The position numbers and the translations under genes are program-made. Below are positions 1 to 64,000 of a stretch of DNA of 64,000 bases, one piece after another. Position 1 is the stretch's first letter; every line of letters starts with the position of its first letter. The DNA lies in the NCBI GenBank assembly GCA_032718475.1, contig JAUCBJ010007524.1, positions 124,001 to 188,000 on the forward strand, given 5' to 3'. This DNA is from Nemertoderma westbladi. Lineage: Eukaryota > Animalia > Xenacoelomorpha. The notes below the pieces were generated by a model that worked only from the letters and a program-made list of their open reading frames with translations, searched no databases and was not told where the DNA came from.

Positions 1-179
1 CATTCACCCACTCAAAAGTTATTGCAACTTTAGTGCCTGCGCGGCGTACACCAAAACGGACCTCAATATCCTGTATTGGTTTATGTAGTTTAAGCAGCTC
101 TCTAGTTACATAATAAATATTCGAGAACACTAAATTAGTTTAGCATTGAGTAAGGCAACATCGAGAGTTGAAGAATGGC

Positions 180-345
180 CTACTATATACTATTGTTATT
201 ATTATTATGTTTTATTATGTTGTTGTATTATTGTATATGTGTTGTTGTTATATTATTATGTTTTATTATGTTGTTGTATTATTGTATATGTGTTGTTGTT
301 ATATTATTATTATGTTACTATTATTATACTATACTATATTGTATA
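180..345. repeat. Low-complexity (TAT/TGT)n simple repeat with an internal ~45-bp duplication
   Basis: TATTATTATGTTTTATTATGTTGTTGTATTATTGTATATGTG repeated; the ORFs over it are Y/C/V/I low-complexity artefacts. Confidence 0.85.
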
Positions 346-380
346 TATTAGGCCATGGTTGAAGAATAAAATAATTTGAA

Positions 381-654
381 TCGCAGTAACTATGGAAGAA
401 ATATAGTAAAATACTACAATTCAATTTATTTTGTAACACTACTGTACTATAGTATATCGCTATGTTTTATTACAGAATTTAGCAACAAAAAAGTACCAAT
501 TTAAGAATAAAATTACGTATTACATGGGAAAAAACGTGGAACAATTTTTTTTCAATTTTCTCTCGACCCTTTATTAACCTCGCTGATGCTGCACTCGGTA
601 AATAAAATGCCTCGAGAATAATGAGAAAAAGTTCTACTTTTTTCCCATGTAATA
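381..654. mobile_element. Dispersed repeat, probable non-autonomous DNA element, with a 17-bp inverted repeat
   Basis: 381-590 resembles 38291-38460 (CAGTAACTATGGAAG...TTTATTTTGTAACACT; TCTCGACCC.TTATTAACCTC); TATTACATGGGAAAAAA 518-534 / TTTTTTCCCATGTAATA 638-654. Confidence 0.5.
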
Positions 655-802
655 AATAATTATTATTGTATATTGGTTATGGACAGTATAATATGGTATC
701 AAAGACTTCAGTTCCATCACTACAAAACGTATGTCATGTGACTTATATTCCAGAATAAAAGTCATTAAATAGCAAAAAAGTAGGCTAGAGTTCCGTTTGT
801 AT

Positions 803-843
803 CAAGGTGTACTAAATAACCTATAGTTATTTAGTACACCTTG
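803..843. mobile_element. 41-bp palindromic mini-transposon (TIR-only MITE, P-element or hAT-like) with 8-bp TSD
   Basis: CAAGGTGTACTAAATAAC-ctata-GTTATTTAGTACACCTTG flanked by GTTTGTAT at 795-802 and 844-851. Confidence 0.75.
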
Positions 844-1279
844 GTTTGTATTAACATTTTCAGTAAAAGTTTTTGATGCATTGCAGGACAAATTTTTATA
901 CTAATAATAATGTATATGAATGAGTACTTGATCTTGGCAGACCTAGCTCATGAATTTTATGGTAGCTAGTATTTTTTTTAGCTTGCTAGTATTTTTTGAA
1001 AATTAAAAAATAATAAAAATGATAAAAAAAATTAATAATGTTTTTGAGTGTTTTTATTAGATATTGGTAAATGTTCTAGAACCATAGTATATTTTTATAT
1101 ATAGTGTATATAGTGTATGTTTTTATTATATTGGATCTATTGTTTTTTTTACTAGCTAGTAGGCCGCCTATTTTATGAAAATAAAAAAAAATAATTAAAA
1201 TTAATATTATTTTTAAGTGTCTTTTAGATATTGGTGAATGTTCTAAAAACGTAGTAGATATTTTTTTTAATGTACTTAG

Positions 1280-3164
1280 TGTTACGAAATATGGCGCTGT
1301 GTACCAATATTAGCCGTTATACAGTATAATCATTTAGATAAGCCATAATGACGCGCAATTATATTTAGATAAGGAAACTAAAATGCCCATATTTGTGAAT
1401 TTTATCCATTTTGTACAGTATGTAGTCCTACCTATGTAATTTTGTAATTAAATATAAACAAATAGTTCTACAGTAGCAAGTTTCCTATAAAATCCTTTGA
1501 TGTAAGCTTGCTGTTATTAGTATCAATAGGATTAACTGTATATTTGCTTTAATTTCTATTATATTTGCGCTAAATTAGATTTTATGTACCGTGCTTTAAG
1601 TACCGCTAAAATAAGCAACGCCAATATTACCATATATATGGTGGTAATTTGTGATTCTGAGGGGGAATAGGTTCACAATCCGGCTTCCTTATTGGCCTAG
1701 CTGCTTCCAGGTTGGTCTAATGGTATCGCAGATTGGGGAACCAATCAGAGGATTATTGCATCATCCTCGATGAATCACATATAAATTGGCTGTATTTCCG
1801 GTATGTGCGATCCATAATCTCATTCTCACTGTGTTTCTTAATCAATCTCGATGGTTACTGCAAATTAGAATCCGAACTATGATTTCTACCCTTTTTATTA
1901 ATGGTTCTATGTGATTAAGATGCGATAATCCCACGGGATTTTCTTTAGACTGTCAGACTGTTTGTGATTGCATGCGCCGTTACGGTAGCTATTCATTCTA
2001 ATGGCGGGCTAAGGTACCGGTAGGCGCGGCGGGCGCACCGAGGGGTAGCGACGAAGGGAGTGCAGAGGATTCAAAAGCGAGCAACGCTGGCGGGGGGGTC
2101 ACCATTGTGGTCGGAAGGCTAGCAGTGTAGAGAGAAGACCGGTCGCCGGTACAGTAATTAGGGGGCTAACGATCCAGATTTTGTCTCTATTTTGTAGTGT
2201 TAGGGGGGCGGGAATTGGGTTAGTTAGGAAGCCTATATGTACCCGGGAGAGGCCTTCGTGTTCTACACTGCAAACTGTACATTGAGAACTGCTAACTGTT
2301 AAGTATTGGCTATTGATTGTTACGCTGATTTGTGTATTGCTAAAGTGTGCCTGATTAAATTATGAATGCTTAGTTAGATAGGCGCCTTTTTCCCTTGATT
2401 GATTTCTATTTCTTAGTTTACGATAAATAATTACTGATTAGGCCAAAATAATACGGTATTTAGGCTGTGCGTAATAAATTAGAATTGCGCATTCTGGAAC
2501 ACTTAGTAATTAGTACGCTGTTTCATATTTGTGACTGCAATTAATTAGTAAAATTAAGAATTTGTACGCAGCATAGCGGAGAGTAGTTACGGTAATTATT
2601 TGGAGTACTGTAAACTATTCACGGTATTCATGGGCGGTTATTTGAAAATACCAGACAATAAGCTAGATAGCAGTATCCAGTACGCAGTAGTAGGTTGCTG
2701 GCCTAAAGCCAGCCGAAGGCAAGTTTAGACCCATAGCACCAGTCCCGGTAGGACATTCTGTCACTTTGAGTTATTTTAAACATTCTCACATTCATATATT
2801 CCGTTAGGGAACCCCAGTATTTGCAATTAGAAAGGACGCGTTTATTTGCGCGTTTTTAAACAGTAAGATTATGTGATAATAATACACTCTGAGTGTAAGC
2901 CTCTGACACTCGTTTTAAGTAGCCTAGGGAGCCGTCTCGGGTTTATTGTTTTGGTTATTCCCGCGTGGCTCATAGATTCGAAAAGTTAGCTCTCTATCGA
3001 GCGATCGGTAGAGAAAGGAACAAGCAATTTGCAGGAGCAGTATAAAATTAGTAAAATATATTAGCGGACGGCAGGTTAGCGCCATCCAGCGGCGAGTAGC
3101 GGTTTTGTGTTTAGCAGTAGTGCAGTAGTAGTAATAACGCGCTCCTGATCGCCCCTGTTTAACA
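1280..3164 (+). repeat. 5' LTR of BEL copy A (~1.9 kb; 3' boundary inferred)
   Basis: Starts TGTTACGAAATATGGCGCTG like the copy B LTRs; ends TTTAACA (TGTTA/TAACA termini); part is repeated at 21414-21790. Confidence 0.7.
1731..1790 (+). promoter_or_regulatory. Putative LTR Pol II promoter (paired CCAAT boxes and TATA box)
   Basis: GATTGGGGAACCAATC followed by TATAAATTGGC; conserved at 48670-48730 and 63376-63435, where TTCAGT (Inr-like) lies ~28 nt downstream. Confidence 0.5.
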
Positions 3165-3242
3165 GTAGAACACGTGATATTTGCTGTTGCTTGCAACAGT
3201 AAAGAGTGTATTCACTATAGTCGCAATACAGTAGTACATTAG

Positions 3243-4521
3243 TGTACGCGCTTTTATAGACCTTCAGCAGTTTAACCTGCCGAAATTTATATGTCTTTAT
3301 TGATAAACTGCCTTTTATAAGATGACAAGATTTAATACAAAAACAAACCAAAAACATTAGCCGAAGCCAGTCCATGCGCGTCCAAATGACCCGTTTATAA
3401 CACCGGGAGACTGGATTCGTGGGCTTAAATTTATTTGCGGTCAAGCCTACTGTATTATTCGATTGATTACTAATATATAATCTCTGACAAATATTATTCA
3501 CTTTCGGGAAATATTAGCAGTTCCTTTTAGGACGCGGCGCTCTACCTATGTAAACAGAGTTATGACTGATACTACACACAACGATATGGCTTAAATTTCA
3601 AGCATAGGGCGCATTCTTTAGGAATGCTTTATTATCAGATCCAATCACTTTACAATCACGCACGCTACCGGTAACGCACAACACTGCTCACTGATATGCC
3701 GACAGTTACTGACTTTGATCAGGTATAAAGAGATATGCACTGGACTCAGGTAGTGTCTGTCAAACAACATTAGATTCACTACAAACACAATAATAAAGTC
3801 GCAATTGTTGTACATAACCTTTCTCTCTAACCTGTAGTGTATCAAAGATATTGGGAAAATGTGGGTTGATTATTGATATTCTTCAACTAATAACATCCAA
3901 TTATACTGATACAAAATTACAAACAGTAAAAGCAGTATGACGGTAGGTTAAGATATAATTAGATTGCATTGAATCGTTAAGTTATAAATTGGAATCGTGT
4001 CGAATCGAATCGGATCGAATCGATAATAGCTATGCTTTCTATAATTTAGCCTACTAATGTTCTTATAAAAAGGCAGAAACATTGCGTCATTCCAGCCGAT
4101 CTTCAGGCAGTATGGAACGACATAAACACTGAGTTTGGGAGCTGCTGTAGGTATCTCTTCAAGGAAAACGCAAATCACCCTGATTGGTTGTTAGACCAAA
4201 ACAAAGGAACCAGGAGTCCAATGAGAGCTCCCTCCACGTCATCATCCAGCTGGGAGATGTCGTAATCAGAATCCTTCCCTTGACATAGTGACAGTGAAAT
4301 GCCGCATTGCGGGTTGTGTACCCTGCTACGTCCGCATAAAGCACACATTCAGAAGAATCTATTTTATGTCCGTTAAAAACACTTATACAGCACCCCGAGG
4401 GCTAGGGGATCCAATTATATCTGTAAACGCTTTTACAGCAGGTTTCAGAGTATTTCAGCGTATGGGGGAAAAACTGGATCGCGGGGCGAAGGACCAGTTG
4501 CATCCCACAGAAGCTTTTACA
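3243..4521. mobile_element. Solo LTR (1279 bp) of an unrelated LTR element inserted in the copy A leader
   Basis: TGTA...TACA termini, 5-bp TSD ATTAG (3238-3242, 4522-4526), absent from copy B. Confidence 0.85.
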
Positions 4522-5546
4522 ATTAGGCTGACTTGCTGTACTGCAAACAGTAGAAAACGATATTTTGTTCTGCAGTACTATGTACATGCATACAGTGCAT
4601 ACGTACATACGTACATACATACAGTGTGTTCACTTAGGCTGTTAGGTTAGTGTACTGTTTACTTGCTGTACTGCGTACAGTGAGATATACAGTAGTGCGT
4701 TTACTAATCGCAAATACAGCAGTTCATTAGGCCGTTAGGGCAGACTGTAAATTAGTAAGTTTTTTGAAAATTTTAGCTAGGTTTGTGAGAATTCAGTTTC
4801 GGTCAAAATTATTTTATAATAAAATCTAGAGTTTTGTACCGGTATGTTAGATAACCGCTTAGTTGTTTTATACCATCTGGAGATACATGGCGAGACGGAG
4901 CTTGTGAGTTTGGGGTTTGTGTGGGCCTGCGGGTTCGGTTTGCAATCAGCGAAGAGCCTGAGACTTTGGACGCGGACGTGGAATCTCACAGCAAACAAGG
5001 TTAGTTGTTCTGTTGGCACCATTGTATTTGTGGAAGCAGTAAAAAATTACCGGTTGTTTAACTGCGAAGCTGAACTCAATTTATTAGTAGGATAGTTAGG
5101 TTTAGCCGGCCATGGTTTTTTGAATCGCTCAAGTTAGAGAGAGAGAGAGAGAGAGTCGCAACCCGAAGGTATAGCCACGCGCTAGTGGATACATATAATA
5201 TTTGAAATTAAAATTACGTCGATTAGAGCTATATATATAAAGTTAGAAATATTTTGGGAGACAAATTCATTTTTTGAATATTTTGAATTAGATTCAGAAA
5301 TTATTTTGTGTCATACCGGTATTTAAATGCTATATAATAGCTATAGAATAATATGTTTGTTTAAATATTATACCGGTATTAACTATAACTATATCCTATT
5401 AAATTCACAATATTATATTGCGAATTTATTTCGACATTTGAGACCAACTAATTATTTGACAAATATTTTAATCGTATTTTCGATTAAATTATATATATCT
5501 CGAATTTTGCGAGATTTTAGCCGGAAGGCAAAATATTACTTAGGCT

Positions 5547-8500
5547 ATGAGTGTCTCAGAGAAGGAGGCACTAGAGGACAGCTATGAGACGGCGGCTGGA
5601 CCGCCGACTGACGATAGCGTCAATATAACTGTTGACGACAATGCCGACTATGACGGCGCAGCGAGTGACGCTGACGTAAGTTAACAGGAGGACGAGACAG
5701 TAACCAGTGAGGATGAGCCAGGTGAAGTAATAGTATTAGGATCCCCTACTGCTACTGTAAGGAAGGATTGCACAGCAGCCCGGCCAGAGGTGAGTGATAG
5801 GGAGAGTAGTGCACCAGACCTGTGGGTATGGTAAGTGCCGTGGCCCCAGCGGCTGTAAGGAGTACCCGTAGTTCCCGTAATGATCCTTCAAGTCCACCGA
5901 GTGTGAGTCAGGTAAGCGAGAGAGAACTAGACATCGCGATAAAGAAGAAACTTCACGCGCATGCCGGACATATAACCCGGACAGCGGACAAGGTAAGGAA
6001 GATACTAGCCGACTCTGGTAACATCGGAAGGGAAGGGTTAGTAGAGGTTAGAAAGGGATACAACTCAGCGTTATTCAAGCAGACGGAGGAGCTTGCAGTC
6101 CTAGCGAAGAGGGCAGTGGAGTCTCAGTCGAGCGACGTGCGACGAGGGTTTACGACAGGGCTTTAGCGGCTTTGTTAGAACACCGCACGTTATCGGAGCG
6201 ATTTCGACGAGTTAGAACAGAAAACTGGTTGCTATGGGTATCGCAAGCGCAGGCGACTCAGGTGAGTGACGCAGAGTCGAGGAACTTAGTGGAGCGGGAA
6301 GATACCCAAGACAAGGAAGAGCGAAAGTATCAGAGGGAAGTCACCAGCTGGCTGTTGCAGAGTGGAGTGGTGGTACCGGGTCAGGTGCTACCGACGACGG
6401 AGAACATCCAACAGAGGACGTTAACTCCACCCGACGACGCATCTAGAGACAGCGGCGATTCTCAGGTTAGTCACGGGCGAGGGAAGGTTATATGCGCTAT
6501 ATCCCTTGTTTCTCACAACTCGGCAGAGGAGAGAAGACGCCGACTAGATGAACAACAAGCAGAGGTTTTGCATGCATCGGAAGCACGGAAGGAAGCCGAA
6601 CGGGAACAGGAGCGCACACGTAAGTTAGACGTGAAGCTGCAAGAGTTGGAAGACATAAGTAAGAGTGAGCAAGCGGAACGCGAAGAACGTGAACTCCAAC
6701 TCGAACGCGAACGCGAAGAATGCGAACTCCAACTCGAACGCGAACGCGAATGGGAAACCAAGGAACGCAAACGCGAAGAACACGAACTCCAACTCGAACG
6801 CGAATGCGAACGGGAAGCCAAGGAACGCGAACAAAGGAGACGCGAACTCCAACTCAAACGCGAGCGCCAGGAGCGCTAACTCGAGCGCGAGAGGGAGCGA
6901 CGCGCATTTGTATGAAGAGAAGGCGCGATTGGAAGAAGAGAGCGCAGCGAGACGAGCGAGGGAAGAAGAACAACGTAAATTGGCGCAGTTGGAAAGTGCA
7001 AGACTAAACCTAGAGAGCGAAGAATGGACCAGGAAGGCGAATAAATCGCCGAGAAGGGGATTCGAATGATCGAAGAATGTGGGGCGAGTGTAGGTACCGA
7101 GTTGCGAGAACTGTTTGCACAGCAGAAGGCCGAACAGGAGGCGAGAACTCTGACTATACGGGAGTCGACGACGACCAGAATTCCTATACCCGGTCCAGCT
7201 ATTACGAGTACACGGATCGCTAAACCGTTCTCTACATATCGCACGCCGGTTGGGATTAGTGCTTCACCCATCGCGCAGGATCCGCGCCATCAGGACGGCA
7301 CGCCACAACGCAATTATTATCGGGAGAAAGAGGAGTTTAGAGAAGAAACTCCGACAGGCCGAGTATTGGGCGTACCGAACCCACGGGTTTGGAATACACG
7401 GATGGATCACTGACCCAGTTCGACGGAGAACTTCCGGGTTAAACCGGAAGAGGGATCATATGAGAGACAGCGGATTACTCAGATAGAGCCGACAATACAG
7501 CAGAACCCTAGCCAGGAATTTATTACGAGGGAGGAGTTAGGTGCTAGTTTAGCGCAAGCTATATCGCCGCACATCCAACCTATAACGGACATGCTTAGTA
7601 ACCTACAGTTAAAGGAAGCAGCCCAGGTAAGAAGTAATTCTAATCCTAGCAGGCCTGAGTTAGATAACGTCCAACCTAGTCAACAAGTACACATATTGGA
7701 GGCAACTATACCACATAGACATCAGGTAGGAACGCCTGTCCCTACGATTCATAATCCCAACTTTGAAAATTCGGCGGAAAGATTTATACAAGAGGCCTGG
7801 GTCAGGGCCTCGGCACGCAAACCAACGCGAGCGCTGAGGACTGACACAGACTCAAGCGATGAAGAGGAAGAAATGAGACGTCAGAAGTCCCAAAACCGGA
7901 AGGAAAGAAGGACTGACACGGAGCAGGTAAGTTTAAATCCCCGGGAAAGGACCAGACTTAATAACCCTGCAGAACTAAATAATTTGTTAACCCGGAACGA
8001 CGCAACCCTTAGAGACATAGGTAAGTTTGCCGCTAGGCAAGGACTGCCGAAGCAACAACCCCAGAAGTTTATGGGCAACCATAGACATTGGAGGACGTTT
8101 AAAACCTATGTCGACGAACAGCTGACCAACACCACCTTTACTCCCAACAAAAAATTCAACTATCTGCTACAGATGCTCCATCGAGAACCTAGAGCCATTG
8201 CTGACAACTTCGTCGGCAATGAAAGAGCATTTGAGTTAGCTATGAAGACGCTTAGCGACATCTATGGGAATAAAACCAAGATGGCACAGTCGATAGTGGA
8301 AGACTTGGGTAAGGGCGGAAGGATTACGACTCCGTTAGAGCTGTTGAACTTGGCGAACGCTATTTCGAACGCATTAGACATCTTGAGGACAGTGAATCTA
8401 CCTCATCATGGTGATCACGCCGAAGTTTTGAAGAGCATAATAAGACATTTAAACATGCGTTACCGACAGAAATGGTGCAAATTAGATAATAAGTGGATCA

Positions 8501-11500
8501 AGGGAAGGTGTTGACACTTCAACACATCCATGACATGATAGCCACAGATGTGGTAGCAGAGATGAAATCAAACTTCTCAGAGGAGAATATGAGGGAGTCT
8601 AAACCTGTTACTGGTAAGTCAATGGTAAGTTTTGACGATGACAGAACCCCTGTGACTTTTAACTCAGTAGACAGATATATTTATTTATTTCTTTATTTAC
8701 CGCAGGCAACATATGGAAAATATTATATTATAATCGCACAATCAGCCCATATCGTCTACCTACGTTACAGCACAATAATTAAATATTAAGTATTCAATTG
8801 ATTACGTATGTATGTACTTAGTAATACTAATAATTCGCTAAATTAAATTTCGCTAAATTAACAGATTTTCGGAATTGCACATTTCAAAAATTCTAGAACT
8901 ATGCAACGCGGTGTAACGATATACAGCATTTACAATATAATTACTGGAACATTTTATCCTACGAAATAAACTTTGAATTGATTTGTAACGTAAATGAATG
9001 AAGCACGAAATATTGTTGCAACCAAAGAAATATGACATACTAGAACCTACAGAGATGAAAAATAGCTTTCTTGCTGCATTATTGTATGCTACCCTTAACC
9101 GATTATAGACAACAGATGAATAGTTCCTACGTGACCATAGAGCATTACAATATAGTGGAGTTATAAACGCTAGAAATAAACGAACTTTCACTGCAACGGT
9201 ACAGGTACTGAATTTTCTAAACAACGTATTTGTACGGGCGTACATACTACCTATTTGTTTCTTTATGTCAAGATCATCATCACGTGATTCGTGTATTATA
9301 TGACCCAAATATGTAAATTTATCAGTTCTAGAAATAACACGCTGGTATAAATATATTGGAGCTATTGTACTTAAGTTACAAGATTTCGGGCACAAAAACA
9401 TTACCTTAGTCTTCTTTAAATTAAACAATATAGAATGTGAAATGGCATAATCCTGACACACATTAACTAACTTTTGTAAACCTATAAGTGAATTTGACAT
9501 TAAACCAATGTCGTCTGCATACATTGTATGATTAATCCTTTGACCATTAATTGAACAACCTACATTAGCCATTATAAGTTTACGGGATAAGTCGTCCATG
9601 TAAACATTAAATAAATAACCAGATAATATTCCGCCTTGCTTCACGCCATTAAACACTGCAAACGTTCTGGAATATGTAGCACCCCAGCGCACTTGTAATG
9701 TTTGATGTCGGTACCAAAAGGCTAAAATACGCACCAAATAGAGTGGTACATTCCTATTTATTAATTTCTGAAAAAGTTTATCGTGATCTATTCTGTCAAA
9801 TGCTTTAGATGCATCCAAGAAACAAATATACATATTTCATATATATAATTCGAGTACCCCTGCCTTTAGATCAGACTCGCGAGTATGGTCGGGTGAGCGG
9901 TCAGATAGACCTAAGGAAAAGCAACAGGAGTTGCCGGATGGATTTGTAGGTTGCCAATTCTGCCTACTAAAGGAGGTAAGATCTGACGACCACAAGTTAG
10001 ACAGTTGCAGACGGTTCAAAGAGTTAACTTCGGAACAGAGAAGAGTTTAAGTGCGGAAGTTGGACACCTGTTGGGCATGTCTTGCGCCAGGTCATGTACG
10101 GCACCAGTGCCCGAACAGCAAGGACGGATGCATGGAATGCGGCAGACTTCATCACAAGTTGCTACATGCGGATTTCCATACCCCAACGGACCGTTACCTA
10201 CAGAGAAATCCTCAAAGGAAGGGGAGCAGAGATCCCGTAACGATAAGGAGAAATACGTACACCGGCATTCAGACCAGCTCGAGAAACGAGACCAGCTGAG
10301 CCGCATGTGAATGGACCACACGCCCATAGGACTATATTAGGTTGGTATACACGAGTACCTATGTCTTATGAGTTTACACGACGGATTACAGCCTATAACT
10401 CAACCACCGTTAGTAGAACCACCAGACATAGAAGAGTTTAGGAGAACCTGTATTGACCACTATAGGTTAGCGAGTCGGACGAGGAGTTGATTCCCGATAA
10501 TGTTAGATTGTCGGAGCCACTCTACAACGACCGGACGGATAGTGAACCCGAGGACTACTGTTATCAGACCCGTGGGTCTGGATCAGCAGCCCACACCACT
10601 TATTTGAGTAACGTTTTGACTTATACCGATATAGTGGAGGGTCAGGTGGCTAAATATCGAGACCTCGACATTTTCCAATACAGTGAGGAGGAGCTACAGA
10701 AGGAATTGATACACCAGGACCTCGAGACAGGAGCTAGAACCATCGAATGGCTGGATAGGGACGCAATGGAACCCGGTGGATACGACCTAACCATGTCCAC
10801 TGATGAGAAACGGTCGCTAGAGATGATGGAAGATACCATACGTCTGCTACCGACAGGACATTTTGAAGTTGGAATGTTGTGGCATCGACAACCTCCTAAG
10901 TTGGAGAACAACTACAACTTGGCTCTGAAAAGATTGAACGGAGTAAGGGCTCGGTTGTTAAAGAATCCAGACGTTAGGGAGAAGTATTGCGCCCAGATAA
11001 ACAACTATTTCGCCAAGGGATTTGCTGGGAAGGTAGAGGACCCGGACTTAGTGACGGACCAGACTTATTACCTCCCACACCACTATGTGACTCACCCTGA
11101 CAAACCAGACAAACTCCGAGTAGTCAATGACTGCGCAGCAGTCTATTGAGGTATGTCCCTGAACACAGAGTTGATGGATGGTCCCAACTTAAATAACTAT
11201 CGGCGATTCGCGTTTACTTTTGACATCGAGGCGATGTTTCACCAGGTAAGAGCCTGCAAGGCGGACCAGGATAGTCTCCAATTTCTCTGGTTTGAGAATG
11301 AAGACCTATCTGGCCCAGTGGTTACATACCAGATGTATGTCAGGATATTCGGTGCCCGCGATAGTCCCAACGGCACGCTGTTTGTTCTAAAGAAAACGGC
11401 AACGGCCCAGATTGGTAAGTATCCAGTAGACATTATTGAGTCCATCCTGAGAAACTTCTATATGGACGATGGATTGGACGATGGGATATACATAAGAGGT

Positions 11501-12626
11501 TGCATCACGTGGGAAAGTTACACTGTTTGTCGGCAGCGAGACAGCGATTCATTCTATTGCAGCCAAGCAGGGCAGTAGGTACAATGTACGACGCCTGTCT
11601 GGTTTGCACGAGGGTGAATGCCAGAGTATTGGAACAGGAGATGGCTGAACTCCCGGAAGCGAGAGTGCAGGCATATGACCCACCCTTTACAAATACAGGG
11701 GTGGACTGTTTTGGTCCAATTGAGGCAAAGAGTGGACGGCTGACCCACAAGAGATGGGGCCTGGTACTGATATGTATGGCTAGTAGAGCCATGCATATAG
11801 AGCGTGTGGCAGACATGTCGACCAAATCTCTGCTCCTGGCCTTAAGAGATTTATGGCCAGGAGAGGACTAGTAAAGGCGTTCTACTCCGACAAGGGTACA
11901 AACTTTGTTGGAGGGAATAGCGAGTTGAACGGGGCTCATAGGGCGGCGCAGAATAGAGAAATCTCTGCAGCACTTTTGCCGCAAAGAGTGGAGTGGAAGT
12001 TTAACACTCCAGAAAGTCCCTGGAGAGGAGGAAGTTGGGAGCGTTTGGTTCGTTCCATAAAACAGGCCATTACTAAAACATTGCCTGTAAACAAACAACT
12101 TACCGACGACGAGCTGGTAACAGCTTTCATCAAAATCGAGCATACATTGAACTCGAGGCCAATAGCTATGTTGCCAGACGGTGTTGCATTAACGCCGAAT
12201 CATTTGCTAATGCAGAGTCCAGTGTTTCTTGTGCCGGCATCAGAACCCAGTAGTGCCGACCTATATAGTCGTAAGAGCTGGAAAATAACTCAATTTGTTG
12301 CGTACACATTCTGGGAATATTGGCGGGAATATTATCTTCCCACAATATCCACCAGATCTAAGTGGTACAAAACAGTTCGAAGCCTCCAAACAGGAGACTA
12401 CGTATTAATAACTGAACCAGTTGTCAAGAGAAAATATTGGGAGACCGGAGTCATCTTGCACATACACCCGGACGTACAAAATATAGTGCGCACCGTCACT
12501 GTGAAAATAAGGTGCAAGTGTCCGAACCCAAAGAAGTGTAAAACTAATGGTTTACACACCTTGGACAGACCGGTACAAGATATCGTGTTATTAGAGGAGA
12601 CGCGCATCGAGACAGGAGACTTATAA
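5547..12626 (+). pseudogene. Disrupted gag-pol of BEL copy A (Gag, zinc knuckles, partial RT, integrase; protease and RNase H deleted)
   Basis: ORF pieces 5822-6166, 6172-6879, 7591-8514, 10487-11149, 11153-11578 (FYMDD), 11500-11871 (VDCFGP), 11853-12626 (SDKGTNF, GGSWERLV, FWEYWREYYLP); stops, frameshifts and deletions relative to copy B. Confidence 0.9.
8680..9846 (-). mobile_element. 5'-truncated non-LTR retrotransposon (RT C-terminal half) inserted in copy A gag
   Basis: ORF 8853-9833 with FLDASKAFD, GVKQGGILS, YADD, YLG; (AAAT)n-like tail at ~8680-8700; interrupts AGATATA|ATTCGAG, which is intact in copy B. Confidence 0.9.
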
Positions 12627-12834
12627 TTTGTCTCCTGCCTCAAAACAAAATTAGTGTTAGAACGCAAACTCATTTCGTATGCATTCCTCGTATGCAAATA
12701 TTGAGAATTTGTCTAGTGGGTATCAAAACAAAATTTTATTTTCGAAAATGTTTGGAAAATTAAAAAATTTTTTAAAAAATTAGAAGTGAACCCAAGACAA
12801 TTCCAAACGCTGTGTATAGACCCGTTCTAGAATC

Positions 12835-13372
12835 TGTTAGCTTATTCAATCCCGCCAACACCCCATAAAGTTATTAGCCGATAAGCAATATTGGGAGCCA
12901 CGAGATTGGGTAATTAACCAACTCGTGCCATCCCAATGAGAGTGGGAAGGAAGCACACAATAGAGGGTCAGGGGCCAAACCCCTAACCCAAGGAGAACAG
13001 GTGGAGTGAACGGGAATACTCCACGGGGCGCCAACAAGGGTATTAACCAATCAGAGGGGGGAATGGCATCGATTGAGTAGCAGTAAGGCCACCGTGCAAT
13101 ATAACCAATAACCTATTGATCAGTGATTCAGTTATCTCAGTGCAGCAGTGCTAGCGTAGGGTACAGCCAATTAGTTTAGTTAGGGGATCACGGGACTTTA
13201 GTTACCGTATCCCGCCTACCGTATAATTCACAATATATCTATATCCTATAACCTATTATTATACACCGAACTTCAGAACTCAATTATCTTTATTTCACTC
13301 TTATACACGGCGGGGACGCGTGGACTAAATACCACATCGGATAAATCGGGATCCCTCCTGGATCCCGTCACA
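12835..13372 (+). repeat. 5' LTR of the nested element
   Basis: TGTTAGC...GTCACA, direct repeat of 19596-20133. Confidence 0.95.
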
Positions 13373-13488
13373 GTAACTAAAACGGTGTTGCTTCCCCAGC
13401 TAAACTCAGTAACTAAAGACGAGCTGCCGCCCCAGTTAAACACAAAGAACTCCACCCTAGCTAGCCGAACCATCAGCCACCAGACGAG

Positions 13489-16400
13489 ATGAGTGAGTCG
13501 GGCGAGACACCGCCGCGGACCCCGGACGACGATCTAACGATCCGTGAGGCCACGGCGAGACGATACGAACCCACGATGCCAGTCGATGCTACGCCGACCA
13601 CGTCGACGCCGGTTGACGCCACGTCGATAACGAGCAACCTGGCGAACCAAGATGTGGGGGGTCGTCTACCAGGAGAGAGCGAGTCGAGTAGAGGAGGAGA
13701 ACGAAAAGACGAGTCGACGCGGAGCGAGGGTCGACATACCGATGTCACCGGTCAGCCACAGGCCGAGGACGACGAACGGTCCACCGGAACGGCGACGGTG
13801 GGGCCGTCGGTACGACGTCGGACCCGGAGAGAGAGAGGAGAGGTCGGCGACGAGGACGTCGGGGTTTCTGATCGACTTCGACGGGCCTACAACGCGACCC
13901 GGGAACTACTAAAGGAGGCCAAGGAGGGGGCGAAGATAGACGAGGTGAGACTGAGAAAGCGACTAGGTGAGTCGAACAGATACTTTGATCACCTAGTGTG
14001 TTCTGGACAGAGAGAACTAGCAGAGTTGAGGGCGAGAGGAGTTGTCAACGAACTGGTTGAACTATGGGAATGTAGGGGTATGCAGCCTAGTGTAGTGTAC
14101 ATAGGGCCATACTTAGTCGATGCCCGGGGAGTAAAATTAGTGGGTTGGAAGAGACCGCAGGAGGGCGAATCCGAGGTTAACTCCGAGGATTCGGTCTCGT
14201 CGGTCGGAGGAAGTTCCGGGAGGCGGGGGAGAGTTAGTAGGACAGAGGGGGGGCGGGAGTCCGTCGCAACCGATAAGTCTGCTACATCCTCCGCAAAAGA
14301 AAGAAGGGTGCGGGAGATAAATCTGGCGTATGATTTAGAAAGGGCGGCGGCAAAGCAGAAAAGCTTAGAGCGGCAACTGAGGGATAAAACCGCCGTCTTA
14401 AAGGTGTTAAGAGAGTTAGAGTTAAGAGAGTATAGAAAGAGAGTCGAGGAGTGTAAGAGAGTCGAGGAGTGTATAGAGCGGAAGATGAGAGTAGGAGACG
14501 AGCCGGCGACGTGGCCTGAGATAATTGCGAGAGTTGAGTCGGGCGAGCAGAATATGCGAAAGAGAAAGATAGAGGGTAAGCATGAGCGGGATGATTTGCG
14601 TGCCCGGCTAGGGAGGCTTGCGCAATATCAAGCCAAACTAGGCCAGCGCCGACTAGAACTGGCGCGGTTGGAGATATCAGAGAGTGAGCCCCCACCTACA
14701 GACACCGGGCGAGAGAACCAGAACTGGTGTAGCCGTACGGGCGGGGGGGGGTAGTAGTAGTACGTCAGAAGTAGTTAATATTAATAGTACCGTAGTAAAT
14801 AACCCTAATCCCTTTATTACAGGAAATAATATTTTACCGGGTAGTAGTAATTTAAATTTAAATACAAATATTCTAAATAATAATTTCAATTCAAACCCGC
14901 AAAATAATTCGGATAATAATTTAAGTCTAGAGAATAGTAGTGATCTAAGTAATTTAAATAATTTAAATAATAATCCTGTTTCAAATTCTAATAATTTAAT
15001 TGATTTAACAAATAATATTGGGAATGGTGCTATTAATGTGAGCGTGTCGGACGTACATAACTCAGCAGACGGTGGCCTGGTAGGCCACGTAGTTAGTAGG
15101 CAGGAGGTGGCAGGGTTGAGCCAACCCGGCGGCGGCCTGGTAGGCCACGCAGTTAGTAGACAGGAGGTAGCGGGGTTGAGCCAACCCGAAGTAGGCCTGG
15201 TGGGCCACGCAGTAGTAGAGAGAGAGGCGGGGGTGAACAGACCCAGCCGTAGTAGAGACAGCGCGTCGACTAGAGAGGGGTATAGAGACGAAGTAAGAGA
15301 TATTGAAGTTATATGTGGCGAGTGGGGGGGGGGGGGGCTACCGGCGCCCCACCACATAAGATTAGTGGCGAGAGAGGGGGGGCAGAGAATGCCCCACAAG
15401 AGGGGTGTAGAAGTGTAGTAAGAGGTAGTGAAGTTAGAAGTGGCGGGTGGGGGGGGGCTACGGGCACCCCACCGCGAGAAGTTAGTAGAGAGAGAGGGGG
15501 GGCAGAGAGTGTCCCGCAGACGTCAGCGGATAATGCGCGGGCCGAATCAGGTAAACCGCAACACCCGGCGACGGAGAGTAATAGGGGGATTGCGAGTATC
15601 CCCAGCGGCGTGCGATCGAGTAGAGAGAGGCAGGTTGACGTCGCGAGAGGGCAGGCGAAGCGTCGAGCCCGACCAGAAGAGAGAAGAAGAACAGTGGAGT
15701 TTAACCGGGAGGTCGACGAGAGATCTCACGAGCCGGAATACTGCACTGAAAAGAGACGAAGAGGAGATAGTAGAAAAGGTGTCGCCACGAATGATAGGAG
15801 TGCGAGGACGGATAACGAACCGTCGATAGTAGAGATGGAGTCAGGGAGCCAGTGGGGTCGAACTTCGGGAGATTGCCGTCGCCCCGGAGAAACGCACCGC
15901 ACGCCAAGAGAGGGGTACAAGACGTACCAATACAGAGTCGAGAACAGGAGAGGGGATCGGAGAGAAGCTTCCCGACGTGATATAGCTGCCGATCGAGAGT
16001 ACGGTAGTCGCGGGGAGATACAAGATTCGCGAAGAATAAACTTCGGTTCGGAAGGGCATATGCAGACTGCAGGACATACTGTAGGCCTTACTGCACATAC
16101 TATTGTAGGCCATGCTGAGAGAGATAGAGTAGGCGATGGGGTAGCGCGAACGATGGGATTAAACCCGGAAGTCGCGGAGTACATACCGGTAGGTAGGCGA
16201 GAGGTAGGTAGGCCTGTATCGGTACAGCAGCATGACTATAATAATACACAGGGACATAACATATATTCAGGGGAGGGGGGAGTTATTGGAGATAGACGTA
16301 TGGGCCCCAATGTATTAACATCAACCCCAGTACCAAACATACCGGCTGGGGGGGGACAGGGTGACATTCCCCCATCACAATATCGACAATGTACCCCGAT

Positions 16401-17214
16401 AGGAGCAAGAACATCGAACTCCCTGGACGAGAGCAGGTCGTGCGGACAGTCAATACCACACGCGGCCGTACAGGGGACTGCTAGTCCACAGTTAGCTGGT
16501 AGCAGGGCCACACCGTGGCAGGGACAGAAAGAAAATAACACCAAAAATAAAAACAATCCCAATATACCCAGTAGGCCGAGTCTAGACAACCAAGACATTA
16601 AATCGGTACATATAAACCTAAGCGCGATACGTGAAGGACTATACAGGAAACGCTATAATCCAGGATTCCAATGTCAATTACATCGGGACGGAACCCATAA
16701 GACCAGGAGTTGCAAGTACTGGCAAGCGTTGCCCAAACGAGATCGTGTAGCCTACACAGACGCAAACGGACTATGTCATCGATGTGTGGTAAAAGGACAC
16801 AGATCCGGAGAGTGTTGGAAAGGGAGAGGATGTGAAAGGACTAGACCAGGGGCAGAGAAGCCCATGAGCAAACATAAGGGAGTCGGGAAAGTAGAAGGAG
16901 GCGTGTTGCATACACACGCAGGACGGACACAGTGCGAGGGGGCATTACATGAGCAGACACCGCGTATACCGAGGGTCGAGCGGGGGTCGTCGAGGGCTCT
17001 AATGCCAGCGCACATACGAAGGGGGAGGCCAGCAAAGGTGGCACCGAAGAGAGTGTGGCGAAGAGTTAGAGGACGTATAGGAGGGCAGCAGGAGAGTGCC
17101 TACTGGAAGAAGGGGCACCTGAGAGTTTTTAGTCGTCCAAAGTTTTGGACTGAGGGGGGTGGGAATGAGGGCGAGACGCCCTTCCCACGCACAAAATATA
17201 AAATAATTATTTAA
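13489..17214 (+). CDS. Gag-like protein of ~1240 aa (coiled coil, Asn-rich and other disordered regions, BEL-type zinc knuckles), split into 3 ORFs by frameshifts at poly-G runs
   Basis: ORFs 13489-14754, 14684-15418 and 15313-17214 switch frame at G-runs (~14744, ~15324); CQLHRDGTHKTRSC...CHRCVVKGHRSGEC has the same spacing as host CQYC...HKLDSC...CWACLAPGHVRRQC. Confidence 0.7.
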
Positions 17215-17239
17215 TTAAATAATATAATTAAATAATAAA

Positions 17240-18960
17240 GTAGGTAGAAGTTAGGTAGTTAGGAGTTATTTAGGAGGTACGTAGTACCTAGAGTCAGAGT
17301 TAGTTAGTTAGTCAGTTAGCACTGATAGTTAGTGTTAGAGTAAGAGTTAGAGGGTACGCAGTACCGTTAGTAAGAGTAGAGTCAGAGGAGTTAGTAGGAG
17401 GGTACGTGTAGTACCGTTAGTAGAAGAGTTAGTAGGAGGGTACGTGTAGTACCGTTAGTAGAAGAGTTAGTAGGAGGGTACGTGTAGTACTGTTAGTAGA
17501 AGAGTTAGTAGGAGGGTACGTGTAGTACCGTTAGTAGAAGAGAGTTAGAGGGTACGTAAGTACCGCTAGTTAGTAGAGTTGGAGGGTACGTAAGTACCGC
17601 TAGTTAGTTAGAGTTAGAGGGTACGTAAGTACCGCTAGTTAGTTAGAGTTAGAGGGTACGTAAGTACCGCTAGTTAGTTAGAGAGTTAGAGGGTACGTAA
17701 GTACCGCTAGTTAGTTAGAGTTAGAGGGTACGTAAGTACCGGTTAGAGAGTAAGAGTTAGAGGGTACGCAGTACCGTTAGAGAGTAGGAGTAGTAAGAGG
17801 GTACCTTGTACCGCTAGCTAGTAGAGAGAGCTAGAGTAGTAAGAGGGTACGTAGTACCGCTAGTTAGGAGTGTTAGTAGTAGCAGTAGAAGGGTTGTGGG
17901 CACCGGAAGCGCCACGCAGTTAGAGTTAGTAGGGAATGCGCTGAACTTAATGGGGCACGGGCGTGATGACGTGTTTGATGTAAGAGCAAGGTATGTTAAT
18001 TAGGGTGGGTGCCGGGCACAAGAGGTGCCGGGCACAAAAAGAGTAGAGTAGTAGACGGGCACATAGGGTTGCCAGGTAGTAGAGTTAGAGAGTTAGAGAT
18101 AGAGTAGAGTAGTAGAGAAGGCACATAGGGTGCCAGGTAGTAGAGTTAGAGAGATAGAGATAGTGTAGAGTAGTAGAGAGGGCACATAGGGTGCCAGTTA
18201 GTAGAGTTAGAAGGTGCCGGGCACAAGAGGTGCCGGGCACAAAAAGAGTTAGTAGAGTTAGAAGAGAGTTAGTAGAGTCAGTAGTAGTTCACATAATTAA
18301 CGTACCCACTCTGCCGGCACTCAGAGCGTCACGTGTAGGCGATGAGACGTAAAGGGGGAGTAGAGGAGTAGAGACGGGCACATTGGGTGCCAGGTAGTAG
18401 AAGAGTAAAGAGGGCACATAGGGTGCCAGGTAGTAGAGTTAGAGAGGTAGTAGTGTAGTAGAGAGGGCACATAAGGTGCCAGGTAGTAGAGTTAGAGAGG
18501 TAGTAGTGTAGTAGAGAGGGCACATAGGGTGCCAGGCAGTAGAGTTAGAGAGGTAGTAGTGTAGTAGAGAGGGCACATAGGGTGCCAGGTAGTAGAGTAG
18601 AGCAGAGAGGGCACATAGGGTGCCATATAGTAGAGTGGTTGTGGGCACCGCAAGCGCCACGTAGTTAGAAGAGTGGAGTAGAGTTAGTAGAGCTAGTTAG
18701 TAGAGTTAGCAGAGCTAGTGGAGTAGAGTTAGCAGAGCTAGTGGAGTAGAGTTAGTAGAGCTAGTTAGCAGAGTTGGTAGACTCAGAGGAGTCAAGTAGA
18801 GTCAGTAGAAGTAGAGAGCTAGTAGGAGTTAGTTAGACTTAGTAGAGAGTTAAAGTTAGTAGAAAGTTAGAGGCTCTCAGTTAGAGCTAGAAGTAGTAAG
18901 AGTTAGTAGTTAGCAGAGTTAGTTAGATAGTTAGAGTTAGTAAGCAGTAGGTAGATAGTA
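17240..18960 (+). repeat. C-poor, purine-rich tandem arrays (35-38-bp and ~53-bp units), each unit carrying a short hairpin
   Basis: Units such as AGAGTTAGAGGGTACGTAAGTACCGCTAGTT and AGAGGGCACATAGGGTGCCAGGTAGTAGAGTT. Confidence 0.9.
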
Positions 18961-19595
18961 TGATAGCACAGGGGTAGCATTAGAGAATGAAGCCTTAGGG
19001 AGTGGAGTGACAGAGAGTGGAGAGGTGATAGTGCGGAGTGCGGAGAGAGTGGTGTAAGTACTATAGTCATACAACCTTTCTCAATTAGCTACTGGGACTG
19101 GGGGACAATTGACTATGGGACTATGGACGAGACAACTGACAATTTCACGCTTCTTGAGTGCGACGGCACGAGAGGGGGGGGAGGTTCGTCAGGAGAGATA
19201 AAACAGTCAAAGTGGAGTTGAGAATCGGAATAAGAGTGTGAAGTGCGGAGAGAGTGCGAACGCAATTCTAGTGTGGGGGGGGGGGGAGAATAAGAGGCTG
19301 AGTGAGGGACGAGGAGGTCCGGGGGTATGAGGGAGTTAGGGTGAGAGTAGAGGGGAGGTAGGGCGAAAGTGTTGGGGAAACAAAAATCGCGTGAAGAGGT
19401 GAGCGCGATCGGCCCGACATGAGACGCCAGGCACACAGGGTAGCGTTATCATACCCATAGGGGGCGGCCTGGAAAGCCGGCTCCTAGAGAAAAGAATTCC
19501 ACCCCACACCCGATACTAGATCGGGATCCAGCGGGATTGTAACGCACTTTTTGGTTGATGCTATCTTCTTACCGGGAAGATAGCATGGGGGGGAG

Positions 19596-20133
19596 TGTTA
19601 GCTTATTCAATCCCGCCAACACCCCATAAAGTTATTAGCCGATAAGCAATATTGGGAGCCACGAGATTGGGTAATTAACCAACTCGTGCCATCCCAATGA
19701 GAGTGGGAAGGAAGCACACAATAGAGGGTCAGGGGCCAAACCCCTAACCCAAGGAGAACAGGTGGAGTGAACGGGAATACTCCACGGGGCGCCAACAAGG
19801 GTATTAACCAATCAGAGGGGGGAATGGCATCGATTGAGTAGCAGTAAGGCCACCGTGCAATATAACCAATAACCTATTGATCAGTGATTCAGTTATCTCA
19901 GTGCAGCAGTGCTAGCGTAGGGTACAGCCAATTAGTTTAGTTAGGGGATCACGGGACTTTAGTTACCGTATCCCGCCTACCGTATAATTCACAATATATC
20001 TATATCCTATAACCTATTATTATACACCGAACTTCAGAACTCAATTATCTTTATTTCACTCTTATACACGGCGGGGACGCGTGGACTAAATACCACATCG
20101 GATAAATCGGGATCCCTCCTGGATCCCGTCACA
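19596..20133 (+). repeat. 3' LTR of the nested element
   Basis: Direct repeat of 12835-13372, preceded by a PPT and followed by TSD GAATC. Confidence 0.95.
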
Positions 20134-20679
20134 GAATCCGTCTATAGATATACAGTAATTTGAAAAGTCGTGAGCCTGGAAAATAGCATTTAGAAACCAT
20201 GGTGATGGCTATATTATGTAGGAGTGTAAATTGAGTTCAGTAACTTCCACAGATTGGTGCCAACAGTACAACAACCAAGGTGCTAAAGGTTAGTAGCACC
20301 AGAGGCATACACAGACCCCACTCAGTAGTTTGCAGTGAAGTGAGGTGTTCGATTATCAAACCTGTGGGTTTGGTATAGTCGAGCGCCAAAACTATTGTCC
20401 TTTCTAACTACTATAGTCTAGTACAAGTATTGGGGAGTAGCTTGGGCATCAAAAAGTGAGTCGGTCACGGCCAGTTTATCTCCGAAGTTTTTGCGCTATG
20501 CATGGGAATAGGTTAGAAGAAAGTTAGGAATGAGACGGGATCTAGAGAGCCGAACCTGAACTGCTGGAAGGCGGCTGGGGGGTTTGGGAAGTCTGTCCTT
20601 CGGCATCATCTAACTGATTTACCCACAGTGTAATTAGTTATGTAACGAACCAATTGGATATGTATATATACGCGGCATA

Positions 20680-21474
20680 ATGGAAAAGGAAATGAGAGCG
20701 CAACCGAGGAGAGGGTTTACCGCCAGAGAGGAGGCGGAACTACCATTCGCCCGACCCGGGTGTAAAGATTCGAACGTTTACTACCATGGGAGATCGGTGA
20801 TGGAGTTAAACGGGAAGTATAAGCCCTCGTATGAGAAGGAGTTGAGGAGGGAACGGATGCGAGCGTTGGGAGACCGCATGGAGGTTTTACGGAAGGAGTA
20901 TCGCACTCGTTATCCCTACGACTTTGCCCTTGATGTATGCGACATTAGCGCAGACCCAGACGAGGAAATCGCCCGTCTGTACCATATGAACATGTATTTA
21001 CGTTATGATGAACCTCTACCTGCAGTCCGGGATAAATTCGACGGAATGCACCTTTACCAGAGGACTCGAGGCGATGATCAGGAGACGCCAAAGGTTTTCA
21101 GCGTATACAAGTTGTTCTACAAATGCGGCAAATACATGAATAAACAAGACGTAGCGATTCCCGATCGACTGAACGAGCAGCATCCTGAACCGATATTAAC
21201 GCGATGTCAAGCTCACCAGTTCCTTAGATACAACGAGGGAGGTTACCCGATGAGCAACCCGATGATCAGTATCGACTTTAGCGGAAAGCGACCTCCGAGA
21301 CCCATTACGCCGACTGTTACGACTTTAGATCCGTATACGGAGATTAAACCCTGTTCGACACCCGCTTTGATAGAGACGGCAGCGGCCATATACCGAGCCT
21401 ATAAGGACCTAGAGTTACTGCAAATTACAATCCGAACTATGATTTCTACCCTTTTGATTAATGGTTCTATGTGA
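20680..21474 (+). CDS. Additional ORF3 of BEL copy A (unknown function); C-terminus lost by deletion, last 20 codons derive from LTR
   Basis: 264-aa ORF homologous to 60559-61248 with mostly synonymous differences; homology ends at ~21414. Confidence 0.7.
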   Translation: MEKEMRAQPRRGFTAREEAELPFARPGCKDSNVYYHGRSVMELNGKYKPSYEKELRRERMRALGDRMEVLRKEYRTRYPYDFALDVCDISADPDEEIARLYHMNMYLRYDEPLPAVRDKFDGMHLYQRTRGDDQETPKVFSVYKLFYKCGKYMNKQDVAIPDRLNEQHPEPILTRCQAHQFLRYNEGGYPMSNPMISIDFSGKRPPRPITPTVTTLDPYTEIKPCSTPALIETAAAIYRAYKDLELLQITIRTMISTLLINGSM

Positions 21475-21790
21475 TTAAGATGCGATAATCCCACGGGATT
21501 TTCTTTAGACTGTCAGACTGTTTGTGATTGCATGCGCCGTTACTGTAGCTATTCATTCTAATGGAGGGCTAAGGTACCGGTAGGGGCGGCGGGTGCACCG
21601 GGGGGGTAGCGACGAAGGGAGTGCAGAGGATTCAAGAGCGAGCAACGCTGGCGGGGGGTCACCGTTGTGGTCGGAAGGCTAGCAGTGTAGAGAGAAGACC
21701 GGTCGCCGGTACAGTAATTAGGGGGCTGACGATCCAGATTTTGTCTCTATTTTGTAGTGTTAGGGGGGCAGGAATCGGGTTAGTTAGGAA
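21414..21790 (+). repeat. Internal fragment of the 3' LTR of BEL copy A
   Basis: Near-identical to 1854-2230; copied again at ~25663-26049. Confidence 0.9.
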
Positions 21791-24475
21791 AAGTGGATGA
21801 GAAGGTGACACCTAAATGTTTGTAAGACTCTACCATAGGTAGGGCAGTATTATTGTAATAGACTGGCAAAGTCTGGTATGGGATACTACCAGCCATTGTC
21901 ATTACTACTGTTTTGGATGGGTTAATTGTAACAAGCCATTTAAGTGCGCACTAATGAAGTGAACAGAGGTCTGTGTTTATAAAATGGGCCCTAACTGAAG
22001 GATGCTGTAATCGAGTGTACAATGACGTATCATCTGCAAAAAGTGATGCCGTGGATTTCAATACATCGATTAAATCATCGATATAAATAAGGAATAGCAG
22101 TGGACCCAAGATGCTGCCTTGCTAAAATAAGCTAAAATAAGCATATATACAGATGCAACGCCATCGAGTACAACCCGCTGGTAACGTCCCGACAGGTAAC
22201 TTGCAAACCAACCTAGCAACCTCCCACGGATCCCAATTCGTTCTAGCTTGTGCAATAGGCCTTGATGCCATACACGGTCAAACGCTTTCGATATATCACA
22301 GAAAATAATATGTGACACATCGCCGTCGTCCCATGCACGGCACCAGTCATCATAAAGTTGTAGTAAACGGTACACACAACCATCTCCAGATATTAAACCA
22401 GACTGATGTTCAGAAAGTTTATTACGTAGAAATTCCCAGAGATGTTTACGAACGACAGTTTCAAATACCTTGGATAAAATGCAGAGCAATGAAATTGGCC
22501 GATAGTTGGAGCAATAGTATGTTTCGTTATTCTTAAAGACTGGGCTTACGTTAGAGTATTTCCAAAGGGAGGGAAATGTTGATGTTAGTAATGAGATATT
22601 AAATAACACTGCTAGCAATGATGATATACTTGTACGTATAGCTTTGATTACCTTGGGGCCAATGCCGTCTGGACCAGACGCTTTATCAGATGACAAACTA
22701 GTTAGTGATTCCAGAACGTCTTCCTCACTAATTGTTATATTTTCTAAGATTGTAATATTTTCATTTTCATAGTCCAGTATAGGCAGAGGGTTCAATGGAG
22801 ATAGTAGTTTTGTTTGATCAATAAAGAAGTTATTTAAGAGTTCAGTTTTTGCACTAGCCTCAACAAGACATGTATTGTTTTCGATTAGGAATGGTATATT
22901 AGTAACTTTTGTTTTCCCAAGGGTATTCTTTGCGAAAGAATACTACTCTTTTTGTGTCATTTGACCACTAGTACTTAGCTTATCATACATTTTACGATTG
23001 TATGCATTTTTTGCAATCCGCACTTGTTGAATAACATGATTTCTAAGTCTGCGATATTCGTTCCACTCCATTGAATCATCTTGCGTTTTTAATGCTTTTT
23101 TATGGCATTTCTCACGTTTTCTAAAAAGTTGACGCAGAAATGGTGTGATCCATTTAGGATCGGTTGATCGTGATTTTACTACTTTATTAGGTATAAACTT
23201 GTTAATTTCCTCCTTAAGGCAATCATTTAATTTTTGTGCTATTTCGTTAGGATCTCTACTGTCTATAGCCGAAGTAAAGTCGTAACCCGAAATAAATAAC
23301 GAAAAACTTTCCCAATTTGCTTTAGCAAAATCAAATATGGATCTGCTGTATAAAGGTGGAGGTTTAATTTTACAATTAATTGTTATATAAACAGGTTTGT
23401 GATCTGAAATGAAACCTCCATCCTCATACTGCAGGAGAGGGTGGGTGCCATAGTCCAGAGTTAGTGCAGGTTTGTCAGAGAACACCAAGTCTAAGCAGGT
23501 GTTGCTAATGGGACGAGTTACTTCATGAATGTATTGTGTAAATCCTGTTTGTGCAGCAAATTGCTGGACTGGTAGAGAATCGCCAGATAAACAGTTACTA
23601 TTAAAATCGCCTGATAGGACAATACAATCGTAATTATTTGATTTTCTTATATCTTCAATTACCTCTGACAGTTTCCCCCAAAGCGATGATGGCGGCGTTG
23701 ATGGCACATAAACAGAAATAACCAAAAATCTTAACTTGCAATGGTAGATTTCAATGAAAATAGCATCCATGGTGCTATTCTCGAACGATGTCCTCCGTTT
23801 GTGAGGGATACTTTCCTTAATCAGTACCCCCACACCTCCGTAGTTATCACTACATTGCTTACTATAGAATTTATATGGAGATGTATTTAACTTGTCTTTA
23901 TTTTTATTTTCGGATGAATTATTAAACCAAATTTCATTTAGGCAAAAGATATCAATACCAAGATCACATGCTGTTTGATAAATGCTGTCAATTTTCTCCA
24001 TTGATACGATGTTGCTAGTTGGTATCCTTGGTAGTAGACTACGAACATTTAACTGGTAAATAGAAAATGGTCCAGGGTTAGATTGAACATCACCTGATAG
24101 ATCAATAATATTTTTTGTGTAATGTTAATTCTCGCCTGGTTTCAAATGAAACGTTTCAGTACAGCTGATCTGTTTGTGTTTATATGGCCGAGGACAGCCA
24201 CTGCGGGGGACGTCCGTAGACGAGCAGGGGCATCCCCAGCAACGGCCACACACGGCCCCAACTGGCCTCAAAGCCAGCGGTAAAATGGAAGGTATTAACC
24301 CTAACGTCTCACCAATATGTCGAGATGAACTACATAGTATCTGAGTATTACTGTGGTGAGCAGTAATACAATAATAAAGTTTAGGAGCAGGATGCAAAAG
24401 TAACACAAGGTAGAGTGATAGTAAAGCAAAAAATAATGCACAATGTCGATTAGCAATCATTATAAGCATAAACAA
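21791..24475 (-). pseudogene. CR1-group LINE ORF2 (2A-like peptide, APE endonuclease, RT), 3'-truncated; unit 1
   Basis: 22943-24001: CLNEIW, SGDFN, CLDLVFS, SDH (APE); 22070-22795: KASGPDGI, NYRPISLL, DISKAFD; FADD at ~22030; SGDVQSNPGP at 24068-24097. Confidence 0.9.
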
Positions 24476-24699
24476 TTCAGCAATTTGTCTGACGGTTATG
24501 TAATATGTTTATAATTGATGCTAGGTTAGAAAGGTAAAATTAATACAATGTATGTACGTATGTGTATTAGGGTGGTCCACAAATGTGCAAAAAACACTCC
24601 ATTTGTGGACTACCCCAATGTGTATAGATAGATAGATAGGTATATATATATATACAAAATGCAATACATGCATGTATCGCATCAATAGTACTTTTAACA

Positions 24700-25165
24700 A
24701 TATTTCGTAATTCACAATTATTGTTTCGTAATAATTACTTTACAATCTTCAACATAGTTCCTGACTACTCCACCAAGTTACGCAACAGTTACTTCACAAT
24801 ATTTTAGTATCAATTACTAACATTGTTTCGTAACAATTACATCACAATTGTTTAGAATCAATTACTTACAATAGTTTCGTAACAATTAAATAGTTTCGTA
24901 ACAATTACATCACAATTATTTAGAATCAATTACTTACAATAGTTTCGTAACAATTAAATAGTTTCGTAACAATTACATCACAATTGTTTAGAATCAATTA
25001 CTTACAATAGTTTCGTAACAATTAATTCACAATAGTTTCATAGCAAATGCTTCACAATAGTTCCCTAACTACTTCGCAGTCAGGGAATTACTTCACAATA
25101 GCAATTATTCACAATAGCGTCGTAACAATAGTTCAGTAACTATTTTACAATAGTTTCGTAGTAAT
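24700..25165. repeat. Minisatellite built of TAGTTTCGTAACAATTA / CACAATTGTTTAGAATCAATTACTT units
   Basis: Visible tandem units; the second copy at ~28960-29545 has more units. Confidence 0.85.
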
Positions 25166-26049
25166 TAGCCTACTTCATACCATGAAGTACACTGTAAAAA
25201 AAGCTTAATCAATTATATGCACTGGGCCGTGGTGAATCGCCCCAGCAACTGGAATATTTGAAGCTACGCTTTACGGTATGTTTATTAGCAAATGTATTTA
25301 TATAATGTACATTACATCACCTATCACCTATATACTTTCTCAAAAATGCCTATGCCCTATATAGACCTCTGGCATATACTTATTATTACGCTTATACATA
25401 TAGCGATTCCCGATCGACTGAACGAGCAGCATCCTGAACCGATATTAACGCGATGTCAAGCTCACCAGTTCCTTAGATACAACGAGGGAGGTTACCCGAT
25501 GAGCAACCCGATGATCAGTATCGACTTTAGCGGAAAGCGACCTCCGAGACCCATTACGCCGACCGTTACGACTTTAGATCCGTATACGGAGATTAAACCC
25601 TGTTCGACACCCGCTTTGATAGAGACGGCAGCGGCCATATACCGAGCCTATAAGGACCTAGAGTTACTGCAAATTACAATCCGAACTATGATTTCTACCC
25701 TTTTGATTAATGGTTCTATGTGATTAAGATGCGATAATCCCACGGGATTTTCTTTAGACTGTCAGACTGTTTGTGATTGCATGCGCCGTTACTGTAGCTA
25801 TTCATTCTAATGGAGGGCTAAGGTACCGGTAGGGGCGGCGGGTGCACCGGGGGGGGGGGGGGGGGTAGCGACGAAGGGAGTGCAGAGGATTCAAGAGCGA
25901 GCAACGCTGGCGGGGGGTCACCGTTGTGGTCGGAAGGCTAGCAGTGTAGAGAGAAGACCGGTCGCCGGTACAGTAATTAGGGGGCTGACGATCCAGATTT
26001 TGTCTCTATTTTGTAGTGTTAGGGGGGCAGGAATCGGGTTAGTTAGGAA

Positions 26050-28723
26050 AAGTGGATGAGAAGGTGACACCTAAATGTTTGTAAGACTCTACCATAGGTA
26101 GGGCAGTATTATTGTAATAGACTGGCAAAGTCTGGTATGGGATACTACCAGCCATTGTCATTACTACTGTTTTGGATGGGTTAATTGTAACAAGCCATTT
26201 AAGTGCGCACTAATGAAGTGAACAGAGGTCTGTGTTTATAAAATGGGCCCTAACTGAAGGATGCTGTAATCGAGTGTACAATGACGTATCATCTGCAAAA
26301 AGTGATGCCGTGGATTTCAATACATCGATTAAATCATCGATATAAATAAGGAATAGCAGTGGACCCAAGATGCTGCCTTGCTAAAATAAGCTAAAATAAG
26401 CATATATACAGATGCAACGCCATCGAGTACAACCCGCTGGTAACGTCCCGACAGGTAACTTGCAAACCAACCTAGCAACCTCCCACGGATCCCAATTCGT
26501 TCTAGCTTGTGCAATAGGCCTTGATGCCATACACGGTCAAACGCTTTCGATATATCACAGAAAATAATATGTGACACATCGCCGTCGTCCCATGCACGGC
26601 ACCAGTCATCATAAAGTTGTAGTAAACGGTACACACAACCATCTCCAGATATTAAACCAGACTGATGTTCAGAAAGTTTATTACGTAGAAATTCCCAGAG
26701 ATGTTTACGAACGACAGTTTCAAATACCTTGGATAAAATGCAGAGCAATGAAATTGGCCGATAGTTGGAGCAATAGTATGTTTCGTTATTCTTAAAGACT
26801 GGGCTTACGTTAGAGTATTTCCAAAGGGAGGGAAATGTTGATGTTAGTAATGAGATATTAAATAACACTGCTAGCAATGATGATATACTTGTACGTATAG
26901 CTTTGATTACCTTGGGGCCAATGCCGTCTGGACCAGACGCTTTATCAGATGACAAACTAGTTAGTGATTCCAGAACGTCTTCCTCACTAATTGTTATATT
27001 TTCTAAGATTGTAATATTTTCATTTTCATAGTCCAGTATAGGCAGAGGGTTCAATGGAGATAGTAGTTTTGTTTGATCAATAAAGAAGTTATTTAAGAGT
27101 TCAGTTTTTGCACTAGCCTCAACAAGACATGTATTGTTTTCGATTAGGAATGGTATATTAGTAACTTTTGTTTTCCCAAGGGTATTCTTTGCGAAAGAAT
27201 ACTACTCTTTTTGTGTCATTTGACCACTAGTACTTAGCTTATCATACATTTTACGATTGTATGCATTTTTTGCAATCCGCACTTGTTGAATAACATGATT
27301 TCTAAGTCTGCGATATTCGTTCCACTCCATTGAATCATCTTGCGTTTTTAATGCTTTTTTATGGCATTTCTCACGTTTTCTAAAAAGTTGACGCAGAAAT
27401 GGTGTGATCCATTTAGGATCGGTTGATCGTGATTTTACTACTTTATTAGGTATAAACTTGTTAATTTCCTCCTTAAGGCAATCATTTAATTTTTGTGCTA
27501 TTTCGTTAGGATCTCTACTGTCTATAGCCGAAGTAAAGTCGTAACCCGAAATAAATAACGAAAAACTTTCCCAATTTGCTTTAGCAAAATCAAATATGGA
27601 TCTGCTGTATAAAGGTGGAGGTTTAATTTTACAATTAATTGTTATATAAACAGGTTTGTGATCTGAAATGAAACCTCCATCCTCATACTGCAGGAGAGGG
27701 TGGGTGCCATAGTCCAGAGTTAGTGCAGGTTTGTCAGAGAACACCAAGTCTAAGCAGGTGTTGCTAATGGGACGAGTTACTTCATGAATGTATTGTGTAA
27801 ATCCTGTTTGTGCAGCAAATTGCTGGACTGGTAGAGAATCGCCAGATAAACAGTTACTATTAAAATCGCCTGATAGGACAATACAATCGTAATTATTTGA
27901 TTTTCTTATATCTTCAATTACCTCTGACAGTTTCCCCCAAAGCGATGATGGCGGCGTTGATGGCACATAAACAGAAATAACCAAAAATCTTAACTTGCAA
28001 TGGTAGATTTCAATGAAAATAGCATCCATGGTGCTATTCTCGAACGATGTCCTCCGTTTGTGAGGGATACTTTCCTTAATCAGTACCCCCACACCTCCGT
28101 AGTTATCACTACATTGCTTACTATAGAATTTATATGGAGATGTATTTAACTTGTCTTTATTTTTATTTTCGGATGAATTATTAAACCAAATTTCATTTAG
28201 GCAAAAGATATCAATACCAAGATCACATGCTGTTTGATAAATGCTGTCAATTTTCTCCATTGATACGATGTTGCTAGTTGGTATCCTTGGTAGTAGACTA
28301 CGAACATTTAACTGGTAAATAGAAAATGGTCCAGGGTTAGATTGAACATCACCTGATAGATCAATAATATTTTTTGTGTAATGTTAATTCTCGCCTGGTT
28401 TCAAATGAAACGTTTCAGTACAGCTGATCTGTTTGTATTTATATGGCCGAGGACAGCCACTGCGGGGGACGTCCGTAGACGAGCAGGGGCATCCCCAGCA
28501 ACGGCCACAACTGGCCTCAAAGCCAGCGGTAAAATGGAAGGTATTAACCCTAACGTCTCACCAATATGTCGAGATGAACTACATAGTATCTGAGTATTAC
28601 TGTGGTGAGCAGTAATACAATATTAAAGTTTAGGAGCAGGATGCAAAAGTAACACAAGGAAGAGTGATAGTAAAGTAAAAAATAATGCACAATGTCGATT
28701 AGCAATCATTATAAGCATAAACA
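26050..28723 (-). pseudogene. CR1-group LINE ORF2, duplicated unit 2
   Basis: ORFs 27202-28260 and 26329-27054 translate identically to unit 1; 2A-like motif at 28327-28356. Confidence 0.9.
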
Positions 28724-29744
28724 ATTCAGCAACTTGTCTGACGGTTATGTAATATGTTTATAATTGATGCTAGGCTAGAAAGGTAAAATTAATACAATGT
28801 ATGTACGTATGTATATTAGGGTGGTCCACAAATGTACAAAAAACACTCCATTTGTAGACTACCCCAATGTGTATAGATAGATAGATAGGTATATATATAT
28901 ATATACAAAATGCAATACATGCATGTATCGCATCAATAGTACTTTTAACAATATTTCGTAATTCACAATTATTGTTTCGTAATAATTACTTTACAATCTT
29001 CAAAATAGTTCCTGACTACTCCACCATAGTTACGCAACAGTTACTTCACAATATTTTAGTATCAATTACTAACATTGTTTCGTAACAATTACATCACAAT
29101 TGTTTAGAATCAATTACTTACAATAGTTTCGTAACAATTAAATAGTTTCGTAACAATTAAATAGTTTCGTAACAATTACATCACAATTATTTAGAATCAA
29201 TTACTTACAATAGTTTCGTAACAATTAAATAGTTTCGTAACAATTAAATAGTTTCGTAACAATTACATCACAATTGTTTAGAATCAATTACTTACAATAG
29301 TTTCGTAACAATTAAATAGTTTCGTAACAATTAAATAGTTTCGTAACAATTACATCACAATTGTTTAGAATCAATTACTTACAATAGTTTCGTAACAATT
29401 AATTCACAATAGTTTCATAACAAATGCTTCACAATAGTTCCCTAACTACTTCGCAGTCAGGGAATTACTTCACAATAGCAATTATTCACAATAGCGTCGT
29501 AACAATAGTTCAGTAACTACTTTACAATAGTTTCGTAGTAATTAGCCTACTTCATACCATGAAGTACACTGTAAAAAAAGCTTAATTATATGCACTGGGC
29601 CGTGGTGAATCGCCCCAGCAACTGGAATATTTGAAGCTACGCTTTACGGTATGTTTATTAGCAAATGTATTTATATAATGTACATTACATCACCTATCAC
29701 CTATATACTTTCTCAAAAATGCCTATGCCCTGCCCTATATTGCA

Positions 29745-31070
29745 ATTTTTTTGTGCGCTATTATGTTTAAGTGCCCTGGCAGGAACTGACAGTAGCGGTA
29801 GCTAGTAATGCCGGTTCCTGCCATCGGTCAATCAGGGGTGGGTGGGGGAGGGGGGAGGGGGGGGAGGGGGGGGGGGGGAGAATTTCAAGGGATGCCGCCA
29901 GCCACTACTAAGTTCAATTCTGCTATATCCATAACCATAACCAATAGTTGTATTCCAACTATTTTTTACCTGTGATATCTGTTGTAAATAATTAAATTCT
30001 TATTTTTTGGAAGATTAGGTTTGATATTTATTTGTATTTAATTTATATCATTTTTGTTTTTACTGTAGTTCATTAATTAATTTGATTTTTAGTTTCCTAC
30101 CTAGTGTTTTTTTCGATTTGCTTTGTTTTATGTCGGTGTCTAAGGAGTTCCAGACAATGGCGCCGTGATATTTTAATGAATTTTGAGTTAGTAATAGTCG
30201 GGTCCGAGGTATAAAGTAGTTTTGGCGTGTCGTTGATCGAGTATTGTAAGTATGTAAAGTGGATGTTTGTTGGAACAATGATGTTATAAAAGATCGTTTT
30301 TTGTTATTACGGATTTCCCAGATTAGTTTAGCTGTTTCAAGTATGTGTAATTTGTCTATAGGTAGTATATTTAATTGTCTGTATAGTGGTGGTGCATGTT
30401 TCCGGTAGTGACTGAAGGTAATTGCTCTAATTAATTTGTTTATTTTAGTTTTAATCGGATTAATATGAACATGTTTAGCAGTTCCCCAGATCACTATACC
30501 GTACGTAATATATGGTTGTATCAAAGCGTAGTAAAGTAATTTCATAATGCCTAATGGTAGGATGTGACGTAATTTGAAGAAGATACCTATAGATTTTGAG
30601 ATTTTTTTTAGTACATACGCGCAGTGATTTTTCCATGTAAGTTTGTTATCTATCCATATTCCTAAAAATTTTGTTTGAGTTACTTTCTTGATTGGTAAGT
30701 TTTGCATATTTATATTGTTATTTATAGGTTCCTTTTTAAATGTAAAAATTAGGTGTTCTGTTTTTTTAAGGTTTAAAGAGAGCTGATTGTCAGTAAGCCA
30801 TTGTTCGACCTTTTGGAGTTCTGTGTTTACAGTGTCAGTCAGTATGGTCGGGTCTGTATGGCTGTAATGTAGGTTAGTGTCGTCTGCGAATAGGGTTGCT
30901 AGAAGTGTTGTACAATTGGGTAAGTCGTTAATGTAAAGTAGGAATAAAGTGGCGCTCAGTGTTGCTCCTTGTGGGGTTCCACAGGGAGACAGTATCGGTT
31001 CTGATTTTGTGTTGCCTATTGAAACAAAATGTGTGCGGTTATTTAAGAAACTGGATATTAGTTAAGAGAC
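29745..31070 (-). mobile_element. 5'-truncated CR1/L2-group LINE (RT C-terminus and 3' UTR)
   Basis: Minus strand GTPQGATL, LYINDLP, LFADDT, KFLGIWID, YGIVIWG; ORF 30060-30707; 3' UTR with C-tract and stem-loop. Confidence 0.88.
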
Positions 31071-31296
31071 ATTGTGCAATACGAAAAATGAAGAAATGCA
31101 ATCTGACATCTTGCTTAGCTTTGGTCTGATACTGTATTTTAAAATAGGAAAGCGGTGCTTCAGCTGTCCAAAAGTCTGTTCAATAACAACCCGATTTCTG
31201 GGATTGAATTTATTGAAAAATCCCTGTTTTGCATTTTGTCTATTTTCATTTGGCTTTATTAGAATGGCGTTAGGCCATAACTTGAATCACCTAACA
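31071..31296 (-). pseudogene. PIF/Harbinger (HARBI1-like DDE) transposase fragment
   Basis: Minus strand LGDSSYGLTP ... RVVIEQTFGQLKHRFPIL ... FFVLHN matches the DDE_Tnp_4 motifs GDSGY, RxxIExxFGxLKxRF and LHN. Confidence 0.8.
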
Positions 31297-32380
31297 CCCT
31301 TTGCTTGCTATAGCCGACAAAGTGTCTGAGAGAACATTGGAAACAGTTGGCTGAGAAACTCCCATCACCTGCGTAACAGATATCTGGAACCGAGGATCAG
31401 AAAGATAGCCTAATGTCTCTTCCATCTTAATGTATAGGATTTAGCTCCACCACATAGACATGGTAGCCAGGTTCTATCAAGCCTTTCTGGGTAGCACTTT
31501 GGTCCAACCCGAAGAATTGAAAACATGCTGATGTAAGAATGAATAGACTGAAACCACAAAGTATGACCCCTTTGTGGTAATTCCAATGAATAAATAGTTT
31601 TTAAACATTAAATTTAACAAAATCCAACAGTTTAAATATTCTCAATAACCCACTACAGCACCCCAGAGATGCTTGGAAAATCAGCAACCTTTGACGAGTT
31701 AATCCAAGTAATAGGCATTTTTATTTATAAGAACTCTAGCAGGTGGTGGTTTTCTTAGAAATTGCTAGATCGTTTACTATTATTATTATTCTTTAATCCG
31801 CACCAGGGGCATATTCTACTGTACAAGGTTTATATTAAATTAGCACACAGTAAAAAAAGGAAATATATTTGATTAAAATACAGTCTTACACTAAAACTAT
31901 GCACCTAAGAAACCATGCGTCTACTGCACACAGGTGCTGAGGGTAAATCAAAAAAACCTTGTGTAAGGTCTACAAGAGTTAAAAACAATGTTCATTATTT
32001 GATTGTTCGAGTTCATTACTCGATTCCTCAGACTCCAACTGGCCTTATTAATAATTAATAATTATTGATTATATGATTGATTAATTATTGTTAACTATAA
32101 AAGGTAACCAACCATTTTGCTTTTTATTAATAGGAATGCAAGAAAAGGGTGTGAAAACTCCAAGCAAAAGCAATTGCTAGTTTTTATTAATACGCCTATG
32201 TCTGTCATTAACTCTCTCATATTATATTACTAACGATTATTCAATATGTCTGTATTAATGTATATTCAATTAGTACGTGTTCCCATTTAAAATATGCATA
32301 CCAACCCTTACATATGATTCACAAATTCTTATATGTACTTCTGCTATTAGCTTTGTATTAATATATATTTCTTTGTACGT

Positions 32381-32750
32381 ACTGATACTGGTACTGATAC
32401 TGGTACTGATACTGGTACTGATACTGGTACTGATACTGGTACTGATACTGGTACTGATACTGGTACTGATACTGGTACTGATAGTGGTACTGATACTGGT
32501 ACTGATACTGGTACTGATACTGGTACTGATACTGGTACTGATACTGGTACTGATACTGGTACTGATACTGGTACTGATACTGGTACTGATACTGGTACTG
32601 ATACTGGTACTGATACTGGTACTGATACTGGTACTGATACTGGTACTGATACTGGTACTGATACTGGTACTGATACTGGTACTGATACTGGTACTGGTAC
32701 TGATACTGGTACTGATACTGGTACTGATACTGGTACTGATACTGGTACTG
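32381..32750. repeat. 12-bp minisatellite (ACTGATACTGGT)n, ~31 copies
   Basis: Near-perfect tandem array. Confidence 0.97.
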
Positions 32751-33101
32751 TATGTACGTGTAGATTTAAGAAAAATCTCGAGGAAGACATAAATATTATT
32801 ATTCAAACGAGTTAAGTAAAGAGGTAGGAATTCATTAAATCTCGCTCTTCTCTTTACTTATTAGCTTAAATAATAATAATAATGTTAAATTATAGTTTAT
32901 AAAATAAATTCATACTTTAGATGTTCAAAAAGGGGTATATGTATATAAGTAAACAAAAAGTTAGTAAAACCGAAATTTCAAGGCAATGGTACTTGGAAAT
33001 TTAATATTGTCCACTACAATAGTTTGAATTATTCCTTCGCATGGAATCCAATGACAGATTCATCTTTCTACCTGTAGTGTTGCAACAGGTTCATAAGTTA
33101 T

Positions 33102-33210
33102 TTATGATCGTCGGTAAATCCCCAAGAACCGACAGCAATGCGGGCATCTGTGTTGTACGTCTTTACACTCGTCAACAACCAGTGGAATCAAACAACAACC
33201 AAATATGCAC
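33102..33210 (-). CDS. LITAF: LITAF-family gene, coding exon 3 (CIFGCCLIPLVVDECKDVQHRCPHCCRFLGIYRRS*)
   Basis: CAG acceptor at 33211-33213, phase 2 matches exon 2; HxCxxC half of the LITAF zinc domain; TAA at 33102-33104. Confidence 0.9.
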
Positions 33211-33589
33211 CTGTACAGATAATGATGTTAATTAATTTAAATAAAATCACATACATATGACAGATTTGGAGATTTGCAAACCTTTACATAGAATCTGATA
33301 ATCGTCTGTTATGCCATTTATGTATTAAGGTTTGGGATATTATAAAATAGTTTCATATTTTATTCTACAATGCCATGATTTATTGACCAGTTAAATATTA
33401 TTATATTTCTAATTTCAGAAGGTAATGTTGGAGATTCAACTAATTTTGTAAAACAATGTATACATTCCAGTATAGTGGGCTTCACTAACGATTTTAATGA
33501 TGGGAGAGCCAGGTGAACTTGGGGATTAAACGTCAAAATAAATATAGTTTTATTTTGCTTACGGGCATGGATTACTCACAAAGCCAAAG

Positions 33590-34140
33590 CCATGGAACCC
33601 CCCAGTAGTGGGACACGACAGAATGTGGGTTGTAGAAAATCGTGACCCACAGACATAATGAGAGGGGAGATTCCTTTGCGACTACCCATAACGGAGACAA
33701 ACGGCATTGTCCTCCTTGGACTCCTCCTTGGAAAGGTGAATGTCATGTAGCAATAGAGGTTTGTAGTTCAGCCAGGCAGACGCACGTTTCTCTGTAGACA
33801 GTAGGCATAACCTGTACTGTTGTTCTTCTAACTGGTTGTACACATCCTCCTTTTTAGCCTTTGCTACCATGGAGGAGGAGGCTTTCACCAACTTAGAAAC
33901 ATGCGTCTGCTCTTCCCTGTCTACCGCCATCGACTCACCCTCCAAGGAGACAAACGGATCGCAAACCTGGGATCTCCAAACCTAACTGGAAGCGACAACA
34001 GCCGTCGTTCAACCCTGCATTACTGACGGCCGCTCCAACAGCCTACAAAGAAACCGCTCCACCGATTCCTATAGCGAATCGAAGCTGTCCGTTGTTCATG
34101 GAACTACTCGCGCTAGGAACACCAATGGCAGGAGCGACCA
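33590..34140 (-). pseudogene. Degenerate fragment of a CRE-like non-LTR retrotransposon ORF
   Basis: EKRASAWL...LSKEE...AVCLRYG resembles the GASSWL...F.DA.CLRYG region of CRE-clade elements. Confidence 0.5.
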
Positions 34141-35099
34141 AATACTAGGCCAGCATAGGAGCAGTGCGGATCGACTGTGGCGATGGTGGCGAGGTGATCT
34201 ACTACTACAGTCACCAACAGAGTGGCATGGGATCCGATCGGATCCAACACACTCTGACAGCTTCAAAAAAGCACAATGCTAACCTATGGAGATTTAGCAC
34301 TCTGTTTGATTCTGTTGGAGAAAATATTTCCAACAAGTTCTGTCTGTTGGAGCCCATCTGAATCTGTCTGAAATCCATCTGAAAGTGTTTGAAATTTCTG
34401 TTGGATGTTGTTGGAAGCTGTTTGAAGTTCTCTGAAGTTGTTTGAGGCCATCGGGATTTGTTGTAATTTGCCAATGCCGTACAAAAGGATAGTAAATTAA
34501 CAAAATGTCAATCACTTTAACTCTCAATTTGAAGTGATTGTGAGGGTGTGCCATTGTAAATTATAAACCGAAGCTAAGATTTGTTTCATTTAATTTAATC
34601 ATAACAATGTTTATTTACATAATTATATCGTTAATTATATCAATAAATTAACTAGCATGCATAAAGGAATATTAAATTCCTATCATATAAAATCCGATAA
34701 ATGGATATATTAACACCAACACGTTTTTAATGAAACGTTTGTAGAAATGTAAATAATTCTTTATAACTATATTAATTTCTTTCACTTAGGGCACTAAATG
34801 TATATATACTGTAAATAAACAGATTTAAACACAAACAGATTAAGCAAACAGTATGCATTTACTATGAGTGAAATAAAATATATATATATTTTTTTTTTTA
34901 TTATAAGAGCATCGAAGTAGAAAAGTTTGCACGTAATGCTTCTTCTAGCCCAACTATTTTCTCGCGCACCTACTGATCACATTTGATCAAAATCCATTCA
35001 CACAATAAAAAATAAAAAAATAAATATTCAAGTAGTTAGTTAGTTAGGTAGCGCCTGGAGCGCCGTTTATTTTCATATACTATAATACATAAATCATAT

Positions 35100-38000
35100 C
35101 ATATTTAAATCATATCTAAATCGTATTGCTAATACTAATATTATAACTATAACTATACTAATAATACTAATTCAGCCATAAACAATGTTACCAATAAAAC
35201 CATATAAAACAATGTGTTTCACAGACATTTTTAAATATAATGCAATATAATTAGTCCTAGGTTTCATATAACTTCAATACCTTAGTTATGTAACTGCACA
35301 AATCAAGTAGGTTGTTGTTATATAATAATGCATCAAGGTTATCAAAATTCATATTGGGGTAACTAGAACGCAAAGGTGTAGATAGTGGACAACAAATAAG
35401 AACATGTTTTTCATCTTGAATAGAAATATTATTACAGACACATACACGCTCGGGAGAGGGCGTCCGTGTCCAACGTCCAGTTTCAATTCTGAGTTTGTGA
35501 CTCATTAAACGGATACGTGTAAAAGCAACTCTTAAGTAATCAGGAATATATGGCTTACTTACACAATATATCGGGTGCACGGACATACCTTTATTCAAAA
35601 TAGTTCGATATGTATAAAATTTCGTACATTTATCCGGTTTATTAAAAATACGGCTAGACACTGCATCTAGGCCACTCGATTTGTCTACATGAGTAAGCAA
35701 CCTATAACCTGGACTATTAGCAGTCCTGCACAACTCCAACGCCTGTCTGAAGGGGGTGTCAATGTTGTACGTCATCGCTTTGGAGTAGAACCGCTGCCTT
35801 GATCTATGAATCCGATGTATTATGGGGGGGAGACCAACTTCTATCAAACACGGATCAGTTGGTGTCTGATCTCTGACGCCCAAAAGGGACTTTACCATAC
35901 GGTGATAATATTAGTCAACTACTTTCACGTTGTTTGTGAGCCATCCCTCTGACGCATACAGCAATGACGACATAACCCCAGCTTCAAGCACACGTTTCTT
36001 TAAAATAAATGGCATTGAAGAGTTTACAGTACAAAATATTATGAATTTATTCGTTGTTTCTTCAAACTTACGTTCTAATAATTTAAACACAGATGACATC
36101 TTGCCATCTTCTGTAAATAGGCTCCCTAGATACACATAACTAGTACAGTGTTCTACAATAATATCGTTACAATGTAAAGGTAATTTATCGTCCGTTGACC
36201 CGTTGACTACAAAAAACTTAGTTTTCTTTTTATTTATTACCATCCCAGATATGCTACAAAACTCACACAACGCAACTTTTTATTTAAATTCTCACGAATA
36301 CTTGCCAAAAGCACCGTATCGTCCATTAGAAGTAGGATATTTATTGCACCAATGAAACCATCGCGATCTATTACATTTTTTACCATTGTGACTAATCGAT
36401 TTAAGTAAATACAAAAAAGAATACAACTGGTTGGTGCGCCCTGGCGCACTCCAATAGAAACGAAAATTATTGCTGATTTTAATATACTCCTAGTACAACG
36501 ATATATTGCCTGAATCGCTAGCAACATAACCCTACCACAACCAAGACACTTTAAGTATTGAACCATTGCATCCCTCGGCACTCGGTCATAAGCTTTGCTA
36601 AAATCTACAAAAAGTAGAAAAGTTTTACTTTCTTGAACAGAGCTAAATCAATCAGCAGCCTCAAAGTTAGAATCTGCTCGATACAACCTCTGTTCTTTAA
36701 CCCCCCTGCTTGACATTTATCTATATTACACCACCTAAGAAGTCTAGAGTTCAATAATAAATCATATAATTTACCCAGTGAATCCATAATTGAAATCCCT
36801 CTATAATTGTCGCAAGAAGATCTACTACCTGATTTGAAAAGGACCACCAGTTTACTGATAACCCATGAGCTAGGATAACATATATTCTGAAAAACAATGT
36901 TAAAAATTGATAGCAATAGCAAAAGCCATTGACCCGGTAAAGCGGTGAGTATCCCCAGTCCAATTCCTATATAACCTTTATTAATTTTAATTTCGCTAAG
37001 CGCGTCTGCAAGTTCCCTTTCGGTGAAGGGGTCATCGACCTCTGGTATGTATGGGGATTCCAGAAATTCATCACTACCAGTTCGTGCGTTGTCTGTGTTC
37101 AATAATTTTTCGAAGTGATGTTTGAACTCGTCATCAGAAGGAGGGGGATTCGACGCGTCGTTTGATATTACGATATCATCAACTAGGTTTCCTTTCCAAT
37201 CCAATGCCGACCATATCGACTTCGAATTATTCTCGTTGAGAAGTTTTTCCCAACGTGAAGTTTTCGATACTAAGGGATCAACCAGTTCATCTGTAGGGCG
37301 AAGCCGGGCGTGCTCAGTCGCAGTTTCGTTTATTACCGACGACGCCACCGAGATAACCTCATCCAGTTGCTGCAAATCACCACACACGCGAGTCGAGGGG
37401 GGGACAATGGTTGACATCGCTGACATGAACGCCGCGCAATCGATGTCTTTATGGGAGGGACCTTTTGAAACCATGTTTACCGATTTATTTTCCCAGTGTG
37501 AACACCCCAAATCTTGGCTACGTTGACCCAGGTTTACAATATCGGTTGGGATAGAGTCTAGAGACAGTTGAATCGAAAGTGGGGCGTGGTCTGAGATGCG
37601 AAGTGTCTGGTCAACACGCAGATCTGACACCATGCCGGCGCATCCCTTGGAGGCGATACACAAATCGATTTCAGAAATCCAATTTTCTTTTTTCCGATAC
37701 GAGAGGTTGCCGCGAAGATGTAAACTTCCATAACTCAGGTTATTCATTACACATGAATCTGTCGCCAAACAAATGTTACGCATCCTCGTACCACTAGAAA
37801 TAACTACAACATCAGTAACATCTTTATAAGTCGCCTGCACACCATCCAACTCTGTGTTAACTAACTGCCAACTCTGGCATTAAAGTCTCCCAATGCTATC
37901 ACTTTCTCTCCCGATCTGAGTATACTGTGTAAGTTTGAGAACGATACTGCATTGAAATATAAGGAATCTGCTGGAGCAATGTAACAACCACCGATTATAT

Positions 38001-38235
38001 ATCCTGGTAAACATGACATATGTACCCAAATCTGGTCCTCCTTCGTCCTATCAACATCCACAATGACATTAACTAGATCATTTTTTATCAATAATAAGAT
38101 TCCACCACAGTTAGCAAACTGGGAAGGATTGCTGTAAGTTTTAAACACTGGTACATTAATTCTCGATTTAGTTTTTATCTCCTGTATAAATATTAAGTCA
38201 AATTTGTGCAAATATGCAAGAGTGCCAGGTACATT
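35100..38235 (-). mobile_element. Near full-length LINE ORF2 (APE, RT, C-terminal CCHC; RTE-X-like), frameshifted, in LITAF intron 2
   Basis: FIQEIKT, GCYIAP, LGDFNARVG, SDHAP, NYRGISI, GVRQG, LMDD, YLGS, SHKLRIETGRW...CVC...DEKHVLICC; (TATTAG)-like tail at ~35130-35170. Confidence 0.88.
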
Positions 38236-39826
38236 TAAACTATTTAACAGTCTGAGTAAGGCAGTTGAGTAAGGGAGGTCATAATTTGATTCACAGTAAC
38301 TATGGAAGCAATGTAGAAAAATACTACAGTTCAGTTTATTTTGTAACACTTATATCGTTTTATCTATTATTAAATAATTAAGTTACTAAAAAGAACCAAT
38401 TTTAGAATAAAAAAAAATTATTCAGTATTATCTCGACCCGTTATTAACCTCTCTAGCGCTGGGATTCAAATCGAGAAGGATGAATTTTGATTGCGTCGAA
38501 ATTCTCCTTATCTTCACAAGGGAGGGGGACGCAGGGACGAGGTCCAACATATGGTGATAGTATATCGAAATTAAACCACGCCCGAAAAACATTAAAGCAA
38601 TGCCCCTTAACCCCGTAAAACTAATACGATAATTGTTTGGGGGGGGGGGGGGGGGGGGGGGTTAGCGCTATAATGACACAGTCAATGAAAACCAATAGTA
38701 ACAGGGCAAGACTTTGTCCAAAATGAATAATTTTTGGTATGAGGGTCAATCGATAACTGAAGGTTGTTAAAACGTTTTTTTTTTGTAATAATAATTTAGT
38801 GCTATTTAGTAGCATAAAATTATTACTATTACCAAAAACACTACTCTTCGTACAAACATTAGTTACATAACTAGTTATTTCGTATTTATAATTAGGATAT
38901 ATGGTTGAATAATTTTTTTTTTTTTTTTTTTTTTTAATGCGATCTAATTTTTGACTAAATATAATCTAAAATAGCGTATAATTATAATCACAAACTTATT
39001 AACTGAAAACGTGAGTTACATTAAAGCAAAACTAAATTACAAGAAACCGGTTAACTACATAATATTGTACAAAGTTCGTATATAGAGGAGCTAAAATTCG
39101 TAAAACATCAAATTCTCTCTCAGAGTAAGAAATACTCTAATACGAACAGACGGTCAATCATCCATCTAATGTTATAAATGTTGAATATGTTGACTATGTT
39201 GAATAATAGTATTGGTCAATTTTTTTTGATATTGATTACTTCCAATTTTATTATCAAATTAATTAATTATTTTCATATTTTTAAAAAAAAATTCCATTAA
39301 AAAAATGTCACATTTCGAAGCCAATATAATTAGTTAGGATCAAATACTATTGGATATAAATTTCATGAAAAAATATAAAAAATTGGCAGAGGAGTAGAAT
39401 TTTAAATTTCGTTGAAATGAAAAAATACCATTCCGAGATAATTGCCTTTTAAATTTGAACTTTCTCGCGCAAAAATTGTCTGTTAATATGGGAGATTGAC
39501 TAGATTGACTCGACTATTAGTGAAAAAACAAAACATTGATCATAGTGATAGTGGCAAATGATTGGTGAAGTTACTGTCTAATATGGTGCAAAATGATGAC
39601 AAATATGATATTGATTGTGATAAAAAAAGGTGCTAACTATTTCATTTGAAGATTTAAACATCAACCATAAATTTGCAAATTTGTATATTGCGTTTTCTAA
39701 AGAAAACAACATCCTTATCTCTAAATGCGTCAATCTTAGGGTATTCAGAATAAATTAAAATGTAATATTTGACACCCTTAATTAAGCATGTGGAGTAACA
39801 CAACATCGAAGTAAATACTCACTCAC

Positions 39827-40136
39827 CCAGCCATGGCTAAACCCAAACAAAGGAACCAATTCAAAGCGCCGGTTTCGTAGTCGATTTTGGTTGTAACACT
39901 GCGGTTGCAATTCGGGCAAAGATATCTAGATGGAGTGTCTTTGAGTTGGTCAGGAGAATAGGCCACAGGTAGAATATCGACAAGAGACACATATGGTGGT
40001 GGATAAGGCATGGTCTGTAGGTTTTCTTCGCTGCACTGGAAACCCGCATTGTATCCATAATGATCATGATCACCATAATGATGCCGAATATCTGTGGTTG
40101 GTGGTTGCTCGCCACCAGTTTGTTGAGCAACCACAC
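39827..40136 (-). CDS. LITAF: LITAF-family gene, coding exon 2 (PPPY motif, CPNC, hydrophobic segment)
   Basis: CAG acceptor 40137-40139, GTGAGT donor 39826-39821; encodes PYPPPY ... CPNCNRSVTTKIDYETGALNWFLCLGLAMAG; phases 1 and 2 match the flanking exons. Confidence 0.9.
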
Positions 40137-42235
40137 CTGAACAATAATAGTATTTGTTATGAATGGATTGTTATGAATTGTTCTAAAGTTATGGCTTGTA
40201 TACAACATACAAACTATTTTTGACCACAAATAAACTTATTTATTTATTGGAATATTACGTAAAATTTAATTTTTTTCTAATAACTCATTACGTTTGTCTC
40301 AGCTCTTGATTAATGGTTAACGCTGTAACTATTTTTTTTGTGCAGAAGGATACTAAGTGAACCCCAATGTGGGTGTAAGCGTCTCCTTATTTCCCCCACC
40401 TCATTTGTTAAACCACAGGAAGTTCAGCAATTATTGAAGGCAGTCACTTTGTGCGCAGTCCACTATAAATAAGATTATCTCGAATCCCACCCTAGAGGTT
40501 CAATACAAATTGATAACATTCTCAGGACTTTATAATCAAAATAAATCAACCAATGAACTGGAATCCTACCAAACATTCATAAATTTCCATATTGTAACAA
40601 TTTAACTTTTCAACTGATTTATAAATACCGCGAGTTTATTTCTTACATTAAATTTCTTACATTAAATTTATCAGAAAAATGCATCTTACCTAGTTTAATT
40701 TTACTTTTTTAATACAGTAGGTATTATAAACGTGTACATTTCTTTTTCTACTTCAATTTTTAGAGTTGCACATTAATTTTACTTCAATTCATAACTGTAA
40801 GTATACATTACGTGTACAATAAATTTGTTGGTTTATTATAGGTTTGTATATTATAGGTTTGCATACTACATGTTGGTATGCTACCCTGATTGGTTACTCA
40901 GCGTCATATTGATTTTTGTTATAATTATATTATTTTATTATATCATAATAGTTAAATTATATAAAATTATAATAATAAATATGGTATTTAGAAGGTAAAA
41001 AAAAATGTACTGGAAAGTGAATTCCTTCAAGGAAATCAACACTGTCCAGGCTAAAGAGTTTCCTAGCCATGATCTCGATGATTCTTTGAACAGAAACCTG
41101 AAATCCCTTAAGGAAGGATCAAAGAGACTCAGCCATCTATCCGTTCACACTGGGACCAAAACTGGTTTGTGTTGCTACAAAAAGTGACACCCTTTTAGAA
41201 ATGCCTGGTTGGCCGGTTCACTTTGCAGTTCTATTCCCAACCACCAGCCAAAAGGCCATATCCAAAATCCCACAAGTCACCTAAAAGGCAAAGCTTAAGA
41301 GAAGCTTTAAGGGCTTACTACTACACTATAATCGGCTTGCTGCATTGAAGCTGCACTTGAAATATGACAAAATAATGACAAAAAAGTGGCTTGACAAAAA
41401 TATTTTTGTATTCTTCACCTGAGTTCCGTAAGTATATATGATCATTGGTCGTACACATGCTCAAGCATACCATTCTTTGAGCTTATGCTCATACAGATAC
41501 AATCAGACATTTCCTGAGGACTTTCAATGTTAACTGTCTAAATTTGATTTTCTTGAGTTAACAAAAAGACCAACATTAGAAGCAGCCTGTTCTAATGAGC
41601 TTGAGCTTGGGAATTGAATAGCATCACATAGAAAAGCATATTATAAGATTAATGTAGGTAGCCAACACATTGTTACTATCAATAATGTAGGTAGGCCAGA
41701 TTAGCTTAGTTTGAGGAAGATTGGCTTTATATCAACAAAATTGCAAATTAGAAGATTCACCAAGCCATCTATGATAATTATGTAGTGTTATGTTATTTCT
41801 TTCTAGCTATTTAATGTAAATATCTAATACCATTATAGCCAGGTTTGGAGAAAATTAGTTAGAATGCACTTTGTTCGAGTAAAGAAAAATTAACTATCCC
41901 ATCTGGAAAAATAAATTAATTAGAAGTAAAAATACTGCAATATTATTTTCTGACGGCGATAATGTTTGTCTATGATAAAATTCTCAGAACGTACTTACAA
42001 TAGTACTTACAAATGTATTCGTTAAGTGTTATACTAATTATTTTTGTATTATTCAGATGGTTCAAATTATCTGAAGGCACTGTTAATGATTATAATGATA
42101 ATTGTTAAAGGTTTTATAATAGTTATATATTTAGCCTTCTCAATAAAGTGGAATTAGTGATATTAAGAAAATATAAATAGTGATATCCAAAGTAAATTGT
42201 ATTATTAATTATTTTATAATTAATGGTTGACTTAC

Positions 42236-42341
42236 GGGTGTGACTTGGACCTATATTGCTGAGTTGCACCATTACTTCTTCATAACTAGGAGGCAAATCG
42301 TCCTTCCTATTTGTTGCAACATTTTGATTCGAAACTGCCAT
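42236..42341 (-). CDS. LITAF: LITAF-family gene, coding exon 1 (MAVSNQ...LPPSYEEV)
   Basis: ATG at 42341, PPSY PY-motif, GTAAGT donor at 42235, phase 1 compatible with exon 2; spliced product is 174 aa. Confidence 0.75.
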
Positions 42342-42879
42342 TGTTTACTTATTAAATTATAATATGGTTTGTTGTGAATGGTTACGTAGAAAGTTTAACC
42401 TTTGATTATAATTGAGACAGCCATATTATATTTATAAAAAATATTTCAATTATTTATTCAAGTAAGTCTCGCTCATATTAAGGAATTATTAGGGAAACAT
42501 ATCAATGAACTAATAGGCAATAAATGTATATCTAATCATAGTAAATCATATTTTGTTCTATTATGAAGTAATTTCATATTATTAAATTATAAAATATTAA
42601 ACATAAATTAATAGGTAAGAAAGTTTGTAAAATATTTTAATAGTATATTTTATTTATATTTCTTTGTGTATTGTTTTGACGATATTCAGGTTCATCAACA
42701 TTATTTTTAGGGATTTATTACAGTTAATTAATCCATTTTAACTCCTAAATTTTTTAATGGTAGTGAGTGTTTTATATGTTATCTAGTATTTTGAACCAAA
42801 TCATGCCACGTTGTAGTCCACCATAGAGAAATTGCTCCTAGAAAATTAAATTGCTTCTAGGTCAGTTTGAGAATTCTTT

Positions 42880-43110
42880 GATCGGTCATTACTGCCACAT
42901 AGTATGATGAAAGCTGCACATATCCGTATAGGAAAGACCAATTTTTGGAGTATGACAGTCTTGTTCTGATTTACATCCACACTTATCATCAGTTATATAC
43001 AGCTGCAGCTGACAATTATATTTTGTCTTACCAAGTGAAAGTGTGATATGTGCTTCTTCCAATATTTGCACTGGTGGAATTAATTTTGTGCTAACAGTTT
43101 TTTCCAACTG
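42880..43110 (-). pseudogene. Possible degenerate DNA-transposon fragment with a CXC-like Cys motif
   Basis: CGCKSEQDC...GLSYTDMC resembles CxCK..C...GL.CTD.C motifs; heavily decayed. Confidence 0.3.
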
Positions 43111-45157
43111 TTTTGTTAGTTTTGGGAGCAGCCCATAGGAATTTCCAAAAAAAGTTTTTTGACCATGCTAATTGTACACTGTATCAAAAATAATAGTCCT
43201 TGACTGTTTTAGTTCAAACAAACTGCGGCAACTTCCTGCACCCACTCATCCGCCAGTTCTCATTGCCAAAATCGAAGTAGTAATTAAAATGCTTATTGCA
43301 AAGACTTACTTTTCATGACAGTTTCGACTGGTCAACCTTACCGGTCCTCTTGACCTCATTGAGTAGCTTTCTGGTGGCATTAGACTCACTTGTCAGTTGT
43401 CACTTGTCACTTTTTACTGACATCTCATCCTCCCCTGCGTTGTATTTGTTGTATGATATATAATATGTGATTGCACTGGTATTTATATGACTGACAGACT
43501 ATTGGACAGGTGGAATTGCAACTACTAAAGTAAAGCTAGCAGTAGAAAACGTTTCACCCTCACTGGGTTAATATGCCAACTGCTGCAAATACATGTACAA
43601 GATTCGGCCTACTGCAACTGATGTCAGCTGAACGAACCATAAACTTGAATTGATAATCACATCAATGGTGGCGCCTTAGAGTTGATCCACCATACGCACT
43701 AGGCTGTTGGATGATATCATGCCACTACCTATCCCCTCGGCCTATATTGGGGTTTGGGCTTGCTGTGAGTGAGCTAATTACCTCGCTTACTAGCCCGATG
43801 TTTCTTCCAGTCAATATTGGTATTGGTAAATTGGCCCCCAACCAAATTTGTAATGGGAGCGCATAGCGGCCTGATTCCGCTAACACCAGCACCAAGAATC
43901 TTAGCGATCAATCTAAGAACAGTATCATGTATGTAGATCATAAAATCAACCATTACAATAAACAAGATATAATATTAATAAGCTGTACCACGAATTTTCT
44001 AGTATTCCTGAGAATTGGCAGTGTTTGTAAAACTTCACCAACTTCACTAATGGAGACATATTTCCCGAGTGGCTAGAGGTGACTTAAACATTGAATCAAA
44101 CAGGTAAATAATATCTCTCTCTTGCTTCTTATATGAAGTAAGAATTAATTTAATTTTATTATCTTTGTTTGATGCTAAGCTTTAGATAGATCTCACTGTA
44201 TGTATTCCATGCTCTATTATTCATGCTCTAATAGTTGTAAGTATATTATATTATCTTTGCATATTTACCAAATTTACCAGGAGACAGAGTCCATGCACTA
44301 ATGTTGCCCATCAAAAATTTTGCAATCAAATACATCATGATTTTCATTATGTTCTTGTGCCAAAGCAGTAAACGAGGTCTGACTTTGTATAGTTAAGTCT
44401 TGTGATGTGATCAGATAGCCTAGACTATCTTGACCACGGATTGAAGAACACAGAGAGATTACCACCACCATGGTTTGGAACGTACTTATCATTCCTGGCA
44501 GATATAATTTGGTGAGCTTTAGGAGTGCTTTTTGATTTAGGTGTCAGGCATTTAGGTTAATGTTAGATTGTATTTTCTATTTACAGAATCCTTCTGAACT
44601 TTAGATCCCATTTCTTATGACCATGTGGGTGGAGTTAAGAGTACTCATTCTCAAAGCTCGTCATAAGTCGGTCTTGTCTAGATATATCCCAAAAAATTAT
44701 CCAACCCCCTGTAAAGCTATCTATTTACCTTTATTTTTGCTTTTTGCTTTTTTGTTTTCATTTGTTTTGGTATGTTGCATAGAATATGTGGTTGTTGCTA
44801 ATAAATTAATGTTCAGTTCTCTTGCGGCACATGTTGCTTTCATCAAAAATATAATATATTCTTAATTTAGTTAACTCAGTTATTTGCTATTAAATACAAA
44901 TTTGCATCGGCTTCATGAATAAAAAAGCATACAATCGCATCTTTTTCTCAGTAGGTTAATCTTATTTGAAGATAAGTCAGTAAGTCAATAATAAGATAGT
45001 CAATATAACTTTGAAACATTTATCAATCAATATGTGTAGTACTTTTATAACATCGTACTATTTAAAAGATTCTGGTAATATTACAGAAATACAATGATTT
45101 GGTTGCATTATTTATTACTTGTGAATTAACTAAAAAAATCACTATTCCTGAGGTATT

Positions 45158-45670
45158 TTGCTTACCGCAGCCTTGAATAGGCTTTCCAGGATTTGGAAGT
45201 CAACGAGAATTAATAGGAAACTTAAGGTCCGATTATTTAGAGCAGAAGTAGTTCCAGTACTCCTCTATGGGAGTCCATGCTGGGCTCTAACTGCTGAGGA
45301 CACCAAATCTCTGGATGGCACATTCACAAGAATGCTACGCCGGGTTCATTGTGTCAAGTACAATGCACACATCTCCAACCAGACACTATATAACATTGGA
45401 GGTGTCTCATTGGTTCCCCTAAGCTTGACACTAGAACAAAGCCGCCTCCGATTTGCAGGACATTGCTTTCGCCGTGAAGACCAGCCAGTGACCAATCTTG
45501 TACTTTGGCAGCCTCATGGTGTGAATATGCATGGTGGACAGCCCATGACTTTCTTGAGACGCATCTTAAAGCACACTGGCCTTGAAGATGCGGATGATCT
45601 AGCAAATGTCATGGGTGATAGGGAGTTATGGCGGCGCAATTTTTTCGACAAGTCGGCACAGCATTCTTAA
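45158..45670 (+). mobile_element. 5'-truncated RTE-clade LINE (post-RT C-terminal region)
   Basis: KVRLFRA.V.PVLLYGS.CW, DGTFTRMLR, RLRFAGHC.R, LVLWQP. Confidence 0.8.
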
Positions 45671-46805
45671 AAATGCAGCTGCAATGCAGCATGCCGATCC
45701 TAGTAGTTGCTTACCGAGCGCCAGTGATGGTAATAAAGAGTCGAGATAATTTTGTAATATAAATGTTGTACGTTTCTTTTATATAATATAGTAGAATAGA
45801 GTGCAGCTCAACAACACATAGCAATAATAGATATTGAGTTCTGTTTTGGATTAGGCCTTGCAGAAACTAAAAATTGTAATAACTTGTATGAATTTTGCTT
45901 GTATGAATAATATATATATATAACATATAATAAAATTAATTGGAAACAGAGAAACAACATGTTCCTACCTTGTTGTTTCTCTGTTTCCAAATAATTTTAC
46001 TTGCTTGATTTTGGTCTGTCAAAAACATAATTCGTTCAACTCAAAATTATATTTAAGAGACCGGATCATGCTGAACATGGTTGTTTAAAATGCCTTCATA
46101 TTATTTTATTTTTATTACAACATATAATATATAACTTGTATGAATTTTGCTCAAATTAAGTGAAAGCCTTTTCTACTTCAATGCTCTTCCAACGCATGTA
46201 ATCAAATTTAAGAAATTCCACTAAACAACTCACTAAAACAACTCACAAAAAACTAAAATCGTCTCCCGATTTTTTCTTCGCCCATCATTCTGGAATGAAG
46301 GCAGTTACGTACAGCACCAATTGATGCGCCAGACAAACTATGCATTTTTTTATGTAAATTTATTTTGGCGTATATATTTGGACGAAAATAAGAATAAAAC
46401 CTATATATTTTATATGTTTGTATTACATGGATTTCTTTGTATCACATTTATTTCATGGGGTTTCAGTTTTTTTCACCACAATAAGTCTTTTGAATTTTAA
46501 TTAATATTAATTTATTAATATGTTGATTAGCAATATTCAACAATATTAGAAACATACGTAGTTTTAAAATAATTATGCAATCTAAAAGCTAATTACATTA
46601 GGAATCAATAACAAAACTGACACATACTGACCTATCATATCGTATATAATATTTGCTTCTTAATAAGCTAATACAAAAGACAAGGAACTACAGAATTTAA
46701 ACTAGAAGTCAAAATAGAACCATCTTAATAAATAAAAATGAGTTAAGACACACCAGTTGCTACTGGCAGTGCAATAAACAATTTTACAGTAATTTATGTA
46801 ACATG

Positions 46806-47239
46806 CTATTTATAAATAATATGGCGAACATCAGTTACTTGTGGATACATGTTGCAGAAATGAATTACTACTTGCTTACCATAATCCCAAGGACCTGTAA
46901 GAATGTTTACCAACACCTGTTGACACAACTTTGACAAAGTGGTTAATGTTAACTGCTGTGTTGTATATCTTGCATTATAACAGGAACAATGCTGAATATG
47001 CTTATTAACTCTGGACCGCATTAATATGCCAAAATATTCAGTGGCCCACCCAAAATTTTTCAATAAATCCTATTGAGATTCAATGAAATTTAAAACACTG
47101 ATAGATTGACCAGGTACTTACTTAGTGGGTAAGTCAGAATGTTTAGTTGTTTCAAACTTTAGTGTTGGACAGAGTGTTCGAATGATATTGAGCACCGCAG
47201 CTATGCTTTGATCGCTTATACGTTGTGAGGATTTCAAAC
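46806..47239 (-). other. Possible spliced fragment of a decayed gene or transposase
   Basis: CAG|...LKSSQRISDQSIAAVLNIIRTLCP...LPT|GTAAGT exon-like segment followed by a short intron-like gap; no firm homology recognised. Confidence 0.25.
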
Positions 47240-48144
47240 CTGAAAAAACATATGATAAATTGTGTTTTTAATAATTTAGTTGAGATATCAACGTTTTAAA
47301 TCTGCTTAAGGCTATTTTATAATTGTTTAACATTCTGGAATATTTTATTTATTTCAGGAGTAGCTATACAATTGATATAAAACATTTTTATCAGGGTAGA
47401 TTCCTCAAGGAAAAAATAAAATATTCCAAATTTTTTTGTCTTTAATTATTATCATTGAATAATTAAAAGGCTTTTGTGGTAGATATAAATGTCCAAATAT
47501 CCCGATATCCAAATACCATTGTCTAAATGTAGTACAATTATTGGAATCCTTCTATATAGATAGCGCCTCAAAAGCGCTGTATATTTCAAATCATCTGAAT
47601 AGTATGATTACACATTAGATACTGACAGGTACAGAGTACTGAAAAAACCAGATACATATAATACAGAAACTTACAAATCATTGGAAAGAAGAAACAACAC
47701 AATACAGAAACCAACAATAAAATATTAAATCCTATTCGTATTAACCAAAACATACAATGAATTAACTGAAATATAAATTATATATATATTTTTCATCACA
47801 TTGTGTCATTGAATGTTATATAGAAATGAAACTGAGGTCACCAAAGATTCAGGAAGCTGACAGCCCATTAAATCAAAAAGCACGACATACTGAATCAAAC
47901 GAACAAAACTTAAAAATGCCAAGGCATATTTGGAGACAGCAATTTAAAGATAACTATATCGACAGCCTAAAAAGCGTCGAAGCTCAATCGGGTTTTTATG
48001 ATGCTATGGATTGCATTTTTGGTGACAAAGATATTGATAAATCGGTAAATATTTTTAATTCAACATTATTAGGAGTAACTAATGATTATTTTTCTTCAAA
48101 AAAAGAGTCGTTTAACACTGAGAAAAGGCAAAACGTAAACACTC

Positions 48145-50390
48145 TGTTACGGTATATGGCGCTGTACCTACATTATGTAATATATTAGTCCGTTATACTG
48201 TACATATATTAGTCCATCATACAGTATAATATATTAGTTCATTATATAGTATCATATATTAGTCCGTGATGCAGTATAATTATTTAGATAAGGCATAACG
48301 CGCAATGACATTTAGATAAGGAAATTGAAACGCCCATATATTTTGAACTCATCCATTTTGTATAGTATGTAGCCCTACCTATGTAATTTTGTAATAGGAT
48401 ATAAGTAGATAGTTCCAGGGTAGCAAGTCCTTGTTGGACCCTGGATATGGGCTTGCCGTTATTAGCCTTGATGGGGCTAGCTACTGGTTTTAATTTCTCT
48501 ATAATTGCGCTAAATTAATATTTGTGCATGGTATTATTAGTACCGCCAAATTAAGCATCGGGAAAATTACCTTTTATGGTGACAATTTGCGATTCCAGGG
48601 AGTAATAGGTTCACAATCCGGCTCTCTTATTGGCCTAACTGCTTCCAGGTTGGTCTAATGATAGCTCGGATTGGGGAGCCAATGAGAGATCGATTGCATC
48701 ACCCTTCTCAAATCACCTATAAATTGGCGTTTTGCCGGCACACCTTCAGTACATGTCACCTTCACCTTATTCCCTTATCACTGTTCAACTATTATTCGAT
48801 GCTTAGTTTTTCTGTGTAAATTACTGCCCTTTTGATTTTCTTGCAATGATTCGCTAATTTGCAATTTCTATTGATTCTTGTTTGTGTTTCTCAATCAATC
48901 CCAACGATTACTGTTAATTACAAATTGGAACTATGATTTCTACCCTTTAGTAAATGGTTCTATGTGATTCCTTTCGACACAATAATCCTACGGGATTTCT
49001 TAGACTGTCAGACTTTGTGATTTGCATGTGCCGCTACGGTAGCTATTCATTCTGATGGAGGGCTAGGGTACCGGTAAGCGCGGCGGGCGCATTGGGGGGT
49101 TAGCGACGACGGGAGTGCGGAGGATTCAAAGATAAGCATCATTGGGGGGATTACTATTGCGTGTGCAAGTTTGCAGCGTAGAGTGGGTCAGGTACGCCGG
49201 TTCAGTAATTAGGGGCTGATGATCCAGATTTTGTCTCTATTTTGTAGTATTAGGGGGACAGGAATCGGGTTAGTTAGGAAGCCTAGATGTAACCGGGAGA
49301 TATCTGCGTGCTTTATGTTGCGAGTTGCGAATTGTGAGCTAAACTGTAGACTATGTCGCAAGCTACGTGCGAACTGTAAGTTGCGAGTTGCGAGTTGCGA
49401 TTGCTATCTGACTGCTGATTGTGAATTGTGCGTTAAGAACTAAATTGGTAAGTATAAACTATAGATTGTTACTCTGATTGGTGTGTTACTAAAGTGTGCC
49501 TAATAAATCACGAATGCTTGGATAGGCGCTCTTTTCCCTTTGATTGATTTCTATTTCTTAGTTTACTGTAATTAATTACTGATTAGGTCGAAAATAATAC
49601 GGTATTTTAGGCTGTTGCTAGTGTAACCCGTTGCGTAATAATTTAGAATTACGCACTCTGGAATACTTAGTAATTAGTACGCCGTTACATATTTGTGACT
49701 GTAATTAATTAGTAAAATTAAGAATTTGTACGCTGCATAGCGGAGGGTAGTTAAGGTAATAATTTAGAGTACCGTACACTATTCACGCTAGGCGGTTATT
49801 TGAATTAGCGGACAAAATTCACATCATAGTATACAGTATACAGCGCGCATCAGTAAATTGCTGGTCTAAAGCCAGCCGCAGATAAGTTTGAGTCCCGAAA
49901 TAAACGCTGCATCAAATTTTGATTATTTTAAATATTCTCACATTCACACATTCCGTTAGGGAACCCCAGTATTGCGATTAGATGCGATTAGATGCGATTA
50001 GAAAGGACGTAGTTGTAAACGCATTTTACAGTAAAATTAGGCTATAAGAATACACTCTGAGTGTCAAATCTCTCACACTCGTTTTAAGTCAGCTTAGGGA
50101 GCCGATTCGGGTTTATTGTTTTGGTTATTCCCGCGTGGCTTATATATTCGAATAGTTAGCTCTCTATTGAGTAATCAGTAGAGAAAGGAACGAGAATTTA
50201 GCAGGAGCTGTAGAAAATTAGGAAATATATTAGCGGACGGCAGATTAGCGCCATCCAACGGTAAGTAGCGGTTTTGTATTTAGCAGCCCTACATCAGCAA
50301 CAAAGCAACAATACGCTCCTGATTGCCCTGTCTAGTAAATAGAGCAGTTTTGTGTCTTTATTGGTTAGGCTGGGTAGTTTGTTCGTAACA
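48145..50390 (+). repeat. 5' LTR of BEL copy B (~2.25 kb; 3' boundary inferred)
   Basis: TGTTACG...CGTAACA 7-bp terminal inverted repeat; the first ~1150 bp are repeated at 62847-64000. Confidence 0.75.
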
Positions 50391-51519
50391 GTAAAGCACG
50401 TTTTGTTTTGCTGTACTGCGTACAGTAAATACGAATTAGATTACTGTATTAGGTACTGTACTGTGTACAGTAAGACAGAGTATTCTTAGGCTGTTAAATT
50501 AGATTACTGTATTCACTGGTCGCGTACAATAGTACAGTAGTATATTAGGCTGATTGCTGTTACTGCGTACAGTAGAAAAGACATTTGTTTTGCTGTACCA
50601 CACACAGTATTCATTAGGCTGTTAGGTTGGTGTACTGTTTTACTTACTGTATTGCGTACAGTGGATATACAGTAGTGCGTTTACTAATCGCAAATACAGC
50701 GGTTCCTTAGGCCGTTAGGGCAGGCCGTAATTAGTATGTTTTTTGAAAATTTTTAGCTAGGTTTGTGAGAATTCAGTTTTGGTCAAAATTATTTGTAATA
50801 AAATCTAGAGTTTTGTACCGGTATGTTAGATAACCGCTTAGTTATTTTATACCATCTGGAGATACATGGCAAGACGGAGCTTCTGAGTTTGGGGTTCGTG
50901 TGGGTCTGCGGGTTCGGTTTGCAATCAGCGAAAAGACTGAAACTTTGGACGCGGACGTGGAATCTCACAGCAAACAAGGTTAGTTGTTCTGTTGGCACCA
51001 TTGTGTTTGTGGAAGCAGTAAAAAATTATCGGTTGTTTAACTGCGAAGGTGAACTCAATTTATTAGTTAGGATAGTTAGGTTTAGCCGACCATGGGTTTT
51101 TGAATCGCTCGAGTTAGAGAGAGAGAGAGAGTCGCAACCCGAAGATGTAGCCACGCGCTAGTGGATACATATAATATTTGAAATTAAAATTGCGTTGATT
51201 AGAGTTATATATGTAAATTTAGAAATATTCGGGTGGCAAGTTTATTTTGAATATTTTGTATTAGATTCAAAAAATTATTTGAGTCATACCAGTATTTAAA
51301 TACTATATAATAACTATAGAATAATATTTTGTTTAAATATTGTACTGGTATTTGCTAAAATTAGATCCTATTAAATTCACAATATTGCCTTGCGAATTTA
51401 TTTTGACATTTTGGACAATTAGATATTTGACAAATAATTTAATCGTATTTCGATTAAATTATATATATATCTCGATCTTTGCGAGATATTTTTGCCGGAA
51501 GGCAAATATTATTTAGACT

Positions 51520-54500
51520 ATGAGTGTCTCAGAGAAGGAGGCACTAGAGGACAGCTATGAGATGGCGGCTGGACCGCCGACTGACGATAGCGTTAATATT
51601 ACTGTTGACGACAATGCCGACTATGACGACGCAGCGAGTGACGCTGATGTAAGTGAACAGGAGGATGAGACAGTAACTAGTGAGGAAGAACAACAACCTC
51701 AAGTAATAGTATTAGGATCCCCTACCGCTACTGTAAGGAAGGATTGTACGGCAACCCGACCAGAGGTGAGTGATAGGGAGGGTAGTGTAGCAGAAGCGAG
51801 AGCCCGGAGCCCGGTTTCCAGACCTGTGGGTATGGTAAGTGCCGTGGTCCCAGCGGCTAAAAGGAGTACCTGTAGTTCCCGAAATAATCCTTCAAGTCCA
51901 CCAAGTGTGAGTCAGGTAAGCGAAAGAGAACTAGACATCGCGATAAAGAAGAAACTTCGCGCGCATGCCGGACATATAACTCGGACGGCGGACAAGGTAA
52001 GGAAGATGTTAGCCGACTCAGCGAACATCGGAAGGGAAGGGTTAGTAGTGATTAGAAAAGGATACAACTCAGCGTTATTCAAGCAGACGGAGGAGCTTGC
52101 AGTCCTGGCAAAGAAGGCAGTAGAGTCTCAGTCGAGCGACGTGGCGACGAGGATTTACGACAGGGTTTTAGCAGCCTTGTTGGAGCACCGCGCATTATCG
52201 GAGCGATTTTGACGAGTTAGGACGGAGAACTGGCTGCTATGGGCATCACAAGAGCAGGCGACTCAGGTGAGTGACGTAGAGTCGAGAGATTTAGTGGAGC
52301 GAGAAGAAACGCAGGATAAGGAGGAGCACCGTTATCAGCGGGAAGTTACCAGCTAGCTGATGCAGAGTGGTGTGGTGGTACCGGGCCAGGTGCTACCAAC
52401 AACGGACAACATCCAACAGAGGACGTTAACTCCACCCGACGACGCATCTAGAGACAGTGGCGATTCCCAGGTTAGTCACGCGCGAGGTAAAGTTATATGT
52501 GCTAGATCCCTTGTTTCTCACAACTCGGCAGAGGAGAGAAGACGCCGACTGGACGAACAGCAGGCGGAAGTTTTGCGTGCATCGGAAGCACGGAAGGAAG
52601 CCGAGCGGGAACGAGAGCGCACACGGAAGTTGGACGCGGAGCTACGAGAGTTGGAGGACATAAGTAAGCGCGAACGAGTGGAACGCGAGCAAAAAGAGCT
52701 CGAGCTTCAAGCCGAACGCGAGCGCAAGGAACTCGAGCGGGAACAGAAGGAACGCGAGCTTCAACTCGAACGCAAGCGCAAGGAACGCGAACTCGAGATC
52801 GAGAAAAGGAGATGCACGTTGTATGAAGAGAAGGCGCGAGTGGAAGAAGAGAGCGCAGCGAGACGAGCGAGGGAAGAAGAAGAACGTAAACTGGCGCAGT
52901 TGGAAAGTGCGAGATTGAAAGAGCGAAGAACGGACAAGAAAGGCGAATGAAATCGCCGAGAAGGGGATGCGAATGATCGAAGAATGTGGGGCGAGTGTAG
53001 GGACTGAGTTGCGAGAACTGTTCGCACTGCAGAAGGCCGAACAGGAAGCGAAAACTCCGACCATACGCGAGTCGACGACGACCAGAATTCCTATACCCGG
53101 TCCAGCTATTACGAGTACACGGATCGCTAAACCGTTCTCTACATATCGCACACCAGTCGGTATTAGTGCTTCACCTATCACGCAGAATCCAGCGCATCAT
53201 CGCACCGCACCACTATACACCGAACGAGACAACGAAGAGTTTAGAGGAGAAACTCCGATGGGCCGAGTATTGAGCGAACCGAACCCGCGGGTTTGGAATA
53301 CGCGGACGGAGCGCCAACCCAGTTCGACGGAGAACTTCCGGGTTAAACCGGAAGAGGGATCATATGAGAGACAGCAGATTACTCAGATAGAGCCGACTAC
53401 ACAACAGAACCTTAGCCAGGAATTTATTACGAGGGATGAGTTGAGTGCTAGTTTAGCGCAAGCTATATCGCCGCACATCCAACCTATAACGGACATGCTT
53501 AGCAACCTACGGTTAAAGGAAGCAGCCCAGGTAAGAAGTAATTCAAATCCTAGCAGGCCTGAGTTAGATAAAGTCCAACCTAGTCAACGAGTACGCATAT
53601 CGGAGGAAACTATACCACATAGACCTCAGGTAAGAACGCCTGTCCCGACTATCCATAATCCCGATTTCGAAAATTCAGCCGAAAGGTTTATTCAGGACGC
53701 TTGGATCAGGGCCTCGGCGCGCAAACCATCGCGAGCGCTAAGGACTGACACCAAATCAAGTGATGAAGAGGAAGACATGAGACGTCAGAAGTCCCGAAAC
53801 TATAAGGAAGGAAGGATGGATGCGGAGCAGGTAAGTTTGAACCACCGGGAAAGGACCAGACTTAACAACCCTGCGGAACTAAACCATTTGTTAACCCGGA
53901 ACGACGCAACCCTTAGGGACATAGGTAAGTTTGCTGCTAGGCAAGGACTGCCGACGCAACAACCCCAGAAGTTTATGGGTAACCACAAGCACTGGAGGAC
54001 TTTCAAAACCTATGTTGACGAGCAGCTGACCAACAGCACCTTTACTCCCAACGAGAAGTTCAACTACTTGCTTCAAATGCTCCATCGAGAACCTAGAGCC
54101 ATTGCTGACAACTTCGTCGGCAATGAGAGAGCATTCGAGTTAGCAATGAAGACGCTTAGCGACATCTACGGGAATAAAACCAAGATGGCACAGTCGATAG
54201 TGGAAGACTTGGGTAAAGGCAGAAAGATTACAACTCCGCTAGAGCTGTTGAACCTAACAAACGCTATTTCGAATGCATTGGACATCTTGAGGACGGTGAA
54301 TCTACCTCATCATGGTGATCACGCCGAAGTTTTAAAGAGCGTAATAAGACGTTTAAACATGCGTTATTGACAGAAATGGCGCAAATTAGAGAATAAGTTG
54401 GAGGGTCAAGGTAAGGTGTTGACACTTCAGCATATTCATGACATGATAGCCACAGACGCAGTAGCAGAGATGAAATCAAACTTCTCAGAAGAGAATATGA

Positions 54501-57500
54501 GAGAGTCTAAACCTGTTACCGATAAGTCTATGGTAAGTTTTGACGATGACAGGACCACTGTGACATTTAGCTCAGTAGACAGATATAATTCGAGTACCCC
54601 AGCCTTTAGATCAGACTCGCGAGTATGGTCAGGTGAGCGGTTAGATAGACCTAGGTTAAAGCAACAGGAGTTGCCGGATGGATTTGTAGGTTGCCAATAC
54701 TGTTTACTAAAGGAGGTAAGATCTGACGACCATAAGTTAGATAGTTGCAGACGGTTCAAAGAATTAACTTCGGAACAGAGAAGAGTTCAAGTGCGGACGT
54801 TGGACACCTGTTGGGCATGTCTTGCGCCAGGTCATGTACGGCGGCAGTGTCCGAACAGCAAGGACGGATGCATGGAATGCGGCAGACTACATCACAAGTT
54901 GCTACATGCGGATTTCCACACCCCAACGGACCGTTACTTACAGCGAAATCCTCACAGGAAGGGGAGCAAAGAACCCGTATCGACAAGGAGAAATATGTTC
55001 ACCGGCATTCATGACGACGGTTATCAACCAGGTTCGTCGGACGAGGATGGCGAGTCGAGCGCGAGAGAGGTGACCTGCCAAGGTTTCACCGCGGATAGTT
55101 CATCGACCAGCGCGCGGACGTATTCATCATCGGCAACGTCGGAAATATTTAGCGTGATTCCGGTGAAACTTACTGGAGATAAGGGATCGAAGCGAATATA
55201 TGTGATGTTGGACACTGCGTCCACATTATCGTATATCGACGAGGAAGTGACGAGAGCCGTTTCTAGCTTCCAGGACGCCGGGGAGATACAAATAGAGTTG
55301 AAGTCTATGCACGGGGTAGGAGACCTCAAGGGACACAGAATTTCGGTAGAACTAGACTCCCTACTTCCGAGAGACCAGCATACTCGACAAGAACGAAGAG
55401 CTTTGCCATTGGACAGATTTAAGTGTCTAGCTATGAAGGGATTCGGCAGGCAGTTAGGTAAGGTGCCACCGATGAGTCCCATAGCACAGGAGTATTTTGA
55501 CAAACTCAGAATACCCAGACACCAGGTAGGTTATAGGAATGTTTCTATGTTGATTGGTGCAGAACAGCTGATCGCACACCAAATATGGGAAACGAGACCA
55601 GCTGAGCCGCATGTCAATGGACCACATGCCCATAGGACTATACTAGGTCGGTATACAAGAGTACCCATGTCTTATGAGTTTACAGGTGGCGACAAGCCAA
55701 TAGACAGATACGACGAATTACAGCCTATAACTGAACCACCGTTAGTAGAACCACCAGACATAGACGAGTTTAGGAGAACCTGTATTGACCACTATAGTGA
55801 CTTTAGCGAGTCGGACGAGGAGTTGATTCCCGATAATGTTAGGTTGTCGGAACCACTTCATAACGACCAGACAGATAGTGAACCCGAGGACTACTGTTAT
55901 CAGACCCATGGGTCTGGTTCAGCGGCCCACGCTACCTATTTGAGTAACGTTTTGACTTATACCGACATAGTGGAGGGTCAATTGGCTAAATATCGAGACC
56001 TCGACATTTTCCAATACAGTGAGGAGGAATTACAGAAGGAATTGATACGCCAGGACCTCGAGACAGGAGCCAGAACCGTCGAATGGCTGGATAGGGATGC
56101 AATGGAACCCGGTGGATATGACCTAGCCATGTCCACTGACGAGAAACGGTCGCTGGAGATGATGGAAGACACCATACGTCTGCTACCGACAGGACATTTT
56201 GAAGTTGGAATGTTGTGGCGTCGACAACCTCCTAAGTTGGAGAACAACTACAGCTTAGCCTTGAAAAGATTGAACGGAGTAAGGGCTCGGTTGTTGAAGA
56301 ATCCAGACGTTAGGGAGAAGTATTGCGCCCAGATCAACAACTATTTTGCCAAGGGATTTGCTGGGAAGGTAGAGGACCCTGACTTAGTGACAGACCAGAC
56401 TTATTACCTCCCACACCTCACCATTACCTCACCCTGACAAGCCTGACAAAGTCCGAGTAGTCAACGACTGCGCAGCAGTCTATAGAGGTATGTCCCTGAA
56501 TTCAGAGTTGATGGACGGACCCAACCTGATTAACTATTTGATAGGAATACTGTTGCGTTTTAGACAGCGGCGATTCGCATTTACTTGTGACATCGAGGCG
56601 ATGTTCCACCAGGTAAGAGCCTGTAAGGCAGACCAGGATAGCCTTCGATTTCTCTGGTACGAGAATGAAGACTTATCCGGCCCAGTGGTTACATACCAAA
56701 TGTACGTTAGGATATTTGGTGCCCGCGATAGTCCGAATGGCACGCTGTTTGTTTTAAAGAAAACGGCAACAGCCCAGATTGGTAAGTATCCAGTAGAAGT
56801 GATCGAGTCCATCTTGAGAAACTTCTATATGGACGACGGATTGGTGTCCAAGGACACAGCGGAGCAAGCTATAGAAGTAGCTCACGGCCTGCAGGAGTGC
56901 TTGGCTACAGGGGTTTTTCCTCTGACCAAGTTCACTACCAACTCGGAGGCCCTATTAGAGTCGTTCCCGGTAAAGGATCGCGGGAGTGGAGACATAGAAT
57001 TGGGGGTAGAACCCATCCCCATGGCGCGAGTAAGGGACTCGCTTGGAACCCGAACACGGATAAATTCCAGGTAAGAGTTAGGTTTGAGTCCAGTAGCCCA
57101 GACAAAGTTTTGACAAAGAGAATTTGCTTATCGACTTTAAGTAGACTATTTGACCCGATAAACTTTATCAGTCCAGTAATATTACAGGCACGAGCGTGCA
57201 TGAGGAAAATTTGGTTGTCCGACTTAGAGTGGGACGAACCAATATCTCCTATACATGCGAAGCAGTGGAGAGAGTGGGAAGCCGAGTTGCATCTATTGAA
57301 AAATATAGATGTACCCCGTTCCTACTTTCCGAATCAGCTGGTATTCCCAGCTGATCTCGAACTCCACTTATTCAGTGACGCAAGTGACACCGGATTTGGT
57401 ATGGTAGCCTACCTTCACCGAGAAGTGAGTCAGGATAAATTTGAGATGGCTTTTGTGACTTCTAGATCAAAGACAATGCCGGTCAAATACATGACTGTCC

Positions 57501-59784
57501 CTCGTGCAGAGTTACAGGCGGCTGTAGTTTCAGTCGAGGTAAGTAAGCGGATAACAGAGGAGTTAGACACGACATTGACCTTATTCTATTGGACGGACGC
57601 ATCCTTAGTGTTAGTATACATTGCGGCCGACAATATTGCACTAAAGACATTTGTGGCCAACAGACGCGCTCAGATCGTTGACTTTTCGACGAAGGAACAA
57701 TGGAGACATTGTCCGGGAGTGTTAAACCCGGCCGACATAACTTCGAGAGGTGCAATGCCGGCGGAATTCTGTCAGGAAGAGTCGCAGGAGTTTTGGTTGC
57801 ATGGACCTGATTTTCTAACGAGGACACAGGAACATTGGCCAGAGCGACTGAAGATAGTGACCAATCCGATGCCTGAAGATGCAGAAGTCAAAGTGGAGAA
57901 AGTCTCTAAGTCAAAGTCTAAAGCCAAACTCAAGTCATTGGAGCGGCCTGAAGAGTCATTGGAGCGGCCTGAAGAGTCATTAGAGCGGCCCGGAGACCTG
58001 TCAGACCAACAGACTTACGTGACTACTAGGTCCGGAAGGGTAAGTTATGACGTAAAACCACCCTTACAGACTAAACCAGAGTCACAATTGGTAAGTGACG
58101 GACAGAAAATGACCGACACAATGGAGCCTTTGGTTTGGATTCGAAACTTCCATTAGCTAGCGGGCAACCGTCGCTGGCATTAGAGCCATGTAGTATTTAT
58201 GACAAATTACTAAATTCGTCTGCCTCTTGGCTGACAATTTGTAAAAGAACTGCGTGGTTAAGCTGATACATTTCGTACCTTTGTTTAAAACATTCGAAAC
58301 ATTTGGGAGAACAATTGAGCACTAATAGTGAGCGAATTCAGAAATTGAAACAACCTCTGACAGAGGATGAGATTGATCAAGCGGAATTAAGGCATTTGAA
58401 GCATTATCAAATGTGTGCCTTCCCGAAAGAATTCCATCGATTATCGGTTCAACGATCAGTTCTCTATAAACCCCTTAGAAAATGGAGTCCATTAATCCAT
58501 AAGGGTTTGATTTGTCATAGATCGAGAATCCAGACTGTCGACATAAACTCACAGTTTAGGTTCCCAGTGATAATCCCTAGTCACCCAATAGAATTGCAAA
58601 GAGCGATTCTATGGGATATACACAAGAGGTTGCATCACGCGGGAAAGTTACACTGTTTGTCGGCAGCGAGACAGCGATTCATTCTATTGCAGCCAAGCAG
58701 GGCAGTAGGCACTATGTACGACGCCTGTCTGGTTTGCAAGAGGGTGAACGCCAGAGTATTAGAACAGGTGATGGCTGAACTCCCGGAAGCGAGAGTGCAG
58801 GCATATGACCCACCCTTTACGAACACAGGGGTGGATTGTTTTGGTCCGATTGAGGCAAAGAGTGGACGGCTGACCCACAAGCGATGGGGCCTGCTACTGA
58901 CATGCATGGCTAGTAGAGCCATACATAATGAGCGTGTGGCAGACATGTCGACCAAATCTCTGCTCCTGGCCTTAAAGAGATTTATGGCCAGGAGAGGACT
59001 AGTAAAGGCGTTCTACTCCGATAAGGGTACAAACTTTGTCGGGGAGAATAGCGAGTTGAACGCGGCTCACAAAGCAGCACAGAATAAAGAAATTTCTGCA
59101 GCACTTTTGCCGCAAAGAATAGAGTGGAGATTTAATACTCCAGAAAGTCCTTGGAGAGGAGGAAGTTGGGAGCGTTTAGTTCGCTCTGTAAAGCAGGCCA
59201 TTGCTAAGACGTTGCCTGTAAATAAACAACTTACCGATGACAAACTGGTCACAGCTTTCATCGAAATCGAGCATACACTGAACTCGAGGCCGATAGCTAT
59301 GTTGCCAGACGGTGTTGCATTAACGCCGAATCATTTGCTAATGCAGAGTCCAGCATTTCTTGTGCCGGCATCAGAACCCATTAGTGCCGACCTATATAGT
59401 CGTAAAAGCTGGAAGGTGACACAATTAGTAGCATACACATTCTGGGAATATTGGCGGGAATACTATCTTCCCACCATATCTACCAGAACAAAGTGGTACA
59501 AAACGGTTCGGAGTCTCCAAAGGGGAGATTACGTATTGATAACCGAGCCGATTGTCAAGAGAAAATATTGGGAGACGGGAGTTATCTTGCACATACACCC
59601 AGACGTGCAAAACATAGTGCGCACAGTCACTGTGAAAATTAGGTGCAAGTGTCCGCACCCGAAGAAGTGTAAAACTAATGGTTTACACACCTTGGACCGA
59701 CCAGTCCAAGATATTGTGTTATTAGAAGAGACACGCATCGAGACAGGAGATTATAATTTGTCTCCTGCCTCAAACAAAAATTAG
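51520..59784 (+). pseudogene. BEL/Pao gag-pol polyprotein (DUF1759-like Gag, 3 zinc knuckles, aspartic protease, RT, RNase H, integrase), interrupted by stops and frameshifts
   Basis: PQKFMGN..W..F; CxxC knuckles ~54690-54910; MLDTASTLSYI; YYLPH, DIEAMF, FYMDD; LHLFSDAS, PRAELQAA, WTDA, NPADITSRG; HHCC; VDCFGP, SDKGTNF, GGSWERLV; FW.YW.EYYL. Confidence 0.93.
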
Positions 59785-60558
59785 TGTTAGACGCAACTCA
59801 CTTCGTATGCATTCCTCGTATGCAAATACTAGGAAATGCATAGGAGCGGGTTTGTGGTGATTTGCGTTGAGTTTTGTCTGGTGGGTATCAAAACAAAATT
59901 TTATTTTCAAAAATTTTGGAAAATTAAAAAATTAAAAAAAAAAAAAAATTAGAAGTGAACCCAAGACAATTCCAGACGCTGTGTATAGACGCGTTTTGAA
60001 TTCGTCTATAGATAAACTGTAATTTGAAAAGTCGTGAAGCCTGGAAAATAGCATTTAGAAACCATGGTGACGGCTATATTACGTGGGTGTGTAAATTGAG
60101 TTTAGCAACTTCCACGGATTGGTGCCAACAGTACAACTAAGGTGCTAAAGGTTAGTAGCACCAGGGCGTACACGGACCCCACTCAGTAGTTTGCAGTGAA
60201 GTGTGATGTTCGATTATCAAACCTGTGGGTTTGGTATAGTCGAGCGTTGAGACTATTGTCCTTTCTAACTACTTTAGTTTAGTACAAGTAATGGGAGTAG
60301 TTTGGGCATCAAAAAGTGAGTTGGTCACGGCCAGTTTACCTCCAAAGTTTTGCGCTATGCATGGGAATAGGTTAGAGGATAGTTAGGAATGAGACGGGAT
60401 CTAGAGAGTCGAACCTGAACTGCTGGAAGGCGGGGGGGGGGGGGGGGGGGGGGCTCAAGAGGTCTGTCCTTCGGCGACATCTAACTGATTTACCCACAGT
60501 GTAATTAGTCACGTAACGGAACTTATTGGGATATATATATGTATATACGCGGATTGTA

Positions 60559-61955
60559 ATGGAGAAGGGAATTAGAGCCCAACCGCGGAGAGGATTTACT
60601 GCCAGAGAGGAGGCGGAGCTACCATTTGCCCGACCGGGATGTAAGGATTCAAATGTTTACTACCATGGGAGGTCGGTAATGGAGCTAAATGGGAAGTATA
60701 AACCCGCTTATGATAAATAATTAAGGAGGGAAAGAATGAGAGTGTTGGGGGACCGTATGGAAGTTTTGTGGAAGGAATATCGCACTCGGTATCCCTACGA
60801 TTTCGCGTTAGACGTATGCGACATTAGCGCAGACCCGGATGAGGAGATTGCGCGGCTGTACCATATGAACATTTATTTACGACATGAAGAGCCTCTACCT
60901 GCAGTCCGAGATCAGTTCGACGGAATGCATCTGTATCAGAGGACTCGAGGCGAGGATCAAGAGACGTCGAAGGTCTTCAGTGTATACAAGTTGTTCTACA
61001 AATGTGGTGAATGCATGAACAAACAAGACGTAGCGATTCCCGACCGACTGGACGAGCAACATCCTGAACCGATATTAACGCGATGCCAAGCTCACCAATT
61101 CCTTAGATATAACGAGGGAGGTTACCCAATGAGCAACCCGATGATCAGTATCGACTTCAGCGGAAAGCGACCTCCGAGACCCATTACACCGACCGTTATG
61201 ACTTTAGATCCGTATACGGAGATTAAACCTGTTCGACACCCGCTTTGATAGACACGGCGGCGGCCATTTCGCTATACCGAGCCTATAAGGACCTAGAGGC
61301 GCGGCGCGAAGCGGCACGGGACTCGAGTTCCTTGGACCACGTTCACTTTGCTTCACCAGGAGAGGAAGCTCAAGCCTGAGTATCCAGACGAGATTCGCGC
61401 CATCCATCCGTCTACTAACCATACCCATGATCCGCGATTTATACGATATTTACTCCAAATTATTTCGGGAAGTTTCGACGAACGTATTATTAAGCCCGAA
61501 TATGTCCAATCCTTTATATATCATCGTCGCTCTGATATATACGTCTAGAATTATTATCCAGCGCACAATTGGCGGCCTAAGGAGACTCGTTTGGGGTCAT
61601 TGACCTTTGAACGAGTGGAGGATCAGGACCGCCGCGCCCACAGCGACAACAGCCGGAGCTCACAGCTCGCGGCAAGTGCCAGAAGGAGGAGTCCTTGGCA
61701 AGCGTCAAGCCAAGGACGAGCAGTTCCATTCTACAGTTGAAGAAAGAGGAGTTGGCGGAGGCGCCCACAGGGACACGGCAAATGGGACGAGGCCGAGGGA
61801 GGAGCACCAGTCGGGAGATAGTCGGTGCCCAGGGAACGTCGTCGCCGGTTCCGGGAAGTGACGCCTCAAGGACGCCGTCAACAGAGTCTACAGGGGGTAG
61901 ACTGGTGTATCTGGAGAAGGGAGCGAGCCCGAGAGACCCAGGAGCTAGCCGATGA
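60559..61955 (+). pseudogene. Additional ORF3 of BEL copy B (unknown function), with in-frame stop at 60718 and later frameshifts
   Basis: Pieces 60559-60720 and 60736-61248 match 20680-21414; 61348-61548 and 61695-61955 are probable continuations. Confidence 0.65.
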
Positions 61956-62509
61956 GACTATAATATCACGGAGCGACAAACTCTAGACATATACATCATC
62001 GTCGCTCTGATGTATATCATAGGTTTTGATCAATCATTCGACTGGACTCATATACACAAGTCGTATCCATATTTTAGAATTTTATTTTCGAAGGCCAAAA
62101 AATATTGAAAGGAAATACTTTTACTTTATAGTCCGTTGGAAATAGTAAATACTTTATACTATATTTGATTTTGTGCATATGACTTTATTTGCTCTAAAGT
62201 TTATTGAAAGAGGCAAAGGAAGTGATTGGGGAGACAAACCCGCGGGTTTGGCTTACTCCTTTCACTTACCTGAGCAATCATCAAACCAAGATGATTTGCG
62301 TTTTTTATAAGAAATTAAGTAAAGTCCGAAAATGAAAGAAATTATTACGTAATTTATATTTAATTTAATTATCGGCCTTTAATGCAATTTAGTTAAAAAT
62401 TTAGCCTCAAATACGTTTATATTTAGTTTATCTTGTTAATGTTGATCGTTAATTTGAGATGGGAAATGGGGGACATTGTCCTAGCCATGTTCCATTTCAA
62501 TAGGTAGAC

Positions 62510-62715
62510 CGTCAATTTGTAAATAAATAAAGGAAGATAATATTTTGTAAATTTAATTTGTATGTAGTAATCATTATGTAGAACGAATGAGAAACAGTAT
62601 TTTTGTAAATTTAATTTGTATGTAATAATCGTTAACATTGAGAGAGATAATATTTTGTAAATTTAATTTGTATGCAATTCATTATGCAATATCTATAGCA
62701 ATATTTGTAAATAGT
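62510..62715. repeat. AT-rich repeats (TTTGTAAATTTAATTTGTATG) in the BEL 3' UTR
   Basis: Three full and two partial copies. Confidence 0.75.
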
Positions 62716-62846
62716 AGAATTATTATACAGTAGTTTCAAGTTATTTAGATTATTTGAAAGAGATTTATTTTGTTTTGTATACATCGCCTTACACTCTTCT
62801 ACAATTGGAGGGAAACATTGCTTGATTTCCCTTGGCCTTGGAGCGG

Positions 62847-64000
62847 TGTTACGGTATATGGCGCTGTACCTACATTATGTAATATATTAGTCCGTTATAC
62901 TGTACATATATTAGTCCATCATACAGTATAATATATTAGTTCATTATATATATAGTATCATATATTAGTCCGTGATGCAGTATAATTATTTAGATAAGGC
63001 ATAACGCGCAATGACATTTAGATAAGGAAATTGAAACGCCCATATATTTTGAACTCATCCATTTTGTATAGTATGTAGCCCTACCTATGTAATTTTGTAA
63101 TAGGATATAAGTAGATAGTTCCAGGGTAGCAAGTCCTTGTTGGACCCTGGATATGGGCTTGCCGTTATTAGCCTTGATGGGTCTAGCTACTGGTTTTAAT
63201 TTCTCTATAATTGCGCTAAATTAATATTTGTGCATGGTATTATTAGTACCGCCAAATTAAGCATCGGGAAAATTACCTTTTATGGTGACAATTTGCGATT
63301 CCAGGGAGCAATAGGTTCACAATCCGGCTCTCTTATTGGCCTAACTGCTTCCAGGTTGGTCTAATGATAGCTCGGATTGGGGAGCCAATGAGAGATCGAT
63401 TGCATCACCCTTCTCAAATCACCTATAAATTGGCGTTTTGCCGGCACACCTTCAGTACATGTCACCTTCACCTTATTCCCTTATCACTGTTCAACTATTA
63501 TTCGATGCTTAGTTTTTCTGTGTAAATTACTGCCCTTTTGATTTTCTTGCAATGATGCGCTAATTTGCAATTTCTATTGATTCTTGTTTGTGTTTCTCAA
63601 TCAATCCCAACGATTACTGTTAATTACAAATTGGATCTATGATTTCTACCCTTTAGTAAATGGCTCTATGTGATTCCTTTCGACACAATAATCCTACGGG
63701 AATTCTTAGACTGTCAGACTTTGTGATTTGCATGTGCCGCTACGGTAGCTATTCATTCTGATGGAGGGCTAGGGTACCGGTAAGCGCGGCGGGCGCATTG
63801 GGGGGTTAGCGACGACGGGAGTGCGGAGGATTCAAAGACAAGCAACATTGGGGGGATTACTATTGCGTGTGCAAGTTTGCAGCGTAGAGTGGGTCAGGTA
63901 CGCCGGTTCAGTAATTAGGGGCTGATGATCCAGATTTTGTCTCTATTTTGTAGTATTAGGGGGACAGGAATCGGGTTAGTTAGGAAGCCTAGATGTAACC
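62847..64000 (+). repeat. 3' LTR of BEL copy B (truncated by window end)
   Basis: Direct repeat of 48145-49294, starting TGTTACGGTATATGGCGC. Confidence 0.95.

Follow-up and report, generated by a model that had tools for sequence, protein, structure and literature searches.

In the retrotransposon Tf1, the primer of reverse transcription is the first 11 nt of the element's own RNA and RNase H cleavage has been shown, according to the accessible text of PMC7175516. The available portions of two further papers describe a three-duplex 'pretzel' around the primer-binding site (PBS) of Tf1 (PMC10085805) and cDNA ends that carry PBS DNA (PMC11042837). For plant elements, the part of PMC6317226 at hand gives a criterion by which self-priming is predicted: at least 10 bp of the 5' LTR are complementary to a region starting 0–5 bp after the LTR. 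The profile of the Belpaoviridae is one of priming by host tRNA, with an 18-nt PBS for tRNA-Arg or tRNA-Gly, LTRs of 0.2–1.2 kb and genomes of 4.2–10 kb, and their replication is poorly understood (PMC8742986).

As the initial annotation of the DNA studied here had supposed, no prior report of self-priming in BEL/Pao was found in a literature search that included the available text of PMC8742986, PMC3601003, PMC3286476 and PMC13524379 and covered few subscription papers, and neither the Tf1 and Cer originals nor Repbase reports. A term search of the accessible text of PMC3118150 and PMC554778 gave no mention of PBS or tRNA. A search of the supplement to PMC13524379 for PBS strings gave 0/5, the TGG control being one of the five, and is thus uninformative.

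Two copies of a BEL/Pao family

The window, by which we mean the whole 64,000-nt stretch of DNA analyzed, contains two copies (A and B) of one BEL/Pao family, based on self-comparison and Pfam searches (Table 1). The BEL/Pao identity proposed in the initial annotation was confirmed in copy B by matches to DUF1759, Peptidase_A17, Integrase_H2C2 (under its own cut-off) and DUF5641. Weak RVT_1 and zf-CCHC matches are also present in the window family, and the same domain families occur in its homologues. The Gag and Pol domains are of the Pao type with the order PR-RT-RH-IN, and the LTRs have inverted ends and a 5-bp target site duplication (TSD). The family has no 18-nt PBS for tRNA-Arg or tRNA-Gly, and with LTRs of 2246 and 1885 bp and an element length of ~17 kb it is a size outlier. 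We place it in BEL/Pao because of its Pol domains, and regard the lack of a tRNA PBS as its departure from the group.

The 5' and 3' LTRs of copy B differ by 8 substitutions and one 4-nt indel over ~1150 nt, and the 3' LTR leaves the window 13 nt before reaching the candidate primer segment. Copy A has several insertions, and its own 3' LTR is truncated and present as fragments only. The 3' open reading frame has no family match in a Pfam search. No tRNA genes were found in the window or in 50 loci, and the LTR contains no tRNA-like gene and no ribozyme, with one sub-threshold miRNA-family match on the leader hairpins. An exact DNA scan of metagenomes gave 0 matches.

Table 1 Features of copies A and B and of the nested element N, in window positions
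Feature	Position	Strand	Remarks
5' LTR, copy A	1280..3164	+	1885 bp; ~78-81% identity to B in alignable blocks
Candidate self-primer, copy A	2257..2266	+	
Candidate primer-binding site, copy A	3165..3174	+	Perfect 10-bp partner of 2257-2266
Element N, nested in copy A	12835..20133	+	Identical 538-bp LTRs 12835-13372 and 19596-20133; TSD GAATC
Candidate self-primer, N	13197..13205	+	~67 nt past Inr-like TCAGTT (13128)
Candidate primer-binding site, N	13373..13381	+	Directly after LTR, no TGG, 9/9 pairs
TSD CACTC (5 bp), copy B, left copy	48140..48144	+	5-mer repeated after LTR end in X2 contig
5' LTR, copy B	48145..50390	+	2246 bp; inverted ends TGTTACG...CGTAACA
TATA box (48718) and Inr-like TCAGTA (48746)	48718..48751	+	CCAAT boxes upstream; motif scan
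Putative intron in R	49074..49247	+	Donor GTAAG; branch-point-like CTGAT/CTAAC, pyrimidine tract, TAG; read by eye
Conserved block TTAGTTAGG...CGGGA	49270..49298	+	Just 5' of primer segment; common to B, A and N
Candidate self-primer, copy B	49307..49316	+	Complementary to 50391-50400
B-specific extension	49317..49323	+	Can pair with U5 end 50383-50389; in 7-mer repeat
Poly(A) signal AATAAA, copy B	49502..49507	+	T-rich tract follows; homologous ATTAAA in A at 2354
Candidate primer-binding site, copy B	50391..50400	+	Directly after LTR, no TGG
10-bp hairpin just 3' of PBS, copy B	50407..50429	+	First unit of repetitive leader
BEL/Pao gag-pol, copy B	51517..59784	+	Several broken frames; DUF1759, zinc knuckle, RT, Peptidase_A17, integrase, DUF5641
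Short purine-rich tract ahead of 3' LTR, copy B	62840..62846	+	
3' LTR, copy B	62847..64000	+	99% identical to 5' LTR

The LTR end

The proposal depends on where the LTR of copy B ends, which had been placed at 50390 with the prediction that the TSD would match CACTC at its left flank. Both were borne out by a 2170-nt contig from run X2, which equals 50345–50390 with 0 differences and then enters unrelated DNA starting with the same 5-mer; this run may share its source with the window, and its contigs extend the sequence and are not an independent sample. Two contigs from run X1 also depart at 50390 (agreement 0.65). The public contigs compared with the LTR-end region came from 4/7 listed runs in the first comparison and from 2 runs in the second. 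Contig depth drops from the LTR bins to the leader bins between 50280 and 50475, which is too coarse to place the end. For copy A, an LTR end at 3164 is supported only indirectly, through the alignment and through three X2 contigs whose LTR-like stretch has the last letters of A.

Downstream of the end, the absence of a TGG-type tRNA PBS held up: TGG does not occur in the 125 nt that follow the LTR of B or in the 200 nt that follow that of A. At 50391–50400 no substitution is listed among 82 and 36 contigs. Contigs that disagree with the PBS 10-mer, some fitting only from 50401–50403 on, account for about half of the depth at 50401–50424, and further PBS variants probably exist.

The duplex in copies A and B

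Both 10-mers are present in both copies, and the best LTR complement of the post-LTR sequence is at offset 0 in A and in B, which puts the 3' end of the candidate primer opposite the first post-LTR base, as claimed. The duplex of A is 10/10. That of B has nine Watson–Crick pairs and a G-U at the primer 3' end, and an extra G-U (49306/50401) brings it to 11. The two compensatory changes reported between the copies are found at pair 5 (C-G in B, T-A in A) and pair 7 (T-A in B, C-G in A), and the single wobble difference at pair 10 (T.G in B, C-G in A). CpG decay was considered as the origin of the B wobble and rejected, as the window is without CpG depletion (o/e 0.94).

The comparison of pairs presupposes that the downstream 10-mers are homologous. 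A gapless register joining A3160 to B50386 gives 18/25 identities; a MAFFT alignment instead set A 3165 against B ~50341. We accept the gapless register, which is that of the initial annotation, because four alternatives reach only 6–10/25 and because the hairpin after the PBS, kept in A (3180–3203) with changed letters, also aligns.

Complementarity of this length could arise by chance in long, repetitive LTRs. Stems of 10 bp with at most one G-U are common (36 in B 48145–50800, 16 in A 1280–3260), and of 1000 leader 10-mers of B, 41 find a partner in the LTR. With the post-LTR 10-mer kept fixed, 15/1000 shuffled LTRs of B and 3/1000 of A contain a partner, or 13/500 and 6/500 under a score allowing more G-U pairs. 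The chance that the two PBS changes both lie opposite a primer change is P = 3/45 = 0.07 taken alone, from two copies. The homologous placement in A and B, at offset 0 in each, speaks against chance. Taken together, the pairing and covariation of these two copies are suggestive, not conclusive.

The second-best complement within the LTR spans 7 nt in both copies. Energies are -12.1 and -13.7 kcal/mol for the cognate duplexes and -5.5 and -7.3 kcal/mol for swapped partners, the cognate ones being 5–8 kcal/mol stronger. In predicted long folds of B, nine pairs form with p 0.9–1.0, and the 3'-terminal wobble with p 0.31 (0.24 at 20 C), the best fold pairing 49316 with 50390 instead. The perfect duplex of A is absent from ~1 kb folds (p <=0.01), where forcing it costs 8.3 kcal/mol. 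The extended helix of B was rejected as a family feature, being missing from A and N.

An independent case in element N

Beyond the two copies in which it was first noted, such a pairing is seen again, with other letters, in the nested element N and in 6/6 non-TGG relatives. Element N has a BEL-like Gag Cys-His region with a weak match to B (E=0.01); no pol was detected in it, and it is gag-only. Its LTR does not align with the LTR of A or B beyond short words. An Inr-like TCAGTT in this LTR lies 28 nt past a TATA-like TATAAC (13100). The duplex of N has 9/9 bp at offset 0, which 1/1000 shuffles reach, or 6/1000 if offsets 0–3 are allowed, and in long folds 8/9 pairs form with probabilities of ~0.6–0.7. 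Across A, B and N the duplex is 9–10 bp long and spans 170–1070 nt. N is a third, unrelated family in the window with the same design as A and B, and an independent case.

Distant relatives

Relatives were fetched by integrase alignment (22 sequences), at an identity of 29–39%. The 108 loci comprise 1 viral locus, the best 80 of at least 562 from metagenomes and 27 from genome collections; the viral contig searches had given 0 and 1 loci. The search for direct repeats covered those of L001–L081 that measure at least 4 kb and 24/27 others. The LTR end was fixed by two LTR copies in 14/108 loci, and the others, which were short, collapsed or had an LTR start only, were left uncounted. LTR ends taken from inverted repeats alone (8 loci) yielded no usable case.

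Of these 14 loci, eight carry a TGG no more than 7 nt from the LTR end; they represent seven families, L104 and L107 being near-copies. None of them (0/8) pairs with its own LTR, the contiguous best matches being reached by 33–178 of 200 shuffles. All six non-TGG relatives pair with their own LTR, two contiguously and four across a GT-AG junction, with shuffled controls that repeat the same contiguous and splice search. The contiguous cases are L023, with 11/11 (0/200 shuffles), and L043, with 11/11 at offset 3 (1/200) and old LTRs that are 74% identical. Across a junction, L038 has 10 pairs, L044 12 (offset 3) and L093 14, each with 0/200 shuffles, and L094 has 11 (1/100), seen only with the full-length LTR. 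In these four the pairing exists only across an LTR splice junction, which is not so in A or B. The 3' LTR of L023 has a contiguous segment and its 5' copy an acceptor-like site five bases before the segment end, a hint that intron loss can be a source of contiguous primers; the L023 contig may be chimeric.

Chance can produce such matches when an LTR end is misplaced: an 11-bp match in L032 arose from a false LTR end inside gag and was dropped. Against this stand the independent case of N and the 6/6 versus 0/8 split among the relatives, and we consider chance complementarity extremely improbable and largely excluded.

The split also bears on a different reading, in which the duplex is a structural or regulatory RNA switch over the PBS and priming is done by a host tRNA half, by a small RNA or from a site deeper in the leader. 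The leader does consist of successive hairpins and contains PBS-like repeats (4550 in A, 9/10; 13409 in N), and 50385–50394 can pair alternatively with 50554–50563. Some copia lineages (Osser, Bryco and Bianca), whose PBS pairs with a tRNA cleaved in its anticodon arm, are primed by tRNA halves according to the accessible text of PMC6317226. However, the nine different post-LTR sequences of A, B, N and the six relatives would need nine host RNAs, each of the nine matches its own LTR (at offset 0 in 7/9), and the TGG-type relatives, whose PBS would also need regulation, are without such pairing (0/8). On this evidence the switch is an unlikely account, and we favor self-priming.

A supported branch (100/99) sets the six self-pairing relatives apart, with the window family on a long branch outside. 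The window family stands beside the TGG rows in a 40-row integrase tree and, weakly, beside the self-pairing rows (45/71) in a 14-row RT+RH+IN tree, both without an outgroup. Because the window family falls outside the self-pairing clade, the six relatives are treated as analogues of uncertain kinship.

Position of the candidate primer segment in the LTR

A TATA box is also present at the homologous site in copy A (1780), with CCAAT boxes upstream in both copies. The Inr-like motif of B lies 28 nt past its TATA box, and transcription of B is predicted to start near 48748; further TATA-like hexamers occur in the A and B LTRs at non-homologous positions. The segment would lie ~560 nt into the predicted B RNA, or ~385 nt if the putative intron is removed, whose donor is listed in the motif scan and whose acceptor falls under the scan cut-off. 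With TATA and Inr motifs on one side and the poly(A) signal on the other, the primer segment is probably inside R.

In 6/6 LTRs with a downstream AWTAAA (B, A, L023, L038, L044 and L093) the segment is upstream of it, as strand transfer requires. A TATA-like box is found 97–590 nt upstream of the segment in 5/9 LTRs (B, A, N, L023 and L044), and N, L023 and L044 have the same motif order at shorter distances. In the other 4/9 the segment is not preceded by a TATAWA: L038 and L043 lack one, and L093 and L094 have one only past the donor. The segment ends in 3' AC in 8/9. Two other origins of the primer end were rejected. An end at the poly(A) site is at odds with the position of the signal, which follows the segment by 186 nt in B and by 88 nt in A, and against a splice-junction primer in A and B, the contiguous match beats every GT[AG]AG junction.

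The 9-mer TTAGTTAGG of the conserved block is found at 10 places on the window's + strand, of which 7 are inside these LTRs. Another variant of the primer block is present in 11 X1 contigs. At the conserved block A and B are identical at 37/40 positions and then diverge abruptly, and the duplex ends at the same 5' position in both. Such a boundary would suit an arrangement of the Tf1 type, with transcription starting at 49306–49307, the 10–11 nt as the capped RNA 5' end and the upstream block as the promoter. Copy A has TATATGTA ~24 nt upstream, and the 11 nt of B, counting wobbles, equal the Tf1 length in the available text of PMC7175516. But B has TAGATGTA where A has TATATGTA, and homologous TATA and CCAAT boxes lie ~590 nt (B) and 480 nt (A) upstream, accompanied in B by the Inr-like motif. 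A splice-acceptor-like sequence 60 nt upstream, read by eye, implies that this region is transcribed, and B and N differ by 16 nt in the distance from the shared motif to the segment. A start at the segment itself is therefore improbable in our view, and a segment internal to R is the preferred reading.

A model of internal self-priming

We consider it likely that the window family self-primes in some form, because the LTR end and TSD are as predicted, a tRNA-type PBS is absent and the pairing recurs in N and in the relatives. With somewhat less assurance, we favor the element's own 10-nt segment internal to R as the minus-strand primer. The self-priming proposed in the initial annotation is thus supported at the level of sequence. 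The likeness it drew to Tf1 needs one correction: the segment apparently lies well inside R and not at the 5' end of the RNA, and the fold of Tf1 is unconserved.

In the model, transcription would start near 48748, so that the segment lies in R, ~190 nt before the poly(A) signal, and would anneal to the PBS directly after the 5' LTR. Cleavage of the RNA directly after 49316, in analogy with Tf1 most likely by the Pol RNase H, would leave a 3'-OH opposite the first post-LTR base. Reverse transcriptase would then copy U5 and the rest of R, the remaining ~200 nt of R supplying the homology that strand transfer needs. As source of the primer, the 5' copy of R would be simplest, though the 3' copy or another RNA molecule could also serve. 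Retroviral plus-strand synthesis copies the primer into the PBS. If the same occurs here, the new PBS would take over any change in the primer, which would account for the rapid turnover of the two 10-mers together. With the pol of copy B broken and N without pol, both would need Pol in trans.

Whether a broader picture holds we judge to be evenly balanced. In it, tRNA-independent priming would have evolved in BEL/Pao, perhaps repeatedly, and the primer would be cut out of mid-R instead of the RNA 5' end. The shared upstream motif and the 3' AC, in place of a Tf1-like fold, would mark the site of the cut. Co-turnover of primer and PBS would act as a family-specific password, also used by a gag-only passenger, and many relatives would have primers assembled by splicing.

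Comparison with known systems

The window family resembles the Belpaoviridae in its Gag-Pol domains and their order, its TG...CA LTRs and the purine tract before the 3' LTR (PMC8742986). It departs from their profile in having no tRNA PBS, LTRs of 1.9–2.2 kb and an element of ~17 kb. The C. elegans BEL-type element Cer7 is said to encode its own tRNA-like primer, and if so it would likewise be a BEL/Pao element that supplies its primer itself; this window, by contrast, has no tRNA-like gene and the partner sequence is inside the LTR.

Self-priming has been predicted by the 10-bp criterion for the Ty1/copia TAR lineage (Houba, Osr-1) and plant Tcn1, which are plant copia and gypsy elements and not BEL/Pao (PMC6317226, in the portion available). 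Copies A and B have a match of the kind so described, and N has 9 bp. The Ty3/gypsy chromoviruses of the Tf1/sushi group (Tf1, Tf2 and Tj1) likewise have no tRNA PBS and carry an LTR segment of ~10 nt complementary to the sequence directly after the LTR, as far as the accessible text of PMC7175516, PMC4600332 and PMC10085805 describes them. The Pol of the window family is that of BEL/Pao and not of a Ty3/gypsy chromovirus, so that the family belongs to a different superfamily and is not a member of this group. Its segment, unlike that of Tf1, is apparently hundreds of nt inside R and ~1 kb from the PBS, and cleavage here would follow by analogy. Flanking duplexes like those of Tf1 are not conserved: B has one, A scattered stems only and N none.

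If self-priming is true of this family, elements would no longer depend on the supply of tRNA or be exposed to silencing by tRNA fragments, and PBS-based annotation would miss or misplace a large BEL clade. It would extend self-priming to a third LTR superfamily, with an internal primer unlike that of Tf1. By its sequence, the system is probably a known mechanism in a new superfamily and a new form, namely self-priming from an internal primer in BEL/Pao.

Putative splice sites and primer segments

Among the relatives' loci fetched by integrase alignment, four BEL elements (L038, L044, L093 and L094) each have a primer-binding site (PBS) whose pairing, over 10-14 nt, is perfect only if it bridges a GT-AG junction within the LTR. 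The family of L023, another self-pairing relative, possibly includes intron-bearing and intron-less forms together: its 5' LTR copy (1-326) has an acceptor-like site within the primer segment, and in its 3' LTR copy (6695-7104) the segment is contiguous.

Within the window, copy B has a second donor/acceptor pair, and the poly(A) signal would lie between the two sites. Of these sites, copy A conserves the acceptor (2416) and not the donor.

Both L093 LTRs end in TA...AA, not TG...CA, and the target duplication is a clean 5 bp.

A collection of bacterial and archaeal genomes also contains BEL/Pao elements, in 27 of its contigs (L082-L108). These contigs probably represent DNA of a host that was placed in the same bins as its symbionts' genomes.

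Features of the loci and of the window
Feature	Sequence	Positions
LTR with junction-spanning PBS partner	L038	1851-2241
LTR with junction-spanning PBS partner	L044	2079-2772
LTR with junction-spanning PBS partner	L093	5183-5887
Other LTR	L093	11384-12088
LTR with junction-spanning PBS partner	L094	7265-8311
Second donor/acceptor pair	window, copy B	49448-49561
Tandem duplication	window	21152-29731
LINE-type RT fragments	window, minus strand	8853-9836; 30060-31061
12-bp tandem array	window	32283-32810
Extra reading frame	window	60560-61600; 20689-21474
Leader repeats	window	50391-50720; 4520-4640; 13373-13430
Leader insertion	window, copy A	about 3243-4515
Element N	window	12835-20133
Purine-rich repeats	window, element N	~17250-18960

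Organization of the window

An additional reading frame lies between pol and the 3' LTR, its two copies being ~87% identical. It had no match in Pfam, and all Atlas matches scored below 0.85, with FAR1/WRKY-GCM1-like entries as tentative leads.

A ~4.25 kb tandem duplication, with units 97% identical, contains the last part of the 3' ORF, a piece of an LTR and a truncated minus-strand LINE; the start of the copy A U3 is absent at the joint (21414). Two more LINE-type reverse transcriptase fragments were identified, one of them within the copy A gag-pol, as well as a near-perfect array of ~40 12-bp units.

The leaders are made up of degenerate repeats, comprising a hairpin and a PBS-like unit, and differ in length from copy to copy. 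That of copy A carries an insertion of ~1.3 kb starting 70 nt past the PBS.

Element N, which lies nested in copy A, is a young LTR element with gag only. Its two LTRs are identical, it is flanked by the target site duplication GAATC, and it contains long purine-rich tandem repeats. The self-pairing design of its PBS is the same as that of copies A and B.
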